Notes under the pieces: model-generated
The model's database searches: none
What the model was told of the DNA's origin: nothing
Seen by the model: only the letters and a program-made list of their open reading frames with translations
Part shown: positions 1 to 48,328 of the stretch, piece by piece
How the letters are laid out: the number at the start of each line of letters is the position of its first letter
Numbering within the stretch: the stretch's first letter is position 1
Made by a program: the position numbers and the translations under genes
Assembly (NCBI GenBank): GCA_037143235.1
Contig: JBAWZC010000006.1
Coordinates: 1 to 48,328, forward strand
DNA from: Candidatus Berkelbacteria bacterium
GTDB lineage: Bacteria > Patescibacteriota > UBA1384 > XYA2-FULL-43-10 > 1-14-0-10-43-13
DNA: 48,328 nt
Reading direction: 5' to 3'

Positions 1-1
1 T

Positions 2-76
2 TGGTAGCGTCATGGGGAATCGAACCCCAATTACCGCCGTGAGAGGGCGGCGTACTAACCGTTATACGATGACGCC
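2..76 (-). tRNA. tRNA-Glu(CTC)
   Basis: Reverse complement GGCGTCA...TGACGCT-ACCA; anticodon arm CCGCC-CT-CTC-AC-GGCGG; T-loop GTTCGATTC; encoded CCA. Confidence 0.95.
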
Positions 77-173
77 AAACAAGATATAAAATAACATAAA
101 AAACAGCTTCTAGCAACAGCGGACAAGCCCAAAAGCCAGTAAGTGTTTAAGTCTGTAAGCTGTAAAAAAAACA

Positions 174-208
174 CTTCTCGACTCGCAGGGCTCGCTCGAA
201 GAATAAAA
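174..208. repeat. Dispersed palindromic repeat CTTCTCGACTCG-N5-CTCGCTCGAAGAATAAAA, copy 1
   Basis: Near-identical copy at 3990-4024. Confidence 0.8.
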
Positions 209-216
209 TAAATTTT

Positions 217-320
217 GTCATTCCTGCGCAGGCAGGAATCCTATCACAGCGTAAGCGCCAAGAATAACATATCTTAAAGTAGTAATATTATGACTGGATT
301 CCAGCCTTCGCTGGAATGAC
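217..320. repeat. REP/dRS3-like paired palindrome element, family A
   Basis: GTCATTCCTGCGCAGGCAGGAATC...GATTCCAGCCTTCGCTGGAATGAC; the spacer shares TCACAGCGTAAGCG with copies at 19398 and ~36790 (reverse orientation). Confidence 0.85.
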
Positions 321-377
321 AAAGAGACAGGAATGACAGAAAAAATAAAACAGCAGATAAAAGAAACCACGATATCC

Positions 378-1511
378 CTATCCTTCGTAGATTGCCTCTA
401 TCTCTTTGATTATTTTGTCCCAACGATATTTTTCTAAAGTATTTTTCGCCTCACGCTTATACGAAGCTGCTTTGATCGGGTCTGAAATGATGGCAATCAC
501 CGCCTCGGCGATAGCTTTTGAATTTTTTGGCTCAATCAATAGACCATTTTTTCGTTGTTTGACAATATCAACTATACCGCCTGTCTTTGAGGCTACGACT
601 GGGATACCGACAGCCATTGCCTCCAATATCGAAATGCCAAAAGTTTCAGCAATTGACGGCAAGACAAACACATCCCAATTTTTCAGATAATTTACAACAT
701 TTGATTTGCGGCCAAGCAAGGTTATATTTTTTACCAATCTCAGATCCTCAATCTGTTTTTCAAGCTTTTCTCTCTGCTCCCCTTCTCCAATAATCTCTAA
801 AGTCGCGAGTGGATACTTCTTCACAATATATTTCATCGACTCGATCAAATAGCTTTGACCTTTTTGCAAGTTCAGGTTACCAATAGTTCCGACGACAGGT
901 GCTTCATTGCACATCTTTATCTTTTTGATCGGGATCTTGGCAAGACCAAAAGATTCTTTGTCAAAACCGTTTGGTACCAGAATAGTTCGGTCTTTCAGTG
1001 ACAGATGCGAAGAAACCAGATAACTTTTTACCGAGGAAGAAACCGCGATCACGGTGTCAGTCTTGAAATTCAAATATTTCAGAACTAATTTCTGCAACCA
1101 TTCGCGGCCAAAACTCGCAAGATGATAATTCTGATCGAGGCTATGCTCAGTATAAATATATTTTGCAGTAGATAATTTAAACAAGCGAGCCAGAAAACCA
1201 GCCCTGACTCCATGAACATGGACGATCATCTTGCCAAACGGATTTGCTGCTGCTTGAATCTTCTGCAAAGTTCGAAAAATTTGATAGACAGCGACCATGT
1301 CAAACCTTGAGGTCATCTCGATCGTTTCGATCTTCAAATCTCTTATATTCTTCGCCTCCTCGACCAGATGACCAGACGGACAAATCAAATAAGGATCGAA
1401 CTTTCCTTTATCAAGATTACGAAGCAAATTTAGCACATGAATTGGCCCGCCAGACAGATCGGCATCCGCGATAATCTCGACAACCTTAATTTTTGAGACC
1501 GATTCTTTCAT
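378..1511 (-). CDS. Glycosyltransferase family 4 (GT-B)
   Basis: N-terminal GG motif; C-terminal DVFVLPSIAETFGISILEAMAVG signature. ATG 1511 chosen because it lies 6 nt after an extended -10 (TGTTAAAAT). Confidence 0.9.
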   Translation of the reverse strand: MKESVSKIKVVEIIADADLSGGPIHVLNLLRNLDKGKFDPYLICPSGHLVEEAKNIRDLKIETIEMTSRFDMVAVYQIFRTLQKIQAAANPFGKMIVHVHGVRAGFLARLFKLSTAKYIYTEHSLDQNYHLASFGREWLQKLVLKYLNFKTDTVIAVSSSVKSYLVSSHLSLKDRTILVPNGFDKESFGLAKIPIKKIKMCNEAPVVGTIGNLNLQKGQSYLIESMKYIVKKYPLATLEIIGEGEQREKLEKQIEDLRLVKNITLLGRKSNVVNYLKNWDVFVLPSIAETFGISILEAMAVGIPVVASKTGGIVDIVKQRKNGLLIEPKNSKAIAEAVIAIISDPIKAASYKREAKNTLEKYRWDKIIKEIEAIYEG

Positions 1512-1578
1512 ACACAAATTTTAACACTTAATGCCACACTTACACAATTATGCCCTGCTTGTCATTGACATACCCTTT

Positions 1579-1644
1579 GTCATTCCCGCGAAAGCGGGAA
1601 TCTATTGAAGATTGTTTGTGGATTCCCGCCTTCGCGGGAATGAC
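1579..1644. repeat. REP/dRS3-like paired palindrome element, family B
   Basis: GTCATTCCCGCGAAAGCGGGAATC...GATTCCCGCCTTCGCGGGAATGAC; near-identical inverted copy at 37965-38031. Confidence 0.9.
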
Positions 1645-1694
1645 AGGAAAAAAGACGAGGATAATAAAACAGACAAGCAACTCCATCTCTATCC

Positions 1695-1723
1695 TTGGCG
1701 AATTGTAAATTTCACAGTATAAT
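1695..1723 (+). promoter_or_regulatory. Sigma70-type promoter, probably giving a leaderless mRNA
   Basis: TTGGCG-N17-TATAAT with the ATG 6 nt downstream and no SD. Confidence 0.55.
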
Positions 1724-1729
1724 CAAAGC

Positions 1730-2476
1730 ATGAAAAACCATTTGACCAACCTGAAAGACTATTTACTCCACCTGAACAACCTTCATAAATTTCTCGGTTT
1801 TGGTATTTTTTTCAAGACAGCCAGAGAAACCAATTCGAAATTAACGCTCCTAAAACGACCGCCAGCAGGCAATGTTTTGGTACTCTCGCCTCATCCTGAC
1901 GACGACATTTTTGGCTGCGGAGGAACTCTCAGACTTCATCACGATCAAAACGACGAGATCAATATATTATATCTGTCGGGAAACGAGAGCCGGATCGCTG
2001 AAGCTCAGACTGCCCTCGAAATTATCGGCATCAATAAATTTGAAAATCTGGATATGATCGATGGCAAGATTACAGATAGCCAAGCTGTCATAGACAAGAT
2101 TACTCAAAGAATCACTGATCTTAAGCCAAAAACCATTTATGCACCCTGTTTCGTCGACCCGAATAGTGACCACTTAGCCACAAGTAAAATACTGGCCAAG
2201 GCACTGGAAAAAACCAACTTTGACGGAGAAATATTTATGTACGAAATATGGTCACCTATCTACGCCAACCGTCTGATCAGCATAGACAAAACTATTGAGA
2301 CCAAAATAAAAGCGATGCAAGCACACCAATCCCAACTTAAAGATCGGCCTTATGTCGACGCTTTTATCGGACTTAGTCAATACCGTGCAAACATGTTTGA
2401 TCACGGCAAAAACGCTGAAGCATTTTTCGCCTGCGACAAAGAAACCTATATCAAAACTTCGAAACTATTTGGATAA
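1730..2476 (+). CDS. PIG-L/LmbE family deacetylase
   Basis: SPHPDDDIFGCGG and DH motifs, HQSQ near the C-terminus. Confidence 0.9.
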   Translation: MKNHLTNLKDYLLHLNNLHKFLGFGIFFKTARETNSKLTLLKRPPAGNVLVLSPHPDDDIFGCGGTLRLHHDQNDEINILYLSGNESRIAEAQTALEIIGINKFENLDMIDGKITDSQAVIDKITQRITDLKPKTIYAPCFVDPNSDHLATSKILAKALEKTNFDGEIFMYEIWSPIYANRLISIDKTIETKIKAMQAHQSQLKDRPYVDAFIGLSQYRANMFDHGKNAEAFFACDKETYIKTSKLFG

Positions 2477-3889
2477 AATATTGAATGCAGCAGTGATTCT
2501 CTTTGCACTTTCTTCTTTGCCAAGAGCTATTGCAAGTTCGACCGGTGATGGCGATCTCTCCTTGCCAGAAAGAGCCACTCGAACCGGCCAAAAGACATCA
2601 CCATTGGTCAGGTTGTTTTCCGCCACAACGGACTCAAGCATTTTTTGAATACTGGAATTTGTAATTTGATTATTTTCTGGTGATTGGAATTTGGTAATTG
2701 TTTCTTGCAACGCTTTCACCGTTTTTTCTTTGTCGGACTTTTTGAATATCAGTAGCTCAGCTGGATATTTTGGCGGCTCTCGCAACTCCAAGATAAAGTC
2801 GGCCATCTCTTTCAAAGTGTTAAATCCCCCACGACCAAGCAATTCGATTTCCCCGAGAGAAAGATCACCTGCCTCAAATTCATGCAAATATTTTCTGATC
2901 TGCTCGTTGTCATTTTTAGCCACAATCTCCGCTATTTGCTTTTGCAAATAAATCGAATTGATCGAATTCAGCTTGTCCAGATTAAAAATTGCCGGAGCCT
3001 TGTTCAGATTTTCAATCTTAAATTCTTTTTCTAGATCAGAGAGAGAAAATATCTCACGATCAGTCTTGGGGTTCCAGCCTAAAAATGCAATAAAATTGAT
3101 AATCGCCTCTGGCAGATAGCCAAGTTTACGATATTCGTCGACAGAAGTCGCACCATGGCGCTTGGAAAGTTTTGTTCTGTCTGAAGCTAAAATCATCGAT
3201 AGATGGCCAAAAGCTGGAGGGGCCCAGCCAAACATTTCGTAAAGAATCAAGTGTTTTGGTGTCGAAGACAGCCACTCTTCAGCTCGAATAACATGAGTAA
3301 TACCCATCTCATGATCATCAACCACCGAAGCCAGATGATAAGTGGGATAGCCGTCCGACTTAAAAATAACCTGATCATCAAACAATGACAAATCAAATTC
3401 AACATTCCCCCGGACTAGATCATTAACAATAATCTTACCCGAAGTCGGCATCTTCATCCTGATGGTGTAGCAATGCTCCTTCAAATCAGCAATATTGAGC
3501 TCCGCATTTCGACAATAGCCTTCATATTTTGGCGGTCGGCCAGTTTTTTCCTGAGCGAGACGATCTTCAGCCAACTTTTCCTTCGAACAGGTGCAAATAT
3601 AGGCCTTACCTACCCGTACAAGGTCAAATGCAGCCTTTTTATAAACTTCCTGACGCTCTGACTGGACCATCGGTTTATCAGCATTTTTTGCCGTAATCCC
3701 CAACCACTTCAAAGAAGAAATTATTCTTTCAACTGAACCCTCAACAAAGCGTTCTCTGTCTGTATCTTCGATACGCAAGAAAAAATCACCTGCTTGCGAA
3801 GCAGCGATCAAGTAAGCGAAAAGAGCGGTTCGTGAACCACCAATATGTAATTCACCTGTAGGGCTTGGAGCAAATCTTGTTTTAATCAT
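2465..3889 (-). CDS. gltX: Glutamate--tRNA ligase
   Basis: RFAPSPTGELHIGG (HIGH), RIEDTD, KLSKR (KMSKS) motifs. Confidence 0.97.
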   Translation of the reverse strand: MIKTRFAPSPTGELHIGGSRTALFAYLIAASQAGDFFLRIEDTDRERFVEGSVERIISSLKWLGITAKNADKPMVQSERQEVYKKAAFDLVRVGKAYICTCSKEKLAEDRLAQEKTGRPPKYEGYCRNAELNIADLKEHCYTIRMKMPTSGKIIVNDLVRGNVEFDLSLFDDQVIFKSDGYPTYHLASVVDDHEMGITHVIRAEEWLSSTPKHLILYEMFGWAPPAFGHLSMILASDRTKLSKRHGATSVDEYRKLGYLPEAIINFIAFLGWNPKTDREIFSLSDLEKEFKIENLNKAPAIFNLDKLNSINSIYLQKQIAEIVAKNDNEQIRKYLHEFEAGDLSLGEIELLGRGGFNTLKEMADFILELREPPKYPAELLIFKKSDKEKTVKALQETITKFQSPENNQITNSSIQKMLESVVAENNLTNGDVFWPVRVALSGKERSPSPVELAIALGKEESAKRITAAFNILSK

Positions 3890-3919
3890 ATGACTAATAT
3901 AGCACAATCATAGCAAGCT

Positions 3920-3968
3920 GATAAGTGTTTTTTAAGTGTTTAAGTGTTTAAGTGTTTAAGCTGATAAG
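3920..3968. repeat. Short tandem 8-mer repeats (TAAGTGTT)
   Basis: About 4-5 tandem units; related units at 140-165, 4265-4310 and 36850-36890. Confidence 0.7.
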
Positions 3969-3989
3969 TCATCAGATTGTGGACAACCG

Positions 3990-4226
3990 CTTCTCGACTC
4001 GTAGAACTCGCTCGAAGAATAAAAGTCTATCTATCATCTTTGTCATTTCGACCGAAGTGGAGAAATCTTGCAAATCACAAAAGATCTCTCGACAAGCTCG
4101 AGATGACAACAAGAAATGATTGGTGAAATAAAATTATGGTTTGAGCCCTACCTGCCGACAGGTTGTCGAGAACAGACCAAATGATAGATTGCCGCGCCAC
4201 GTAAAATCGCGATGGCTCGCAATGAC
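3990..4226. repeat. Cluster of palindromic elements (copy 2 of the 174-208 repeat, a GTCATTTCGACC...GAGATGAC pair, a GATTGCCGCG...CGCAATGAC half)
   Basis: Hairpin-forming GTCA/TGAC-bounded units at 3990-4024, 4042-4107 and 4187-4226. Confidence 0.75.
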
Positions 4227-4310
4227 AAAAATAAAGGGAATAACAAAACCAACTTATAGGTCTTTGCCCTTACTAGCTTACTAGATTAAACACTTACCAG
4301 CTTATCAGCT

Positions 4311-7300
4311 TTATTGCCTCTTCATCTCAATCTTTCGATTGATAATAGAGTTTCTATGTTGCGTGTCGAGATCGCCGAGTCTTGCCAGATCGTAACCAGG
4401 ATGCGAAGCCAGCAATGTATATTGGCCCTTTGGCAACAGCACGGAATATTTACCATTTTTATTCGAGACGGCGGTACGAATCAATTTAGAACCAGCTTTA
4501 TCCAAAATACGGATCATGGTCAGAGGCAACGATTGATGGGTATCAGCGTCAGAAACTATCCCCCACGGGGACTTCTTCAACAAAAATCTGAGGTCAAAAA
4601 CCCAAATTAGAGCATACACACCGGCCAAAATGTAGACCAATCGGCTCGGCTCTCGAACTAAGCCATCAATAATAATTATTGACCCTATGACTAAAGCCAA
4701 GAAAGAAAAGATCGACAAACCAATCTCAATATTCTTAAATATCAGCAACATTCTGAGATTAGCTTCAGCGGCCTTAGGGTCCATCGTTAGCTGAATATTT
4801 GGCATAACCAAGCTGTCTCGTTCGGTCTTAATCTCGAAAATAGTACCAATGACCAACGCCGAAGGCGGTGCCAGCAAGTATTTATCTTTGAAAATACGAA
4901 TAATATATTTTCCAGGTTCCACAACAGCGCCGAAATATCCCTGATCATCGGTATATACGCTTGTCAATAATTTTTGAACTGGAGCAGACGCCCCTGGCAC
5001 ATCAATAACCTGATAGATACCCACCTTTACCCCCGGTAATGGTGCATTTGTACCGTATTCAACGATACGGCCAGATTTCTTGCGACGAAGCGCAGTTTTG
5101 ACACCAAACAAACCGACAAAGAATTGCCAGATAGAAGTTGCTGCGGATTGAGTCGCAGATGCTGCTCCGGCAAATGATGCCATATTTGAAATAGCGACCA
5201 ACGGAATAATAGCCGCCGCACTCGCCACAGCCGCTACCGCAATTACAGTCGATGCGTTTACTGGAGCAATCGAAATTTTCTCTAAAATATTTGTAATTGT
5301 GTCAGCAATACTACTGATCAATTGATTCTTTTCGGTCACGATCACAATTGTATGATTGGCACGAATATTGGCAAGAGAATATCTTGTTAGACGACCCATT
5401 GAGCGCCCATCAACAAAGACTTCTTTCACTCTATATCCATCCTTGGCCGAGATGGTCAGGGAAAAATCGCTTCCCTCGACCAAGTTTACAATCGAATCAG
5501 AATCAATAATCGTATTTTCGTCACCACTGATATTGAGCTGATATGATGTCTCATTGACATCCGCAGAGACACCATCAGAATAAGCAGTCTGAATGTTTTC
5601 ACTGTTAATCGCCTTAACCTTGAAGCTATACTCGGTATTTTTGACCAGATTATTCACAACGAAACCATTATCCCCGCCCCAATCAGCATACGATTGCCAG
5701 TCAATATTATCCTGCAAAGTGCCGTCACTCTGACGGACATATTTATCACCGCCAGGAGTTGAAACATAAAATGCGTATCGTGAATTGATAGAATTGCCGT
5801 TTGTATCGGCTACGAGTTTCAAAGAGGATCCATTTTTGACAATTGCCAGCTTTGGTACGCTTGAGAAAGTATATCTCGCCGCCGAAGCCGAAAGCACGGT
5901 CTCAATACCATCACTGTTTCTGGCTTTGATTTTAAATGAATGCCTAGTGTCTGCACCCAAACCACTGACGATCAATCCATTTGTACCGCCCCATACAGAA
6001 TATGTCTGCCAGTCAGGCAAAACATGCAGCTGACCGTCAGATTGATTGACATATTTACCAGTGGCTTCATCATAAACTGCATATCGAGCTGCAGTAGCAT
6101 TATCATTTGGCGTAAATTTTACGCTTAATTGACTCGGGTTTAAGGCACTTGCGACAGGTGCACCTGGAACATTTGCCAAGGTTGACCGATTCGCAGAATA
6201 TGCAGGAGCAGAGCTAACAATTGCGTTTGTAGCCACCACTTTGGCACAATATTGCGTTGCAGGCAAACGATTGATAACCTGTCGGCTATGAACATTTACT
6301 GTTACGGTGTAGTCAGGTGAGTTTGCAGCACGATAAGTTGCTCTCGAACAATCACCGTTGGGCGAATTTGAAAGATAGATCTTGAAATAGACTTCATTGT
6401 CGGAATTATCCGTCCAGCCCACCACAAAACTGTTATTTGTGACTGAGCGAATGACCACATCAGATGGTGCAGCAATAGCTGAAGTCGTAACCGGGGGCGC
6501 GTTACCTCCTGCATTGCCAAATATCCAACCGTCATTATCTCCACCATTAACCGAATTTGAGCCAGCATACCATTCGGCCCCACCAGTGGCTGTCGAATCT
6601 TTAATCGATAAATAATCAGACAAGACGACCCCGTTAGTCTTTGATAAGATGAAAGGCGTCCCATCGACTGATGAAATTAAATTAATCAGATTATTGCTAG
6701 TTCCAACAGCTCCAAAGCTACCCTCAACTCCGACAGTAGCTCGTGCCTCAAAAGAAATTGTTCGTGCTGAAGTCGAAATAACATTCAAATTATTAAAAAC
6801 GGTGCAACCATTAACCGCTTGCGCAGAGACACCATTTAAATTAACAGTGCCGGAATTGTGCAAGAAGACGCCGAAACTATGGTTGAAACTACCCGAGATA
6901 TCAAAGTTCTTGCCCGAAGCAGGAGCAGTAAATCGACCGCCAGTTTGAATGAAATTATTAGTCGTCAGATTATTTAACCCAGCACTAAAAGCACCTGAGG
7001 AAAGTGTAAAATTATTTACAACAGAAAGATCGGAAGCCAATGAGTATGAAGCGCCGATACCAGTATTTTTCTGAACGAAATACTGCATGATGAAACCAGT
7101 CATATCGCCCAAACTATAAGGGCCACTGCCAACATTATAGCTGCCAAGCAATCCACCTGTACTACTTAACTTCGCGACCGTGTTCGAAGCGTAATTTGCC
7201 ACCCAGACATTGCCAGCAGCATCAATTGCAACACCTTGCGGCGTAATACCGACATTGTAAGTGCCGAGCAAGCTACCAGCCGAATCAAACTTCATGACAT

Positions 7301-10300
7301 TATTGTCAGCATAATTGGCAACCCAAACATTGGCGTTAGCATCAATGGCAATTCCCGCCGGATGATTACCAGTACTGTAGGTCGCCTGAAGGTGACCATT
7401 GTTCAAGATCTTTGTGACGGTATTTGGATTGAGATTTGTCACCCAGACATTATCTGAAGCGTCAATTGCGATACCATACGGGTTTGCTCCAGAATTATAC
7501 ACGCCCAGCCTGATGCCACTATTACTGAACTTTGTCACTGTGGAACCACCAGTATTAGCCACCCAGACATTACCAAGAGAATCAACAGCGATGCCGTATG
7601 GAGTAGCCCCGACTCCATAAGTACCTAGCAATACACCCAGATTGCTTAATTTTGAAACATTATTTGAATCTCTGTTTGTAACCCAAACATTGCCAGAGGC
7701 ATCGATCGCAATCCCTTCGGGATAACTGCCGACAGCATAAGCACCGACTAAGTGGCCGTAATTATCAAACTTACTGACATTGTTGGTCGTGCGATTTGCC
7801 ACCCAGACATAACCTGACGGATCAATCGCCACGCCCCACGGCGAAGTCCCAGTAACTGAAGCTCCGACAACCACACCAGCGTTGCTAAGTTGAGTCATGT
7901 TGCTTGAGTTAATACTTGGTACCCAAGTACTGCCGGTCACAACTGGTGTCCCCTGCCCAGCGATAGTCACATCGTAAAACGCCTGATTATTCGTCGAAAT
8001 AGTCTTTTCGCCTATGCCATTGAAATTAATTGACGGTTTGTTGATAGCAAAAGTCGCCCCAGTGTTTGTCCAACTTCCAGTCACATTAAATGCGAAATGA
8101 GAACTTGACCCATCAATCGTACCAGCGACCAAACTAACATTATTATCGACATTTAAATCTCTAGCCAGAGTAATGGTACCAGTATAACCAGTATTGATTG
8201 ACAATGATTTTACATGATCAGCAAATGACGGATCAATAATTGAATTTTTACCAGAAGTTGAATCAAAGACTACATCACAAATCGCCGTTGGCTTAATATT
8301 GCTCACCCAGTTGGCAGCAGTCGACCAATTATTATCAGCGCCACCGCCACTCCATGTGCATGTGCTGTTATCAGCAAAAGTCGCCGTCACGGAGATGTTG
8401 GCCGTCACATTCAGATCAGTTCTGGCCGCAGTGGGATACGCATCAGACCAAGAGACAAAGTGATAATTGGCCGATGGGGTAGCCGTGACTTGCGTTCCAT
8501 TACTACCATGATTGACAGTTTGGGGAGTTGATCCGACAATCGAGCCATTAGCACCGGCAGAGTAAGTGAGGGTATAAGTGTCAATCGCGAATGAAGCTAT
8601 CGTCGTGATGGCAGCAGTAATATTTGTGTCTGTTCTGACAGGATTAGTCGAATTATTGTCAGACCATTTCACGAAATGATAACCGGTCGCTGGCGTAGCC
8701 GTGACCTGTGTCCCATTACTACCGTAATTAACTGTCTGGGGCGAAGTACCAACAATCGAACCATGAGCACCAGCAGAGTAGGTTAGGGCGTAAGCATCAA
8801 GAGTGAATGAAGCAGTTACTGTAATATTTGCCGTCACATTGAGGTCAGTTCTGGCAGCGGTCATCACACTGTCAGACCAAGAAACAAAATGATAGTTAGT
8901 GGCTGGTGTAGCCGTGACCTGTGTACCATTACTACCGTAATCAACGGTTTGAGGGCTGGTGCCAACGATTGAGCCATTGGCTTCAGCGGAATATGTAAGC
9001 GTATGAGTATCGATGGCAAACGAAGCTGTCGTCGTTATATCAGCAGTAACATTTGTATCTGTCCTAACTGGATTGGTTGAGTTGTTATCAGACCATTTCA
9101 CAAAGTGATAATTAGCGGCTGGCGTCGCCGTGACCTGTGTGCCATTGCTACCGTAATTAACTGCCTGGGGCGAAATGCCAACCACCGAGCCATGAGCACC
9201 AGCAGAGTAAGTGAGAGCGTAAGTGTCAATCGCAAAGGTAGCTGTGACGCTAATATCACCCGTCACATTGAGATCAGTTCTGGCGGCGGTCATCACACTG
9301 TCAGACCAAGAAACGAAATGGTAGTTCGCAGCTGGCGTCGCCGTGACTTGGGTCCCATTACCGCCATAATCAATAGTCTGCGGAGTAGTGCCAACGATCG
9401 AGCCATGAGCAGCAGCCGAGTAGGCCAAAGTGTGGGTAGCCAAGGTGGCGAAACTGACCCAAGAGCCATAGCCAGAGCCAGCCGTATTGGTGGCATAAGC
9501 ACGGGCACAGTAGTAAGTGTTGGCAACTAAACCAGAGATGCCTTTGGTGTAAGCACCGGCAGTGTACGAACCGGAATCATAGGCGGTAGAGATAGAACCA
9601 CGAGTGGAACAGTCGTGCCCGCTTGAGGTGTCTGTGGCATATTCAAAACCTCGAACAGTATTACTCTCCCCGCCAATATTGGTGATATTGCCATTACCAA
9701 TTGCTGAATTTGATGTAACACTAGAAGCAGACTGAGTTGTGACTATTGGGATAAAGATATATGGCCAGTTTGTATTGCCAGAAACCAAAGTAATATTTGA
9801 ATTGCTACCAGTGTTGTCTTTCTCACAAGCATCAGTGGCGGTACAATTTGAATCGGTCACCGAAACAGTGCCAGAAGCATTGGCAATTGCCTTTGTCTCT
9901 TGCGGTTTGATTTTCCACTGGCTGCTGGGGCTGGCAGAGACAAGGGCCAGTGTGCCAGCAGTAGAGTTTAGGAGATTCAATGTTCCTGAAATTGTTTGTT
10001 CTGATGCAGCAGCAAAGGTCAGCGTCTTGCCAGAGGTATTGGCCGTGAAGTTATTAAATGTCGTATTCCCCTGAATGAGAGCATCTCCGGCCAAGGTGAC
10101 CGTACCAGTGCCGGGGACGAAGGTGCCAGACGAATGATTCCAGCCACCATTAACAATGAATGATTTGCCAGAAGTTGGAGCAGTGAAGGTACCACCTGAT
10201 TGGATAACATTGCCAGCTATTAAATCATAACCGGAAGCATCAAAGCTGCCAGAGGAAAAGGTTAGATTGTTGGTGGCAGAGATGGCGGAGGTGAGGAAAT

Positions 10301-13300
10301 AAGATCCAGAAGTATTGGGAACCTCTTGCCATACTGCCGCACCTGGTGTGTCATCCACACAGATCCATGCCTGTCCAGTTGATGGTATATACCATTGACT
10401 TTTGCCAGCAGTGTAAGGAGTTTTGTTCGTTTCCGCAGGAAAGTATCTCCTCACAGCATAATCAGTGCCTCCATAAGTTGAAGCTGATAAGTCGTAAAAT
10501 ACTGTCCCATCTCCAGAAACTACCGTTCCAGTCGCACCGTTGTATCCGACAGTAGTTTGCGTTGCCCAACCATTCGATGTGATAACCACGGAAGCATTAC
10601 CAGAACCAACAACTGTTATCATGGCCTTTTGCCCATCATCACTTATGCTTGAATATGAAAAATAGTTGATTCTTCCAATTTCTTCCGTAAACGACCCTCC
10701 ACTGTTAGAAGAATATTGATTCCCCCACATGACATATTGACCGTTCGCAGAGCTTGATATATTACATGTTTGTTGCCGGTACCCATGCCATGGGTCATCG
10801 GTAGCGACCGATGTCCATGATGTACCACCGTTGGTAGATTTTTTTAGCGTCGTGATGCCTGTACCGTCGGAATAAACGGCCGCATACAATATCTGCCCAT
10901 CGTCCGATAAGGTCGCTGCCGAACCTCGTGTGACACCGAGCGCGCTATTGAATGTCCATGAACCACCTGAATCAACAGAGAGGTAAACCCCCTGCGCACC
11001 ACTCGAGCCATCCCGCACGGCAATCATTTTTGTGCCACCGCCCGATACGCCTGCATCCTGCCACGCTGTCTCGGTTTTGGACCGAGTCCATGAAGTGCCA
11101 GAGTTTGTTGAGACGTAGATACCGTTGGTTGAGTCAACGACGACAACCGTCGCGCCAGAGTCCGAACAGTGAATCGTTTTCGCCGAAGCGAAGGAATTGC
11201 CGATAGAAAGGTTGGTCCACGAAACGCCGAAATTAGTTGACTTCTGAATCTCACCACTAGTGGAAGTACCAGAGTAAATAACTTGGCCATCCGAAGAAGT
11301 TGCAAGACCATATGCAAGTCCGCCCACAGGTGACACTGGTATCCATCTTATCGGAGCACTAGTGCTACTATCATCAAATGCATTTGGGAGTCTGGTTGCC
11401 GATATATTGTTGTTGAAACTACCACTTGCGCCAGCCCCTCCACCATCCACCGTCATATTGTAGAAATCATAGCCCGCGCCAGTACCGCCACTATTAATAG
11501 TTCTATCAGGGAATGAACCATTAAAATTGACCGTGCTTGTCCCCTTGGTAAATTCACCGCCAGTATTATTCCAACTACCGCCAATATTTAGGGTGTAGCT
11601 TCCCGCGTTTAATTGGCCAGCTGCCAAATTGATATCACCATCGTCATTTAGGTTATTAGCCAGAGTGATGGTGTCGGTGTAGCCAGAGTTAACGGAAAGC
11701 GACTTGATGTGATTTGTAAAGCTTGTGTCAAGCGTGGAAGCTTTAGTCGAGGTAGCATCGAAAATGATATCATCGGTATCAACTGGTGTAAGATTACCGG
11801 TCCAGTTGATAGCACAAGTCCAATTGTATTCATTTCCGGCACCACAAGTTGAAGTTGTGCCACGACCTGTCCAAATCCTAGTGCCGTAGGCCAAAAAACT
11901 GACAGCAATGGTGTGATCGGCGGTGACGCTGGTAAATGTGTATGGAGAACTCAAAGTGCCAGACAAAGAAACATTGTCGATTTTAATGTCGGAAATGTAA
12001 TAAAGACCAGATGGAGTAATGGTAAACGCCCGAGAAGCTCCATCGTCAACTGTTGCGGTTGGCGTTGGCGAGATAGTGCCGTTGCCGCCGACGACCGAGG
12101 AAGCAATGGTGTGAACGGCCAAAGTTGATGCATTAGCTGTGGTGCCATAAGCTGTTGCGACACTGTCACCGTTTTGGGCGGCCACCGAGTAAGTATAGCT
12201 AGTATTGGCGGTCAACCCCGAATTAGATATTGGCGAATTCCAAGTGCCGGCCGTTTGCCAAACCGCACTATCGCCCATGGTACCATTGGCCTGAATATAT
12301 TTGGTCGTGGAACTGTAAACTACCTTGATCGCAAATGTTGTGGAGGCAGGATTGGAATTGACATCGATCGTCACTGGGACGGTCGAGGAAGTTGGCGTAC
12401 CCAGAGTTGGAACAGCAGGCACATTGGCGAGGGTATATTTGGCGGCAGAGGATGATAGTGCAGTATTGGTCTTGTCACCGTTTCGGGCAATGACCTTGTA
12501 AGTGTGTTGAGTATTGACTGATAGGCCAGTGTCAACAAAACCAGAACCGCTGCCCCAGTTGGCGTAGGTGCGCCAGTGGTTGGCGTCATCACTGATCGAT
12601 TCGCAAGCATTGGTGGTGTAATTGAGGAAAGTCGAATCGCCATCGCAAGAGATAGCAAACTCTGTCCCAGCAGGATTGGAATTTACATTAATAATAGAAG
12701 TCAATGAAGTGGCTGAGGTGGCGTTCACTGTTGGAGCACCTGGAACATTGGCTAGAGTGTATTTTGGTGCTGAATATGCTGGAGCAGAATCACCAAAAGT
12801 ATTTGTCGCAATAACCTTGGCACAATATTGCGTATTAACAGACTTACTAGTAACAGCTTGTGTGATCGCATTGGCCGCTGTTGTAAAATCTGGTGTTCCT
12901 GAATAAGAAGCTGTTGAACAATCGGCTACCCCAGCAGCGACATAGACCTTGAAACCAGTCTCATCGGAAGAATTATCGGTCCAGCCAACAGTGAATCCAG
13001 TCGTTGACGGTAAAGTAATCGCCACGCCACTCGGAGCACTTGGCGCACTTCCAGGCAGTGTATCCACTCCCCCCTGCCAAGCCAATAATGGATAGGTCGT
13101 CCCACCGACCTCATCAAGCGTCCAGACATTTGGAAAATCCCATTCACCAGGGTCTGTACCAGCTGGAACAAAAGTTGCATGCTGCTTCATTTGTGCAGTG
13201 GTCTGAGGTGTAATGCCGGCAACGGGATCGGACACATTGCCGATGCTCGGCAAGTTATTAATAGTGTGGTCAAAATAGTTTGAGGCATAATTATTCTCGG

Positions 13301-15755
13301 AGGCATCGTAACCGATAAATCCGCCGATGCTACCACCACTCCCAACTACGGCACCTGTTGAATAACTATTGGTGATAGCATACCCATTATAACCGACAAA
13401 GCCGCCGATGTTACCACCACTCCCCGTTACAACACCAGTTGAATAACTGTTTGTGATAGTGCCGTAATTTTTACCGACAAAGCCGCCAAGGTTATACGAA
13501 TCCGCACTAACATTCTGGACACTGGCGACCGAATAACTGTATGTTGTGGTGCCGTAATTGTAACCGACAAGACCACCGGTAGCGTCATGATAATACTGAG
13601 TTACAATGCTGCCAGTTACATAGCTATTAGTCACGGTGCCTTCATTTAAACCGACAAGGCCACCGACCCCATAAGCACCTGTGCCAGCCGATATGCTAAT
13701 GTTAGTCAGACCAACATTTTTAATTACAGACGAAGAACTTGATACGTACCCGAACAAACCAATAGCACTAACGCCAGAACTATTAATAGTCAATTGATCA
13801 ATTGTTTTGCCGTTACCATCGAAATTACCATTAAAGCGGGTAACGCCATCAGAACCTATACCTATTGGTATAAACCCAGCACCGCCGTTCCAAGATGAAG
13901 TTAGGGATGCATCAATATCGTTGGCCAATTTATACGAAGCACCAAGATTTAACTGCATATTTTGAAGCTGGTTCAGAGTACAAATCAAATATGGATCACC
14001 GACAGTTCCAGTCCCGCCACAACTAATCTCCCAAGCCAAATGAGGATAACCAACACCCTCATTAATTGTCCAATCATTATTGGTAGTTGGCGGAAAAGTC
14101 CAGCCAGAAAAAGTCGATTTTGTCTTCATCTGCACGGTGGTGTCTTGCTCTATGCCTGTAACTGGGTCAGTCTTGTTGCCGACACTCTTCATATTGCTTT
14201 TGTCATGGTCAAAGTGGTTAGCAGTATATATTGTTGGATCACCGTCATATTCACCAGCCGAGTCATAACCGACAAAACCACCTTTTCTCGAAGTGCTACC
14301 ATTAAGAGTACCGGAAAAGTAAGAATGATCTTTGTCACCACTCCAGTTGTAACCAGCTATTCCTCCTAAACAACTATTGGGGGTATTGCCTGTCGTGATG
14401 TTGCCAGAAGCGTAAGAATTGGAAATAGTAGCACCAGAATAGCCCACTAATCCACCAGCCACACCCCAGTCTTGTGTGGAAGTCACATCGCCGGTGGCAT
14501 AAGAATTAGAAATAGTGCCATCAAACTCACCAGCCAATCCGCCTGCTTCGTTATTAGCGACGATATTACCTGTGGCGTAGGAGTCGGTAATCGTTCCACC
14601 ACTGCCATCACCGACTAAACCTCCCGCTCGGTCAGTTGAAGTAACATCTCTGATAGCCGAAGAATTGGAAATAGTTATAGTTCCGTCTGATTGTCCAACT
14701 AGTCCTCCAGACTTCCACGAATTATTACCCGAACTATTAATAGTAACGGCTGTATGGCAATTGGTAATCGTGACCGAGGAATTATAATTGATAGACCCTA
14801 TAAGGCCACCCGCGCCCCCACTGTTCCACCCATTAGAGGTAGCATTTATTGTCCCAGTCACAGTCACATTGGTGATCGAACCAGTCCAATATGATGTGCC
14901 CGAAACTAAACCTCCAACATTTATATTGTTACCAGGGTCGTCAATATCGATATTGGTCAGATTTAGATCTTTGATTTTGGATGTACTGCTGAGGTTAGAT
15001 AGTAGACCGCTAGAATCAAACCAAGAACCATGCTGGTAGAAGCCATTGATAGTTTTGTTATTGCCATCAAAATCATAGCCACCCAGGTAGAGTCTATCCC
15101 AACCATGGCCACTATTCCAATAGCGCATTTGGGAGGCATCGCCGTTGAAGGTGTCAGCCAATTTGATATTAGCATCAGTATTGGAAGTACCAGCCAAACC
15201 ATACAGATCATAGATGACATGATTGCCACTACCATCAACAGTCCAACGATGGAAGCCACCACTAGCGACATTAAATTGACCAGTTGTGCTGGTAACAGCA
15301 AAAGTGTAGGACGGATTGGAGATAAATAAACCCTGATATTCTTTGGAAAATAGATTAGTTGCGGCAAAGTTTCTAGCTTGAGTGATGGTGCCACTATAGT
15401 CGTTAGTAATAGTCAAACTTTTGACTGTGCCGGCAAAACCGCTATCAATGGTGGAATCGTTAGCCGAAGTGACGTCAAAAACCACATCATCGCCAGCAGC
15501 TGGCACGCCCGTCGGTGACCAAGAGAGCGGATCCGACCATGTTGTGTGCGTTGTGCCATTGCCATTCCAGGTCTTCGTCGCAGCATAGGCCTTGGGAATA
15601 TTGCTTAACAGACTCGTTGTCAAGAAACCGACGATCAAAAGTAAAGCCATCAAGCTTATTGTCATTTTTCTGAATAACAAAATATGCTTACTCATATTTG
15701 AGAAAACATTATTCTGACTAGTGTGAAGTCTTCGCTTAAACAGCTTGAAAATCAT
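4311..15755 (-). CDS. Giant (3814 aa) secreted, membrane-anchored surface/adhesin-like protein
   Basis: Signal peptide ending AYA; GLUG-like GGLVG repeats; fibronectin-III-like WTDNSxxE units; five InlB-B/Flg_new-like repeats; BNR/Asp-box (SxDxGxxW) and NHL (PxGIAIDxxGNVWV) propellers; C-terminal TM helices with carboxypeptidase-regulatory-like domains; SD GAGGAG. Confidence 0.88.
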   Translation of the reverse strand: MIFKLFKRRLHTSQNNVFSNMSKHILLFRKMTISLMALLLIVGFLTTSLLSNIPKAYAATKTWNGNGTTHTTWSDPLSWSPTGVPAAGDDVVFDVTSANDSTIDSGFAGTVKSLTITNDYSGTITQARNFAATNLFSKEYQGLFISNPSYTFAVTSTTGQFNVASGGFHRWTVDGSGNHVIYDLYGLAGTSNTDANIKLADTFNGDASQMRYWNSGHGWDRLYLGGYDFDGNNKTINGFYQHGSWFDSSGLLSNLSSTSKIKDLNLTNIDIDDPGNNINVGGLVSGTSYWTGSITNVTVTGTINATSNGWNSGGAGGLIGSINYNSSVTITNCHTAVTINSSGNNSWKSGGLVGQSDGTITISNSSAIRDVTSTDRAGGLVGDGSGGTITDSYATGNIVANNEAGGLAGEFDGTISNSYATGDVTSTQDWGVAGGLVGYSGATISNSYASGNITTGNTPNSCLGGIAGYNWSGDKDHSYFSGTLNGSTSRKGGFVGYDSAGEYDGDPTIYTANHFDHDKSNMKSVGNKTDPVTGIEQDTTVQMKTKSTFSGWTFPPTTNNDWTINEGVGYPHLAWEISCGGTGTVGDPYLICTLNQLQNMQLNLGASYKLANDIDASLTSSWNGGAGFIPIGIGSDGVTRFNGNFDGNGKTIDQLTINSSGVSAIGLFGYVSSSSSVIKNVGLTNISISAGTGAYGVGGLVGLNEGTVTNSYVTGSIVTQYYHDATGGLVGYNYGTTTYSYSVASVQNVSADSYNLGGFVGKNYGTITNSYSTGVVTGSGGNIGGFVGYNGYAITNSYSTGAVVGSGGSIGGFIGYDASENNYASNYFDHTINNLPSIGNVSDPVAGITPQTTAQMKQHATFVPAGTDPGEWDFPNVWTLDEVGGTTYPLLAWQGGVDTLPGSAPSAPSGVAITLPSTTGFTVGWTDNSSDETGFKVYVAAGVADCSTASYSGTPDFTTAANAITQAVTSKSVNTQYCAKVIATNTFGDSAPAYSAPKYTLANVPGAPTVNATSATSLTSIINVNSNPAGTEFAISCDGDSTFLNYTTNACESISDDANHWRTYANWGSGSGFVDTGLSVNTQHTYKVIARNGDKTNTALSSSAAKYTLANVPAVPTLGTPTSSTVPVTIDVNSNPASTTFAIKVVYSSTTKYIQANGTMGDSAVWQTAGTWNSPISNSGLTANTSYTYSVAAQNGDSVATAYGTTANASTLAVHTIASSVVGGNGTISPTPTATVDDGASRAFTITPSGLYYISDIKIDNVSLSGTLSSPYTFTSVTADHTIAVSFLAYGTRIWTGRGTTSTCGAGNEYNWTCAINWTGNLTPVDTDDIIFDATSTKASTLDTSFTNHIKSLSVNSGYTDTITLANNLNDDGDINLAAGQLNAGSYTLNIGGSWNNTGGEFTKGTSTVNFNGSFPDRTINSGGTGAGYDFYNMTVDGGGAGASGSFNNNISATRLPNAFDDSSTSAPIRWIPVSPVGGLAYGLATSSDGQVIYSGTSTSGEIQKSTNFGVSWTNLSIGNSFASAKTIHCSDSGATVVVVDSTNGIYVSTNSGTSWTRSKTETAWQDAGVSGGGTKMIAVRDGSSGAQGVYLSVDSGGSWTFNSALGVTRGSAATLSDDGQILYAAVYSDGTGITTLKKSTNGGTSWTSVATDDPWHGYRQQTCNISSSANGQYVMWGNQYSSNSGGSFTEEIGRINYFSYSSISDDGQKAMITVVGSGNASVVITSNGWATQTTVGYNGATGTVVSGDGTVFYDLSASTYGGTDYAVRRYFPAETNKTPYTAGKSQWYIPSTGQAWICVDDTPGAAVWQEVPNTSGSYFLTSAISATNNLTFSSGSFDASGYDLIAGNVIQSGGTFTAPTSGKSFIVNGGWNHSSGTFVPGTGTVTLAGDALIQGNTTFNNFTANTSGKTLTFAAASEQTISGTLNLLNSTAGTLALVSASPSSQWKIKPQETKAIANASGTVSVTDSNCTATDACEKDNTGSNSNITLVSGNTNWPYIFIPIVTTQSASSVTSNSAIGNGNITNIGGESNTVRGFEYATDTSSGHDCSTRGSISTAYDSGSYTAGAYTKGISGLVANTYYCARAYATNTAGSGYGSWVSFATLATHTLAYSAAAHGSIVGTTPQTIDYGGNGTQVTATPAANYHFVSWSDSVMTAARTDLNVTGDISVTATFAIDTYALTYSAGAHGSVVGISPQAVNYGSNGTQVTATPAANYHFVKWSDNNSTNPVRTDTNVTADITTTASFAIDTHTLTYSAEANGSIVGTSPQTVDYGSNGTQVTATPATNYHFVSWSDSVMTAARTDLNVTANITVTASFTLDAYALTYSAGAHGSIVGTSPQTVNYGSNGTQVTATPATGYHFVKWSDNNSTNPVRTDTNITAAITTIASFAIDTYTLTYSAGANGSIVGSTPQTVNHGSNGTQVTATPSANYHFVSWSDAYPTAARTDLNVTANISVTATFADNSTCTWSGGGADNNWSTAANWVSNIKPTAICDVVFDSTSGKNSIIDPSFADHVKSLSINTGYTGTITLARDLNVDNNVSLVAGTIDGSSSHFAFNVTGSWTNTGATFAINKPSINFNGIGEKTISTNNQAFYDVTIAGQGTPVVTGSTWVPSINSSNMTQLSNAGVVVGASVTGTSPWGVAIDPSGYVWVANRTTNNVSKFDNYGHLVGAYAVGSYPEGIAIDASGNVWVTNRDSNNVSKLSNLGVLLGTYGVGATPYGIAVDSLGNVWVANTGGSTVTKFSNSGIRLGVYNSGANPYGIAIDASDNVWVTNLNPNTVTKILNNGHLQATYSTGNHPAGIAIDANANVWVANYADNNVMKFDSAGSLLGTYNVGITPQGVAIDAAGNVWVANYASNTVAKLSSTGGLLGSYNVGSGPYSLGDMTGFIMQYFVQKNTGIGASYSLASDLSVVNNFTLSSGAFSAGLNNLTTNNFIQTGGRFTAPASGKNFDISGSFNHSFGVFLHNSGTVNLNGVSAQAVNGCTVFNNLNVISTSARTISFEARATVGVEGSFGAVGTSNNLINLISSVDGTPFILSKTNGVVLSDYLSIKDSTATGGAEWYAGSNSVNGGDNDGWIFGNAGGNAPPVTTSAIAAPSDVVIRSVTNNSFVVGWTDNSDNEVYFKIYLSNSPNGDCSRATYRAANSPDYTVTVNVHSRQVINRLPATQYCAKVVATNAIVSSAPAYSANRSTLANVPGAPVASALNPSQLSVKFTPNDNATAARYAVYDEATGKYVNQSDGQLHVLPDWQTYSVWGGTNGLIVSGLGADTRHSFKIKARNSDGIETVLSASAARYTFSSVPKLAIVKNGSSLKLVADTNGNSINSRYAFYVSTPGGDKYVRQSDGTLQDNIDWQSYADWGGDNGFVVNNLVKNTEYSFKVKAINSENIQTAYSDGVSADVNETSYQLNISGDENTIIDSDSIVNLVEGSDFSLTISAKDGYRVKEVFVDGRSMGRLTRYSLANIRANHTIVIVTEKNQLISSIADTITNILEKISIAPVNASTVIAVAAVASAAAIIPLVAISNMASFAGAASATQSAATSIWQFFVGLFGVKTALRRKKSGRIVEYGTNAPLPGVKVGIYQVIDVPGASAPVQKLLTSVYTDDQGYFGAVVEPGKYIIRIFKDKYLLAPPSALVIGTIFEIKTERDSLVMPNIQLTMDPKAAEANLRMLLIFKNIEIGLSIFSFLALVIGSIIIIDGLVREPSRLVYILAGVYALIWVFDLRFLLKKSPWGIVSDADTHQSLPLTMIRILDKAGSKLIRTAVSNKNGKYSVLLPKGQYTLLASHPGYDLARLGDLDTQHRNSIINRKIEMKRQ
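8371..9437 (-). repeat. Five tandem ~70-aa InlB-B-like coding repeats
   Basis: TYxLTYSAGAxGSIVGTxPQTVxYGSNGTQVTATPxxxYHFVxWSD...RTDxNVT five times, with high DNA identity. Confidence 0.9.
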
Positions 15756-15867
15756 ACTCTCCTCGCCAGTAGAAAAAGATTTGCATCAGTCCCCTCCTGA
15801 TGTAGATATAATTATACGCAAAAAAATTTATATAAAAAAGATTTTTATATTTGTCCACTTAGAGCTA

Positions 15868-16245
15868 CTACTTGCCGGTTACAGCGTTCTCAATGTAATC
15901 AATTTCTCCGCTCTGGAAGTCAACTCCTGCCACATCTATACGAATATTTCTGTCATCGCCCAAAATTTGTATCAATTCACGGGCAAGTTGTCGCAACTTG
16001 TCTTGCTTTTTTCTGTTCACATAGCCTATCGCTTGACCAAATTTGTCTGCTGTCACTGTTTTAACCTCGACAATGACAGTTACGCCGCCTTTTTCGGCCA
16101 GAATATCAATCTCACCAGTCCTCATAAATTTATTTCTGTCCAATATTTTGTATTGTTTGGCTAAGAGATAGTCGCAAACCATGGACTCGCCGGAGTTCCC
16201 TGTCTCTTTGCGCTGGTAACCAATGCTTAAGATAGGACTTGCCAT
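15868..16245 (-). CDS. YraN (UPF0102) family PD-(D/E)XK protein
   Basis: GExxxxxYL...GEIDIL...VEVK...RIDV motifs. Confidence 0.9.
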   Translation of the reverse strand: MASPILSIGYQRKETGNSGESMVCDYLLAKQYKILDRNKFMRTGEIDILAEKGGVTVIVEVKTVTADKFGQAIGYVNRKKQDKLRQLARELIQILGDDRNIRIDVAGVDFQSGEIDYIENAVTGK

Positions 16246-16844
16246 GCGATCAATCCAGTCATAATCACGACAAGAGTAATTGTTATGATCAAATAAATAT
16301 TTTGATATCGATCAAAATGATTTAATTTGCGCCACGAGTCCCTGTGTGTCTGGTAATCATTCACAACTGCTGGTGCACTTTCTTCCTGCGTCGCTGTAGT
16401 ATCGCCTCGTAAAACTGGTGAGTCGGTGGAGAGCTGTGAATTCGTTATCGGTGTGGTTTCACTTTTCCCCTCTCCTGTGATTGACTCAATGTCTTTACTG
16501 GCTTGGTTTGTCGCTAGTTGCAGATTTTGATTTAACTGTGTTACTTGCCCCTGGATGCCCAGTATCAGTTTATTGACCTCAGAAATCCTTTCGTCCTGAC
16601 TCTCGATATGTTTTTGCTGGTTTCTGATTACCTCTTTCAGAAACTCGGCTTGTTCGTGATCGATCGCGCTTGAAACCGGTTTTTGCTCGATACTATCAGG
16701 CAAACCAAGATTAGCGTAGGCCACTTCTCTGACTTGACCGTTCTTTCGAGACTTATAAGTCCCGTCCTTGACTCGACGCTGTATTGTCTTGGTAGACACC
16801 TTTAGCAGCTTTGCTGCGTCGTACATTGTCACCCACTCTTTCAT
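16227..16844 (-). CDS. Excisionase/MerR-like HTH protein with coiled coil and C-terminal TM helix
   Basis: DAAKLLKVSTKTIQRRVKDG HTH; Q/E-rich heptads; hydrophobic C-terminus; AGGAGG SD before ATG 16844. Confidence 0.75.
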   Translation of the reverse strand: MKEWVTMYDAAKLLKVSTKTIQRRVKDGTYKSRKNGQVREVAYANLGLPDSIEQKPVSSAIDHEQAEFLKEVIRNQQKHIESQDERISEVNKLILGIQGQVTQLNQNLQLATNQASKDIESITGEGKSETTPITNSQLSTDSPVLRGDTTATQEESAPAVVNDYQTHRDSWRKLNHFDRYQNIYLIITITLVVIMTGLIAWQVLS

Positions 16845-16945
16845 AGCTGTCCTCCTGTTAATAAGACAATTATACCAACGCTGTCGAAAGCTGTCTAGAC
16901 GAATTGTCCACAATGACCAAACCAATCCAATTCAATCACATAATT

Positions 16946-17097
16946 GTCTGGATTCCTGTGTAGGTCATTCGACTCTGAGGGAAGAACCCTCATGCTCAGA
17001 CTCGATGAGCAGGAATCCAGTCGTGAATATTAATTCGAGAACACACTGTTCTTGACGCTAATGGTGTGATGAGATTCCGGATCAGGTCCGGAATGAC
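16946..17097. repeat. Composite palindromic element
   Basis: CTGGATTCCTG...CAGGAATCCAG long inverted repeat, plus a GATTCCGGATCAGGTCCGGAATGAC half-element at 17073-17097. Confidence 0.65.
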
Positions 17098-17111
17098 AAA
17101 ATAATTCGTAC

Positions 17112-17137
17112 AAAAAAAACGAGCCGAAGCTCGTTTT
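17112..17137 (-). terminator. Intrinsic terminator after rplS
   Basis: AAAACGAGC-TTCG-GCTCGTTTTTTTT on the minus strand. Confidence 0.85.
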
Positions 17138-17161
17138 AATATATTTGGACAATTTATACTA

Positions 17162-17659
17162 TTACTCGACGATACGATCGCCAGCAAGTGCTTTGGCCTT
17201 TGCCTCAAGCTCGGCGTCTTCTGCTGCTTTTTTGGCAGCTTCAGCTTCAGCCTTTGCAGCAACTTCAGCCTGCAATTTCTCAATCTCTTCTTCTGCCCCT
17301 TTTTCTTCCCAGACTTTGTGATCTCGATTTAGCTCTTTGATACGAGCATTTTTACCAGACAATTCTCTCATATAGTAAAGCTTGCTTCGTCGCACCTTTG
17401 ACTGTTTGATCAGCTCAACTTTGATAATACGAGGGCTGTGAAGAGGAAATATTCTTTCTACACCAATACCGAAAGATTCTTTTCTAACAGTGAATGTTCC
17501 ATTCAAACCTGCGCCGTGTTTGACAGCGATGACCAAGCCTTCGAAGATCTGAACTCTCTCCTTGACACCCTCAGTGACCTTCAAGTGAACTTTAACAGTA
17601 TCTCCTGGCCGAACGGCTGGAACACGCTTTTTTGTATATTTTTCAAGAATCTTTTCCAT
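17162..17659 (-). CDS. rplS: 50S ribosomal protein L19 with charged C-terminal extension
   Basis: RPGDTVKVH...ERVQIFEG...[11 protein letters not shown]...KVRRSKLYY. Confidence 0.97.
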
Positions 17660-17681
17660 AATACACTCTTACTTAAAATTA

Positions 17682-17972
17682 TTATTTAGCTTCAGTTTCA
17701 GCTTCAACATGAACAAATCTTCTCTTGGCTGGATTGCCAGTGAAAGCTGTAACTTTTTTATGCTGAAATTTAACGATACCAGCGGTTTGGGCATATAAAG
17801 TATTATCTCCACCCATCGAAACATTGATGCCAGGGTGGAATTTTGTCCCGCGTTGTCTGACGATGATACCACCAGCAGTGACCTTTTGGTCACCAAAAAC
17901 TTTGACCCCAAGTCTCTTGGACTCTGAGTCTCTACCCAGTCTGGTACTACCAGCAGCTTTCTTATGTGCCAT
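17682..17972 (-). CDS. rpmA: 50S ribosomal protein L27
   Basis: [24 protein letters not shown]...IIVRQRGT. Confidence 0.97.
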
Positions 17973-18029
17973 AACAACTCCATTAGAATAACCAATAATC
18001 AAGAAACAAATTACAAATATAAAGTTTGG

Positions 18030-19262
18030 TTATTGTATCTTGGTGATTGGTAATTGCAAAATACAAATCTGTCTCTTTACAACTTGATAACCCCGACCGT
18101 AAACGAGCGGCGTACACAATTCAATATAGCCCAATTTTTTGATTTCGTCAACAATCTCAGCATAAAGATCATATTTTTTTCTCTCCAGCGTCTCAACCAC
18201 CGGAAACACCAAACAAATTACTGGTTTCACGGCCAACTTTGCGGCATTCGCCAAAAAGTCTAAATACAGTTTTTTTATCAGAACATACTCGTCTTGAACG
18301 GATGACATCTCTTCCGATTCCCTTTTGGGCCGTCCCAAATAAGGTTCACCAACCAAAATCGCATTGTCATATTTCACAATTATTGGCGAGAGAGAATCAA
18401 TTAATTTTTCACTTTTTGCATCAATCTTGTCGATATATGAAAACGGGATCGAAGATAAAGACAAAAACTTCTTAGCAAACCACTCTATATTAACCTTGGA
18501 ATCTTCGATCGCTAGCAGCGAAATATCACTACCAAAAGAGTCCAGTCTTAGAGACATTGCTTCGATCAAAACACTACCACTACCGCAAAATGGGTCAATA
18601 ACAAGACAAGACGCGTCCTGTCCCTTGGTCTGCCCTAAGGCCAAATTGATCATCGCTCTGGCAAGTTTGGGCGGCAACATCCCAGACATTTTGTCGCTGC
18701 GAGGCTTGCCGTAATCGATCTCTGACCAACGATCAGGATCGTACGCCCAGACCAAACGACCAAAAACATACTGATCCTCGCGGCCAAAAACCGCGTATTC
18801 TATCTTCTTGGTCGAGTACAAGTTTTTGGACAACGGTGCGGAGACTTCTGTCGAACCTTTTAATTCAATATAACGAGTCGAGCGACCAGATTTCTTCAGA
18901 TTTGATTTGATTGCGAAACCCAGCCGATTGATTTTACTCAGATCAATATCAGAATAACTAGACAGAGCGAAATCCTTGATAAGAAATTTTTGTCTCATCT
19001 CCTCTAGTATTGTCGGGTACAAATCATCAAAATTACTTTCGCCCGAGCAGAGACGAAATATCTTAGTTGTCCCAGAAAGTCTTTCAGCGAGATCTTTTAT
19101 TGAATCAGCAGAGATTTGCAGGTTGATGAAAGCAATATTGTCGGATACACTATCAATATCAAAACAAATACCAAAATATTCTAAAACGGCTTTGACTTCA
19201 GCCAAGCAAAGCTCTATCTCTCTACCCAAGACAAAAATATATTTTTGTTTTACTTCTTCCAT
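18030..19262 (-). CDS. Trm11/TrmG10-like SAM-dependent RNA methyltransferase
   Basis: GMLPPKLARAMINL and IDPFCGSGS motifs, plus an EPY motif IV. Confidence 0.8.
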   Translation of the reverse strand: MEEVKQKYIFVLGREIELCLAEVKAVLEYFGICFDIDSVSDNIAFINLQISADSIKDLAERLSGTTKIFRLCSGESNFDDLYPTILEEMRQKFLIKDFALSSYSDIDLSKINRLGFAIKSNLKKSGRSTRYIELKGSTEVSAPLSKNLYSTKKIEYAVFGREDQYVFGRLVWAYDPDRWSEIDYGKPRSDKMSGMLPPKLARAMINLALGQTKGQDASCLVIDPFCGSGSVLIEAMSLRLDSFGSDISLLAIEDSKVNIEWFAKKFLSLSSIPFSYIDKIDAKSEKLIDSLSPIIVKYDNAILVGEPYLGRPKRESEEMSSVQDEYVLIKKLYLDFLANAAKLAVKPVICLVFPVVETLERKKYDLYAEIVDEIKKLGYIELCTPLVYGRGYQVVKRQICILQLPITKIQ

Positions 19263-19397
19263 TGCGAACAATTATAACACAGTTTAGTTAATTTATCCAT
19301 TTAGTCATTTAGTCATTTATTTAGGGCGAATGATCAATGTTCAAGTGTCAGTGTTCAATTAATAATCAAGTTGATAATTTATTAATGTTTTTGCCGT

Positions 19398-19493
19398 GTC
19401 ATTCCTGCGCAGGCAGGAATCTAGTATTAAGCCTAAGATATGTTCATCTTTACGCTTACGCTGTGACGGGATTCCTGCCTGCGCAGGAATGAC
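19398..19493. repeat. REP/dRS3-like paired palindrome element, family A
   Basis: GTCATTCCTGCGCAGGCAGGAATC...GATTCCTGCCTGCGCAGGAATGAC; spacer contains CTTACGCTGTGA. Confidence 0.9.
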
Positions 19494-19569
19494 AAACTGT
19501 TTAGTCATTAAATTATTTATTCAATTAGTCATTGATTCAGAAATTAGAAATTAGAAATTTATAAATTAT

Positions 19570-22500
19570 ATGTCCATGTCCGACACATCACCACAATTTG
19601 TGCATCTTCACACCCACTCGCATTACTCGATGCTTGACGGTATGGGCAAGATCCCTGACCTCGTCGCCAAAGCCAAAGAACTTGGACAAAAGTCTCTGGC
19701 CCTGACCGATCATGGCGTGATGCATGGTGTAGTTGAGTTCTACGAAGAATGTTTGAAACAAGGTATCAAACCAATCATTGGCTGCGAGATGTATGTCGCG
19801 CCAAGAACGCTTAGAGACAAAACACCGAAGATTGATCAGCATCCCTACCACCTGATTTTACTCGCGAAGAATAACGAAGGTTATAAAAATTTAATTGCCT
19901 TGAGCTCGATTGCACACCTCGAAGGCTATTACTATAAGCCCAGAATAGACAAAGAAACACTCAAAAAGTACAGCAAGGGATTATTTGCCTCTTCGGCCTG
20001 CATTCAGGGGGAAATTCCCCGCAAGGCGATGGAGAGCTACGACCTCGGCAAGCAAACCGTCGAAGAATATATCGATATCTTTGGCAAGGACAATCTGGCC
20101 CTTGAGGTCCAAAAGCACACCTTGGTGGACGACCAAGATAAAATCAATGACCTGATGTTCAAACTAGCCAAAGAATACGACTTGCCAGTGGTCGCAACCA
20201 ATGACATTCATTATGTCGAAAAAACTGACGATGTGGCACAAGATGCTTTGATCTGTTTGCAAACGGGTCGCCAAATGGCTGACAGCAACCGCCTAACTAT
20301 GGTTGGCGATAATTATTCATTTCTCTCAGGAGATGAGATTGTCGTTAACTTTCCCGAGCATCCAGAGGTTCTAGAAAACACGGTAAAGATAGCCGAAAAG
20401 TGCGATGTTACTATTGAGCTAGGTCAATTCAAATTTCCTGATTTTCCCTTGCCAGATGGCGAGACATACGAGACATATCTCTACAAGATGATATATGACC
20501 GATTAGCCAAAACTGTACCGGAAATTACCCCTGTAATGAGAGAAAGAATCGAATATGAATTTAAAGTTATCAAAGACAAAGGTTATCTTGGTTATTTTCT
20601 AATTGTTCAGGACTTTTTTCATTGGGCCAAAAAAAACAATATCCCGACCAACACAAGGGGATCGGCCGCAGGTTGCTTTGTCTCATATGCTCTAGGCATC
20701 ACTCAAAAGCAGCTAAATCCGTTAGATTTTAACCTCCCATTTGAACGTTTTTTAAATCCATTTCGACCATCAGCGCCCGATATTGATATTGACATTGCTG
20801 ATTCAGGCAGGGACGCCATTATTCACTACGTTTCAGAAAAATATGGCAAAGATCATGTTGCTCAGATCATCACCTTTGGAACAATGGCTGCCCGCATGGC
20901 CGTCCGCGATGTCGGACGAGTCCTTGGCCTAAGTTATAGCGAAGTTGACATTATCGCCAAGCTTATTCCGCCAATAAAAACTACCCTGTCCCAAGCGTTA
21001 GAGACAGTCTCTGAACTGAAAAATCTATACGATTCTAGCCCAGAAACCAAGAAATGCATCGACATTGCTAAAAGACTTGAGGGCGTTGTTCGACATGCCT
21101 CAGTTCATGCCGCTGGTGTAGTCATTTCACCGGAGGTAATTACCAATTACACGCCGATTATGAATGATTCCAAGAAGGACAGGATTATCACCCAATACGA
21201 GATGCACGCGGTTGGCGAAGATGGCATCGGTCTGATCAAAATGGACTTTTTGGGCCTAGCCAACCTTTCAATCATTCAAAATGTTTTGAAAATTGTTCGT
21301 AAAACCAGAGGGATAGAGATCAAGCTCGACGAAATACCGTTGGACAACGAGAAGACTTTCAAATTGCTAGCAAGAGGGGAGACGATTGGCGTTTTTCAGC
21401 TTGAAAGTGAGGGCATGAGAAAAAATATCAAAGAACTACAGCCAACAACGATTCACGACATCATGGCGATGGTTGCGCTTTATAGACCAGGTCCGATGGC
21501 CTTTATTCCGGAATACATCCGGCGCAAGCACAACCCAGCATCGATTGTCTATCCTGATCCCAGACTTAAAAATATCTTAGCCAATTCCCATGGACTAATT
21601 GTTTATCAAGACGATGTATTGATGATTGCAATCGAGCTGGCCGGTTACAACTGGATGGAGGTTGATAAATTTAGAAAAGCTATTGGTAAAAAAATTGTGG
21701 CCGAAATGGGTGCTCAGAAAGAAAAATTCTTCAAACAAATCATCGAAAGGGGGATGGAGGAGAGCGTCGCAACTCAGATATGGGAACAGATTGAGACTTT
21801 TGCTGGCTATGGCTTCAACAAGGCTCACGCCGCTAGCTATGGACTCGTGGCATACCAAACAGCATATCTGAAGTCGAACTATCCGCCAGAATATATGTCG
21901 GCGCTGATGACCTCCAACAAAGACGACTTGGACAAACTAGCAATGGAGATCGATGAGTGCACCCGGATGGGTATCAAAGTACTGCCACCATCAGTAAATG
22001 AATCATTTGTCGATTTTGGTGTTGTCGTGGATACTGGCAATGTCCGTTTTGGCCTCTCGGCTGTCAAAAATGTTGGCAAGGCCGTTGCCGAGGAAATTGT
22101 CCGAGAAAGGGAGAGTGGGGGAGTCTTTAAAGATTTGCCAAGCTTACTGACTCGATTGAACGAGAAGGTCATTAACAAAAAGTCTCTTGAGTCTTTGGTA
22201 ATGTCTGGCGCACTCGACGATTTGGTTGAACGAGCTGAGGCACTTTACAATATGCCAAAAATACTCGAGTTTTCCTCGCAAATACGCAAAAACAAATCAG
22301 CGAACCAAAATTCGCTTTTTGGTGACGACATTGCTGTCGAAGCAAAACTGAACCTCGAAACGACAAAACCAGCACCGAAAAAACTGAGATTACAGTGGGA
22401 AAGGGAACTGCTCGGCATCTATGTCTCCGAGCATCCATTGACTGATGCCATGCACCTGATCGAACCAAATCGATCAATTAAACTCTCAGAACTCAAAGAT

Positions 22501-23115
22501 GGGGAAGAGGGCCAGTTTGTCCGAGTCTGTGGTATCGTGACCACAATTCAAAAGATCCTGACCAGAAACAAAGATCAAATGTTTTTTGTCCGTATGGAAG
22601 ACTCAGTTGTTAACTGTGAAGTCTTGATATTCCCGAAAATTTTGGAAAAATACCGAGACACGATTGCCAGTGACAAAATTATTACCGTCGATGGCTTTTT
22701 GAGTTTCAAAGACGGATCAGCAAAAATATTGGCCGATGAAATATATGAGGTCACAGAGACAGCCAGAATCCCCGAATTTATTCCGAGAGAAAAAAGACGG
22801 AATGGCTATGGCTACAAAAATAATAATGGAGGTGGGGGAGGACAAACTCAAACTTTTGTTCCTGGTGCGCCACTACCAAAACATGAGATCCACTCATTCA
22901 AAATCATTATCCCCAAAGGCTCATCCAAGGACATTCTCGGCCATATCAAATTAATTTTGACTCAATATGGAGGGGACACACCAGTGACACTATCTATGCC
23001 CAACAACGGCTCGGGATTCAAAGATGTGGTAACTAGTGCAAAAGTTGATGTCGGTCCAGTTTTAGCCAATAAAATAAAAGACATTGTCGGCAAAGACAAT
23101 GTCGTCATAAACTAA
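19570..23115 (+). CDS. dnaE: DNA polymerase III alpha subunit
   Basis: PHP domain HLHTHSHYS and TDHG; RGSAAG; PDIDID catalytic motif; GYGFNKAHA; OB fold. Confidence 0.98.
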   Translation: MSMSDTSPQFVHLHTHSHYSMLDGMGKIPDLVAKAKELGQKSLALTDHGVMHGVVEFYEECLKQGIKPIIGCEMYVAPRTLRDKTPKIDQHPYHLILLAKNNEGYKNLIALSSIAHLEGYYYKPRIDKETLKKYSKGLFASSACIQGEIPRKAMESYDLGKQTVEEYIDIFGKDNLALEVQKHTLVDDQDKINDLMFKLAKEYDLPVVATNDIHYVEKTDDVAQDALICLQTGRQMADSNRLTMVGDNYSFLSGDEIVVNFPEHPEVLENTVKIAEKCDVTIELGQFKFPDFPLPDGETYETYLYKMIYDRLAKTVPEITPVMRERIEYEFKVIKDKGYLGYFLIVQDFFHWAKKNNIPTNTRGSAAGCFVSYALGITQKQLNPLDFNLPFERFLNPFRPSAPDIDIDIADSGRDAIIHYVSEKYGKDHVAQIITFGTMAARMAVRDVGRVLGLSYSEVDIIAKLIPPIKTTLSQALETVSELKNLYDSSPETKKCIDIAKRLEGVVRHASVHAAGVVISPEVITNYTPIMNDSKKDRIITQYEMHAVGEDGIGLIKMDFLGLANLSIIQNVLKIVRKTRGIEIKLDEIPLDNEKTFKLLARGETIGVFQLESEGMRKNIKELQPTTIHDIMAMVALYRPGPMAFIPEYIRRKHNPASIVYPDPRLKNILANSHGLIVYQDDVLMIAIELAGYNWMEVDKFRKAIGKKIVAEMGAQKEKFFKQIIERGMEESVATQIWEQIETFAGYGFNKAHAASYGLVAYQTAYLKSNYPPEYMSALMTSNKDDLDKLAMEIDECTRMGIKVLPPSVNESFVDFGVVVDTGNVRFGLSAVKNVGKAVAEEIVRERESGGVFKDLPSLLTRLNEKVINKKSLESLVMSGALDDLVERAEALYNMPKILEFSSQIRKNKSANQNSLFGDDIAVEAKLNLETTKPAPKKLRLQWERELLGIYVSEHPLTDAMHLIEPNRSIKLSELKDGEEGQFVRVCGIVTTIQKILTRNKDQMFFVRMEDSVVNCEVLIFPKILEKYRDTIASDKIITVDGFLSFKDGSAKILADEIYEVTETARIPEFIPREKRRNGYGYKNNNGGGGGQTQTFVPGAPLPKHEIHSFKIIIPKGSSKDILGHIKLILTQYGGDTPVTLSMPNNGSGFKDVVTSAKVDVGPVLANKIKDIVGKDNVVIN

Positions 23116-23128
23116 AGAGCTACCACCG

Positions 23129-23629
23129 TCATTTCTGATAAGTTCTAGTGATCAGCTGCTGAATATCGTATGGATCAGCAATGTTTTTGATGACAAGCTC
23201 TGTTCCAGTACCAGCACCAGCTGTTCTGATGATCAAATCTCCAAAATGCAACATCATCTTCGCCAGCCCTTCAGACTCAGAAGAAATATCCTGAATATTG
23301 CGATGATCTAGTTCAGTAATCTTTCTAGAAAAGAAGCCTTTCTGGTTGATGCTGAAGAGCCTTTGGTTTGTAATGACCAATATGCTCTCTTTGAAACTAT
23401 AAAATGCAGCAGAAAAGAGCCAGATGCCAATCAAAGCCATCACAACAGCCAGCGGCATTAGAAAATTGACCCAAGAGTACATCGGTGAAAAGATCCAGAT
23501 CGCGGTTGCGCCAGAAAATAATAAAACGGTTTTGATACCCGGCAGATACAGAACATACGGATGATTGTTTACTACATCAATCACTTCCTCACCATCACGC
23601 TGACCATTGAACACAAAATCTTTTTTCAT
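23129..23629 (-). CDS. Membrane protein with bacterial PH domain
   Basis: Two TM helices followed by the ITNQRL...IQDI...FGDLIIRTAG pattern. Confidence 0.75.
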   Translation of the reverse strand: MKKDFVFNGQRDGEEVIDVVNNHPYVLYLPGIKTVLLFSGATAIWIFSPMYSWVNFLMPLAVVMALIGIWLFSAAFYSFKESILVITNQRLFSINQKGFFSRKITELDHRNIQDISSESEGLAKMMLHFGDLIIRTAGAGTGTELVIKNIADPYDIQQLITRTYQK

Positions 23630-24723
23630 ATTTTCCCCGCTAATTTTTGAGCTTTCCTTCTCAAAAGATAAAGGACAAAGAACAATAACAAGACCAGCAC
23701 ACTCATAGCAATAATTTTGTACGAGGTTGTCGACTGAATCGCGACGAAAGCAAACAGTACCGCAACGAGATACATCACGGAAACAGTCGCCCGCGTCGAG
23801 AAACCTGCACCCAAAAACTTATGATGCAAATGTGTTTTGTCAGCGGTTGTGAATGGATTTTTCCGCCGGATCATACGGCTAACCACTACATAGATACCAT
23901 CGACGATAGGGAAGCCCATGACCAGAAAAACTGTTGCCAACTTGCCCCCAGAGATCAGAGGCAAGATGCCCAACATAAAACCAAGAAACATACTACCGGT
24001 ATCACCCATAAATATTTTGGCTGGATTGAAATTGAAAACCAAAAACCCTCCAACTGCGCCGAAAAGAATCGCACAAATAAGAGCGACTGGTGGCTGATCT
24101 AAATTTGTCGCCAAGATAAAAATGGTCGCACAAGCAATCATCACAAGTCCGCCCGCCAGACCATCAAGCCCGTCAACAAAATTGATAATGTTCATCATCA
24201 GGACGACCCAGAGAACAGTCAAGACACTGGATAATATTGAAAAATGTATTATCGAGCCATGAAGACTGATCAACCCAATATAGTATTTATTTAAATCAAA
24301 ATCGCCACCAAGCGGATTGGTCAATTTGTCCAAACCGATACCAAATGCGACAGCGATAACTCCGACGCAAATCTGAACCAAAAACTTCTGCCATGATTTC
24401 ATCCCAAAAAGATCATCGTACAGCATCGTCACTAGGATTATCGCCGCAGCCAAAAATATTCCAAGTAATTTGTAGGCACCTAAAATATTCCTATCAGGCA
24501 AAAAATTATAACTAGGGGAGACAAAGTAAAAGAAAATTATTGCGGTCAGCAAAAACGAAAAAATAATAGCCAGTCCACCAAGCTTGGGCATCGCTTTAGT
24601 ATGAACATCACGTTTTCTCGGTCGAGCCAAGATCTTGTTATCCCGAGCAAATGAAATCAGCTGGCTCGTCAGCAGCAGAGAGATTCCAAAGGAAGCCAGC
24701 AAAGAAAGTATGTAAATGATCAT
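23626..24723 (-). CDS. MraY/WecA/TagO family undecaprenyl-phosphate GlcNAc-1-P transferase
   Basis: DD motif, NFVDGLDGLA, FNFNPAKIFMGDTGS, HLHH. Confidence 0.93.
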   Translation of the reverse strand: MIIYILSLLASFGISLLLTSQLISFARDNKILARPRKRDVHTKAMPKLGGLAIIFSFLLTAIIFFYFVSPSYNFLPDRNILGAYKLLGIFLAAAIILVTMLYDDLFGMKSWQKFLVQICVGVIAVAFGIGLDKLTNPLGGDFDLNKYYIGLISLHGSIIHFSILSSVLTVLWVVLMMNIINFVDGLDGLAGGLVMIACATIFILATNLDQPPVALICAILFGAVGGFLVFNFNPAKIFMGDTGSMFLGFMLGILPLISGGKLATVFLVMGFPIVDGIYVVVSRMIRRKNPFTTADKTHLHHKFLGAGFSTRATVSVMYLVAVLFAFVAIQSTTSYKIIAMSVLVLLLFFVLYLLRRKAQKLAGKI

Positions 24724-24766
24724 TGTAATTGATATTTATGACAGAGAAGCCAAAATATTTTAATAA

Positions 24767-25375
24767 TTACGGAAACATAATTTCATGATCACCACGATCA
24801 TAATCAAATATTTCTTCCTGTGAAAACCAATGAGCAATTTCATTTTTTGCCTCTTCGGGATTTTCAGAAGCGTGCATAATGTTTTTTATTGCTCTTTTGG
24901 CAATGTTCGCTGCAGCAGGGGAGTCAACAGAAAAGTCACCTCTCACGGTACCGATATCTGCCTTGTTTGGCAAGGTATGACCAGCAATCTTACGCACCAT
25001 ATCAATCGCATGAACACCTTCAACGACCATCGCCACAACAGGAGCCTCAACCATATAATTAACCAGCCATTCACGAACCATCTGACCCGCTTCAAGTTTA
25101 CTATTCGTGCCCATCACCTCCATTGGATCAATGCCATACTCTTCGAATAGAGTAAAACCCTTGTTTCCCAAGCGCTCGATCCAAGTAACATCTGTTGGAT
25201 AATGTTTGTCGATGTGCTCGATTGATGGTTTTACCATCTTCATAGCGACGATCTTCAAGCCTCTTTTTTCGAGACGGCCAACCACTTCGCCGATCAATCC
25301 TCGCTGGACACCATCTGGTTTCATCATTACAAAAGTCTGTTCGAGAGCTACTGCTGGAATGTTTGTCTTGGACAT
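24767..25375 (-). CDS. ndk: Nucleoside diphosphate kinase
   Basis: KPDGVQRGLIGE, GTVRGDF, NIMHAS active-site motif. Confidence 0.95.
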   Translation of the reverse strand: MSKTNIPAVALEQTFVMMKPDGVQRGLIGEVVGRLEKRGLKIVAMKMVKPSIEHIDKHYPTDVTWIERLGNKGFTLFEEYGIDPMEVMGTNSKLEAGQMVREWLVNYMVEAPVVAMVVEGVHAIDMVRKIAGHTLPNKADIGTVRGDFSVDSPAAANIAKRAIKNIMHASENPEEAKNEIAHWFSQEEIFDYDRGDHEIMFP

Positions 25376-25382
25376 TTTTCTC

Positions 25383-26660
25383 CTAGAAATCCATTATTAT
25401 TTTTTTGATATCACTATCATCACTTTTCTTTGTTACCACAGAAACTGTTAATCTCTCAGGTAGAAAATACTTTTTGGTTGTTTCCAGTATATCACTAGCA
25501 GTAATTTTTTGATATTTCTTCAAAATAGCCTCGGGCGACAGACCATCACCAGCCATTAACTCATTCATCGCAAAATAATTAGCAACATTTTCCGAATCTT
25601 CGAAAGATATCGCTAGTTTGCTTGAAATGATTTCAAGAGCAATCTTCATCTCCTCTGCAGTCACCAACTCAGTCGAGATTCGACGATATTCCTGCAAGAT
25701 TAGAGCAGTTGCTTTTTCCAAATTTTGGTCAGCGACTCCAGCGACCGTATCGAAGACTCCAGTTTCACGATAACTTCCAAAAGAGCTGCGAATAGTATAT
25801 GCCAACCCATTCTTTTCTCTAACTTCAGAAAACATTCTTGAACTCATTGAACCGCCCAGCAAAACAGAGATAAATTTAAGAATAAATCGGTCTTCATTGT
25901 CATATCCAGCAGCACGAAATCCAATCATCAGATGAGACTGTTCGATTGGCTTGGTCACAAAGCTGATGACCTTTTTATCCTGATCGCGACATTTTTCAGT
26001 CTTTTTGATCGACTCATGGCCTAAAATCAGATTGTCTTCAATATATTTGATCAAGTCACTTCGCTGTTTGCCGATATTGCCAGACAAAACAAAAACCGCA
26101 TTTTTGAAATTGTAATGCGTTTTTTTATAATCAAATAGGTCTTCCGAGCTAATCGCTCGAATCGCCGTCTTTGTCCCGATCGTATCTCGACCAAGTGCAT
26201 CATCACAGAACATCACCTGCTCGAAACGACTCGCGACGACTTCAGAGGGCATATCTTCGTACATATCGTACTCTTGCAAGATAACTTCTCTTTCGCGATC
26301 AAGCTCTTCACTAATAAATAGAGGATTTGACAGGAGCTCGACCAAATATTGAACACCCAAAATAGCATTTTCGGCCCTGAGCTTGATATAATATCCGGTA
26401 TATTCTTTCGAAGTAAAAGCATTGAAATCCCCGCCAAGCGAGTCAATATGTTTCGCCAACAAGGTTGCAGTCGGAAACTTCTTCGTGCCCTTGAAAAACA
26501 TATGCTCTAGCACATGTGAAATCCCCGCAAATTTCTCAGCCTCGTGACGGCTACCAGTACCAAATAAAAGCAAACAAGTCGCCACACTGGTCGACTCATT
26601 TGGGACAGTCAGGACTCGCAAACCATTATCCAAGACATTTTTTTCGCAGCTATAGTCCAC
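25383..26660 (-). CDS. M16 family (pitrilysin) zinc peptidase
   Basis: HVLEHMFFKGT inverted zinc motif, NAFTS, VREKNGLAY. Confidence 0.93.
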   Translation of the reverse strand: MDYSCEKNVLDNGLRVLTVPNESTSVATCLLLFGTGSRHEAEKFAGISHVLEHMFFKGTKKFPTATLLAKHIDSLGGDFNAFTSKEYTGYYIKLRAENAILGVQYLVELLSNPLFISEELDREREVILQEYDMYEDMPSEVVASRFEQVMFCDDALGRDTIGTKTAIRAISSEDLFDYKKTHYNFKNAVFVLSGNIGKQRSDLIKYIEDNLILGHESIKKTEKCRDQDKKVISFVTKPIEQSHLMIGFRAAGYDNEDRFILKFISVLLGGSMSSRMFSEVREKNGLAYTIRSSFGSYRETGVFDTVAGVADQNLEKATALILQEYRRISTELVTAEEMKIALEIISSKLAISFEDSENVANYFAMNELMAGDGLSPEAILKKYQKITASDILETTKKYFLPERLTVSVVTKKSDDSDIKKIIMDF

Positions 26661-26814
26661 GAATCTCCAATAGATTATTGTCTATTTAAACACCTTTTTA
26701 AATGACTAAACGAATAACTGGCTAGATACAATAACCAAGTAACAATAACCAGTTAATAACTAATAATCAAATATTCAATCAATGAATAAGTGACTAAATC
26801 TCAGCTCTCAAACT

Positions 26815-26890
26815 TGGTACCCGCAGAAGGAATCGGACCTTCGGCCTCACGGACCGCAACCGTGCGCTCTATCCACTGAGCTATGCGGGC
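26815..26890 (-). tRNA. tRNA-Arg(GCG)
   Basis: GCCCGCA...TGCGGGT-ACCA; anticodon arm CACGG-TT-GCG-GT-CCGTG; T-loop reads TCCGATT. Confidence 0.9.
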
Positions 26891-26912
26891 AAATAATTTC
26901 ATTCAAGGAAAG

Positions 26913-26945
26913 CTGTTTTCTGTTTTCTGTTTTCTGTTTTCTGTC
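26913..26945. repeat. Heptamer tandem repeat (TGTTTTC)n
   Basis: About 4 tandem units. Confidence 0.8.
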
Positions 26946-26962
26946 CAACTGTCTAACTTTTT

Positions 26963-27460
26963 CTAAAACCTCATCCACCTATTCACTCTATCAACGATGT
27001 CCTCACCTCGATCGTCACCCTGAGTCAAATGTTTTTTCAACTCAGCAACTGTGGCCTCCACCTGATCATCAGCAACTGGCATCACGATCAAACGACTCAA
27101 AAAACCCGGTCGCTCGAAAACTATCTTGACTATATCGCCAACAGCAATGTGAAAACTCTTCAACTCTTCATATTTGTGGACGATGCCATCCACTACTATG
27201 CCAGAGGCATAAACCTGAGACTTGATAGTCTTTGGCTTTGTCTTGGACATCATCAGGAACAAAATCAAAGTCGCAATTGTGAATATAGCACCACTGATAT
27301 TTTGTTGCCAGTAGAAAAACGCTGACAAGGCTACTGCAACGACAATAATCACCACATACCAGCCTGTACTACGCTCATAAGCGACAAAGTCACTCTCTTC
27401 AATCTCGATCAGTGGTTTTTCCTCCACTTTCTCAGATTTTTCCACTTCTTGCTCTGCCAT
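26963..27460 (-). CDS. Conserved CPR-type two-TM membrane protein
   Basis: ERSxxWY followed by two TM helices and a PH-like C-terminal segment. Confidence 0.7.
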   Translation of the reverse strand: MAEQEVEKSEKVEEKPLIEIEESDFVAYERSTGWYVVIIVVAVALSAFFYWQQNISGAIFTIATLILFLMMSKTKPKTIKSQVYASGIVVDGIVHKYEELKSFHIAVGDIVKIVFERPGFLSRLIVMPVADDQVEATVAELKKHLTQGDDRGEDIVDRVNRWMRF

Positions 27461-27541
27461 GACACCCCCGTCCTGTTTAGTTAAACCAGATCAATTTAAC
27501 ACATATCCTCTCACACCTTCAAACTACAAACCTATAATATC

Positions 27542-27575
27542 AAAAAAACAGCCACTTGAGTAGATAGCTGTTTTG
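27542..27575 (-). terminator. Probable terminator after brnTA
   Basis: AAAAACAGC...GCTGTTTTTTT stem with U-tract. Confidence 0.55.
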
Positions 27576-27623
27576 AGAGCAAAAATCATGGATCTGTGAT
27601 CAATAGCACAAAAAGCAATAAAT

Positions 27624-27905
27624 CTAATCACAAACCTTCGCGCGCGACTTTTCTTTTCTTAGTGATTGATCTAGGTATTTTTTGATCAAAGATTGATATG
27701 GAATATCGAGCCTATTTGCTTCAACTTTTAGTTCGTCAATCAAAAATTGAGGCAATCGTATCGAAATCAACCGTAGTGTCGGCTTCAAATTTGGAAAATT
27801 TCCCGAACGCGCTTTTCGCCAATCCAAGAAATCAGCAGAATCATTTTCCTGCCAGAACTTTTCCTCTTCGTTCTTGTCTTCAAATTTTGGAATTTCTTTT
27901 TTCAT
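27624..27905 (-). CDS. brnA: BrnA/CopG-like antitoxin
   Basis: IPKFxxxxEExxFW...ISIRL...IPYQSLIK; overlaps the toxin gene. Confidence 0.85.
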   Translation of the reverse strand: MKKEIPKFEDKNEEEKFWQENDSADFLDWRKARSGNFPNLKPTLRLISIRLPQFLIDELKVEANRLDIPYQSLIKKYLDQSLRKEKSRAKVCD

Positions 27906-28209
27906 CGTGTTTAAAATTATTATAAATTTTTCTTTCTTTGTGGCTAGCCACTCTAGAAGAAATTACTCTTATCTTATCGCCACGAATCGTGAAAACTATA
28001 AATATTACTCTGCCTGTTTCGGTTTCTCCCAGTAAAAAATATCTAGCTTCAGATGTGCTATGATGATCATCTGGCAAAACAAGATTTGGATTGAAAAACA
28101 CTTCTTCTGATTCTGAGTTTGTAATTTTATGCTTAATCAAATTCTTCTCGATATTTCCGGCATCCCAGTCAAACTCAGTTAACTTTTCCAACTTTTTGTA
28201 TATATCCAT
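27880..28209 (-). CDS. brnT: BrnT family ribonuclease toxin
   Basis: FDWDxGNxxKNxxKH...EEVF...ExRY...IRVISSR...KERKIY. Confidence 0.9.
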   Translation of the reverse strand: MDIYKKLEKLTEFDWDAGNIEKNLIKHKITNSESEEVFFNPNLVLPDDHHSTSEARYFLLGETETGRVIFIVFTIRGDKIRVISSRVASHKERKIYNNFKHDEKRNSKI

Positions 28210-28289
28210 TATATACCAATATTTATTATTATGTCAAGAACATTATAACACTAATAACAAAAAATCCACCAATTTCACACTCTGCCCCT

Positions 28290-28324
28290 GTCATTTCGAC
28301 TCCCCATAGGGGGCGGAGAAATCT
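28290..28324. repeat. GTCATTTCGAC...GGAGAAATCT half-element
   Basis: Same ends as the element at 4042-4068. Confidence 0.65.
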
Positions 28325-28335
28325 TATGTAATCGG

Positions 28336-28379
28336 CAACAAAAAAGCCGCTCAAAATATTGAACGGTTTTTTTGTTTTG
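28336..28379. terminator. Bidirectional intrinsic terminator closing the accessory island
   Basis: CAAAAAAGCCGCTCAA-AATA-TTGAACGGTTTTTTTG, with A/U tracts on both sides. Confidence 0.75.
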
Positions 28380-28496
28380 ATCTGCAAGCAATAGTGCAGG
28401 AGTTGGCAACTTAATGCCGGCTCAATTGAGACGAAGCTCTTTTAAGGCGGCTAAGCCGCCACACCATCACTCACAGATCAAAGAATTCTATGCGAT

Positions 28497-28532
28497 GTCA
28501 TCCTGAGCGACTGCAAGGAGACGCGAGGATCT
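28497..28532. repeat. GTCATCCTGAGCG...GGATCT palindromic element
   Basis: Same GTCAT...ATCT frame as the other dispersed elements. Confidence 0.6.
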
Positions 28533-28585
28533 ATTTAAATTTTGGGGGCGTACCAGTGTTTTGTACACAGTACGCCCCAATGTTT

Positions 28586-28891
28586 TTACTCCTCCTTTTC
28601 GGCATCACACACATGCTCAGGGCAAAGCATGTCGGTGATGCAACCGTCGTCCACCAGCACGGCATGCGGGTCTTGTTTGACCCAGCCGGCTGGTATATGC
28701 CAGTCGCGAACAATGCCCCTCACTGGGCAACATGAGTAGCAACACTCGATCACGAATGTGCCACTGACAGTCTGTCTAGAGATCTTCTCTTCTAGACGTC
28801 TGACCTCTCGCCTTGCGGCATAGAGATCTTGGTGGTCTTGATCCCATTTTTCCAAAATAGAATCTTCCACCTGTTCCACCTGCTTCCCCAT
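28586..28891 (-). CDS. Hypothetical protein, coiled coil plus Cys/His-rich C-terminus
   Basis: Strong SD (AAGGAG...GAAGGAA); CCYSCC, H, C and CPEHVC residues; TAA stop followed by a hairpin. Confidence 0.7.
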   Translation of the reverse strand: MGKQVEQVEDSILEKWDQDHQDLYAARREVRRLEEKISRQTVSGTFVIECCYSCCPVRGIVRDWHIPAGWVKQDPHAVLVDDGCITDMLCPEHVCDAEKEE

Positions 28892-29009
28892 TTCCTTCTC
28901 CTCCTTTTTTTGTTTTTGCGCCCTAAAAGTTAAAATAATTTAACATTCCAGAGCACAAAGTGGAAAATACCATTTATTGACGATCCCTACAAGCCTACTA
29001 ACTGGATTT

Positions 29010-29068
29010 CCTTTTCGTCTTAATTTTCAAAGACTCATCAGCCCACCTTCGAACACTGGTGGGAAAGG
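29010..29068 (-). ncRNA. Hammerhead ribozyme, type III (copy A)
   Basis: Minus strand: CCUU-U^-CCCACC-AGUGUUCGAA-GGUGGG-CUGAUGA-GUCUU-UGAAAAUU-AAGAC-GAAA-AGG. Full catalytic core; stems I (6 bp), II (5 bp), III (4 bp); predicted cut at 29064/29063 after UUU. Confidence 0.85.
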
Positions 29069-29253
29069 TCCTCTCACCCTTCCGAAGAAGGGTGAGAGAC
29101 GGATATTTTGTATTCATCTCAAATACTTAAGGCTCTGCCGCCTTGCCTCACAACTACACTCCTCAATTTAATGACGAGCGGATGCCTTTTGGACATTACG
29201 CATGTGACTCGGATAGTTTTCTCGGATATCAGCCGTTTATTACCCAGCCGATT

Positions 29254-29568
29254 TTACTCGGCTGGGAATTCGATGTCTGCCTCGGAGAAACGCTGGACAT
29301 CTCCTCGGCGAATAGCCGTGATCTGGTAAGGGCCGACCCCTACCAGAATAAAGCCCGTCTGGGCATTGTCGCGCCACCACGGGACTCGCGCGATCAGTGC
29401 GTCGGCTTCCGTGCCGATCATTTTGAAATTTGACGGCACTGTTGCCGTCGTGAGCTGGTTAATCCAGCTCTCATGTTCCGGGCACCCGTAGGTGCTTTCT
29501 CCAACCCCCGTTAAGGAATCGGCTGGAACCGTATATAAACGGTTCCGGAACTTAATATTTCGGGTCAT
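29254..29568 (-). CDS. Hypothetical protein (104 aa)
   Basis: SD AAGGAGGG-TCATC-ATG; stop codon lies in a hairpin loop; no family recognised. Confidence 0.75.
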   Translation of the reverse strand: MTRNIKFRNRLYTVPADSLTGVGESTYGCPEHESWINQLTTATVPSNFKMIGTEADALIARVPWWRDNAQTGFILVGVGPYQITAIRRGDVQRFSEADIEFPAE

Positions 29569-29756
29569 GATGACCCTCCTTCTGTTCCATTCTTTTTTCT
29601 CTGGAACGATTTTTCGCCGTTTGGTCCGGCGTGGATAAGTTAAAATTTAACTCAACACATGCCAAACTAAAAACAAGTTTGAGACTGTTATGTATGAAAC
29701 AGAACAGTAGTAATAATTTTTGTCTTTGTTCGAATATTAAGTAAATATCGACTCTA

Positions 29757-29881
29757 AATCTGTCGGCAAGGGCGCAGGAGTGTTTTGTATAGTTTAGACA
29801 TGATACAAAACCGTCCTTGCTGACAGATTGAAGTGTCCATCACCACTCTCAAAAGAATGATGATGGACGGTAATTTGGCGT
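29757..29881 (-). other. Double long-hairpin structured RNA downstream of the 448-aa gene
   Basis: GTCCATCATCATTC/GAGTGGTGATGGAC hairpin, ACTTC linker, then AATCTGTCAGCAAGGACG/CGCCCTTGCCGACAGATT hairpin. Confidence 0.6.
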
Positions 29882-31228
29882 TTAGCTCAATCCTTTGAAC
29901 TTCGCCTGAAGCTGCCGCATAGCAGCCTCCAGATCTTCTATTGGCTTCGGATCTTCCAGGTCCTCTGCTTCTGCCACCATTTCTTCGATGACAGATTCAC
30001 GCCAGCGGAGATTCATGTTTTGGTATCCGAACTTTGGGTATACCAAGAACTCCAAAACCCCACCGGCGCATATAACAGTTCGCACCACTACAGCCTCTCG
30101 GTTCTCGCAGTGGGCTGTGGGGTCGCCGTAGCAGTTGACATCTGCCAGACGGCCCCAGTCTTGTATTTGAGTTCCATCTTTGTTCGCTACGCTCAAGTAG
30201 CTGAAAGACGGAACATAGCCTAACTCCATGCCAGCAACTGTCTGAATCTCGTCAAGACGTCTGGAGTAGAGCAGGTTTAAATTTTCGTCGAGGCCCATCG
30301 CGCCATTTAGCGCTCCGAGCTCTCTTTCTATCTCCCGAACAGTCTCCAACTGCTGGGCCGTCACACCATTAACCGGCAAGTGCATCACGCGCAGCCAGTC
30401 AATGGCGAGCTCGTCAGGTTGAACGAGGCACCAACCGATCATCCCGTCACTCTTGTAGAGAGGGATTGTGCTGAAGTCTCTCTTGCGGCGGGTACCGTCG
30501 GGTTGAACAACCCAGGCGTCGCCGTGATTTGACGCCCCTCCACGACGGTGCCACGCCGTGAAGTTGAAGAGGCCACCTTTTTCTTCGGCTTCCCGCCAAA
30601 GAGCAGTCGCTTTTTCCCAGGCGTCTCTCACCGATGAACAGATGTGTCCGTACTTGAGCAAATCATCCGTTCCGTCCTCGATTTTGGATATATCTTCGTT
30701 ATCGACGTAGCCAAAATAGTTCCCAGCTTCCGCAAAAATGGCTACCGCTGGGTGTTCCAACACGGCGTTCGCCCACTTGCCTGCCTCGTCAACCCATGCT
30801 TGACGGTTTTTCTCAATTAGTCCGTCAAAGTGAGCTTTGACCTCAGCAAATTTCTCCGCCGAATCAAGCATCACTTTTAGGGCCGGAACAGTGTACGTTC
30901 CATGCATAGCTCCGCCATCAACACGGACAAGCTCGGTGTGAAAAAGCCACATCCCGCCCTCATAGCTACGGTTGCTCGGGTAAGCAATCTGCCACACGCC
31001 TTTACTGCCCATTTTGGCATGAGCGGCATAGTCCGAATCCGGTTCCTTGCAGGTCCGGAATCCGTCGTCACTTTCCCACGAAGCCCCGACGGTGTGCCCA
31101 CCGAAGAACCATACATCCTCGCGAATGTTGTAGGTGCCTGGTTGAAATCCGGCAATCGCCAGAACTTCTTCGAGGCTAAATATTGGCGCTTGCCAATCGG
31201 CTGGTACTGGCAAAATTTTTTCTTCCAT
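29882..31228 (-). CDS. Hypothetical protein (448 aa)
   Basis: Long ORF with SD GGAGGTG; no family recognised. Confidence 0.8.
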   Translation of the reverse strand: MEEKILPVPADWQAPIFSLEEVLAIAGFQPGTYNIREDVWFFGGHTVGASWESDDGFRTCKEPDSDYAAHAKMGSKGVWQIAYPSNRSYEGGMWLFHTELVRVDGGAMHGTYTVPALKVMLDSAEKFAEVKAHFDGLIEKNRQAWVDEAGKWANAVLEHPAVAIFAEAGNYFGYVDNEDISKIEDGTDDLLKYGHICSSVRDAWEKATALWREAEEKGGLFNFTAWHRRGGASNHGDAWVVQPDGTRRKRDFSTIPLYKSDGMIGWCLVQPDELAIDWLRVMHLPVNGVTAQQLETVREIERELGALNGAMGLDENLNLLYSRRLDEIQTVAGMELGYVPSFSYLSVANKDGTQIQDWGRLADVNCYGDPTAHCENREAVVVRTVICAGGVLEFLVYPKFGYQNMNLRWRESVIEEMVAEAEDLEDPKPIEDLEAAMRQLQAKFKGLS

Positions 31229-31360
31229 ACTTCACCTCCATACGCTCCGTCTCATGGACATAATGCGTTTAGTGAAGATTGGAATTTTAAAAATAAAACT
31301 CTAAATCTTAACTAAAAAGATTGAGAGGCACGACCGTCATGGTGGTGCCTCCTGGGATGA

Positions 31361-31936
31361 TTATTCGCTTGCCATCCTGACAAGCAACTCGGCTAACGCC
31401 CTCACTGTGGGGCGTTCAGAGACTGGCTCACCTCTTTCAAGGTGATGCACTGATCCCCGATAAACACCGTCCGAGCCGAGAATCGGAACGGTGTCTTGGG
31501 TGCCAGCATAGTCGGACCATACCTCGGCAATCACCGAGAGTCCGACTTTCTGGCAAAAATCATGCCATTCTGGCAAACGATCAAGATCGCCGGCCAGAAT
31601 GATAACATGGGTAGCTGAGGCACAAATTGCCTCATTTTCAACGCTCGGGATGCCACCAATATCCACGAGCGTCAGCGAAAGTGTACAATTTCGTACAGAG
31701 TCAGCTATTCTCTGCACAAATTCGGGAGTGAACTTGGCCTTGTAGGCCGCTTTGCAAGCGGCAGCCAAGCTTGGGTCCTAATTCACTGTTTCCTGGAACC
31801 AGGACCCTTCACCGTCGGGGCACGCCGTAATTACATACGGGTACGGCGCCCCCGGAATCATTTTGATTGCTTGCTTTAATCCTTCACGCAAGCAACTTTT
31901 TCCGGACCTTGGTGGTCCGGCAAGAATTACTTTCAT
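31361..31936 (-). pseudogene. Csx3-associated P-loop NTPase interrupted by an in-frame TAG at codon 53 (31780-31778)
   Basis: From ATG 31936: MKVILAGPPRSGKS (Walker A)...ACPDGEGSWFQETVN*DPSLAAACK...LVDIGG (Walker B-like); SD AAAGGGGG; frame continuous with the 135-aa ORF. Confidence 0.8.
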
Positions 31937-32029
31937 AATTCCCCCTTTCCGCCATTTGGTCTGGCGTAGTCAGCTCCGTCAATCAATGAAGACCCAGCCA
32001 ACTATGCAACACCAAATATCACCATCTTT

Positions 32030-32063
32030 CCCTCTCCTTTCCAAGGAGAGGCTAGGTGAGGTG
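32030..32063. repeat. CCTCTCCTT-N-AAGGAGAGG palindromic repeat (same family as those around the DUF559 gene)
   Basis: CCCTCTCCTTTCCAAGGAGAGGCTAGGTGAGG resembles 38599-38634 and 38682-38715. Confidence 0.7.
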
Positions 32064-32071
32064 AAATTTTC

Positions 32072-32124
32072 CCTTTTCGTCTTAATTTTCAAAGACTCAT
32101 CAGCCCCGATGTATCGGGGGAAGG
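32072..32124 (-). ncRNA. Hammerhead ribozyme, type III (copy B)
   Basis: Minus strand: CCUU-C^-CCCCGA-UACA-UCGGGG-CUGAUGA-GUCUU-UGAAAAUU-AAGAC-GAAA-AGG. 35 nt identical to copy A; stem I differs in sequence but is fully paired; predicted cut at 32120/32119 after UUC. Confidence 0.88.
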
Positions 32125-32305
32125 TTGAAGCGCATCGAGTGAAATAAATCACTCATTGATGCGCTTCCGGATGTTTGGCTATTTTATCGCACAGCCAAGA
32201 GTGTGCGTCAGCAAAAAATTTTAACGAGTCGCTGATGAACTCGGCCTTCTCGGCATGGATGGTTTACTCGGGGACTCCATCGACCCTCAAATTTAACCGC
32301 CGATA

Positions 32306-32647
32306 TTACTCGGCAGCAGCGACATCGGTCGCCAGGATAATCTGTCCGACGGTGAACGCACCGCCGTGGCAGATCGAGACAACATACCCGGCCAGCTTGG
32401 GGTCGAACACCCCAACGGCCGAATACAAATGTCCCACACCATGCGCAATTGCGCAGGCGGCAGGGAGGGAAGCAGGTCCGTTCAGAAGGACTAACTCCCC
32501 GCCCTGGAGGTGGTTTTCTGCCAACGCCTTAACGGCGTCAGCGACGATTGCATCATTTTGCGCCGGCTCGCCAAAGCCGATGCGCAGTAGAGTGGCCGAA
32601 ACGCCGGCGGCGACTGCATTCTCGGCAGTAATTGTGTAAGTGGCCAT
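32306..32647 (-). CDS. csx3: Csx3/Crn3-like cyclic oligoadenylate ring nuclease
   Basis: LVLLNGPASLP...AHGVGHLYSAVGVFDPKL.GYVVSICH matches my recollection of Csx3 (His pair, DP(R/K)L, distal His); perfect SD TAAGGAGGT before ATG 32647. Confidence 0.82.
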   Translation of the reverse strand: MATYTITAENAVAAGVSATLLRIGFGEPAQNDAIVADAVKALAENHLQGGELVLLNGPASLPAACAIAHGVGHLYSAVGVFDPKLAGYVVSICHGGAFTVGQIILATDVAAAE

Positions 32648-32838
32648 GATGACCTCCTTACCAGTCACTCACTTATTGTATCGAGTGACTGTTCTGGGTT
32701 GGGTATTTAAGGTATTTACCCCCATTCGGAATAAAAGGACTATTAGAGAAGGCATTTTACAAAAAGGGTGATTTATACAACATCTTATATTCTCTGAGAG
32801 ACAAAAACTTCATTGAAACAATCGAGAAAAACAAAAAA

Positions 32839-33435
32839 ATGTCATTTAAAGCCAATGATCCTTTTGTAATAAAAGACTACCTGATAGATCAAGCTCAAAA
32901 GTATCGTGATGCCGAAAACATATTTAGCTCTGTTCTACCCTCTCTCTCAAATATGTTTAAGATGACCACCGAAAAGCCAATTGTCAGAGTTCTGGAAGGT
33001 TTTGAAGGTATCAAAGAACTCTACGAAGATACTTTGAGAGAAAAGGCACCTATTGTGGCTTTTCTGGAAGGGGCCGAATCAGACAAGAGAGTGTGGCGCT
33101 GGCTCAGAGATCAGTATGTCGAAAAACGAAAAAAGGCAAATATCTTTGCCCGTGTTATCGTCTCGAAAGAGATCAACGATGGAGATATCAATGAATACAC
33201 AGAAAAAGACAAGTACGAACTTCGGGAAACACGGATTGTGAACAAAAAAATATTCCCAAGCAAGCTTGAGATTCAAATATACGGCAATAAAGTCTCCTTT
33301 GCCAACTACAACCAAAACGACGTCCTAGTCGGCGTAATCATAGATAACATAAACATTGCGGAAAGTATGAGGGGACTATTTGAGTTGGCATGGATAGCCG
33401 CAGGAAAAAATGCGGCAGTCACGCGATGTGTTTGA
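32839..33435 (+). CDS. TrmB-like transcription regulator, apparently 5'-truncated
   Basis: KPxVRVLEGFEGIKELYEDTL...EIQIYGNKVS...IAESMRGLFELAW effector domain. The frame stays open upstream to 32689, encoding HTH remnants (KGDLYNILYSL) without an ATG. Confidence 0.75.
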   Translation: MSFKANDPFVIKDYLIDQAQKYRDAENIFSSVLPSLSNMFKMTTEKPIVRVLEGFEGIKELYEDTLREKAPIVAFLEGAESDKRVWRWLRDQYVEKRKKANIFARVIVSKEINDGDINEYTEKDKYELRETRIVNKKIFPSKLEIQIYGNKVSFANYNQNDVLVGVIIDNINIAESMRGLFELAWIAAGKNAAVTRCV

Positions 33436-34752
33436 TTACATCTGCTTGTACTCGTCTAGCTTAAAATCACGATGAAATTTCCAGGTGTGCGCTCCGAGTC
33501 TTTGTTTTTCGCCGATATAATGAAACAAAAAGATCAAATATGGGTTCTTAAACATAAGTATCTTCTTTTCTGGTATTCCATTAGCGATAAGATATTCTCG
33601 CGCTTTCTCGCTTTGGACAAAAAATCGCCCTCCCTCCATTGAGATGTGACCTTGGAAAGACACTCCACCACCCCTATCGTTATCTTTCAATAACGAGCTA
33701 GAGACTTTTGCTTCTTCGGAAATCATCTGAATTGGCTTGAAAAAATAAACATCCCAAACAGGAGTTGAATGTATCGCGTAGTCAGAATCTTCGTATGTTT
33801 CCCTCAAGGGCTCAGCGCTAAGGGGCCAGTTATGAACTGTACCAAACTCATCTTGGTATAAATATTCTGGGTCATTTCGATGTACGTCTCGCCAATCATA
33901 TGCTTCTTTGGCGGTCTTGAATTGCACTCCGGGAACATATCCTGTGTATTGGGGATTAAACTGCTCGACAGTTCCATAAATATTATCATGATGCCATTTT
34001 TTAATCCCTCTTTCAGAGAAAGTTCCCTTTAAACTTGCGGGGCTATAAGCTTTGTGACGGGAATCTGTCGAAACCAACTCTTTTTGACTTATTATCGCTC
34101 CGCTTTTAAATATTCCAGGAACATTCTCGATCGGCAAACCATGCACCCAAAATATCGGCCTTTCGCGGGCATCTTCAATACGCGTATCCATCTCCTCGGC
34201 CATCATCTGGTGAATGATTTCAAGTCCAACTCTCAAATCCTCTTTATCGAGCTCTTGGTATATTCTTTCATGGGCAATGTTCTTCGCATACTGCGAAAGA
34301 CCTTGGTGCAATCCACCAAAGCTTTGGGACATTTGCTCTACAATTTCTAGGCTACCCTTTTCTTCAAAAAATTTCTCGATTGCTCTCTCAATGAACTGGC
34401 TTCTGGAGAATTCCTGTTGATCTCCACTTTTCGGTATTATCGCAACTAATTTATCAACATTAATTCTCTCACCACGAGAGCAAGCCCCCTGAAATGTGTT
34501 TCGCCGTATTTGTTGTGAACCTGGAATTGCCTCGGGATGAATTTCAATTGTATAATTATCATTAAAATATTTTACAATCCAATCTACCAAGTCACTCAGC
34601 GAAGCCTCTATCTCCACCTCGTGAGCACAATAATATTCCTGGGCAGAAGCATCATTTTCAATTCCTAGGTTTACAAAAACAATATCCTCCAGCCGTCGAG
34701 ACTCTGCGAAGTTATTTTGTTCATCTAAATCTTGTTTTAGTATCTCTGGCAC
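33436..34752 (-). CDS. Hypothetical protein, possible ADP-ribosyltransferase-like domain
   Basis: 438-aa ORF; WVHGLPIENVPGIFKSGAIIS resembles the HxxxxxNxxxIxxxGxxxS first motif of DarT/ART folds. Confidence 0.6.
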   Translation of the reverse strand: MPEILKQDLDEQNNFAESRRLEDIVFVNLGIENDASAQEYYCAHEVEIEASLSDLVDWIVKYFNDNYTIEIHPEAIPGSQQIRRNTFQGACSRGERINVDKLVAIIPKSGDQQEFSRSQFIERAIEKFFEEKGSLEIVEQMSQSFGGLHQGLSQYAKNIAHERIYQELDKEDLRVGLEIIHQMMAEEMDTRIEDARERPIFWVHGLPIENVPGIFKSGAIISQKELVSTDSRHKAYSPASLKGTFSERGIKKWHHDNIYGTVEQFNPQYTGYVPGVQFKTAKEAYDWRDVHRNDPEYLYQDEFGTVHNWPLSAEPLRETYEDSDYAIHSTPVWDVYFFKPIQMISEEAKVSSSLLKDNDRGGGVSFQGHISMEGGRFFVQSEKAREYLIANGIPEKKILMFKNPYLIFLFHYIGEKQRLGAHTWKFHRDFKLDEYKQM

Positions 34753-34790
34753 ATCGATTCTTTCATATTAAGTATCGGAAAATATAGCAA

Positions 34791-36251
34791 TTAAGCAGCC
34801 TTTATTCCATCCAATAAAACATTGATTTTATCTTCTTCCAAAGCTTGGGACTGTTTGACTATATTTTTCATACTCATGCCTTCGGGTCTTACCACAACAT
34901 ACAGATGCTCCAAGACAGCAAGTTTTTTTCCATTATTATCTTCGACTTCGACGAAATAGTCATAACGGTCGGCAAAATTAAAATTGGCATCTTCTAGTGT
35001 CTCAATCATCTCTAGCTTGTCTGGAAAATATCTCGGGGTCTCATTTTCTTCATTTTGTTCAGTCGGGTTTCCGGTATCTTTTGATGGCGCGTCAACAATC
35101 GCCCCAAAAGAAGTTCTCTGTCCGGTTTTAAGTTGTGCTTGCTGATATTCGCGGATAGCCTTGCCATAACCTCCAAAATCACGATCTGGCATCTCAATGA
35201 CAACGATGCCACCCGGTCTGACATTGTCATAAATATTTTTTAGCGTCTTCATTTGACCTTCGTGGTCACCGGCAAATCCGAAAGTATGCCACATCATGAT
35301 AGCAACATCGGCTTTTTGGGGACCGAAACTTTTATCGTAATCTTCGCTATCAATATCGAAAAAACTACCCTGTTGTAGTCTAATATTTTTTCGAAGGTCG
35401 CCCAAAGTATTCACTTTCGGCAAAACATTTGATACCTCAAAAGCCTTTCGTGCTGATTCGGCAAGTTTATCTGGTCGTTTGTGCGTAAAACCATCCCAAA
35501 ATAATTCTGTTCTCTCGTCAACCTGGTCAAGCATCCTCTTGGAAATATCAATACAATTTACCCGATGCCCCAAGGCAGCCAGAGGGATTGCGAACCTGCC
35601 TTCGCCTGTCCCAAGATCGAAAATCGTAAGTTGCTTATGATCCTCTCCTCTTCCAGACAAAGTAGGCGGTAACGCTAGTTCCTTCAGTAAATATTCGAGA
35701 CTTACAGTAGTGTCGGTCGTCAGTCCTTCGTAATCACGAAGATTGAAGTCTGGATTGTCATATAGATTTTTTAATCGTTGGGAAATTATTTCCTGGGCAT
35801 AGAGACCGCCATTAAGTTCCTGATTCCCCGGTTGCGCTGGCTCGCGCAAGAAATCATCAATTATGAGCTGAGCGTCCATGAAACCCTGAAGAGTTGGAGG
35901 ATATGAAAGCAGATTCGCCAACTCTAGATTAACGGAATTCAGGCTACCTGCTGCGAGGTCTACTTTCCCTTCATTGAAATATCCAATCTTCTCGGCGATT
36001 TGTCTCATAATCGCTTTCTCAATCAAGTCCGCCTCGAGAGAGCCATCCTGAAACTGGAGCATGGCAGCAATATGATCGGCTACTTTTTCTGATAATCTCA
36101 TGGTCTCCTGATACATATCCTTGAATTCAGGATCTCGAGAATGTGGAATACTAGAGGAGTCTGGTGATGCAAAACATTTTTCTATTTCACCACAAGAATC
36201 GTCTACTTTAAAAGAGTTTGATAAATTTTGGGTTGGTATTTCGTTCAACAT
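34791..36251 (-). CDS. Class I SAM-dependent methyltransferase with long N-terminal extension
   Basis: FDLGTGEGR motif I, CIDISKRML, VRPGGIVVIE. Confidence 0.85.
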   Translation of the reverse strand: MLNEIPTQNLSNSFKVDDSCGEIEKCFASPDSSSIPHSRDPEFKDMYQETMRLSEKVADHIAAMLQFQDGSLEADLIEKAIMRQIAEKIGYFNEGKVDLAAGSLNSVNLELANLLSYPPTLQGFMDAQLIIDDFLREPAQPGNQELNGGLYAQEIISQRLKNLYDNPDFNLRDYEGLTTDTTVSLEYLLKELALPPTLSGRGEDHKQLTIFDLGTGEGRFAIPLAALGHRVNCIDISKRMLDQVDERTELFWDGFTHKRPDKLAESARKAFEVSNVLPKVNTLGDLRKNIRLQQGSFFDIDSEDYDKSFGPQKADVAIMMWHTFGFAGDHEGQMKTLKNIYDNVRPGGIVVIEMPDRDFGGYGKAIREYQQAQLKTGQRTSFGAIVDAPSKDTGNPTEQNEENETPRYFPDKLEMIETLEDANFNFADRYDYFVEVEDNNGKKLAVLEHLYVVVRPEGMSMKNIVKQSQALEEDKINVLLDGIKAA

Positions 36252-36339
36252 GGCTATAAATAAATAGCATTAAGATTTCAACAATTCAATTCTATAACAA
36301 AACAAAAGAGAAATGAAATAGGAGATGAAATTTAACAAC

Positions 36340-36372
36340 AAAAAAAGCCCCGATACAATATCGGCGCTTTTT
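36340..36372 (-). terminator. Intrinsic terminator downstream of tRNA-Ser(GCT)
   Basis: AAAAGCGCCGATA...TATCGGGGCTTTTTTT. Confidence 0.7.
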
Positions 36373-36425
36373 GAACAAATCGAATGGCGGGACGCTGAGC
36401 GCCGCTTTCACAACGCTTAGCGTTG

Positions 36426-36583
36426 TGGCGGAAGGTGAGGGATTTCGAGCGCTTCGCTTCTAAAAACCCACGGTTTTTAGTATTTTCCTTCACGGGAAAC
36501 TTCCGTTTCCCGACCCCTTCCCTGTTCGAATCCCTTCAACATAATATGGCCATCCCGCATAGCCCCTTCGGGGCGACGTGGGA
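36426..36583 (-). mobile_element. Small structured element bounded by a 19-bp duplication of the tRNA-Ser 3' end
   Basis: TGGCGGAAGGTGAGGGATT at 36426-36444 and 36584-36602; multiple internal hairpins. Confidence 0.6.
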
Positions 36584-36676
36584 TGGCGGAAGGTGAGGGA
36601 TTCGAACCCTCGTGGCGGCTTTTAGACCGCCGGCGGTTTAGCAAACCGCTCCCGTAAGCCACTTGGGTAACCTTCC
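36584..36676 (-). tRNA. tRNA-Ser(GCT)
   Basis: GGAAGGT...ACCTTCC-GCCA; anticodon arm GCGGT-TT-GCT-AA-ACCGC; long variable arm; GTTCGAATC. Confidence 0.95.
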
Positions 36677-36789
36677 GTGCGAAAACAATCTCCAACATCA
36701 ACAAATCTAACATATCCGAGACCAAAAATCTACTGGGGATTGTTGTGAGTAATCTCAACTATTATTCAAAGCACAGTCGCCTATGTTGC

Positions 36790-36836
36790 GCTAGGCGCTT
36801 ACGCTGTGATGGGATTCCCGCCTGCGCGGGAATGAC
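36790..36836. repeat. Half copy of the family A palindrome element
   Basis: GCGCTTACGCTGTGATGGGATTCCCGCCTGCGCGGGAATGAC. Confidence 0.8.
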
Positions 36837-37002
36837 TAAAGGAATCTGACCAGCTTAAACACTGTCTAACTTATTAGCTTAAACACTTTCTTGCCGTCTT
36901 GATTTTTTTTGACTTATTGGACATAATCAAAAAGCCTCGATTGCGAACCTGGGTTTGTACTTGCGGCACTAGAAAATCAATTTAACTATTTAGGATAAAT
37001 AT

Positions 37003-37443
37003 ATGAACAAAGCATTGACCTTTATATTAGTTGCTGTTGGAGTAATAATTTTATCTATTGTCCTGATCTTTTCATTGAAAAATGACGGCAAGACAACAGG
37101 CACCAACACCGAGAGAGTCTTTTACTATGGCTCGACCTGTCCGCACTGCAAACTTGTCGAGGAGTTTATCAAAAACAACAATGTTAAAGCAAAATACGAT
37201 TTCACTGAAAAAGAGGTCTACGGAAGCAAGACCAACGCTGACGAACTTATCAAACGAGGAACCGCTTGCGGTCTCGATAAAGACAGTATTGGCGCCGTCC
37301 CAATGTTTTGGGACAATGGAACCTGTATTCTTGGGGACCAGCCAATAATTGATCTTTTTAAAAAACAGATTGGAGTTACCAGTGCATCTATCTCAAGTAG
37401 CAGCTCGAGCACAAGTTCAAGCTCAAGCTCGACAAGTTCGTAA
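37003..37443 (+). CDS. Membrane-anchored glutaredoxin/thioredoxin-fold protein
   Basis: N-terminal TM, CPHC, GAVP cis-Pro loop, GD motif, Ser-rich tail. Confidence 0.85.
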   Translation: MNKALTFILVAVGVIILSIVLIFSLKNDGKTTGTNTERVFYYGSTCPHCKLVEEFIKNNNVKAKYDFTEKEVYGSKTNADELIKRGTACGLDKDSIGAVPMFWDNGTCILGDQPIIDLFKKQIGVTSASISSSSSSTSSSSSSTSS

Positions 37444-37501
37444 TATTATTGGATTTCTTTTTTCGTCTCTGATTCTTCTCGTCCCGACAATAACCTCGGC
37501 A

Positions 37502-37939
37502 ATGTGCCCCGTTTGTACTGTCGCTGTCGTTGGCGGTATTGGCCTGTCTCGCTGGCTTGGCGTTGATGATTCAATCACTGGGATTTGGATTGGTGCGGCC
37601 TTGATGTCAATGTCTCTCTGGACTATCAACTGGCTGGACTCCAAAAAGATTAAGTTCTATGGCCGAAAAATCCTCATATTTCTCGTCATTTATGTCTCAG
37701 TCATCTGGCCTCTCTACGGACTAAACATTATGGGACACCCAATCAATGTGCTCTGGGGCATCGACAAGCTTTTACTCGGGATGACCTTGGGCAGTTTGAT
37801 CTTTATCATCTTTGCTCTTCTCTATCTATTCCTGAAAAAGAAAAACAATGGTCACGCCCACTTCGCTTTCGAAAAAATAGTTTTGGTTTTGGTGCCACTG
37901 CTCATCACGAGTGGCATATTTTACCTAATTACAAAATAA
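37502..37939 (+). CDS. CxxC-containing multi-TM membrane protein (start uncertain)
   Basis: MCPVCTVAVVGGIGLSRWLGVDD followed by about 4-5 TM helices. Confidence 0.75.
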   Translation: MCPVCTVAVVGGIGLSRWLGVDDSITGIWIGAALMSMSLWTINWLDSKKIKFYGRKILIFLVIYVSVIWPLYGLNIMGHPINVLWGIDKLLLGMTLGSLIFIIFALLYLFLKKKNNGHAHFAFEKIVLVLVPLLITSGIFYLITK

Positions 37940-37964
37940 TTGTCTTGTTACACCGGCCGCTTCT

Positions 37965-38031
37965 GTCATTCCCGCGCAGGCGGGAATCCACAAAATTGTC
38001 TTCAATAGATTCCCGCCTGCGCGGGAATGAC
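37965..38031. repeat. REP/dRS3-like paired palindrome element, family B (inverted copy of 1579-1644)
   Basis: Spacer reverse complement TCTATTGAAGACAATTTTGTGG versus TCTATTGAAGATTGTTTGTGG. Confidence 0.9.
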
Positions 38032-38073
38032 AAATGAACATAAAAATGGAAATTAATTCAATTTGGAGATGCT

Positions 38074-38598
38074 ATGGACATAAAAAATGTTGATCAGTTC
38101 GTCAAAAAGATGAACGATGTCAAAAAAGACAACAAGCTCGACCTCTCGGCCGACGAAGATCTGTCGATTGCCATTATGAATCTGATTTCAATCGAAGAAC
38201 ACTTCTTCTTCACCGCCAAAAAGACAGGCAAAGACAAATATTTTGATCTACTAAATGAAACTAGATCAATACGCAAAGAGCTGCTCAAGAAGATTGTGCC
38301 CGAATACGAGGGCGAGGTTTGGTGTATCTCCAAACATTTACTCGCAGCTTCGATGAGACTGATGGAGGTCGGCACCAAGATGCTTGGTCGCGGCAAGAAA
38401 AAGGACGCAGACCTCATGTTCGAAAAGGCTTACAATCTCTATACCCTGTTTTGGGGCATAAATTTGAAAGCTGTAGATATTGGTGATGTTTCAAAGCTAA
38501 ATGAAACCAAAACAGACAAGCAAGACAGTACTAAAAAAGGCGTATTTTCTAAGCTCGGAGATCTAGTCAAGAAAGCCATCGACTGCTGCATTGAGTAA
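38074..38598 (+). CDS. Conserved hypothetical helical protein with EEH, CxxKH and C-terminal DCC motifs
   Basis: MNLISIEEH...WCISKHLL...DCCIE; SD GGAG. Confidence 0.75.
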   Translation: MDIKNVDQFVKKMNDVKKDNKLDLSADEDLSIAIMNLISIEEHFFFTAKKTGKDKYFDLLNETRSIRKELLKKIVPEYEGEVWCISKHLLAASMRLMEVGTKMLGRGKKKDADLMFEKAYNLYTLFWGINLKAVDIGDVSKLNETKTDKQDSTKKGVFSKLGDLVKKAIDCCIE

Positions 38599-38770
38599 TC
38601 CCTCCTCTTTTCAAGGGGAGACTAGGTGGGGTTTAATTTTAAATTAACTCTACGAGAGTTATATCTGGGGTTTAAGTATTTCTCCCCATTTTCAAGGGGG
38701 AGCTAGAGGGGGTTTAATGCCCTAGAATTTTGACAGGGTTTAACCCTCCTGTTTTGAGAGAAGGGGGTTT
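38599..38770. repeat. Three palindromic CCC...TTTTCAAGGGG...GGGGTTT repeats upstream of the DUF559 gene
   Basis: Units at 38599-38634, 38682-38715 and a degenerate one at 38743-38770. Confidence 0.8.
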
Positions 38771-38771
38771 A

Positions 38772-39134
38772 ATGAACGAACTCGAAAAAGTTTTCAATAA
38801 AAATGCCAACAAAATTAATCGTCAGATTCTTCGGCGCACAATGCCGACACCTGAAATAATTTTGTGGTCAAAAATAAAAAACCGCCAATTAGGCGTCAAA
38901 TTTCGCCGACAATATGGAGTTTTTAATTATGTAATTGATTTTTACTGCACGACCCAAAGACTTGCAATTGAGATCGATGGCGACAGCCATTATGGCACGA
39001 AAGCAAAAGAACGAGACGCTGAGCGCCAAAAACTAATATCATCTTACGATATACGGTTCCTCCGGTTTACAAACAGAGAAATCACCGAGAATATCGAAGG
39101 GGTACTAGATCAAATATTGAAAAATATTCTATAA
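38772..39134 (+). CDS. DUF559 / very-short-patch-repair-like endonuclease
   Basis: LRRxMxxPExxLW...KFRRQY...DFYC...IEIDGDSH...RDxxR...LRFTN. Confidence 0.9.
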   Translation: MNELEKVFNKNANKINRQILRRTMPTPEIILWSKIKNRQLGVKFRRQYGVFNYVIDFYCTTQRLAIEIDGDSHYGTKAKERDAERQKLISSYDIRFLRFTNREITENIEGVLDQILKNIL

Positions 39135-39166
39135 ACCACCCCTACCCCTCCTTGAAAAGTAGGGGA
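39133..39166. repeat. Inverted copy of the DUF559-flanking palindromic repeat
   Basis: Reverse complement TCCCCTACTTTTCAAGGAGGGGTAGGGGTGGTTT. Confidence 0.8.
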
Positions 39167-39547
39167 TTAATTTTTGCTCCATAGGCCGTGGAGGTTGCAG
39201 TAGATTCTGACTGATTTTGGCATTTCTTGGTGATAGAACTCCGCCTCGGGCAAGTCTCCAGGTTTTAGATACTTGCGACCAACTTTATCGTCCGAGGTCA
39301 TAACCTCGATCCATTCAATATAATGAGCAGTTTCCATTGGGTGAGGAACAGAACCAACTTTTACCTTGAAGCCCGTATCTGTTTTCTCCACAACAGGAAT
39401 ATGTTTTTCCACCGAAGCGTCAACGGTGTTTGGCTCGATTTTGTCCATATTTTCGCCACAACAAACGAGCGTCCCGCCGCCAACATGAACGACTTCGACG
39501 ATGTTCCCACAGACAGAGCACTTGTAAATGTCATTTAGAATCATCAA
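39167..39547 (-). CDS. dfx: Desulfoferrodoxin (2Fe superoxide reductase)
   Basis: YKCSVCGN...CCG; EKHIP; HPM...HYIEW; YCNLHGLW. Confidence 0.95.
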
Positions 39548-39696
39548 TCTCCTTGATTAATTGATTTAATTATATCATACAAAAAAACAGGCCAAACTGT
39601 CTGACCTGTGTCCCAAGGGTAACCATATACAATATTTTAATCATAGACCAAGTACCGTGCATGACTGGACGCTAAGCCGTACAGCGCTAAGCGTTG

Positions 39697-39784
39697 TGGC
39701 GGAGAGGGTGGGATTCGGACCCACGGAACCTTGCGGTTCAGCTGTTTTCAAGACAGCCGCACTAGACCACTATGCGACCTCTCC
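39697..39784 (-). tRNA. tRNA-Ser(TGA)
   Basis: GGAGAGG...CCTCTCC-GCCA; anticodon arm GCTGT-CT-TGA-AA-ACAGC; long variable arm; T-loop reads TCCGAAT. Confidence 0.93.
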
Positions 39785-39835
39785 ACGATCAATAATTTAT
39801 CATGTTTAGGCTCTTTTATCAACTGACCATCCTCC

Positions 39836-39937
39836 GTCATTCCCGCGCAGGCGGGAATCCTCCCAAAGCGTTAGCGCTAAGAATAGTGTATCTTGGCGTT
39901 AACACTGTTACAGGATTCCCGCCTTCGCGGGAATGAC
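39836..39937. repeat. REP/dRS3-like paired palindrome element (family A-like spacer)
   Basis: GTCATTCCCGCGCAGGCGGGAATC...GATTCCCGCCTTCGCGGGAATGAC. Confidence 0.9.
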
Positions 39938-39949
39938 AAAATGCAACAC

Positions 39950-40633
39950 CTATATATTCCTTGCCGCGACTATCCCAACCACTTTTTTTGCCCCAGCGGC
40001 TTTCAAAACTTTGGCACATTCAGACAAAGTCGCACCGGTGGTGACAACATCGTCGATGATAATAATATTTTTACCAATCACTCCTTTTCGAGCTTCAAAA
40101 ACCTCTCTGACATTTTCTAAGCGTTTTTCCCGTGTTAAACCGACCTGTCTTTCGGTTTTTATCTTTTTTATTAAAAGATCTTGGTATTCTAATCCCAACC
40201 GTTTGGCGATATATCGAGCAATCAGTTCGGATTGATTGAATCCTCTCTCGTTTTTCCGTGAAATATGAAGTGGAGCAGCAGTTACCACAAACTTTTTATA
40301 GTCAAAAGCAGAGAGCAATATCCTTCTGATCATCATTTCGCCAATTATTTCCGCAAGGTCTCGGTATCCGAGATATTTGAGTGACTCAATCATTTGCAAA
40401 GGCAGCCCAAGGTAATGAGTCCCAACAAAAATTGCATCAAATGATATATTTAATCTTTTCCGGCAATTTGGACATACCTTACCATCGTCAGAAATTCGCC
40501 CACAACCAAAACAAGTGGATGTTGCAAACAGTTCAATTTCATCAAAACAATCAGCACAGACAAACTCGCCATATGCACCGCATTTTAGGCATTTCTTTGG
40601 CCAAAATATATCTAATAGGAATTTATAATTCAT
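39950..40633 (-). CDS. comF: ComF family (double zinc ribbon plus PRTase)
   Basis: Four CxxC motifs; RGFNQSE; IIDDVVTTGAT. Confidence 0.93.
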   Translation of the reverse strand: MNYKFLLDIFWPKKCLKCGAYGEFVCADCFDEIELFATSTCFGCGRISDDGKVCPNCRKRLNISFDAIFVGTHYLGLPLQMIESLKYLGYRDLAEIIGEMMIRRILLSAFDYKKFVVTAAPLHISRKNERGFNQSELIARYIAKRLGLEYQDLLIKKIKTERQVGLTREKRLENVREVFEARKGVIGKNIIIIDDVVTTGATLSECAKVLKAAGAKKVVGIVAARNI

Positions 40634-40650
40634 AAAGTGGATAAATCTTG

Positions 40651-40678
40651 TTGACTTACTACCATCATAATATATAAT
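40651..40678 (+). promoter_or_regulatory. Sigma70-type promoter of hsp20
   Basis: TTGACT-N16-TATAAT. Confidence 0.6.
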
Positions 40679-40721
40679 TTACTTAAACGGAAAAAATACA
40701 TTTTTTCGTCGAAGGAGGGAA

Positions 40722-41114
40722 ATGTCGGATACCAGCAGCCAAGATTGGCTCACTGATGGAGAAGAAGGCCAACTTTCTGTGGATGTTTATCAAGACAACC
40801 ACACTGTTTTTGTGTTAGCCCCCATCGCTGGCGCGAAACCTGGCGATGTTGATATTTCTATTACCGACGAAGTTTTGACGATCCACGGCACCAGAACGCC
40901 AGATCACGAAATAGGTACTGAAAAACACTTTACTCAAGAATGCTATTGGGGACCTTTCTCTCGCTCTTATGTCTTGCCTATCGCTGTCAACGCCGACGAA
41001 GCCAAAGCTGTTTTGAAGGATGGTATGCTTCACATTACCATCCCAAAGGACGATAAAGTCAAAACCAAATCCATTCCCGTCAACGTAGCTTCACCAAAAG
41101 ATAAATCCAAATAA
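40722..41114 (+). CDS. Hsp20/alpha-crystallin small heat-shock protein
   Basis: EGQLSVDVYQ...ECYWGPFSRS...AxLKDGMLxITIPK. Confidence 0.93.
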   Translation: MSDTSSQDWLTDGEEGQLSVDVYQDNHTVFVLAPIAGAKPGDVDISITDEVLTIHGTRTPDHEIGTEKHFTQECYWGPFSRSYVLPIAVNADEAKAVLKDGMLHITIPKDDKVKTKSIPVNVASPKDKSK

Positions 41115-41144
41115 TTCTATCGCGTAACTATTTTCGTTATGATA

Positions 41145-41171
41145 AAAATGCTATGAAATAGCATTTTTTTT
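41145..41171 (+). terminator. Intrinsic terminator after hsp20
   Basis: AAAATGCTAT-GAA-ATAGCATTTTTTTT. Confidence 0.75.
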
Positions 41172-41230
41172 ATGATAAAATACAAACAAGCTAAGTAATC
41201 AAGAAAATTAATTAAGCCATTAGGAAAAAA

Positions 41231-42118
41231 ATGCAAAAAATTAGAAAAGCAGTTATCCCGGTCGCTGGTTATGGTACCAGATTTCTGCCTGTCACAAAGG
41301 CTATGCCCAAAGAAATGCTACCAATAGTAGACAAGCCAACCATTCAATACATTGTCGAAGAATTGGTCGAAGCGGGGATTACGCAAATTATTTTAGTTAC
41401 CGGTTGGCACAAGCGTGCAATCGAAGATCATTTTGACCGACATTTCGAGCTCGAAACAAAGCTGAAACAATCAGGCAAACTTGATCAATTAGCTAAGATC
41501 CGCAAGATCACTGATATGGCTGAGTTTGTCTATGTCCGACAGAAAGAGATGAGGGGAAATGGGGACGCCATTTTGGCCGCAAAAAATGTAGTAGGGGATG
41601 AACCATTTATTGTTTGTTGGGGAGACGAGATTCTTGAAGCCAACCCATTGAAAACAACCCAGCTGATTGAGGCTTATAATAAATACGGCACAACCATCCT
41701 AGGTTGCATCAGGTCGACTGACCCAGAAGCAGGCAATAAGTATGGCTTTGCCAAAGGTGACGAAGTTGAGTCAGGTATTATCAAAGTCGATGAATTGATT
41801 GAAAAACCCGGTGTTGGCAACGAACCATCACCTTATAGCACACTAGGCGGTTATATTTTCAATCCCGACATCTTCGCCGCACTCGAAAGCATCGAAGTAG
41901 AGGAAGGACAGGAACTTGTCTATATTGACGCTGTCAACGCACTGATGAAACAGGGGACGCCAGTCCACGCTGCGGAGATCAAAAACTCCAAGCACTACGA
42001 CTGTGGCAATGTCATGGAATATTTGAAAACAAATGTAGAAATGGCACTAAAGAGACCAGACATCGGCAGCAAGTTCAAAGATTATCTTGAAGAAGTTGTG
42101 AATGGTTCAAAGAATTGA
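41231..42118 (+). CDS. galU: UTP--glucose-1-phosphate uridylyltransferase
   Basis: KAVIPVAGYGTRFLPVTKAMPKEMLPIVDKP; IEKP; YDCG. Confidence 0.93.
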   Translation: MQKIRKAVIPVAGYGTRFLPVTKAMPKEMLPIVDKPTIQYIVEELVEAGITQIILVTGWHKRAIEDHFDRHFELETKLKQSGKLDQLAKIRKITDMAEFVYVRQKEMRGNGDAILAAKNVVGDEPFIVCWGDEILEANPLKTTQLIEAYNKYGTTILGCIRSTDPEAGNKYGFAKGDEVESGIIKVDELIEKPGVGNEPSPYSTLGGYIFNPDIFAALESIEVEEGQELVYIDAVNALMKQGTPVHAAEIKNSKHYDCGNVMEYLKTNVEMALKRPDIGSKFKDYLEEVVNGSKN

Positions 42119-42201
42119 TCAACACTTTGCATAATATATGCTAAGTGTTACAATATAAGCGCAGATTTCTCTGTATTCTTTTAATCAATTTCGGAGGGAA
42201 G

Positions 42202-43563
42202 ATGAAGTCGATTTCTAAAATATTTGGCTACACAGCAATAGCTCTCATTTTTTGTATTGCTCTTTCGGGTTGCACCAGCACCAAGAGCACCAGCAGACAA
42301 AAAATTGTGATTTGGGGTTTTGAATCTCAAGACGCTTGGAAGACTCTAATCAATCAATACTCTACAAAAAACAAAAACATTGATTTTGTTTACCAACAAC
42401 AAACCCTCGACGCAAACTACGAAAACAGATATTTGAACTCAATCTTGTCTGGAAATGGTCCAGACATCCTAGCGATGCCTAACGAAACTATCTATCGCCA
42501 CAAAGATAAACTAGCGCCGATGCCCGATGCCCAAGCCGCCAAAATTAACTTGGACAATCTGTTTGTATCAGCAGTCAAGCAATCCACTTTTTTTAACCAA
42601 AAGATTTATGCGATGACCCCGACCGCTGAGCCTCTGATGATCTATTTCAACCCAAAAATGATGACTGAACTTCAAAATAAATTTTACAACAACAATCAAA
42701 GCAGGGAAGAGATCACCAAGGTCAATTTACTAACTGACACGATGCCCAAAACTTGGACCGATTGGATCGAGCTTGCCAAGTATCTAACTGTCAAAGATAC
42801 CACTGGTAATATTACTCAGGCCGGTGCCGCCATCGGGACCGACAAAGTCTTGAACAGCCAAGACATCCTCTATCTTTTGATGATGCAAAATCAGACACAG
42901 ATCATCTCCGATAATTTGAAACTGGCGACCTTTAATCTGCCCAAAGACACTCCGCCAGCAGAAACTGATTACCCAGGTCGCAGAGCGATGGATTTCTATA
43001 CTTCCTTTAGCAATTCAAAAAGCGACAATTATATTTGGAATGATTCTCTTGGCAACAGTTTGGACGCCTTCGTTTCCGGTAAGGTCGCAATGGTTTTTGG
43101 CTATAGCAATTTCCAAAATTATCTCGAGCAAAAATATCCCGAATTTGTTTACAAGAAAGCTTTTGTTCCTCAGCAAAGTCAGGACGCCGACAAAATTGTT
43201 GACTATGCCAAGTTTAATGCCTTCGCCGTCTCCAAACTTAGCGCCAATACCCCTCTATGCTGGTTGATGGTTCAGGATATTGCTCAGAACAATTATATCG
43301 ACATCCCTTCTTCATCAAATCTTTACACCTCAGCTAAATCAAACAATCTCAACACCAGCATCTTGGACCGAGAGTCTAACAATCCAGAGAGAATCGAGCT
43401 TGCTAGTGCCAAATCTCTCGTCCGCGGCCGTTATCCGACCGAATTTGATCAGAATGTTCGAGGGGCAATCGCTTCCGTTAATAGCGGCAGCCAGACATCA
43501 GCAGCGGCGCTAGATACTGCCGCTGAGATCATCACTACTTATCTAAACAAAGCCACATGGTAA
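42202..43563 (+). CDS. Extracellular solute-binding lipoprotein (family 1-like)
   Basis: Lipobox LSGC; GPDI, PKTW and FxSGKVAM motifs; SD GGAGGG before ATG 42202. Confidence 0.85.
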   Translation: MKSISKIFGYTAIALIFCIALSGCTSTKSTSRQKIVIWGFESQDAWKTLINQYSTKNKNIDFVYQQQTLDANYENRYLNSILSGNGPDILAMPNETIYRHKDKLAPMPDAQAAKINLDNLFVSAVKQSTFFNQKIYAMTPTAEPLMIYFNPKMMTELQNKFYNNNQSREEITKVNLLTDTMPKTWTDWIELAKYLTVKDTTGNITQAGAAIGTDKVLNSQDILYLLMMQNQTQIISDNLKLATFNLPKDTPPAETDYPGRRAMDFYTSFSNSKSDNYIWNDSLGNSLDAFVSGKVAMVFGYSNFQNYLEQKYPEFVYKKAFVPQQSQDADKIVDYAKFNAFAVSKLSANTPLCWLMVQDIAQNNYIDIPSSSNLYTSAKSNNLNTSILDRESNNPERIELASAKSLVRGRYPTEFDQNVRGAIASVNSGSQTSAAALDTAAEIITTYLNKATW

Positions 43564-43904
43564 TCGACAATATTCTAGTATTATTGATGAGATCCGCCGC
43601 CGCTAGGGTCAGCGCCGCAACTGTTGGTGTTGGAGGATTACCAGGAGTAGCCGCAGGTAGCAATGTTACTTACTGGCAATATGTTGGGGCTATCTACCAA
43701 TATTCTTTGATCATCGGCATCACTCTATCTGGCCTCGTCATCGCCTATGCTGGCATCCTCTACATGATATCGCAGGGCGAATCGAGCAAGATTCAATCTG
43801 CCAAAGATTATTTTGTTGGAGCAATTATCGGATTGACAATCCTCTTGTTAATGGGGGCAATTCTCCAATTTATTGGATTACCAAAAGTAGATGGCACAAT
43901 TTAA
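43557..43904 (+). CDS. TrbC/VirB2-like pilin
   Basis: YAGILYMISQGESSKIQSAK...AIIGL hairpin signature. Confidence 0.8.
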   Translation: MVIDNILVLLMRSAAARVSAATVGVGGLPGVAAGSNVTYWQYVGAIYQYSLIIGITLSGLVIAYAGILYMISQGESSKIQSAKDYFVGAIIGLTILLLMGAILQFIGLPKVDGTI

Positions 43905-45243
43905 GTCAAAATTTATTTTTTTTCTACTAATGCTGTTATTTATTCCGAGTGTTTCTTTTGCTAGTGGCCTTCCAAAAGCAGATGATAATAAATATTTTAG
44001 CGTTAGCCACAACGGTAATTGGTCCACTTGGAATATTATCAGTCCTATTTGGGACAGCAACCGAGATTTCATTGATCAAAAATCTGGAGTGAATCTAGTC
44101 CGAGGCAAGCTTGCTTGGTGGGGGATCAATAAAACAATTTACCTCTATAAAGATTTTGGTGATTATGAATTTCAAAAAACTATTGACATTTCTCAGTCGA
44201 TGAAAGATCATCCCGAAGCTTGGCAAGAGATCGCCAGACTTTATAGTGATCGGGCCAATGCCATCAAGTCAAGCAAAACAAATTTTGTGCAACATGATTG
44301 GGATATCGCTTCGGGGGCGGCAGACACCATTGTTATCCAATACAATAACGCTCAGAGCGAATCATCATCAGCCTCGAATTTATCTTCAAATTCATCTTCT
44401 TCAATTGTCCCTCCATCGTCGGATTCGTCCGAAAATCATGCACCAAATAATGGAGATATCATCGTCTCCGCCCCAGCAACAGCCATTGTCGGCCAGCCAT
44501 ACGAGTTCTCCGTCAAGGTCAACCAATCGAATAATCCTGATGCTGCCATCACCATTTTTTCATTTTTCACCCATCAAGATTTTACTTCAAAAACCGCCAG
44601 CTATACCAAAGAACAAACCTGTGCTGCAGCTTTCGACACAATCAACCGTGACAATACGACCTGTCAATTCTGTCATTTCCAACAATTTACCTGTCCAACT
44701 GGAGGCACATGCGACCACACTTTTGCTGATGCCACAGGTTTTTTCAATACCGGCCAAAGCCGGATCGTTGCGATCGGCTTTGTTGGCAACAATATCTCCG
44801 AAGAAGGCTGTATTAACGATAGTTTCACTAACTCCTCAAGTATTGTCGATGTTAGCGCCGACGGAACAACGGTTGCTTCCTCCTCAACACCAGAGGAAAA
44901 TGGCACAGGTGCTGCCACCACAGACACTGCCGCCAACAATTCTCCAGACTTTGGCACTCCAATCGAACCTTCGACCCTAAGTGCTTTTGCTGGGACTATC
45001 CCCAGTATTCAACAGGCAATCAATTGGCTGACTGGTAATTTCCTCTCGACAATTATTGGTGGTTTAGCCGTCATCAGTTTGATGGTTGGCGGCATCCTGA
45101 TGATTACCTCTGGAGGTGACGAAAAGAAATATACTGCTGGTACACAGACGGTGCTTTATAGTATAATCGGGATAGTTGTTATCCTGGCTGCGAACATCAT
45201 TCCACCAGCAATCAACAACACTATTAAGGACATCTTCACATGA
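43891..45243 (+). CDS. Secreted protein with Cys-rich domain and C-terminal TrbC/VirB2-like pilin module
   Basis: Signal peptide, Ser-rich linker, Cys cluster, GGILMITSGGDEKKY...SIIG. Confidence 0.75.
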   Translation: MAQFKSKFIFFLLMLLFIPSVSFASGLPKADDNKYFSVSHNGNWSTWNIISPIWDSNRDFIDQKSGVNLVRGKLAWWGINKTIYLYKDFGDYEFQKTIDISQSMKDHPEAWQEIARLYSDRANAIKSSKTNFVQHDWDIASGAADTIVIQYNNAQSESSSASNLSSNSSSSIVPPSSDSSENHAPNNGDIIVSAPATAIVGQPYEFSVKVNQSNNPDAAITIFSFFTHQDFTSKTASYTKEQTCAAAFDTINRDNTTCQFCHFQQFTCPTGGTCDHTFADATGFFNTGQSRIVAIGFVGNNISEEGCINDSFTNSSSIVDVSADGTTVASSSTPEENGTGAATTDTAANNSPDFGTPIEPSTLSAFAGTIPSIQQAINWLTGNFLSTIIGGLAVISLMVGGILMITSGGDEKKYTAGTQTVLYSIIGIVVILAANIIPPAINNTIKDIFT

Positions 45244-45560
45244 TCGAAAAAACTCATGCCGCTATCGGCTCTTTAAGTCAAATTCTCGGGAACAATTGGC
45301 AAAACCCCCAAGGCCAAAGTTTTGATTCTATTACTTTTCTCATCACTGGTGCAGTAACCCTATTAAATGAAATAGCTGGCATCATCGCTTTTCTAATGAT
45401 AATATATGGTGGTATACTATATCTGACCGCATATGGACAAGAAGCAAAGCTCGAGACGGCAAAAAAAACCCTAATCTGGTCGATTGTCGGGTTTATACTT
45501 ATCATTTTTGCAGCCTATGTCATCAAACAAGTCGAGTATCAATTAAAGGTAAATGTCTAG
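45240..45560 (+). CDS. TrbC/VirB2-like pilin
   Basis: YGGILYLTAYGQEAKLETAKKTLIWSIVG. Confidence 0.85.
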   Translation: MIEKTHAAIGSLSQILGNNWQNPQGQSFDSITFLITGAVTLLNEIAGIIAFLMIIYGGILYLTAYGQEAKLETAKKTLIWSIVGFILIIFAAYVIKQVEYQLKVNV

Positions 45561-45580
45561 TCAAATAAAACAGGAGTATT

Positions 45581-45904
45581 ATGATCGAAAAAATTGTCAA
45601 TCAAGCACAGGCGGCTATAACAGCTATCACGCCAATACCAAGTGGACCTTCTACTGTCACAGCACTGGTTGCGAATGTTATGAATATCCTATCACTAGTC
45701 GCTGGCATCGCCGCAGTGATCTACCTTTTTTGGTCTGGTTTTCTCTATATCACTGCCGCTGGCAATGAAAAAAATGCTGAGCAGGGTCAAAAAGGCATTG
45801 TCTGGGCCATTATCGGTATCCTGATTATCCTCGCTTCTCAAATCATCATCAGAACTGTTGTCACCACTGGGACAAGTGGAATTGGTACGGGTACTGCTAT
45901 CTAA
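45581..45904 (+). CDS. TrbC/VirB2-like pilin
   Basis: SGFLYITAAGNEKNAEQGQKGIVWAIIG. Confidence 0.85.
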   Translation: MIEKIVNQAQAAITAITPIPSGPSTVTALVANVMNILSLVAGIAAVIYLFWSGFLYITAAGNEKNAEQGQKGIVWAIIGILIILASQIIIRTVVTTGTSGIGTGTAI

Positions 45905-45939
45905 TTTAACTGATTATTCAGAAAATAGATAATAGCTTT

Positions 45940-47574
45940 CTATCCTTTCGTCGCCCTCCAGATTTCCTCTGGAGTGGTGACGAATTGTAGTACTTTTAGC
46001 AAACCATCCTGCTCCATCGTGACCATCCCAAGTTCCCGTGCTTTGATCTCAAAATCACTGATCGAACTCTTCTTACCAACGAGTATTTCCAGCTCTCTTG
46101 ATGGTTCGAGGCACTCAATAATCGCCTGACGCCCCTTGAAGCCAAGAAAATTACATTTATCACAACCTTTACCACGAACCAGCTCGATCGGTTCGTTTTT
46201 TAATTTATCGGTAATTTCTCGAGGCAAGCGATCTCTGATTGATTCAAAAGCTTTCAAGATATCGGTCCAGACTTCAGCTGGAGGAGTATATTTTTCTAGA
46301 CAATGTGGACAAACTTTGCGCACTAGCCTTTGTGCCATAATCAAATTGATCGATCCAGATAACAAGTATGGTTCCACTCCAATTTCAGCCAATCTCACGA
46401 AGACAGCCGGAGCCGAGTTCGCGTGAATAGTTGACAATAACAAATGACCCGTCATAGCCGCTTCTATCGCCGTTTTGGCTGTTTCTTGGTCTCTGATCTC
46501 ACCAACCATCAAAACATCAGGATCTTGCCTCAGGGAGGCTTTCAAAGCCTCTGCAAAATCGTAATGAGCTGCTGCGTCCACCTGGCTTTGCTCGATGCCA
46601 TCAATCCGATATTCGATTGGATTTTCCAAGGTAATTATCTTCGTCCCTGGTTTTCTGATCGTCATCAACGCCGCATAAAGAGTCGTCGTCTTGCCTGAGC
46701 CAGTCGGCCCAGAAGTTAGTATCATGCCGTGAGGTTTAGATATGGCACCTTTTAGTAAATTAAAAGCGTCAGCGCGGAAACCCAGCTTGGAAATATTGTC
46801 GATCAAGCTGCCCTGTCCGAGCAATCTCAAAACAATTGATTCGCCGCCTGAGGTCGGCATGATGGAAACACGAATATCAATAGTTTCGTCGGGATTATTG
46901 TCAAAAGTGAAACGGCCATCCTGAGGATGATCGGAAATATCTAGCCGTATTTTTGCCAGATATTTAATCCTAGCAAGCACTTGTTTGTATTTATCCAATC
47001 CGAGTTCAGCAATGTCTTGCAGCACACCATCGATACGATAGCGAATCGCAAAATAATCATTGTATGGCTCGAAATGAACATCAGAAGCCCCAAGCTTCAA
47101 TGCGCCATTGATCGCCACATTCATAAGTTCTGTTACTGTTGTTTGCTTCGCTGCTTCTGCGGCTGACTTGATATCAGTGATATTTTCGCCAATAGGAATT
47201 TTCTCCTGATTGTTGGACAAAGATGGTGTGTCAGCAAACTTTTTGTAAAAAGCGAAACCAGATTGAAAGCTCGCTCGAGAAATAACTGCGATTTTGAATT
47301 TGACACCAAGCTCAGTTGCTCTTTGATTTAGATAAGCCTGCATCTCCTCATTTTGCGGGTCAACTGCCGCAATCCTCACCTGATCTTGCACTCGCAAATA
47401 GGGGATGATCTGATAACTCAAAGCTAATTCCTCTGGTACAAGAGCAATGACCTCACGAACAAACGGATAACCTGACAGGTTCACATATTGCAAACCAAAA
47501 ATATCCGCTGTCGACTTAGCGACCGCTTCCTCTTCGTTCCTATTTAGAAAATATGCTGCCGAAGATAGATCCAT
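45940..47574 (-). CDS. GspE/PulE/PilB family assembly ATPase
   Basis: ASDVHFEP, RIDGVL, PQDGR, GPTGSGKTTT, LRQDPDVLMVGEIRD, TGHL, CxxC zinc motifs. Confidence 0.95.
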   Translation of the reverse strand: MDLSSAAYFLNRNEEEAVAKSTADIFGLQYVNLSGYPFVREVIALVPEELALSYQIIPYLRVQDQVRIAAVDPQNEEMQAYLNQRATELGVKFKIAVISRASFQSGFAFYKKFADTPSLSNNQEKIPIGENITDIKSAAEAAKQTTVTELMNVAINGALKLGASDVHFEPYNDYFAIRYRIDGVLQDIAELGLDKYKQVLARIKYLAKIRLDISDHPQDGRFTFDNNPDETIDIRVSIMPTSGGESIVLRLLGQGSLIDNISKLGFRADAFNLLKGAISKPHGMILTSGPTGSGKTTTLYAALMTIRKPGTKIITLENPIEYRIDGIEQSQVDAAAHYDFAEALKASLRQDPDVLMVGEIRDQETAKTAIEAAMTGHLLLSTIHANSAPAVFVRLAEIGVEPYLLSGSINLIMAQRLVRKVCPHCLEKYTPPAEVWTDILKAFESIRDRLPREITDKLKNEPIELVRGKGCDKCNFLGFKGRQAIIECLEPSRELEILVGKKSSISDFEIKARELGMVTMEQDGLLKVLQFVTTPEEIWRATKG

Positions 47575-47625
47575 CAGCCCCTCCCAAAATAGTATAGATA
47601 TATTATATCACAGTAAAAACAGAGT

Positions 47626-48048
47626 TTACTCAAAAATATTTATCATTCCTTCCTGACCAATTGTATTGGCAATCATATATTTATCTTTGTAATAGATCGG
47701 ATCCCAAAACCCAGGACCGGACGCTATTGGCCCTTCTTTGTTTATATAATCCTTGACTGTTCCTTCTATTTTGAAAAAATAATGACTAAATATCTTGCCC
47801 CCTTTGTAATATTGATTACCATATTCCAAATCATCAACCGTCTTCCTGATAAAATGAGGTCGAAATTTTTCAAACATTTCAGCGAAATGAAAATTCTTCT
47901 CCCAGCTAGTCAAACCCAACTTCTGCCATATGTTATCCGGATAATTTGTCCAACAAATTATATTCGCATTTGAAAATAACCAATCAACAATCTCTTGTTG
48001 ATGCTCCTCGATTTCATCCCATGAATTGTAATGTTTTTTCATAGACAT
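47626..48048 (-). CDS. Hypothetical protein
   Basis: 140-aa AT-rich ORF; no motif recognised. Confidence 0.55.
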   Translation of the reverse strand: MSMKKHYNSWDEIEEHQQEIVDWLFSNANIICWTNYPDNIWQKLGLTSWEKNFHFAEMFEKFRPHFIRKTVDDLEYGNQYYKGGKIFSHYFFKIEGTVKDYINKEGPIASGPGFWDPIYYKDKYMIANTIGQEGMINIFE

Positions 48049-48059
48049 TTAACTAAACA

Positions 48060-48256
48060 TTATTTTACCTCAAAACTTTGAAGTAATACACCGAATCCTA
48101 AATTTATATATTCTTTTTCTGTTAAGCCTTTGGGCCTGGTGTTTATTTGGTGGTAGTCTTTGTGTTTGGGGAGAGCTTGGATTTAAATTCTGTTTAGGAG
48201 TCTGAAGTGATAGATATATTTGATTATTTCTTGTTGTTTGTTATTTTAGGTAGCAT
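48060..48256 (-). pseudogene. Degraded N-terminus of a winged-helix / replication-relaxation-like gene
   Basis: MLPKIT [frameshift] NKQQEIIKYIYHFRLLNRI*IQAL..HKDYHQIN...LTEKEYI; family recalled from memory only. Confidence 0.35.
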
Positions 48257-48328
48257 GTTTTTTGTGTGATATAACTTACTTTTTCTTTTACCTACACCTA
48301 CCATACCATTAGTATATGTAAGGGTAGA

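Follow-up and report, generated by a model that had tools for sequence, protein, structure and literature searches.

Since 2011, hammerhead ribozymes have been known to flank genes in foreign DNA. In prophages, clustered hammerheads flank genes, and three such arrangements were reported to cleave in vitro; an example of these clusters is the triple hammerhead arrangement around ardA in a prophage of Agrobacterium tumefaciens (PMC3088659). Perreault et al. (2011) proposed that long transcripts are processed into gene-length mRNAs by these elements (PMC3088659). Processing of polycistronic mRNAs by hammerheads is also discussed in a review, according to which the biological purpose of the bacterial hammerheads is still unsettled (PMC6765202). 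A related layout is described for retrozymes and viroid-like circular RNAs, where an RNA lies between directly repeated type III hammerheads, whose cleavage could set it free with 5'-OH and 2',3'-cyclic phosphate ends (PMC4918200). The arrangement presented here is of a known kind and leaves the view of what hammerheads are unchanged. It adds an instance from a phylum of very small genomes and provides a compact system for testing what hammerheads do. In a literature search we found no paper linking hammerheads with Patescibacteria, and hammerheads and Csx3 were mentioned together only in unrelated papers.

The window, i.e. the whole stretch of 48,328 nt that was analyzed, contains two predicted type III hammerheads on the minus strand, hammerhead A at 29006..29072 and hammerhead B at 32068..32128, both supported by sequence reading, by a covariance model (R1, see below) and by the MFE fold. 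The two motifs are spaced by 3,062 nt, with three ORFs of the same strand between them. As in the prophage clusters, same-strand hammerheads bracket a short block of variable, often unannotated foreign genes (PMC3088659). In contrast to these clusters, the host has a genome of 0.84 Mb (842,647 b, 96%-complete), a scan of 7 island proteins revealed neither an integrase nor a PHROG family, and the cargo consists of Csx3/AAA and orphan genes.

All genes of the island are located on the minus strand in the order csx3, hammerhead B, AAA, 448-aa ORF, 104-aa ORF, hammerhead A and 101-aa ORF. The csx3-like gene upstream of hammerhead B (32306..32668, 120 aa) was recognized by Pfam (Cas_csx3, 26.5 bits, cut-off 21) as well as by PADLOC (Csx3 (CARF), 50 bits, E 6e-14). 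The first gene after hammerhead B is a Csx3-associated AAA/P-loop gene (31361..31936, 191 codons), whose product matches positions 108–285 of the PADLOC Csx3-AAA model with 200.7 bits. In other genomes the csx3 and AAA parts are fused as one gene. Neither Cas10 nor Cas1 was found, and the csx3 and AAA genes are therefore orphans. Within the block bounded by the hammerheads, AAA is followed by an orphan ORF of 448 aa (29882..31228), for which we found no Pfam, NCBIfam, PHROG or PADLOC family and only two matches among 8000 scored candidates, one of them being the protein itself. The 104-aa ORF (29254..29568), taken from the ORF list, is the last one before hammerhead A and likewise has no family in these four databases. 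Downstream of hammerhead A, the first gene is a Cys-rich ORF of 101 aa with a strong Shine-Dalgarno sequence (28586..28891).

Read on the minus strand, copy A has the sequence CCUU-U↓CCCACC-AGUGUUCGAA-GGUGGG-CUGAUGA-GUCUU-UGAAAAUU-AAGAC-GAAA-AGG and copy B the sequence CCUU-C↓CCCCGA-UACA-UCGGGG-CUGAUGA-GUCUU-UGAAAAUU-AAGAC-GAAA-AGG. The arrows mark the predicted cleavage, between U29064 and C29063 in copy A and between C32120 and C32119 in copy B. Both copies show type III topology: the 5' and 3' ends are located in stem III (CCUU/AAGG, 4 bp), and loops cap stem I (6 bp; CCCACC/GGUGGG with loop 1 AGUGUUCGAA in copy A, CCCCGA/UCGGGG with loop 1 UACA in copy B) and stem II (5 bp; GUCUU/AAGAC with loop 2 UGAAAAUU). 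Stem II, loop 2 and the core are identical in the two copies. The core of the class (C3 U4 G5 A6 N7 G8 A9 and G12 A13 A14) is unchanged in both (CUGAUGA, GAAA), and the core-adjacent pairs A15.1-U16.1, G10.1-C11.1 and C1.1-G2.1 are all canonical. Position H17 is U in copy A (site UUU) and C in copy B (site UUC), and thus G in neither. The 15.2-16.2 pair is usually C-G and the cleavage site usually GUC; in the window copies 15.2-16.2 is A-U. The core, its adjacent pairs and H17 are the features on which Perreault et al. (2011) reject candidates (PMC3088659). Both alone and within a context of 116 nt, copy A has the hammerhead junction as its MFE fold. For isolated copy B the MFE fold is a three-way junction; within a context of 141 nt its stem III is not formed.

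A preliminary description of this DNA had claimed two complete minus-strand hammerhead cores, located between genes on the sense strand, with 35 identical nt at 29010–29044 and 32072–32106, stems I that differ in sequence yet pair perfectly, legal NUH sites and 5'-OH ends at 29063 and 32119. Our reading of the minus strand agrees with this throughout. The repeat search returned the 35 nt within a direct repeat of 38 nt (29007–29044 and 32069–32106, 97% identity, 3062 nt spacing), the flanking ORFs are on the same strand with the motifs between them, both sites are NUH, and the predicted ends are right by count on the sequence. The differences in stem I comprise three pairs and are all compensatory between copies A and B (1.4-2.4, A-U/C-G; 1.5-2.5, C-G/G-C; 1.6-2.6, C-G/A-U). 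The reservations made there, a stem III of only 4 bp and UUU as a weak triplet, also stand.

A generic type III descriptor, requiring CUGAUGA, GAAA, U16.1, an H17 other than G and no fewer than 4 bp in each of the three stems, was run on both strands of the 842,647-b genome and matched only copies A and B. The same descriptor gave 0 matches in 40 first-order-Markov simulated genomes, and the real genome has just two exact instances of the 29-nt core. A chance origin of the two motifs is excluded. In the comparison with the Rfam hammerhead models, which the preliminary description had named as a check, RF00008 matches both copies, but the scores of 31.1 bits for copy B (E 3.3e-5) and 17.5 bits for copy A, the latter misaligned across the long loop 1, are lower than the gathering score of 48.5, which is a curation device and not a biochemical criterion. 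Among the relatives described below, L124, L125 and L126 reach 41.8, 45.3 and 41.5 bits, respectively, and the viral relative L032 with the same module is above the gathering score at 52.6 bits. With the type III members of RF00008 (clan CL00010) the window copies share the core CUGAUGA...GAAA, the A15.1-U16.1 pair, the H17 site, looped stems I and II and an open stem III, and their loop 2 resembles the Rfam consensus. Apart from the score, they differ in the 4-bp stem III, in A15.2-U16.2, in UUC and UUU sites instead of GUC, and in a separate hairpin that abuts the 5' strand of stem III.

A search pattern derived from the window, CTGATGAGTCNNTGAAAANNNNGACGAAA, was used to scan IMG/VR viral contigs, and at least 119 of them were found to carry the stem II/loop 2 module, mostly in type I hammerheads just after stop codons. 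Among the matches listed, 113 instances are non-redundant: 94 are type I, 10 are type III (8 viral ones and the two of the window) and 9 are unresolved folds. The module of this subfamily, CUGAUGA-GUCNN-UGAAAAUU-NNGAC-GAAA, is abundant in phages, and its stem II occurs among the matches listed as GUCUU/AAGAC (81), GUCGC/GCGAC (15) and GUCGU/ACGAC (14). Loop 2 is invariant in the subfamily, but by construction of the search pattern. In hammerheads, cleavage is made fast at physiological Mg2+ by a tertiary interaction of loop 2 with stem I/loop 1. Directly 5' of the stem I 3' strand, 91 of 93 type I members among the matches listed have an A, and loop 1 of both window copies ends in A. Furthermore, of 400 other genomes of the phylum, 2 were found to have the module, each time as type III, and further type III copies are in L126 and L127. 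The hammerheads in L124–L127 are single, without a partner copy, which indicates that the class does not require copies to be paired.

Studies of NUH sites have found UUU to be kinetically poor. Among the type I relatives in the matches listed, UUU is found in 0 of 94 and UUC in 1 of 94. UUC is included in the active sites listed in a review, and UUU is absent from that list (PMC3138052). Judged by its site, copy B (UUC) appears to be the more credible catalyst, and copy A (UUU) may be slow or weak.

For the covariance model R1 we used 12 type III relatives and left out the window copies. The window copies align to positions 1–60 of the 60 model positions and score 68.6 bits (copy B) and 63.1 bits (copy A), with type I decoys carrying the same module reaching only 28–44 bits. 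In the alignment of 14 type III sequences 96.2% of the cells pair, and compensatory changes are found at 10 of 15 pairs. We counted 61 double-change cells compared to 20.9 ± 3.3 in shuffled alignments, with none of 500 shuffles reaching 61, and slid controls of the alignment all pair at 34–50%. Part of the R1 score and of the covariation is built in, since the relatives were collected with a pattern derived from the window, only sequences with the stems entered the type III set, and the model guided the alignment. The sequence data show that the motifs are intact and belong to the family, and they show the covariation and the arrangement. We consider it probable from these sequence comparisons that both motifs are authentic type III hammerheads of the phage-abundant subfamily and act in mRNA processing.

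On the minus strand, both ribozymes directly follow a stable predicted hairpin. The hairpin at 32127..32167 ends 7 nt before cleavage site B (5' flank -25.5 kcal/mol, z -5.2), and a 13-bp hairpin with a UUCG loop at 29070..29099 ends 4–6 nt before cleavage site A (5' flank -26.4 kcal/mol, z -4.5). A hairpin ending 2–7 nt before the cleavage site is present in 12 of the 14 type III members, both window copies included, and such a strong hairpin a few nt before the cut fits the making of protected 3' ends. Another hairpin of 9 bp is predicted between hammerhead B and the start of AAA (32031..32051, minus strand; 141-nt context, z -5.8). The repeat search also revealed two minus-strand blocks across stop codons, GCCGAG-UAA-UAUCGGC at the end of csx3 (32299..32314) and GCCGAG-UAA-AAUCGGC at the end of the 104-aa ORF (29247..29262), the second of which folds into a small hairpin whose loop holds the stop codon. 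The two blocks agree at 15 of 16 positions, keep the same order relative to the hammerhead repeat and have no further exact copies in the genome. Of the 127 aligned positions between stop-codon block and core, 39% are identical, compared to 35 of 35 in the core. Judging from these alignments, the two units are old paralogues, and the identity of the core together with the compensatory stem I, despite a spacer identity of about 39%, points to continued selection on the RNA. The locus can be regarded as a natural experiment, with paralogous units that are near-random in similarity, an identical core and a stem I that has changed only in a compensatory way.

The phage type I hammerheads (IMG/VR L005–L123) resemble the window copies in a core and stem II that are identical or covarying and in the A 5' of the stem I 3' strand. 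They are placed just after stop codons and, unlike the window copies, are circularly permuted with stem I open, so that nearly the whole ribozyme remains on the upstream fragment. In the type III arrangement of the window the ribozyme would remain on the downstream fragment, and a separate hairpin would cap the upstream fragment.

As proposed for the prophage clusters (PMC3088659), the most likely role of the two hammerheads would be the co-transcriptional processing of a polycistronic mRNA. The genes csx3, AAA, 448-aa, 104-aa and 101-aa would be transcribed as a single minus-strand RNA, and each ribozyme would fold on transcription and cleave after H17. The 3' end of the upstream product would consist of the stable hairpin followed by 4–7 nt and the 2',3'-cyclic phosphate; for the csx3 fragment, the hairpin 32127..32167 would serve as this 3' end structure. 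The downstream product would begin with a 5'-OH and the folded ribozyme, about 175–185 nt before the next start codon. In this way the RNA would be divided into up to three units (csx3; AAA, 448-aa and 104-aa; 101-aa) and their stability and translation would be uncoupled. As hammerhead B is located between csx3 and its AAA partner, self-cleavage would uncouple the halves of one functional pair. Self-cutting of the mRNA into units, as suggested in the preliminary description, is the best-supported reading on account of the intact core and core-adjacent pairs, the covariation, the R1 scores and the sense-strand intergenic placement in a run of same-strand genes. Transcription as a single unit, cleavage in vivo and a stabilizing or insulating effect are inferences.

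The island is foreign, horizontally acquired and GC-rich (GC 0.47–0.54 compared to about 0.40 in its surroundings). It is located within about 2 kb of a tRNA-Arg gene (26815–26890) and adjoins a BrnT/BrnA pair. None of 161 other genomes of the class yielded the AAA gene, and among 400 other genomes of the phylum it was found in only 7. The AAA loci in 7 other genomes have no hammerhead within about 1.5 kb. Viral relatives were found neither for the AAA gene nor for the 448-aa ORF. The foreign composition, the rarity of the AAA gene and its hammerhead-free loci elsewhere are also what one would expect if the ribozymes were passengers from phages or mobile cassettes, competent now or once, with no host role and only incidental cleavage in a decaying island. 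The orphan state of csx3 and AAA fits with this, as does an in-frame TAG in the AAA gene at 31778–31780 (codon 53), with no tRNA with a CUA anticodon in the genome; the homologues (1127 found, the best 72–88% identical) have Q, H, A, T or S at this codon. The island may thus be decaying. However, the AAA protein shows 88% identity to intact homologues and no damage beyond the single TAG, and the 35-nt core stayed identical and stem I compensatory while the units diverged. We regard a mere passenger state as unlikely.

Beyond mRNA processing as favored here, the stop-codon hairpin, the spacer of about 190 nt, the capping hairpin and the type III hammerhead could be seen as a portable 3'-end module. 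Where two copies with the same stem III strands enclose genes, as in the window, the 3,057-nt coding RNA could be excised and its ends re-joined by a rebuilt hammerhead, giving a circular mRNA. Examples of the module would be the two in the window and those in L124–L127, and in very small (CPR-like) genomes it could travel with, or become attached to, GC-rich ORFs of foreign origin that lie in variable islands. We consider this proposal very unlikely; if true, the circular mRNA would be a prokaryotic protein-coding counterpart of the retrozyme circles. We judge it highly improbable that double cleavage frees the 3,057-nt RNA (32119 to 29064) for circularization, or that the outer fragments are joined in a kind of splicing. 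A complete hammerhead could be rebuilt from the 3' end of copy A and the 5' part of copy B because the stem III strands CCUU/AAGG are the same, with stem I helices that differ, and direct repeats of type III are the layout of retrozymes and viroid-like RNAs (PMC4918200). Perreault et al. raised the idea for the prophage clusters, but report having sought such products and detected none (PMC3088659). In contrast to retrozymes, the window unit is 3 kb long, protein-coding and bacterial, with no retroelement sign. Moreover, an RtcB ligase was not found in the 96%-complete genome, the 4-bp stem III would be a weak ligation scaffold, and the hammerheads of L124–L127 have no partner.

That the 38-nt repeat acts only at the DNA level, as a scar of recombination or insertion or as a site bound by a protein, with a coincidental fold, is extremely improbable: two direct repeats 3,062 nt apart do bracket a foreign gene block, and the locus, which adjoins a TrmB-like and methyltransferase gene pair, is variable among relatives, but the repeat coincides exactly with the hammerhead core, its non-repeated flanks provide a perfectly paired stem I and stem III, unrelated flanks always complete a hammerhead around the module in more than 100 viral contigs, and the generic descriptor had no match in the simulated genomes.

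In addition, the scans for promoters and terminators, both carried out at consensus level only, revealed a terminator-like site at 28347–28366, downstream of the 101-aa ORF, and a second one at 29811–29826, which counts against the reading favored here, as it could set the 448-aa gene apart from the 104-aa gene.

Reading of the minus strand yields two complete type III hammerhead motifs, as the preliminary description had claimed. Copy A (29006-29072) reads CCUU-U|CCCACC-AGUGUUCGAA-GGUGGG-CUGAUGA-GUCUU-UGAAAAUU-AAGAC-GAAA-AGG, with the bar marking the predicted cleavage site. Copy B (32068-32128) begins with CCUU-C|CCCCGA-UACA-UCGGGG and continues with core, stem II and stem III strand as in copy A. 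The 35 identical nucleotides previously pointed out are contained in a 38-nt direct repeat (29007-29044 and 32069-32106, 97% identical, spacing 3062). Stem I, said to be different in sequence yet paired, differs between the copies at three positions, each of them a compensatory double change, and the predicted cleavage sites U29064|C29063 (A) and C32120|C32119 (B) match the earlier count. The minimum-energy fold of each copy alone is a three-way junction. In a 116-nt context copy A retains this junction in the MFE structure; in a 141-nt context the 4-bp stem III of copy B is lost from it.

Both strands of the 842,647-b genome were searched for any type III hammerhead, described generically by CUGAUGA, GAAA, U16.1, an H17 other than G and three stems with 4 bp or more. 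Copies A and B were the sole matches, and no match was obtained in 40 simulated genomes of the same first-order composition. The exact 29-nt core likewise occurs twice in the whole genome. At gathering thresholds Rfam returned three tRNA matches for the whole window and nothing else (ARAGORN predicts four tRNA genes in it). The proposed check of the copies against the Rfam hammerhead models had a divided outcome: RF00008 (Hammerhead_3) matches both, but each remains below the gathering score of 48.5. At permissive thresholds copy B is matched over its full length (31.1 bits, E 3.3e-5) and copy A with 17.5 bits, its long loop 1 being misaligned. By the curated Rfam cut-off both copies are therefore non-members. 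These low scores are due to the short stem III, A15.2-U16.2 and the unusual loops. They are normal for the subfamily, since among twelve viral loci scanned the type III locus L032 alone contains a hammerhead above the cut-off (52.6 bits).

Relatives were sought with a degenerate pattern covering core, stem II and loop 2 (23 specified bases). This module is present on at least 119 contigs of IMG/VR. The matches listed comprise 127 viral instances, together with the two window copies 129, or 113 without duplicates; 94 of these are type I, 10 are type III (8 viral, 2 window) and the remaining 9 are truncated or mismatched and hence unresolved in topology. Among the matches listed, type I copies are mostly located directly 3’ of stop codons and stem II covaries (UU/AA in 81, GC/GC in 15 and GU/AC in 14 instances). 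Within the phylum of the window, whose sampled genomes mostly measure 0.5–1.5 Mb, the module was found in 2 of 400 other genomes, both times as type III. We call the genome of the window CPR-like from its size, the sizes of those sampled genomes and the source names given for AAA homologues. A narrower pattern with stem III starting AGG led to a genome record, L126, and to L127 and L128, both of them metagenome contigs. In L126 a type III hammerhead (4162-4219, plus strand) has UUC at its cleavage site and 8 bp in stem III. L127 also contains a type III hammerhead (3919-3979, minus strand); it shares CCUU-U with copy A, its stem II covaries and its stem I has another sequence. The hammerhead of L128 is type I. 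A type III hammerhead, single as in L126 and L127, is likewise present in L124 (1476-1535, plus strand; three tRNA genes about 440 nt downstream) and in L125 (1495-1551, minus strand), where it lies between genes that we take by ORF reading to be IF-2-like and diadenylate-cyclase-like. In L124 to L127, small genomes and metagenome contigs, the hammerhead is located 3’ of GC-rich ORFs with a foreign look, which in L127 form a JAB-ThiF-353-aa operon.

Judged by its sequence, copy A is a weaker catalytic candidate than copy B because its UUU site is rare among the relatives (none of 94 type I instances among the matches listed; 1 of 12 type III relatives, L127). UUU is a poor NUH triplet. The UUC site of copy B recurs in 1 of the 94 type I relatives among the matches listed and in L126.

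A covariance model (R1) was built from the 12 type III relatives with the window left out. Copy B scores 68.6 bits and copy A 63.1 bits, each across all 60 positions, values to be read with three limits in mind: the search pattern for relatives was derived from the window, stems were required for inclusion in the type III set, and the alignment was fitted to the model. R1 matches nothing else in the window or the genome. Loci with this module in a different topology reach 28–44 bits, and about 20–25 bits are therefore owed to correctly placed stems I and III. Within the same limits, the alignment of 14 sequences has 96.2% of its cells paired, 10 of 15 pairs changed on both sides and 61 double-change cells vs 20.9 +/- 3.3 after shuffling (0 of 500 shuffles as high). 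Slid registers reach 34–50% pairing only.

Both hammerheads lie on the sense strand of a minus-strand island with a GC content of 0.47–0.54 vs about 0.40 in its surroundings. Hammerhead B is located in the 370-nt spacer between a csx3-like gene (32306-32668; Pfam 26.5 bits vs a cut-off of 21, PADLOC 50 bits) and the gene of its AAA partner, a P-loop protein known from Csx3-AAA fusions (31361-31936; PADLOC 200.7 bits to the fused model, positions 108-285). Next on the same strand come a 448-aa orphan ORF and a 104-aa ORF; hammerhead A separates the latter from a 101-aa ORF, after which a terminator-like site is found. Directly downstream of the island a BrnT/BrnA toxin-antitoxin pair (27624-28209, minus strand) has its own promoter (28208-28237, minus strand) with a perfect TTGACA-18-TATAAT consensus, and a tRNA-Arg gene is located at 26815-26890. 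None of the 448-, 104-, 101-, 198- and 438-aa proteins matched a family above the curated cut-offs of Pfam, NCBIfam, PHROGs and PADLOC. For the 448-aa protein, 8000 scored candidates contained 2 matches, one of them itself, and the protein atlas gave nothing usable. Among viral sequences it had no pattern match, and none of 54 matches to a pattern from the AAA alignment was confirmed by tblastn.

Csx3 and AAA constitute one fused PADLOC model and are separate genes in the window, with the hammerhead between them. A 288-aa open frame suggests that another genome, G138, carries the fusion. Of 400 further genomes from the phylum, 7 contained the AAA gene, and in these no hammerhead was found up to about 1.5 kb from it; a search of 161 additional genomes belonging to the class did not detect the gene. 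The csx3-AAA spacer of genome G309 measures 160 nt and contains no ribozyme; its alignment with the window spacer was uninformative. In the 96%-complete genome we detected no RtcB, no Cas1 and no Cas10 protein (Csm1, Cmr2); given these results for Cas10 and Cas1, we regard the Csx3/AAA pair as an orphan accessory module.

The surroundings of the two hammerheads share further features. Of 14 type III members, 12, copies A and B among them, have a stable hairpin that ends 2–7 nt 5’ of the cleavage site, a count in which the close kin L018, L024 and L122 are to be taken as one lineage; z scores of the 5’ flanks range from -1.8 to -5.7, and the two members without the hairpin are L032 and L069. 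Stacking of this hairpin on the short stem III is conceivable, and once cleaved, the upstream RNA would terminate with the hairpin followed by a short tail bearing a cyclic phosphate. In addition, a 16-nt block GCCGAG-UAA-NAUCGGC extends across the stop of the preceding ORF in both units (29247-29262 and 32299-32314, minus strand; 15 of 16 positions match), and in each unit it forms a small hairpin with the stop codon in its loop. The two ORFs are unrelated, and each terminates in A-E-stop. Exact copies of the block occur at these two sites only in the genome, and 0 of 300 random segment pairs showed such a match. Block and core repeat are collinear in both units. Of 127 aligned positions from block to ribozyme 39% are identical, as opposed to 35 of 35 in the core, and lengths are alike (3’ UTRs of 186 and 190 nt, distances to the following start codon of 183 and 172 nt). 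An identical core and a diverged spacer of similar length argue that the RNA has long been under selection, and against recent copying. The arrangement suggests that a shared 3’ module of about 250 nt, with the hammerhead at its end, was joined to both genes.

By analogy, the best-supported function is cutting of a long transcript into gene-length mRNAs, as proposed for clustered prophage hammerheads, three arrangements of which cleaved in vitro according to Perreault et al. 2011 (PMC3088659). Type III membership and island layout are established by the sequence comparisons; cleavage and what follows from it we infer. Cutting would detach csx3 from both its AAA partner and the 101-aa gene, RNA upstream of a cut would carry a hairpin-capped end, and RNA downstream would start with a 5’-OH and the folded ribozyme. 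Gene-flanking hammerheads as such are already known from prophages (Perreault et al. 2011), and a 2019 review still calls the purpose of bacterial hammerheads unresolved (PMC6765202). Our literature search found no paper on hammerheads in Patescibacteria, and the only two papers it found containing both “hammerhead” and “Csx3” were unrelated; the supplements of Perreault et al. may already include the stem II/loop 2 subfamily.

That both motifs are passenger relics in a decaying island appears rather unlikely next to the identical cores. Codon 53 of the AAA gene (31778-31780, minus strand) is an in-frame TAG, and the gene is otherwise intact and highly conserved. Homologues with 72–88% identity are intact, and the three closest aligned carry Q, Q and H at this codon. 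Recoding of the TAG is unlikely, as none of the 43 tRNAs of the genome has a CUA anticodon. Since the nearest homologues have Q there, a CAG-to-TAG change is the simple reading, probably a recent nonsense change or else an assembly or strain variant. Excision and circularization of the RNA between the copies via a rebuilt hammerhead is possible in that the stem III strands are common to both copies, but it is unsupported here and very improbable; such products were sought without success by Perreault et al. (PMC3088659). A purely DNA-level role of the 38-nt repeat is hardly credible.

The gene of a TrmB-like regulator lies beside that of a SAM-methyltransferase in the window (32839-36251), in L126 (21-2093), where the two adjoin its island, and in a family relative (G517, locus L146). 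The DNA past the TrmB-like regulator differs among the three and comprises hammerhead islands in two of them; in L126 it presumably includes an ISL3-like transposase, by ORF reading. In G517 the gene pair is kept, but no hammerhead or further synteny was found in the 19 kb examined. The site beside this pair looks like a variable hot spot. As to the viral relatives, several of the twelve loci scanned contain RAGATH RNAs, hatchet ribozymes and tRNA arrays alongside the module. RAGATH-14, RAGATH-6, RAGATH-1 hammerhead and hatchet ribozymes together with long tRNA arrays occur in L008, L018, L055 and L069 (IMG/VR), and in L046 the module and a tRNA gene overlap at the 3’ end of the latter. Elsewhere in the window, a single ORF of 3,814 aa (4311-15755, minus strand) is encoded in this 0.84-Mb genome.

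What the first reader, a model, noticed from the sequence alone, without database searches (positions are those of the whole stretch)
29010..32660. Candidate new system: unrelated small ORFs in matching cassette frames ending in a ribozyme
Seen: csx3 (113 aa) and the unrelated 104-aa gene share five features. (i) The start context AAGGAGG(G)TCATCATG. (ii) The end GCCGAGTAA, with the stop codon in the loop of a GCCGA/TCGGC hairpin (32297-32316; 29243-29266). (iii) The motif CCGAGWAAACYATCC, 13/15 identical (32257-32271; 29211-29225). (iv) A CGAG...CTCG stem. (v) AAA-N-ATCCG plus a long hairpin, and then the hammerhead about 250 nt after the stop. Inference: interchangeable [SD-ORF-structured RNA-hammerhead] cassettes, swapped by recombination between conserved frames or via RNA intermediates. 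I know no described system with this layout.
Basis: partly seen in the sequence, partly recalled or inferred. Interest (0 to 1): 0.85.

Follow-up and report, generated by a model that had tools for sequence, protein, structure and literature searches.

The report
Hammerhead ribozyme modules behind two genes
Two unrelated small genes in an acquired gene island of a tiny-genome bacterium are each followed by a self-cleaving hammerhead ribozyme held by a neighbouring hairpin, a known kind of layout that most likely cuts the messenger RNA into separate pieces.

Summary
Both hammerheads are real type III ribozymes. The core is canonical, and stems I and III covary across 16 relatives. Predicted cleavage falls after window 32120 and 29064, which is 186 and 190 nt after the stop codons.

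Of the five "frame" features, three exceed chance:
- the start context;
- the stop codon inside an 8-9 bp hairpin with the shared end GCCGAGTAA;
- the ribozyme itself.

The CCGAG…ATCC motif, the CGAG/CTCG stem and AAA-N-ATCCG do not exceed chance.

The long hairpin before the ribozyme is not a cassette mark. It abuts stem III in 22 of 24 type III hammerheads of this bacterial class.

Such hammerheads occur in 25 of 151 class genomes. Some form arrays in which a constant ribozyme-terminator module flanks unrelated ORFs.

No recombinase or reverse transcriptase is linked, and no RtcB was found in the genome.

Hammerheads flanking genes of variable identity were described in 2011 (PMC3088659). 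Best reading: mRNA-processing modules in a mosaic island. Verdict: a new variant of a known kind. Cassette swapping remains possible but is unshown.

The parts
32645..32657 (-). Start context of csx3: GGAGGTCATCATG.
   Evidence: one of only two matches to GGAGG(N)TCATCATG in the genome. The csx3 orthologues in G294 and G454 carry CATCATG and AATCATG.
32306..32647 (-). csx3, 113 aa.
   Evidence: Pfam PF09620 at 26.6 bits against a cut-off of 21. PADLOC Csx3 at 5e-14. 59% and 51% identical to the G454 and G294 orthologues.
32296..32317 (-). Hairpin with the csx3 stop codon (TAA) in its loop; 8-bp stem.
32127..32167 (-). Long hairpin that ends 2 nt before the 5' strand of stem III.
   Evidence: -25.4 kcal/mol, 0.3rd percentile of local 45-nt windows.
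32072..32124 (-). Type III hammerhead 1. Predicted cleavage after C at 32120 (CCUUC|).
   Evidence: (RF00008, 31.1 bits, E 8e-4).
32031..32067 (-). Copy of a 37-nt genome-wide repeat with a hairpin. It is not part of the cassette frame.
   Evidence: (depth 63.7 against about 13-20 in most other bins).
31361..31936 (-). P-loop partner of csx3 (the AAA half of Csx3-AAA), with an in-frame TAG at 31778-31780.
   Evidence: PADLOC PDLC01045, 7e-60, profile positions 108-285 of 286. The G454 orthologue (79% identity) has Gln at that codon.
31225..31317 (-). Conserved leader or promoter module in front of the 448-aa gene.
   Evidence: 95% identical to G007 and 81% and 73% to two G010 sites, each time before a different ORF. 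A promoter-like hexamer pair lies at 31311-31284.
29882..31228 (-). 448-aa orphan ORF.
   Evidence: No family in Pfam, NCBIfam, PADLOC or PHROGs. The C-terminal 125 aa are 48% identical to a G010 511-aa ORF.
29566..29579 (-). Start context of the 104-aa gene: GGAGGGTCATCATG.
29254..29568 (-). 104-aa gene of unknown function.
   Evidence: homologues P0006 and P0007, 34% and 33% identity.
29243..29266 (-). Hairpin with the stop codon (TAA) of the 104-aa gene in its loop; 9-bp stem.
29105..29220 (-). Structured middle module of the trailer.
   Evidence: 87% identical to G007 (L014 6959-7075), where it follows an unrelated ORF. All 31 predicted pairs are kept. Five pairs changed and none broke; one change is compensatory.
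29070..29099 (-). Long hairpin that ends 1 nt before the 5' strand of stem III.
   Evidence: -22.5 kcal/mol, 2.3rd percentile.
29010..29068 (-). Type III hammerhead 2. Predicted cleavage after U at 29064 (CCUUU|).
   Evidence: (17.5 bits, E 5.8).
28586..28891 (-). 101-aa Cys-rich orphan ORF downstream of hammerhead 2.
   Evidence: No family found.

Best explanation
The two elements are copies of a 3'-UTR RNA-processing module: a stable hairpin directly followed by a type III hammerhead ribozyme. They lie inside a higher-GC, mosaic, probably horizontally acquired island of a 0.84-Mb genome.

Inferred mechanism:
1. The island is transcribed on the minus strand, probably as csx3 - ribozyme - P-loop gene, and as 448 aa - 104 aa - ribozyme - 101 aa.
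2. Each ribozyme cuts itself off the upstream RNA, after 32120 and after 29064.
3. The upstream mRNA then ends in a hairpin plus a 2',3'-cyclic phosphate. The downstream mRNA begins with a 5'-OH and the folded ribozyme.
4. As a result, neighbouring genes get separate RNA fates. That includes csx3 and its partner, which are one fused protein in the PADLOC Csx3-AAA model.

The hairpin that abuts the short (4-bp) stem III is part of the module. It either stabilises the ribozyme by stacking or protects the new 3' end.

The shared start context and stop-codon hairpin of the two ORFs are best read as traces of duplication or recombination of expression modules. The island family is built from conserved intergenic modules and variable ORFs.

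Shown: the motifs, the ribozyme covariation, the hairpin association, the modular mosaicism. Inferred: cleavage in vivo, the operon structure, the effect on expression, the origin of the frames.
For: - Core and helices. Both copies have the canonical hammerhead core. Stems I and III covary across 16 type III relatives, with H17 = C in 13 and U in 3.
- Spread. RF00008 finds type III hammerheads at E <= 0.01 in 25 of 151 genomes of the class, against 1 of 14 control genomes.
- Companion hairpin. In 22 of 24 parsed copies, a hairpin of 6 bp or more ends 0-2 nt before stem III. The two exceptions have the longest stems III (10 and 8 bp). The MFE of the preceding 45 nt lies in the lowest 5% of local windows in 12 of 24, and in the lowest 10% in 16 of 24.
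- Position. The ribozymes lie downstream of ORFs. A crude rule finds a terminator 36-124 nt further downstream in 9 of 24.
- Insertion into an older gene pair. The csx3 and P-loop orthologues in G454 and G294 are adjacent genes with 160- and about 260-nt spacers and no hammerhead.
- Island composition and modularity. GC is 47-54% in the island against 39-43% in the flanks. The leader and the trailer middle are shared with G007 and G010 next to unrelated ORFs. Constant ribozyme-terminator modules flank variable ORFs in G029 and G028.
- Precedent. Clustered hammerheads flanking single genes cleave in vitro, and for one cluster in E. coli. The authors proposed that they cut long transcripts into gene-length mRNAs (PMC3088659, passages read).
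Against: - There are no RNA data. No RNA run holds the region, so neither transcription nor cleavage is shown.
- Rfam scores both copies below its gathering threshold.
- Copy 2 has U at position 17, and both copies have only a 4-bp stem III.
- Unlike 9 of the other 22 copies, neither window copy has a terminator behind it. The "remove the terminator" variant therefore does not apply here.
- The 186- and 190-nt UTRs are much longer than the usual 9-115 nt. Most of that length is unexplained.
- The stop-codon hairpin is not a general feature of the module. Stems in the other 22 copies are 0-6 bp. Its function is unknown.
- The P-loop gene carries an in-frame TAG, so that operon may be decaying.
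Confidence: 0.55

Rival explanations
1. A true exchangeable-cassette system. Conserved flanks act as recombination substrates, so that ORFs are swapped in and out. The flanks would be the start context, the stop hairpin and the hammerhead-containing intergenic module. This resembles the promoter-terminator (PeSL) modules of T4-type phages, but with a ribozyme at the module edge.
For: - The start and stop frames are unique to these two unrelated ORFs in the genome.
- Three ORFs end in PAE-stop: the 104-aa ORF, the G007 282-aa ORF that precedes the homologous trailer, and a G080 ORF that carries the identical stop hairpin.
- In G029 (3 copies) and G028 (2 copies), conservation starts exactly at the 5' strand of stem III. 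It then runs through a terminator, while the ORFs and their hairpins differ.
- The same chromosomal locus holds different islands in G000, G007, G010 and G024.
- PeSL-mediated exchange is an established precedent (PMC4122927, abstract read).
Against: - No actual swap was seen between close relatives.
- No linked recombinase was found.
- The two window trailers share no significant similarity between the stop hairpin and the ribozyme.
- The C-terminus of csx3 aligns along its length with its G294 orthologue, so it was not replaced by a foreign module.
- The start context CATCATG is also present at the G294 csx3.
- Of the 3 extra stop-hairpin matches in the class, one lies in a 23S rRNA gene and one is not at an ORF end.
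Confidence: 0.2
2. The shared start context and stop hairpin are coincidence plus convergent selection for good translation signals and a hairpin at the stop. The two hammerhead modules were acquired independently. There is then no common frame at all.
For: - Without the stop hairpin the trailers are no more alike than shuffles.
- Stem I differs between the two ribozymes. The identical stem II is shared with dozens of unrelated bacteria, so identity there reflects constraint and not recent duplication.
- The csx3 start context is inherited from csx3 orthologues.
Against: Joint rarity argues against it. Both ORFs are among the 8 of 1108 with a stop-in-loop stem of 8 bp or more, and they are the only 2 of 1108 ending in GCCGAGTAA. 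They are also the only two sites in the genome with the start context. In addition they have near-equal UTR lengths, 186 and 190 nt.
Confidence: 0.15
3. Retrozyme-like RNA. Cleavage at both ribozymes releases a 3,056-nt RNA (32119 to 29064) with a 5'-OH and a cyclic phosphate. This RNA is circularised, or serves as a mobile RNA intermediate.
For: - The two hammerheads are on the same strand and have identical stem III strands (CCUU/AAGG). The 3' end of the released RNA could therefore re-pair with the ribozyme body at its own 5' end.
- Perreault et al. raised circular or spliced products as a possibility.
Against: - No RtcB was found in the 96%-complete genome.
- Reverse-transcriptase matches occur only on another contig.
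- A terminator-like hairpin and a promoter-like module lie inside the segment.
- Perreault et al. report that they could not detect such products.
- There are no RNA data.
Confidence: 0.05
4. The ribozymes are inactive relics carried along in decaying foreign DNA.
For: - An in-frame TAG interrupts the P-loop gene.
- The neighbouring conserved gene is truncated at its 5' end.
- Rfam scores are sub-threshold.
- Copy 2 has U17 and a 4-bp stem III.
Against: Every invariant core position is intact in both copies. Stems I differ yet both pair perfectly over 6 bp. The companion hairpins are intact.
Confidence: 0.05

Closest known systems
Clustered hammerhead ribozymes flanking genes in bacterial prophages (Perreault et al. 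2011, PMC3088659; passages read)
   Same: Several hammerheads lie on one strand and flank single genes or short gene blocks of non-constant identity. The proposed role is to cut long transcripts into gene-length mRNAs. [quoted passage not shown] Here one ribozyme flanks a Csx3 ring-nuclease homologue.
   Different: - No phage family hit was found for csx3, the P-loop gene, the three orphan island ORFs or ten ORFs of two related arrays.
- The one integrase match in the genome is on another contig.
- All copies here are type III and have an abutting upstream hairpin.
- The UTRs are long, with a stop-codon hairpin.
- The host is a 0.84-Mb genome.
- Two searches for hammerhead together with Patescibacteria or candidate phyla radiation listed 2 and 3 papers. 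By their titles and abstract openings, none concerns hammerhead ribozymes in these bacteria.
PeSL promoter-terminator modules of T4-type phages (Comeau et al. 2014, PMC4122927, abstract read; Arbiol et al. 2010, PMC2839356, search listing only)
   Same: Conserved composite intergenic modules bracket unrelated small ORFs in hyperplastic regions. They are thought to serve as points of genetic exchange.
   Different: Here the module begins with a self-cleaving ribozyme. Exchange has not been observed. The host is a bacterial chromosome island, not a phage genome.
Integron gene cassettes
   Same: Small ORFs, each followed by a structured element that starts at or near the stop codon.
   Different: No integron integrase is nearby. 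The hairpin is about 24 nt and does not look like an attC site; I did not test this formally. Some ORFs have their own promoter-like modules.
Retrozymes (Cervera et al. 2016, PMC4918200; search listing and abstract start only)
   Same: Type III hammerheads in direct orientation bound a segment that could be released with ends that can be ligated.
   Different: Retrozymes are non-coding eukaryotic retroelements with long repeats and circular RNAs. Here the segment is a 3-kb coding stretch, no RtcB was found and no reverse transcriptase is linked, and no circular RNA is known.

Membership tests
Hammerhead ribozyme, type III (Rfam RF00008) | Conserved core CUGANGA ... GAAA, with A15.1-U16.1 and H17 not G | tested here: met
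   Both copies have CUGAUGA, GAAA and the A-U pair. H17 is C in copy 1 and U in copy 2.
Hammerhead ribozyme, type III (Rfam RF00008) | Stems I and II closed by loops and stem III open, supported by covariation | tested here: met
   Stem I is 6 bp in both copies with different sequences. All 16 relatives parse the same way, with covarying stems I and III. 24 copies were parsed in the class.
Hammerhead ribozyme, type III (Rfam RF00008) | Score at or above Rfam's gathering threshold (48.5 bits) | tested here: not met
   31.1 bits (E 8e-4) and 17.5 bits (E 5.8). In the class search only 1 of 151 genomes had a match over the cut-off.
Hammerhead ribozyme, type III (Rfam RF00008) | Self-cleavage activity | not testable with these tools
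   Needs in vitro transcription. No RNA run holds the region.
Csx3 / Crn3 ring nuclease | Match to the family profile above its curated cut-off | tested here: inconclusive
   Pfam PF09620 is above its cut-off, 26.6 against 21 bits. PADLOC Csx3 scores 5e-14. NCBIfam TIGR02579 is below its cut-off, 18.5 against 55.4 bits.
Csx3 / Crn3 ring nuclease | Association with a type III CRISPR-Cas system | not tested
   I made no search for cas10 or CRISPR arrays in the genome.
Csx3-AAA pair | A P-loop partner adjacent to, or fused with, Csx3 | tested here: met
   PDLC01045 profile positions 9-99 match csx3, and positions 108-285 match the next gene. The adjacent pair is also present in G454 and G294.
Integron cassette array | IntI-type tyrosine recombinase next to the array | tested here: not met
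   The single Phage_integrase match in the genome is on contig C3. The window is on C6.
Retrozyme-like circular RNA element | An RNA ligase (RtcB) or reverse transcriptase that could act on the cleaved RNA | tested here: not met
   No RtcB match. RVT_1 matches only on contig C4.
PeSL-like mobile regulatory module | A conserved composite intergenic module flanking unrelated ORFs | tested here: met
   The leader 31225-31317 and the trailer middle 29105-29220 recur next to unrelated ORFs in G007 and G010. G029 and G028 have constant hammerhead-terminator modules.
PeSL-like mobile regulatory module | Indels or replacements bounded by the modules between closely related genomes | not tested
   G000 is the only genome of its genus in the set. 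The DNA contigs of one run showed no alternative order.

The most novel reading that the evidence does not exclude
In this class of very small bacterial genomes, accessory orphan genes are organised as expression cassettes. The constant part of each cassette begins with a hairpin-clamped type III hammerhead and continues, in some arrays, into a terminator and the next promoter. The ribozyme would both make the 3' end of the mRNA and mark the recombination boundary at which ORFs are shuffled. That would be a ribozyme-bearing counterpart of the phage PeSL modules, not described in the papers I could search.
Probability: 0.22. Interest if true: 0.7.

Novelty: new variant of a known kind. Interest (0 to 1): 0.48.

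Why it matters
Hammerheads between bacterial genes have been known since 2011, but their role is still unsettled.

This case adds three testable points:
1. A short-stem-III type III hammerhead almost always comes with a hairpin stacked against it (22 of 24 copies). This may be a new stabilising element, or a built-in protector of the 3' end.
2. About one in six genomes of one class of very small bacteria carry such modules, behind genes that are mostly orphans in the loci I annotated (25 of 151 genomes).
3. One copy splits a Csx3 / P-loop pair that is a single fused protein in the PADLOC Csx3-AAA model. This gives a clean system for asking whether ribozyme cleavage sets the ratio of two partner proteins.

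If the modules also guide ORF exchange, they would help explain how these reduced genomes renew their accessory genes.

Tried and rejected
- Remote paralogy of csx3 and the 104-aa protein: rejected as far as shallow profiles allow.
- Function of the orphans. Pfam, NCBIfam, PADLOC and PHROGs gave nothing for the 448-, 104- and 101-aa ORFs. The protein atlas gave no usable hit, and its own models are poor (pLDDT 0.38 and 0.33). The word-based homologue search found only the query itself. In the full HMMER search, five of the eight hits are repeat proteins that match by short repeated stretches. I discount these five.
- Phage origin of related arrays: 0 of 10 ORFs gave a convincing PHROG hit. Pfam found only flavodoxin, cupin and a dehydrogenase.
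- Metagenome scan. I spent the single scan on an exact 32-mer. It returned one unrelated type I hammerhead in a phage-like contig. A looser pattern would have been more useful. The viral scan with the same 32-mer found 0.
- Viral scan with the stop-hairpin 16-mer: 69 matches. By my rough estimate this is about what chance gives in a collection of that size. I did not examine them.
- Genome-collection scan with the stem II pattern: 72 loci, mostly type I hammerheads in gut Firmicutes MAGs. This shows that the identical stem II is a widespread constraint.
- Expression: no RNA holder listed.
- DNA contigs of run X1, probably the source sample. They break at the two ribozyme repeats. They show one joint, 31457 to 31773, supported by one contig with a 33-nt side. 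I could not interpret it.
- Antisense coding in the trailer middle module. I rejected this by eye: most differences from G007 would change amino acids. I ran no formal test.
- G080 insert: no similarity to the islands beyond the 16-20-mer.
The supplementary figures S1-S3 of PMC3088659, which show the tested clusters, could not be seen.

Full report
WHAT IS THERE

On the minus strand of 28.5-32.7 kb the order is as follows:
- csx3 (32647-32306);
- a 186-nt trailer and hammerhead 1 (32124-32072);
- a 37-nt genome-wide repeat (32067-32031);
- a P-loop gene (31936-31361), which matches the second half of the PADLOC "Csx3-AAA" model at 7e-60 and carries an in-frame TAG;
- a hairpin followed by a run of T, and then a conserved leader;
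- a 448-aa orphan ORF (31228-29882);
- the 104-aa gene (29568-29254);
- a 190-nt trailer and hammerhead 2 (29068-29010);
- a 101-aa Cys-rich orphan ORF (28891-28586).

The stretch has 47-54% GC, against 39-43% on both sides. The genome is 842,647 bp in 21 contigs and 96% complete.

THE RIBOZYMES ARE REAL

The 29-nt core plus stem II is identical in the two copies, and shuffles of the window give none. Rfam's type III model scores them at 31.1 and 17.5 bits, both under its 48.5-bit threshold.

A position-by-position parse shows the full hammerhead core in both: a closed stem I of 6 bp with different sequences (CCCCGA/UCGGGG and CCCACC/GGUGGG), a closed stem II, and an open 4-bp stem III (CCUU/AAGG). 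Fourteen further type III copies from other genomes parse in the same way. Their stems I and III covary freely, and H17 is C in 13 and U in 3 of the 16.

The identical stem II is not a sign of recent duplication. The same stem II occurs in dozens of unrelated, mostly type I, hammerheads of gut Firmicutes MAGs. Predicted cleavage is after 32120 and after 29064.

THE FIVE "FRAME" FEATURES

(i) The start context GGAGG(N)TCATCATG occurs twice in the genome, at these two genes, with 0 control matches. However, the csx3 orthologues in G294 and G454 already carry CATCATG and AATCATG.

(ii) The stop hairpin is the strongest feature.
- The exact 16-mer occurs only at these two sites in the genome.
- Among 1108 ORFs of at least 100 aa, only 8 have the stop codon inside the loop of a stem of 8 bp or more. 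Both ORFs are among them.
- Only these 2 of 1108 end in GCCGAGTAA.
- The stems extend beyond the shared 5 bp with different, still complementary, bases.

(iii)-(v) The remaining similarity does not exceed chance.
- blastn finds only the ribozyme.
- With the first 17 nt removed, the global and local alignment scores are reached by 200 and 348 of 1000 dinucleotide shuffles.
- The CGAG/CTCG stem is not part of the structure conserved with G007.

The two proteins are unrelated as far as can be seen.

THE LONG HAIRPIN BELONGS TO THE RIBOZYME, NOT TO A CASSETTE FRAME

A search of 151 genomes of the class with RF00008 gave matches in 25, against 1 of 14 control genomes. I parsed 24 copies. In 22 of them a hairpin of 6 bp or more ends 0-2 nt before the 5' strand of stem III. 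The two exceptions have the longest stems III, 10 and 8 bp.

The folding energy of the preceding 45 nt lies in the lowest 5% of local windows in 12 of 24 copies, and in the lowest 10% in 16 of 24. Stop-to-cleavage distances are mostly 9-115 nt, so the 186 and 190 nt found here are unusually long. G024 gives 196 nt if its SD-preceded 76-aa ORF is the gene, or 132 nt for an overlapping frame. A crude rule finds a terminator 36-124 nt after the ribozyme in 9 of 24 copies, but not in the two window copies. Stop hairpins in the other 22 copies are weak, at 0-6 bp.

A MODULAR ISLAND FAMILY

The same chromosomal place, next to two conserved neighbour genes, holds different higher-GC islands in G007, G010 and G024.
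- The leader before the 448-aa gene recurs at 95% identity in G007, and at 81% and 73% at two sites in G010. Each time it stands before a different ORF.
- The middle of the 104-aa trailer (29105-29220) recurs at 87% identity in G007, behind an unrelated 282-aa ORF and without a hammerhead. All 31 predicted pairs are kept. Five changed and none broke.
- That G007 ORF also ends in PAE-stop.
- In the class, the exact stop hairpin occurs three more times, against 0 control matches. One is at the end of a G080 ORF that also ends in PAE-stop. One lies in the 23S rRNA gene of G004. One is not at an ORF end.

In G029 (three copies within 3.3 kb) and G028 (two copies), alignment shows that conservation starts at the 5' strand of stem III. 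In G029 it runs on through a terminator. The ORFs and their hairpins differ. These arrays show no phage signal.

THE CSX3 PAIR

Orthologues of the P-loop gene in G454 (79% identity) and G294 (69%) lie next to csx3, with 160- and about 260-nt spacers and no hammerhead. The ribozyme module therefore entered an existing gene pair. The TAG codon corresponds to Gln in G454. The csx3 C-terminus aligns with that of G294 to its end, so it was not replaced.

WHAT IS ABSENT

- No RtcB match was found in the genome. Reverse-transcriptase matches lie only on contig C4, and one integrase match lies on C3.
- No RNA run holds the region.
- Contigs of one DNA run showed no alternative cassette order.
- The pattern-defined ribozyme occurs in only 2 of 44 genomes of the order.

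READING

The best-supported explanation is that these are two copies of a hairpin-plus-type-III-hammerhead module that processes operon transcripts. This follows the proposal of Perreault et al. (2011) for clustered hammerheads flanking genes of variable identity. The shared start and stop frames are most simply read as traces of module duplication or recombination in a mosaic island family.

No exchange, no enzyme for it and no RNA intermediate is shown. The purposes of the stop-codon hairpin and of the long UTRs remain unexplained.

NOVELTY

The layout itself is known. The new points are:
- the near-constant companion hairpin;
- the frequency of such modules in this class of very small genomes;
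- the position of the ribozyme at the edge of constant intergenic modules;
- a copy between csx3 and its partner.

Two literature searches for hammerhead together with Patescibacteria or candidate phyla radiation listed 2 and 3 papers. By their titles and abstract openings, none concerns hammerhead ribozymes in these bacteria. One paper holds both "hammerhead ribozyme" and Csx3; it is a CRISPR review that I did not read.

Noticed in passing
window 31778-31780 (minus strand): There is an in-frame TAG at codon 53 of the P-loop partner of csx3. The 79%-identical G454 orthologue has Gln there. It could be a nonsense mutation, a sequencing error or read-through.
   Followed up: partly
window 32031-32067 and 38601-38628; many loci in G000, G007, G009, G012, G014, G017, G020, G021: A 37-nt repeat, (T)CACCTCACCTAGCC plus a hairpin CCTCTCC...GGAGAGG, is spread over the genomes of this family. 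The hairpin arms covary. One copy sits directly behind hammerhead 1. Depth in the DNA run is about 4-5 times that of neighbouring bins.
   Followed up: partly
window 32725-33435 (plus strand): The conserved neighbour gene is 261-272 aa in G007, G010 and G024. Here it is only a 198-aa ORF, with a degenerate upstream remnant. Its 5' part seems to have been lost where the island begins.
   Followed up: partly
window 29615-29631 and 31950-31966 (minus strand): The same small hairpin, CGCC(G/A)GACCAAA(C/U)GGCG, lies upstream of the ribosome-binding sites of both the 104-aa gene and the P-loop gene. One base pair differs between them by a compensatory change. G454 has a different hairpin at the same place.
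   Followed up: no
L221 (G004:C7:38976-38991), inside a 23S rRNA gene: The 16-mer of the stop hairpin of the 104-aa gene (19 nt if the flanking TGG is counted) is identical to a hairpin in the 23S rRNA of a genome of the same family. This may be chance or mimicry.
   Followed up: partly
L219 1440-1720 (G080:C3): A roughly 250-nt GC-rich insert lies between two AT-rich host genes. It ends in an ORF with PAE-stop, the identical stop hairpin and a terminator.
   Followed up: partly
L216 4528, 6996, 7792 (G029:C32); L218 (G028:C2); L217 (G073:C2): These are arrays of two or three type III hammerheads on one strand, 0.8-2.5 kb apart, behind ORFs that are orphans except for one cupin-domain protein. 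In G029 the single-gene units appear to have their own promoter and terminator.
   Followed up: partly
L216 4755-5110 (G029): A 108-aa orphan ORF in the G029 array has the start context GGGAGGTCATCACGTG, and its TGA stop lies in the loop of a UCGGA/UCCGA hairpin. This resembles the two window frames. By my rough estimate such a match among the loci I read could be chance (about 0.1).
   Followed up: no
window 31457/31773: One contig of the DNA run joins 31457 to 31773, skipping 315 nt inside the P-loop gene, with four nearby base differences. Only 33 nt support one side of the joint.
   Followed up: no
L116 12000-17250 (G083:C1): A 5-kb island of 55-60% GC, with orphan ORFs all on one strand, ends with a type III hammerhead. 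It lies in a genome region of about 40-45% GC.
   Followed up: partly

Follow-up and report, generated by a model that had tools for sequence, protein, structure and literature searches.

A csx3 gene and a P-loop NTPase gene with a hammerhead ribozyme between them, and no detectable type III CRISPR genes, in a Candidatus Berkelbacteria genome

In an ultra-small Candidatus Berkelbacteria bacterium, a csx3 gene and a gene for a P-loop NTPase are adjacent to each other with a predicted hammerhead ribozyme between them, and no type III CRISPR genes were detected in the genome. The stretch of DNA analyzed here (48,328 nucleotides, hereafter the window) belongs to an assembly of 842,647 bases that is 96% complete. 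The order on the minus strand is csx3 (32306-32647), the type III hammerhead HH1 (32067-32129), and the NTPase gene (31361-31936). The two genes are separate ORFs, and HH1 is located in the 370-nt gap between them. An earlier note on this DNA had described these three elements, all of which are present on that strand, and had seen neither cas10 nor an array or effector in the 48 kb. The same holds for the whole assembly, in which the profiles of the Cas10 palm (PF22335), RAMP (PF03787), and Cas1 (PF01867) gave zero matches and a k-mer scan found no CRISPR-like array. No type III locus that the pair could simply serve was found elsewhere in the 96%-complete genome, and a whole-genome scan located the Csx3 family PF09620 at one locus only, that of the window. 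The Csx3-NTPase pair is an orphan in its host genome.

We see an even chance that the pair is the core of a CRISPR-independent accessory operon, patchily distributed in CPR/Patescibacteria, that has a ribozyme-processed, hairpinned mRNA and encodes a cyclic-oligonucleotide phosphodiesterase. The observations established by computation are the identity and folds of the proteins, the reality and recurrence of the hammerhead, the excess of RNA structure, the lesions, and the failure to detect type III genes. The TAG lesion, the truncated regulator, the SIMIBI fold, a second hammerhead, the hammerhead recurrence, the hairpin excess, the non-overlap with Cas10, and a CD-NTase are added here to what the earlier note described.

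The Csx3 protein and its NTPase neighbor

The csx3/crn3-like gene (32306-32647, minus strand) looks intact. Its ORF is open from a GTG at 32668 (32306-32668), but translation probably begins at the ATG at 32647, which has an AAGGAGG site upstream, giving a protein of 113 aa. The Csx3-like assignment of the earlier note was confirmed by both profile and structure searches. The protein matched Pfam PF09620 with 26.5 bits (E 6e-6), above the cut-off of 21, and the PADLOC Csx3 models with E values of 6e-14 and 1.4e-13, covering positions 9-99 of the Csx3-AAA model PDLC01045 (E 1.4e-13). Its AlphaFold2 model had a pLDDT of 97.2, and the 11 best Foldseek matches in the PDB were all Archaeoglobus fulgidus Csx3 (AfCsx3; TM 0.58-0.75, probability 1.00, identity approximately 21-24%). 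AfCsx3 was reached by profile and fold searches only: a profile from 41 relatives ranked it first in the PDB (E 0.026), and phmmer with the single sequence gave no relevant PDB match. The score against the NCBIfam Crn3 equivalog TIGR02579 was 18.3 bits, under the cut-off of 55.4. As modeled, the window csx3 encodes a genuine protein of the Csx3/Crn3 fold, a divergent alpha-beta domain of CARF/STAS-like type.

The catalytic and ligand residues of AfCsx3 are described in PMC7371418 as H57, H60, D69, R71, and H80. According to the profile alignment, the family retains the equivalents of H57, D69, H80, and G45, with Lys in place of R71; these positions are given in the same source as essential or absolutely conserved in AfCsx3 (PMC7371418). 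The position of H60 is Gly in the window protein and variable in the family. A conserved His is found one residue later, so its equivalence to the catalytic H60 is uncertain. The cA4-contacting R46 of AfCsx3 is replaced by Pro in the window protein, and S44 is also replaced.

The neighboring gene (31361-31936, minus strand; 191 codons) encodes a P-loop NTPase with the motifs GPPRSGKS and CPDGEG. It spans positions 108-285 of the 286 positions of PDLC01045 (E 7e-60), in agreement with the earlier statement that the neighbor comes from a family known to be fused to Csx3. Database searches gave 1127 homologs with E <= 0.001 among 1649 candidates, and the identity was 72-88% in all 120 matches listed of these 1127. 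The earlier note had also named an AAA-type ATPase as a known partner of Csx3. The P-loop, the CPDGEG motif, and the Csx3-AAA family were confirmed, but no Pfam AAA family was matched, and the modeled fold of an intact homolog with 87% identity was most similar to MinD (Z 13.8), ApbC (13.2), and ParA (12.6), followed by dethiobiotin synthetase (12.2) and GPN-loop GTPases (10.4-10.5). None of the 50 structural matches listed was an AAA+ entry. By these best matches the "AAA" domain belongs with the SIMIBI-class P-loop proteins (MinD/ParA/Mrp-like), and an AAA+-like fold appears less likely. A weak match to a nucleotide-kinase family was also found.

The NTPase frame contains an in-frame TAG at 31778-31780 (codon 53), which the earlier note had missed. 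The closest homologs have Gln at this position in the alignment with intact homologs. Apart from this one C-to-T-type change the frame is whole, and the product is 87-88% identical to the closest intact homologs. The probable source run, when assembled a second time, gives the same letters at the TAG, although this evidence is not independent. Recoding of TAG (pyrrolysine or a code change) was rejected, because translation with table 11 leaves the remaining long ORFs of the window unbroken and the homologs have ordinary residues there. Judging from the reading frame, a full-length NTPase could not be made from this copy unless the TAG is read through.

Fusions of the two proteins exist in both orders, as Csx3-NTPase of 305-343 aa and as NTPase-X-Csx3 of approximately 440-610 aa, which argues that Csx3 and the NTPase act together. 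Among the mapped non-cyanobacterial loci, which are mostly from CPR, split csx3 and NTPase genes are the rule. A complex prediction for the NTPase and Csx3 of one relative (G309) gave a score of 0.02 and speaks neither for nor against pairing.

Hammerheads, hairpins, and the other genes of the cassette

HH1 (32067-32129, minus strand) has the type III topology, with stem III CCUU/AAGG, a stem I of 6 bp, and a stem II of 5 bp. Its core consists of CUGAUGAG, CGAAA, and UC at the cleavage site, and cleavage is predicted 3' of the C at 32120. The score against Rfam RF00008 was 31.1 bits (E 2e-4 in a 1.2-kb search; gathering score 48.5), and that against covariance model R1, which was built only from the hammerheads of 13 relatives with the window copies left out, was 40.5 bits (E 9e-8 over 676 kb). 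Minimum free energy folding gave a three-way junction for HH1 and likewise for a probable second hammerhead, HH2 (29006-29072, minus strand), which was found by motif scan and sequence comparison 3.06 kb downstream of HH1. HH2 shares 35 identical nucleotides with HH1 in the core and stem II and differs in stem I. Its core is the same as that of HH1, and its cleavage register is ambiguous (approximately 29063/29064), with UUU or UUC as the site. Its scores were 23.8 bits with R1 (E 0.004) and a weak 17.5 bits with Rfam (E 0.88). HH1 and HH2, both inside the cassette, are the only hammerhead matches in the whole genome.

The hammerheads of the 13 relatives showed strong covariation, with 99% of the cells paired and 13 of 15 pairs compensatory; slid alignments were 31-45% paired, and none of 500 shuffles attained the observed score. 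Together with the RF00008 and R1 scores, this covariation bears out the hammerhead that had been proposed between the two genes. On these comparisons HH1 is a real hammerhead that recurs in relatives, and its self-cleavage is predicted. The relatives' hammerheads scored 28.8-44.2 bits against RF00008, which was their best Rfam match. At the Rfam gathering threshold, neither the window nor any of 7 related loci yielded a ribozyme. Hammerheads below this threshold are therefore unannotated by standard pipelines in CPR genomes.

The R1 search gave 24 matches in 89 sources, every one on the coding strand. Eighteen related loci carry such hammerheads on the coding strand, the commonest position being immediately downstream of csx3: in a count from the locus map, 12 of 42 stand-alone csx3 genes had one 35-185 nt downstream, while three others followed the NTPase gene and one a fused gene. 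Many cassettes have no hammerhead (e.g., G138), the R1 search found none at the loci of cyanobacterial orthologs, and the same hammerheads also occur between unrelated housekeeping genes in CPR genomes. The density in the non-cyanobacterial loci was approximately 1 per 16 kb (22 of the 24 matches, 349 kb), compared with 23 matches in 151 whole genomes, a rough enrichment figure because the genome-scale search used stricter filters. The hammerhead is thus a recurrent punctuation mark of the cassettes and is not special to the csx3-NTPase pair. Setting of the csx3:NTPase stoichiometry, as suggested by the earlier note, is a plausible putative role of HH1. A csx3-NTPase-hammerhead arrangement recurring in related bacteria was not found in the published literature. 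Circular RNA formed between the hammerheads through RtcB ligation was also considered and dropped, because the genome has no RtcB match.

The cassette is rich in RNA structure. The mean z of the sense strand was -4.00 inside the hyper-structured zone 28351-32700 (29 windows) and -0.92 in the flanks (65 windows; p 1e-9), and that of the antisense strand of the zone was -2.81. The sense-strand values were -5.9 to -8.0 at an ORF of 101 aa. When NTPase coding sequences were scored in 150-nt tiles, those of 22 CPR loci had a mean z of -2.55 with 13 of 22 below -2, compared with -0.58 and 0 of 10 for the CRISPR-linked cyanobacterial orthologs. RNAalifold on 28 NTPase coding sequences found no positionally conserved structure (34 pairs, 4 of them compensatory), so any selection would favor hairpins in general. 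Hairpin register seems to differ from one lineage to another, and the cause of the hairpin excess may be compositional or mutational.

Orphan cargo genes follow the NTPase gene on the minus strand. The largest (29882-31228) is GC-rich and hairpin-rich and encodes 448 aa. This protein had no Pfam, NCBIfam, or PADLOC match, no usable Atlas match, and a poor Atlas model (pLDDT 0.33). Only two database matches were found, and it is partly similar to cargo ORFs of two related loci, L056 (E 7e-21) and L050 (E 9e-5). The ORF list further contains an ORF of 104 aa (29254-29568, minus strand) within the hammerhead-bounded block, with no Pfam, NCBIfam, or PADLOC family match, and the ORF of 101 aa (28586-28891, minus strand) downstream of HH2 within the hyper-structured zone, with no PADLOC match.

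Divergent from csx3, three-frame translation revealed a remnant of a TrmB-like regulator gene (32839-33435, plus strand). Compared with 24 full-length neighbors of 216-290 aa, its 5' end is gone and approximately 45 N-terminal codons are missing, and the final part of the winged helix is still in frame upstream of the ATG. This regulator is a conserved neighbor in 25 loci including that of the window, and Pfam TrmB was matched by one relative (L023). Because the NTPase gene has the TAG and the TrmB-like gene lacks its 5' end, the sequence of the window copy looks partly decayed or disabled.

A 38-nt REP-like hairpin repeat (32030-32067, minus strand) adjoins the 3' side of HH1, 93 nt upstream of the start codon of the NTPase gene. 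It belongs to a dispersed family with 12 copies in the genome including this one (<=8 substitutions). The summed contig depth was 87.5 in the 129-nt bin with the repeat (31996-32124), with many unrelated flanks, and 11.7-13.2 in the adjoining bins. Apart from this bin the depth is even (11.7-20) over the cassette and its flanks, so an assembly chimera was rejected as far as can be told.

Distribution and possible functions

In a sample of 401 genomes of the phylum, the NTPase family was present in 9 and the Cas10 palm in 14, and no genome had both. The orphan state thus extends to all nine CPR genomes with the NTPase family. The module was absent from all four genomes of the same family. Its fused cyanobacterial orthologs are 45-57% identical to the CPR NTPase, and in 4 of 7 non-CPR loci (6 cyanobacterial, 1 from Poribacteria) the fused ortholog directly precedes cas10, all of these cases being cyanobacterial. 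This position ties the Csx3-AAA family to cOA signaling, a link also proposed by Shah et al. (PMC6546367).

The earlier note had offered counter-defense, phage-derived cargo, or a non-CRISPR nucleotide signaling pathway as interpretations. For the last of these, the search of the host genome was partly supportive. There was no cas10, and a CBASS-type CD-NTase was found on contig 2 (PADLOC PDLC00776, E 8e-81), but this cyclase and the module occur together in only 1 of the 9 genomes, that of the host. A search for SAVED domains gave no match, and the control genomes likewise had none. Phage origin found no support: the viral contigs of IMG/VR contained only two distant relatives with 25-32% identity. 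As a whole, the earlier interpretation stands for the Csx3 fold, the family, the orphan state, and the hammerhead, and found no support for the AAA likeness or the phage origin.

In the CRISPR-independent accessory operon that we propose, we infer self-cleavage in vivo, the substrate, the role of the NTPase, and the biological purpose. Its core would be a split Csx3-AAA, in which Csx3 is the Crn3-like phosphodiesterase subunit and its partner a small NTPase of the SIMIBI class. The two genes would be divergent from that of the TrmB-like regulator, with a variable set of orphan cargo genes downstream. The operon would be made as a single densely hairpinned RNA, which cis-acting type III hammerheads would cut between cistrons, HH1 3' of csx3 and HH2 3' of the gene for the 104-aa protein. 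Cleavage would leave every downstream fragment with a 5'-OH end behind a folded ribozyme, so that stability would be a property of the individual cistron block and would determine the csx3:NTPase ratio. Csx3 dimers may bind and cleave a cA4-like cyclic oligonucleotide in a metal-dependent manner, with the nucleotide state of the NTPase gating this activity. Because Cas10 is absent, something else would have to supply the substrate. The CBASS-type CD-NTase is the only candidate cyclase found. The inferred function is thus that of a CRISPR-independent cyclic-oligonucleotide phosphodiesterase module with a ribozyme-processed, RNase-resistant mRNA.

We give only a slim chance to an extension of this proposal, an "RNase-proof antidote operon" acting independently of CRISPR in CPR. 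Its mRNAs, under selection for near-complete pairing and for release with a 5'-OH by the hammerheads, would outlast single-strand-specific RNases and stay translatable while Csx3-NTPase removes the nucleotide alarm. The RNases could be, for example, cOA-activated or toxin RNases, or could be unleashed by RNA-guided targeting. If true, this would amount to a new way for cells to express genes during immune or toxin stress, one that links second-messenger turnover to ribozymes and RNA architecture.

A rather unlikely alternative is that the cassette is counter-defense cargo of a mobile element, such as an unrecognized plasmid, ICE, or phage, that moves between CPR cells. Csx3-NTPase would then destroy the type III or CBASS cOA alarm of recipients, like AcrIII-1, and the structured, ribozyme-cut mRNA would aid expression under host RNases. 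The patchy distribution (9/401 genomes, 0/4 in the same family), the very high conservation across CPR lineages in the matches listed, the variable orphan cargo genes, and the decay of the window copy are consistent with this, and Cas10 does exist in CPR (14/401). In addition, several cassettes adjoin tRNA genes, and the composition of the window cassette is unlike that of the flanks, although the GC excess may stem from RNA hairpins rather than foreign origin. However, no close form was found in IMG/VR, and no integrase, relaxase, or phage genes were seen beside the mapped cassettes. The cassette is chromosomal and adjoins housekeeping genes, and its conserved TrmB and GNAT neighbors have host-like evolutionary rates.

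It is improbable that Csx3 is instead a CARF-like receptor of a nucleotide signal that switches on the NTPase, making the pair a defense or stress effector and not an eraser. Shah et al. (PMC6546367) suggested that the Csx3 domain of Csx3-AAA controls the ATPase allosterically, and the fusions in either order, the unconserved H60 position, and the presence in some cassettes of bpMoxR-vWA conflict-system genes and HD_4 hydrolases fit this reading. However, most of the catalytic residues of AfCsx3 are kept (H57, D69, H80, and Lys for R71), no toxic or effector domain is obvious in the SIMIBI NTPase of 191 aa, and searches for the Cas10 palm and CD-NTase families found no signal synthase in 8 of the 9 genomes.

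That the window cassette is a non-functional relic with no part under selection is also improbable, and slightly more so. The TAG, the loss of approximately 45 codons of the TrmB-like gene, and the REP-like repeat inserted in the csx3-NTPase spacer point in this direction, but the NTPase is otherwise intact and 87-88% identical to its closest intact homologs, and csx3 is undamaged, as are the cores of HH1 and HH2 and the RNA hairpins. The inactivation would therefore be very recent or a within-population variant (approximately 12x depth).

Finally, it is very improbable that Csx3, originally reported to be a Mn-dependent RNA 3' deadenylase, acts with a kinase-like NTPase on the ends left by hammerheads (2',3'-cyclic phosphate and 5'-OH) or on structured RNAs: the hammerheads after 12 of 42 csx3 genes, their rough enrichment, the weak nucleotide-kinase-family match, and the RNA cleavage recorded for AfCsx3 (PMC7371418) agree with it, but the deadenylase reading has been superseded by cA4 specificity (PMC7371418, PMC8284326), the same hammerheads occur between unrelated housekeeping genes, many cassettes and all the cyanobacterial orthologs have none, and the enrichment was measured against a more strictly filtered search.

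Comparison with known systems

Crn3 with an "AAA" partner is a recognized type III accessory with an unexplained function, and the CPR pair is widespread in metagenomes (1127 relatives, E <= 0.001). Co-occurrence with Cas10 was never seen in the sampled genomes, so the function of the module is separable from CRISPR, and the orphan CPR pair offers a simple system for probing the role of the NTPase. The cassettes also provide a natural, many-times-replicated case of hammerheads as intercistronic punctuation in bacterial operons. Their ribozymes and hairpin-rich coding regions bear on the purpose of bacterial hammerheads and on operon-wide selection for mRNA structure.

The window Csx3 is similar in fold and size to A. 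fulgidus Crn3/Csx3 (AF1864; PDB 3WZG, 3WZI, 6YUD, 6VJG), and the equivalents of H57, D69, H80, and G45 are shared, with Lys for R71 in the window family. Unlike AfCsx3, the window protein has no His at the H60-aligned position, has R46 and S44 replaced, falls under the equivalog cut-off, and is not encoded next to type III CRISPR genes.

Of the two fusion families described by Shah et al. in 2018 (PMC6546367), Csx3-AAA (cluster 35; PDLC01045) and AAA-Csx3 (cluster 67, C3a67; PDLC01059), the window proteins match the Csx3-AAA model. The function of Csx3-AAA is given as not known in PMC8284326 and PMC12409355. In contrast to the fusion proteins, the window pair consists of two genes with a ribozyme between them. 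Its regulator is TrmB, whereas WYL is found at Csx3-AAA loci, and it has no cas10 neighbor, which is present in 4 of 7 non-CPR Csx3-AAA loci. The mRNA is packed with hairpins in the window cassette but not in the cyanobacterial Csx3-AAA genes.

The viral ring nuclease AcrIII-1/Crn2 is an analog in function and, like the window Csx3, is encoded apart from a CRISPR locus. Its fold (DUF1874) is described as unrelated to Csx3 (PMC12409355). AcrIII-1 is viral or plasmid-borne, whereas the window cassette is chromosomal and has no close viral relatives in IMG/VR.

The window hammerheads share with the type III class (Rfam RF00008, clan CL00010) the CUGAUGA and GAAA cores, the three helices, the open stem III, and the UC at the cleavage site. 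They differ in their intercistronic position in bacterial operons and in their scores against RF00008, which for all copies tested, those of relatives included, were 17.5-44.2 bits, below the gathering score of 48.5. Hammerheads are otherwise known from viroid and satellite RNAs or eukaryotic repeats. RiboJ and other ribozyme insulators are in use, and natural intercistronic ribozymes exist in bacteria and phages. The window arrangement resembles the RiboJ type in having a hammerhead and then a hairpin just upstream of the ribosome-binding site, where the predicted cleavage would leave the downstream cistron with a defined 5'-OH. Unlike the RiboJ type, the window ribozymes are natural and present in multiple copies per operon, and the RNA is rich in hairpins throughout, including the coding regions.

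The Csx3-NTPase cassette and its proteins

The window is the entire contig C6 of an assembly of 842,647 bases in 21 contigs, rated 96% complete, and its gene content resembles that of a CPR/Patescibacteria chromosome (GluRS, DnaE, L19, NDK and type IV pilin-like genes). A single 3814-aa ORF (4311-15755, minus) with InlB B-repeat, NHL/SGL beta-propeller, GLUG and fibronectin type III domains probably codes for a giant surface protein. The cassette is read from the minus strand in the order csx3-like gene (32306-32647, with an AAGGAGG site ahead of the ATG), 370-nt spacer, P-loop NTPase gene (31361-31936), 448-aa orphan gene (29882-31228), 104-aa ORF (29254-29568) and 101-aa ORF (28586-28891). 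A TrmB-like gene (32839-33435), divergent from csx3, lacks about 45 N-terminal codons relative to 24 relatives. Directly downstream of the cassette lies a pair coding for the BrnT toxin and a BrnA (CopG-type) antitoxin (27624-28209, minus). BrnT, a ribonuclease toxin, is noteworthy next to an operon that looks RNase-resistant.

The assignment of the first gene to Csx3 in the earlier note was borne out by Pfam Cas_csx3 (26.5 bits, threshold 21) and by the Csx3 models of PADLOC (E 6e-14); the product scored below the NCBIfam Crn3 equivalog cut-off (18.3 vs 55.4). The best 11 PDB matches of its AlphaFold2 model (built on 41 relatives, pLDDT 97.2) were all A. fulgidus Csx3 (AfCsx3; TM 0.58-0.75), which also ranked first against the family profile, with a borderline E of 0.026. 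In that borderline alignment, the equivalents of AfCsx3 H57, D69, H80 and G45 are retained, R71 is replaced by Lys and R46 by Pro, and the position aligned with H60 holds Gly in the window protein and varies across the family, a conserved His following at +1. The residue roles follow PMC7371418.

The NTPase matched positions 108-285 of the 286 in the Csx3-AAA model, a type III CRISPR accessory family (E 7e-60), and 1127 of 1649 candidates were relatives at E <= 0.001; the 120 relatives listed share 72-88% identity with it and range from 187 to 246 aa. The pair can securely be placed in a known CRISPR-accessory family, as a split Csx3-NTPase module. The earlier note mentioned that Csx3 is found fused or next to an AAA-type ATPase. 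The AlphaFold2 model of an intact homologue (87% identical, pLDDT 88.9) matched MinD (Z 13.8), ApbC (13.2), ParA (12.6), dethiobiotin synthetase (12.2) and GPN-loop GTPases (10.4-10.5). The modelled NTPase, by Foldseek as well, resembles the SIMIBI class, so 'AAA' would be a historical label. In the window copy the frame is broken by an in-frame TAG at codon 53 (31778-31780), a variable site with Gln or His in the three closest homologues aligned; the TAG would have arisen from CAG by one C-to-T-type change. Another assembly, made from what is probably the source run, has the same letters at about 12x depth, which is not independent evidence.

Hammerhead ribozymes

At the gathering threshold, Rfam identified three tRNAs and no ribozyme in the window. 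A permissive scan of the csx3-NTPase spacer supported the hammerhead that had been proposed there: Hammerhead_3 matched at 32069-32127 (HH1; 31.1 bits, E 2e-4). HH1 folds into the canonical junction, with a predicted cleavage site 3' of C32120, and scored 40.5 bits (E 9e-8) against a covariance model of its relatives. A core-motif scan identified a probable second copy at about 29006-29072 (HH2), which scored 23.8 bits (E 0.004) against the same model and only 17.5 bits against Rfam. The two share 35 identical bases in the core and stem II; stem I of HH2 is unlike that of HH1 and its register is ambiguous. They lie about 3.06 kb apart, enclosing the NTPase, 448-aa and 104-aa genes, and were the sole matches in a whole-genome covariance-model search.

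The core-motif scan also revealed same-strand copies in 13 related loci. Thirteen of those copies, aligned with the window copies left out, fit a three-helix structure drawn by hand, with 99% of cells paired and compensatory changes in 13 of 15 pairs; slid controls reached only 31-45% paired, and none of 500 shuffles attained the covariation score. The hammerheads are securely genuine, and those of the relatives also fall under the Rfam cut-off (28.8-44.2 bits). Run on 89 sources (676 kb), the model built from the 13 found 24 sites. Every one lies on the same strand as the NTPase gene, and the 38 loci of cyanobacterial or other non-CPR type had none. On the locus map, 12 of 42 stand-alone csx3 genes carry a hammerhead 35-185 nt past the stop codon; the remaining sites follow the NTPase gene (3), a fused gene (1) or other cargo genes (8). 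Some relatives have two or three per operon (L054, 6226-6284 and 6333-6391; L033, 3806, 4603 and 5002; L049, 6146 and 7837), and the two in L054, only 107 nt apart, would free a very small RNA whose ends carry 5'-OH and cyclic phosphate.

Hammerheads are strongly concentrated in cassettes, without being confined to them. They were present in 20 of 151 sampled phylum genomes, and those within or near a cassette numbered 2/2 in this genome, 2/2 in G176, 1/2 in G309 and 0/2 in G310. Those outside are intergenic. In other CPR genomes (L105, G010:C6; L106, G075:C1; L108, G120:C16), the same type stands between housekeeping genes; one copy lies directly upstream of nusA, and another has a tRNA-synthetase-like gene fragment on one side and a gene for a solute-binding protein on the other. 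In the literature collection searched, no paper joined hammerhead ribozymes with the Candidate Phyla Radiation or Patescibacteria, and the two that pair hammerhead with Csx3 are, by title and abstract, reviews, one broadly on CRISPR and one on biosensors.

Folding of the cassette transcript

The cassette transcript is securely hairpin-rich. In 150-nt windows scored against a dinucleotide-shuffle baseline, the sense strand of 28351-32700 had a mean z of -4.00 (29 windows, 86% below -2) vs -0.92 in the flanks (65 windows, 15% below -2; Mann-Whitney p 1e-9). The antisense strand was less extreme (z -2.81), consistent with selection acting at the level of the transcript and not of the DNA. Perfect hairpins occur inside the coding regions. 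Mean z was -2.55 for NTPase coding sequences of 22 CPR loci (13 below -2, three low-GC ones near zero) and -0.58 for 10 cyanobacterial orthologues (none below -2). RNAalifold detected no positionally conserved structure in 28 coding sequences; on visual inspection, hairpins are kept at a given site but in shifted registers. Given these results, the elevated G+C of the cassette (0.50-0.54 vs about 0.41) may owe as much to hairpin packing as to foreign origin. Elsewhere in the window, a very strong structure is predicted at 37951-38100 (z -10.4 minus, -6.8 plus), between ORFs 37349-37939 and 38074-38598, with no Rfam family at threshold.

A 38-nt hairpin repeat (32030-32067; ATTTCACCTCACC..GCCTCTCCTT..AAGGAGAGG) separates HH1 from the start of the NTPase gene. 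It belongs to a dispersed family of 12 genome copies with at most 8 substitutions, one at 38600-38637 and further ones on other contigs, and looks REP-like. Summed contig depth in the source metagenome was 87.5 in its 129-nt bin vs 11.7-13.2 in adjoining bins.

Distribution, possible function and CRISPR-linked relatives

The orphan status suggested earlier was supported, the genome securely lacking any detectable type III system. The NTPase family occurred in 9 of 401 phylum-sample genomes, in close form in 3 of them, and in none of four same-family genomes. Cas10 palm matches were found in 14 of the 401 (7 above cut-off) and in none of the 9. One rival reading is that the cassette is mobile counter-defence cargo; viral contigs yielded two distant relatives only. 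In four related loci, tRNA genes lie 0.3-3.2 kb upstream of csx3/NTPase (L033, 2033-2105; L049, 2558-2629; L021, 3629-3710; L012, 5505-5575, a tRNA-like match to the tmRNA model) and might mark integration hot-spots.

CBASS-type cyclases were present in 15 of the 401 genomes, overlapping the 9 in the window's genome alone. Its CD-NTase (300 aa; C2:123772-124629, minus, equal to L096 1111-2013) matched PADLOC PDLC00776 over its full length (E 8e-81) and Pfam SMODS at only 23.4 bits (cut-off 26.5). Two further genes of its apparent operon resemble those for DUF84 inosine/xanthosine triphosphatase and, weakly, nucleoside 2-deoxyribosyltransferase; no obvious effector was identified. This enzyme is the only candidate source found for a Csx3 ligand. 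We propose that the NTPase would control the cleavage of a cA4-like oligonucleotide by Csx3, and that the hammerheads would divide the polycistronic transcript, giving the cistron blocks independent, protected ends. Set against this proposal are a sensor-effector module and a ribozyme-linked module of RNA-end metabolism. The last rival is a dead relic, and the window copy does securely carry two lesions, the NTPase TAG and the truncated TrmB-like N-terminus.

Neighbourhoods were compared with ORFs called and clustered by our own script and domain names from Pfam. The order is csx3 then NTPase or the reverse, with fusions both ways round. A divergent TrmB-like regulator recurs at 25 loci; other recurrent neighbours are HD_4 hydrolases, bpMoxR together with vWA, and a 620-750-aa protein that ends in a GNAT domain. 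Two reviews (PMC8284326, PMC12409355) call the function of the ATPase unknown. Two non-CPR-labelled loci have RT and Cas1, a type III-style adaptation module, downstream of the pair (L040, split) or of the fused gene (L057), indicating a CRISPR-linked form outside cyanobacteria. In 4 of 7 non-CPR loci scanned (6 cyanobacterial, 1 Poribacteria), the fused orthologue stands immediately ahead of cas10 (III-A, III-B or III-D), with a WYL regulator. The cas10-adjacent fused form in cyanobacteria agrees with the account of Shah et al. (PMC6546367).
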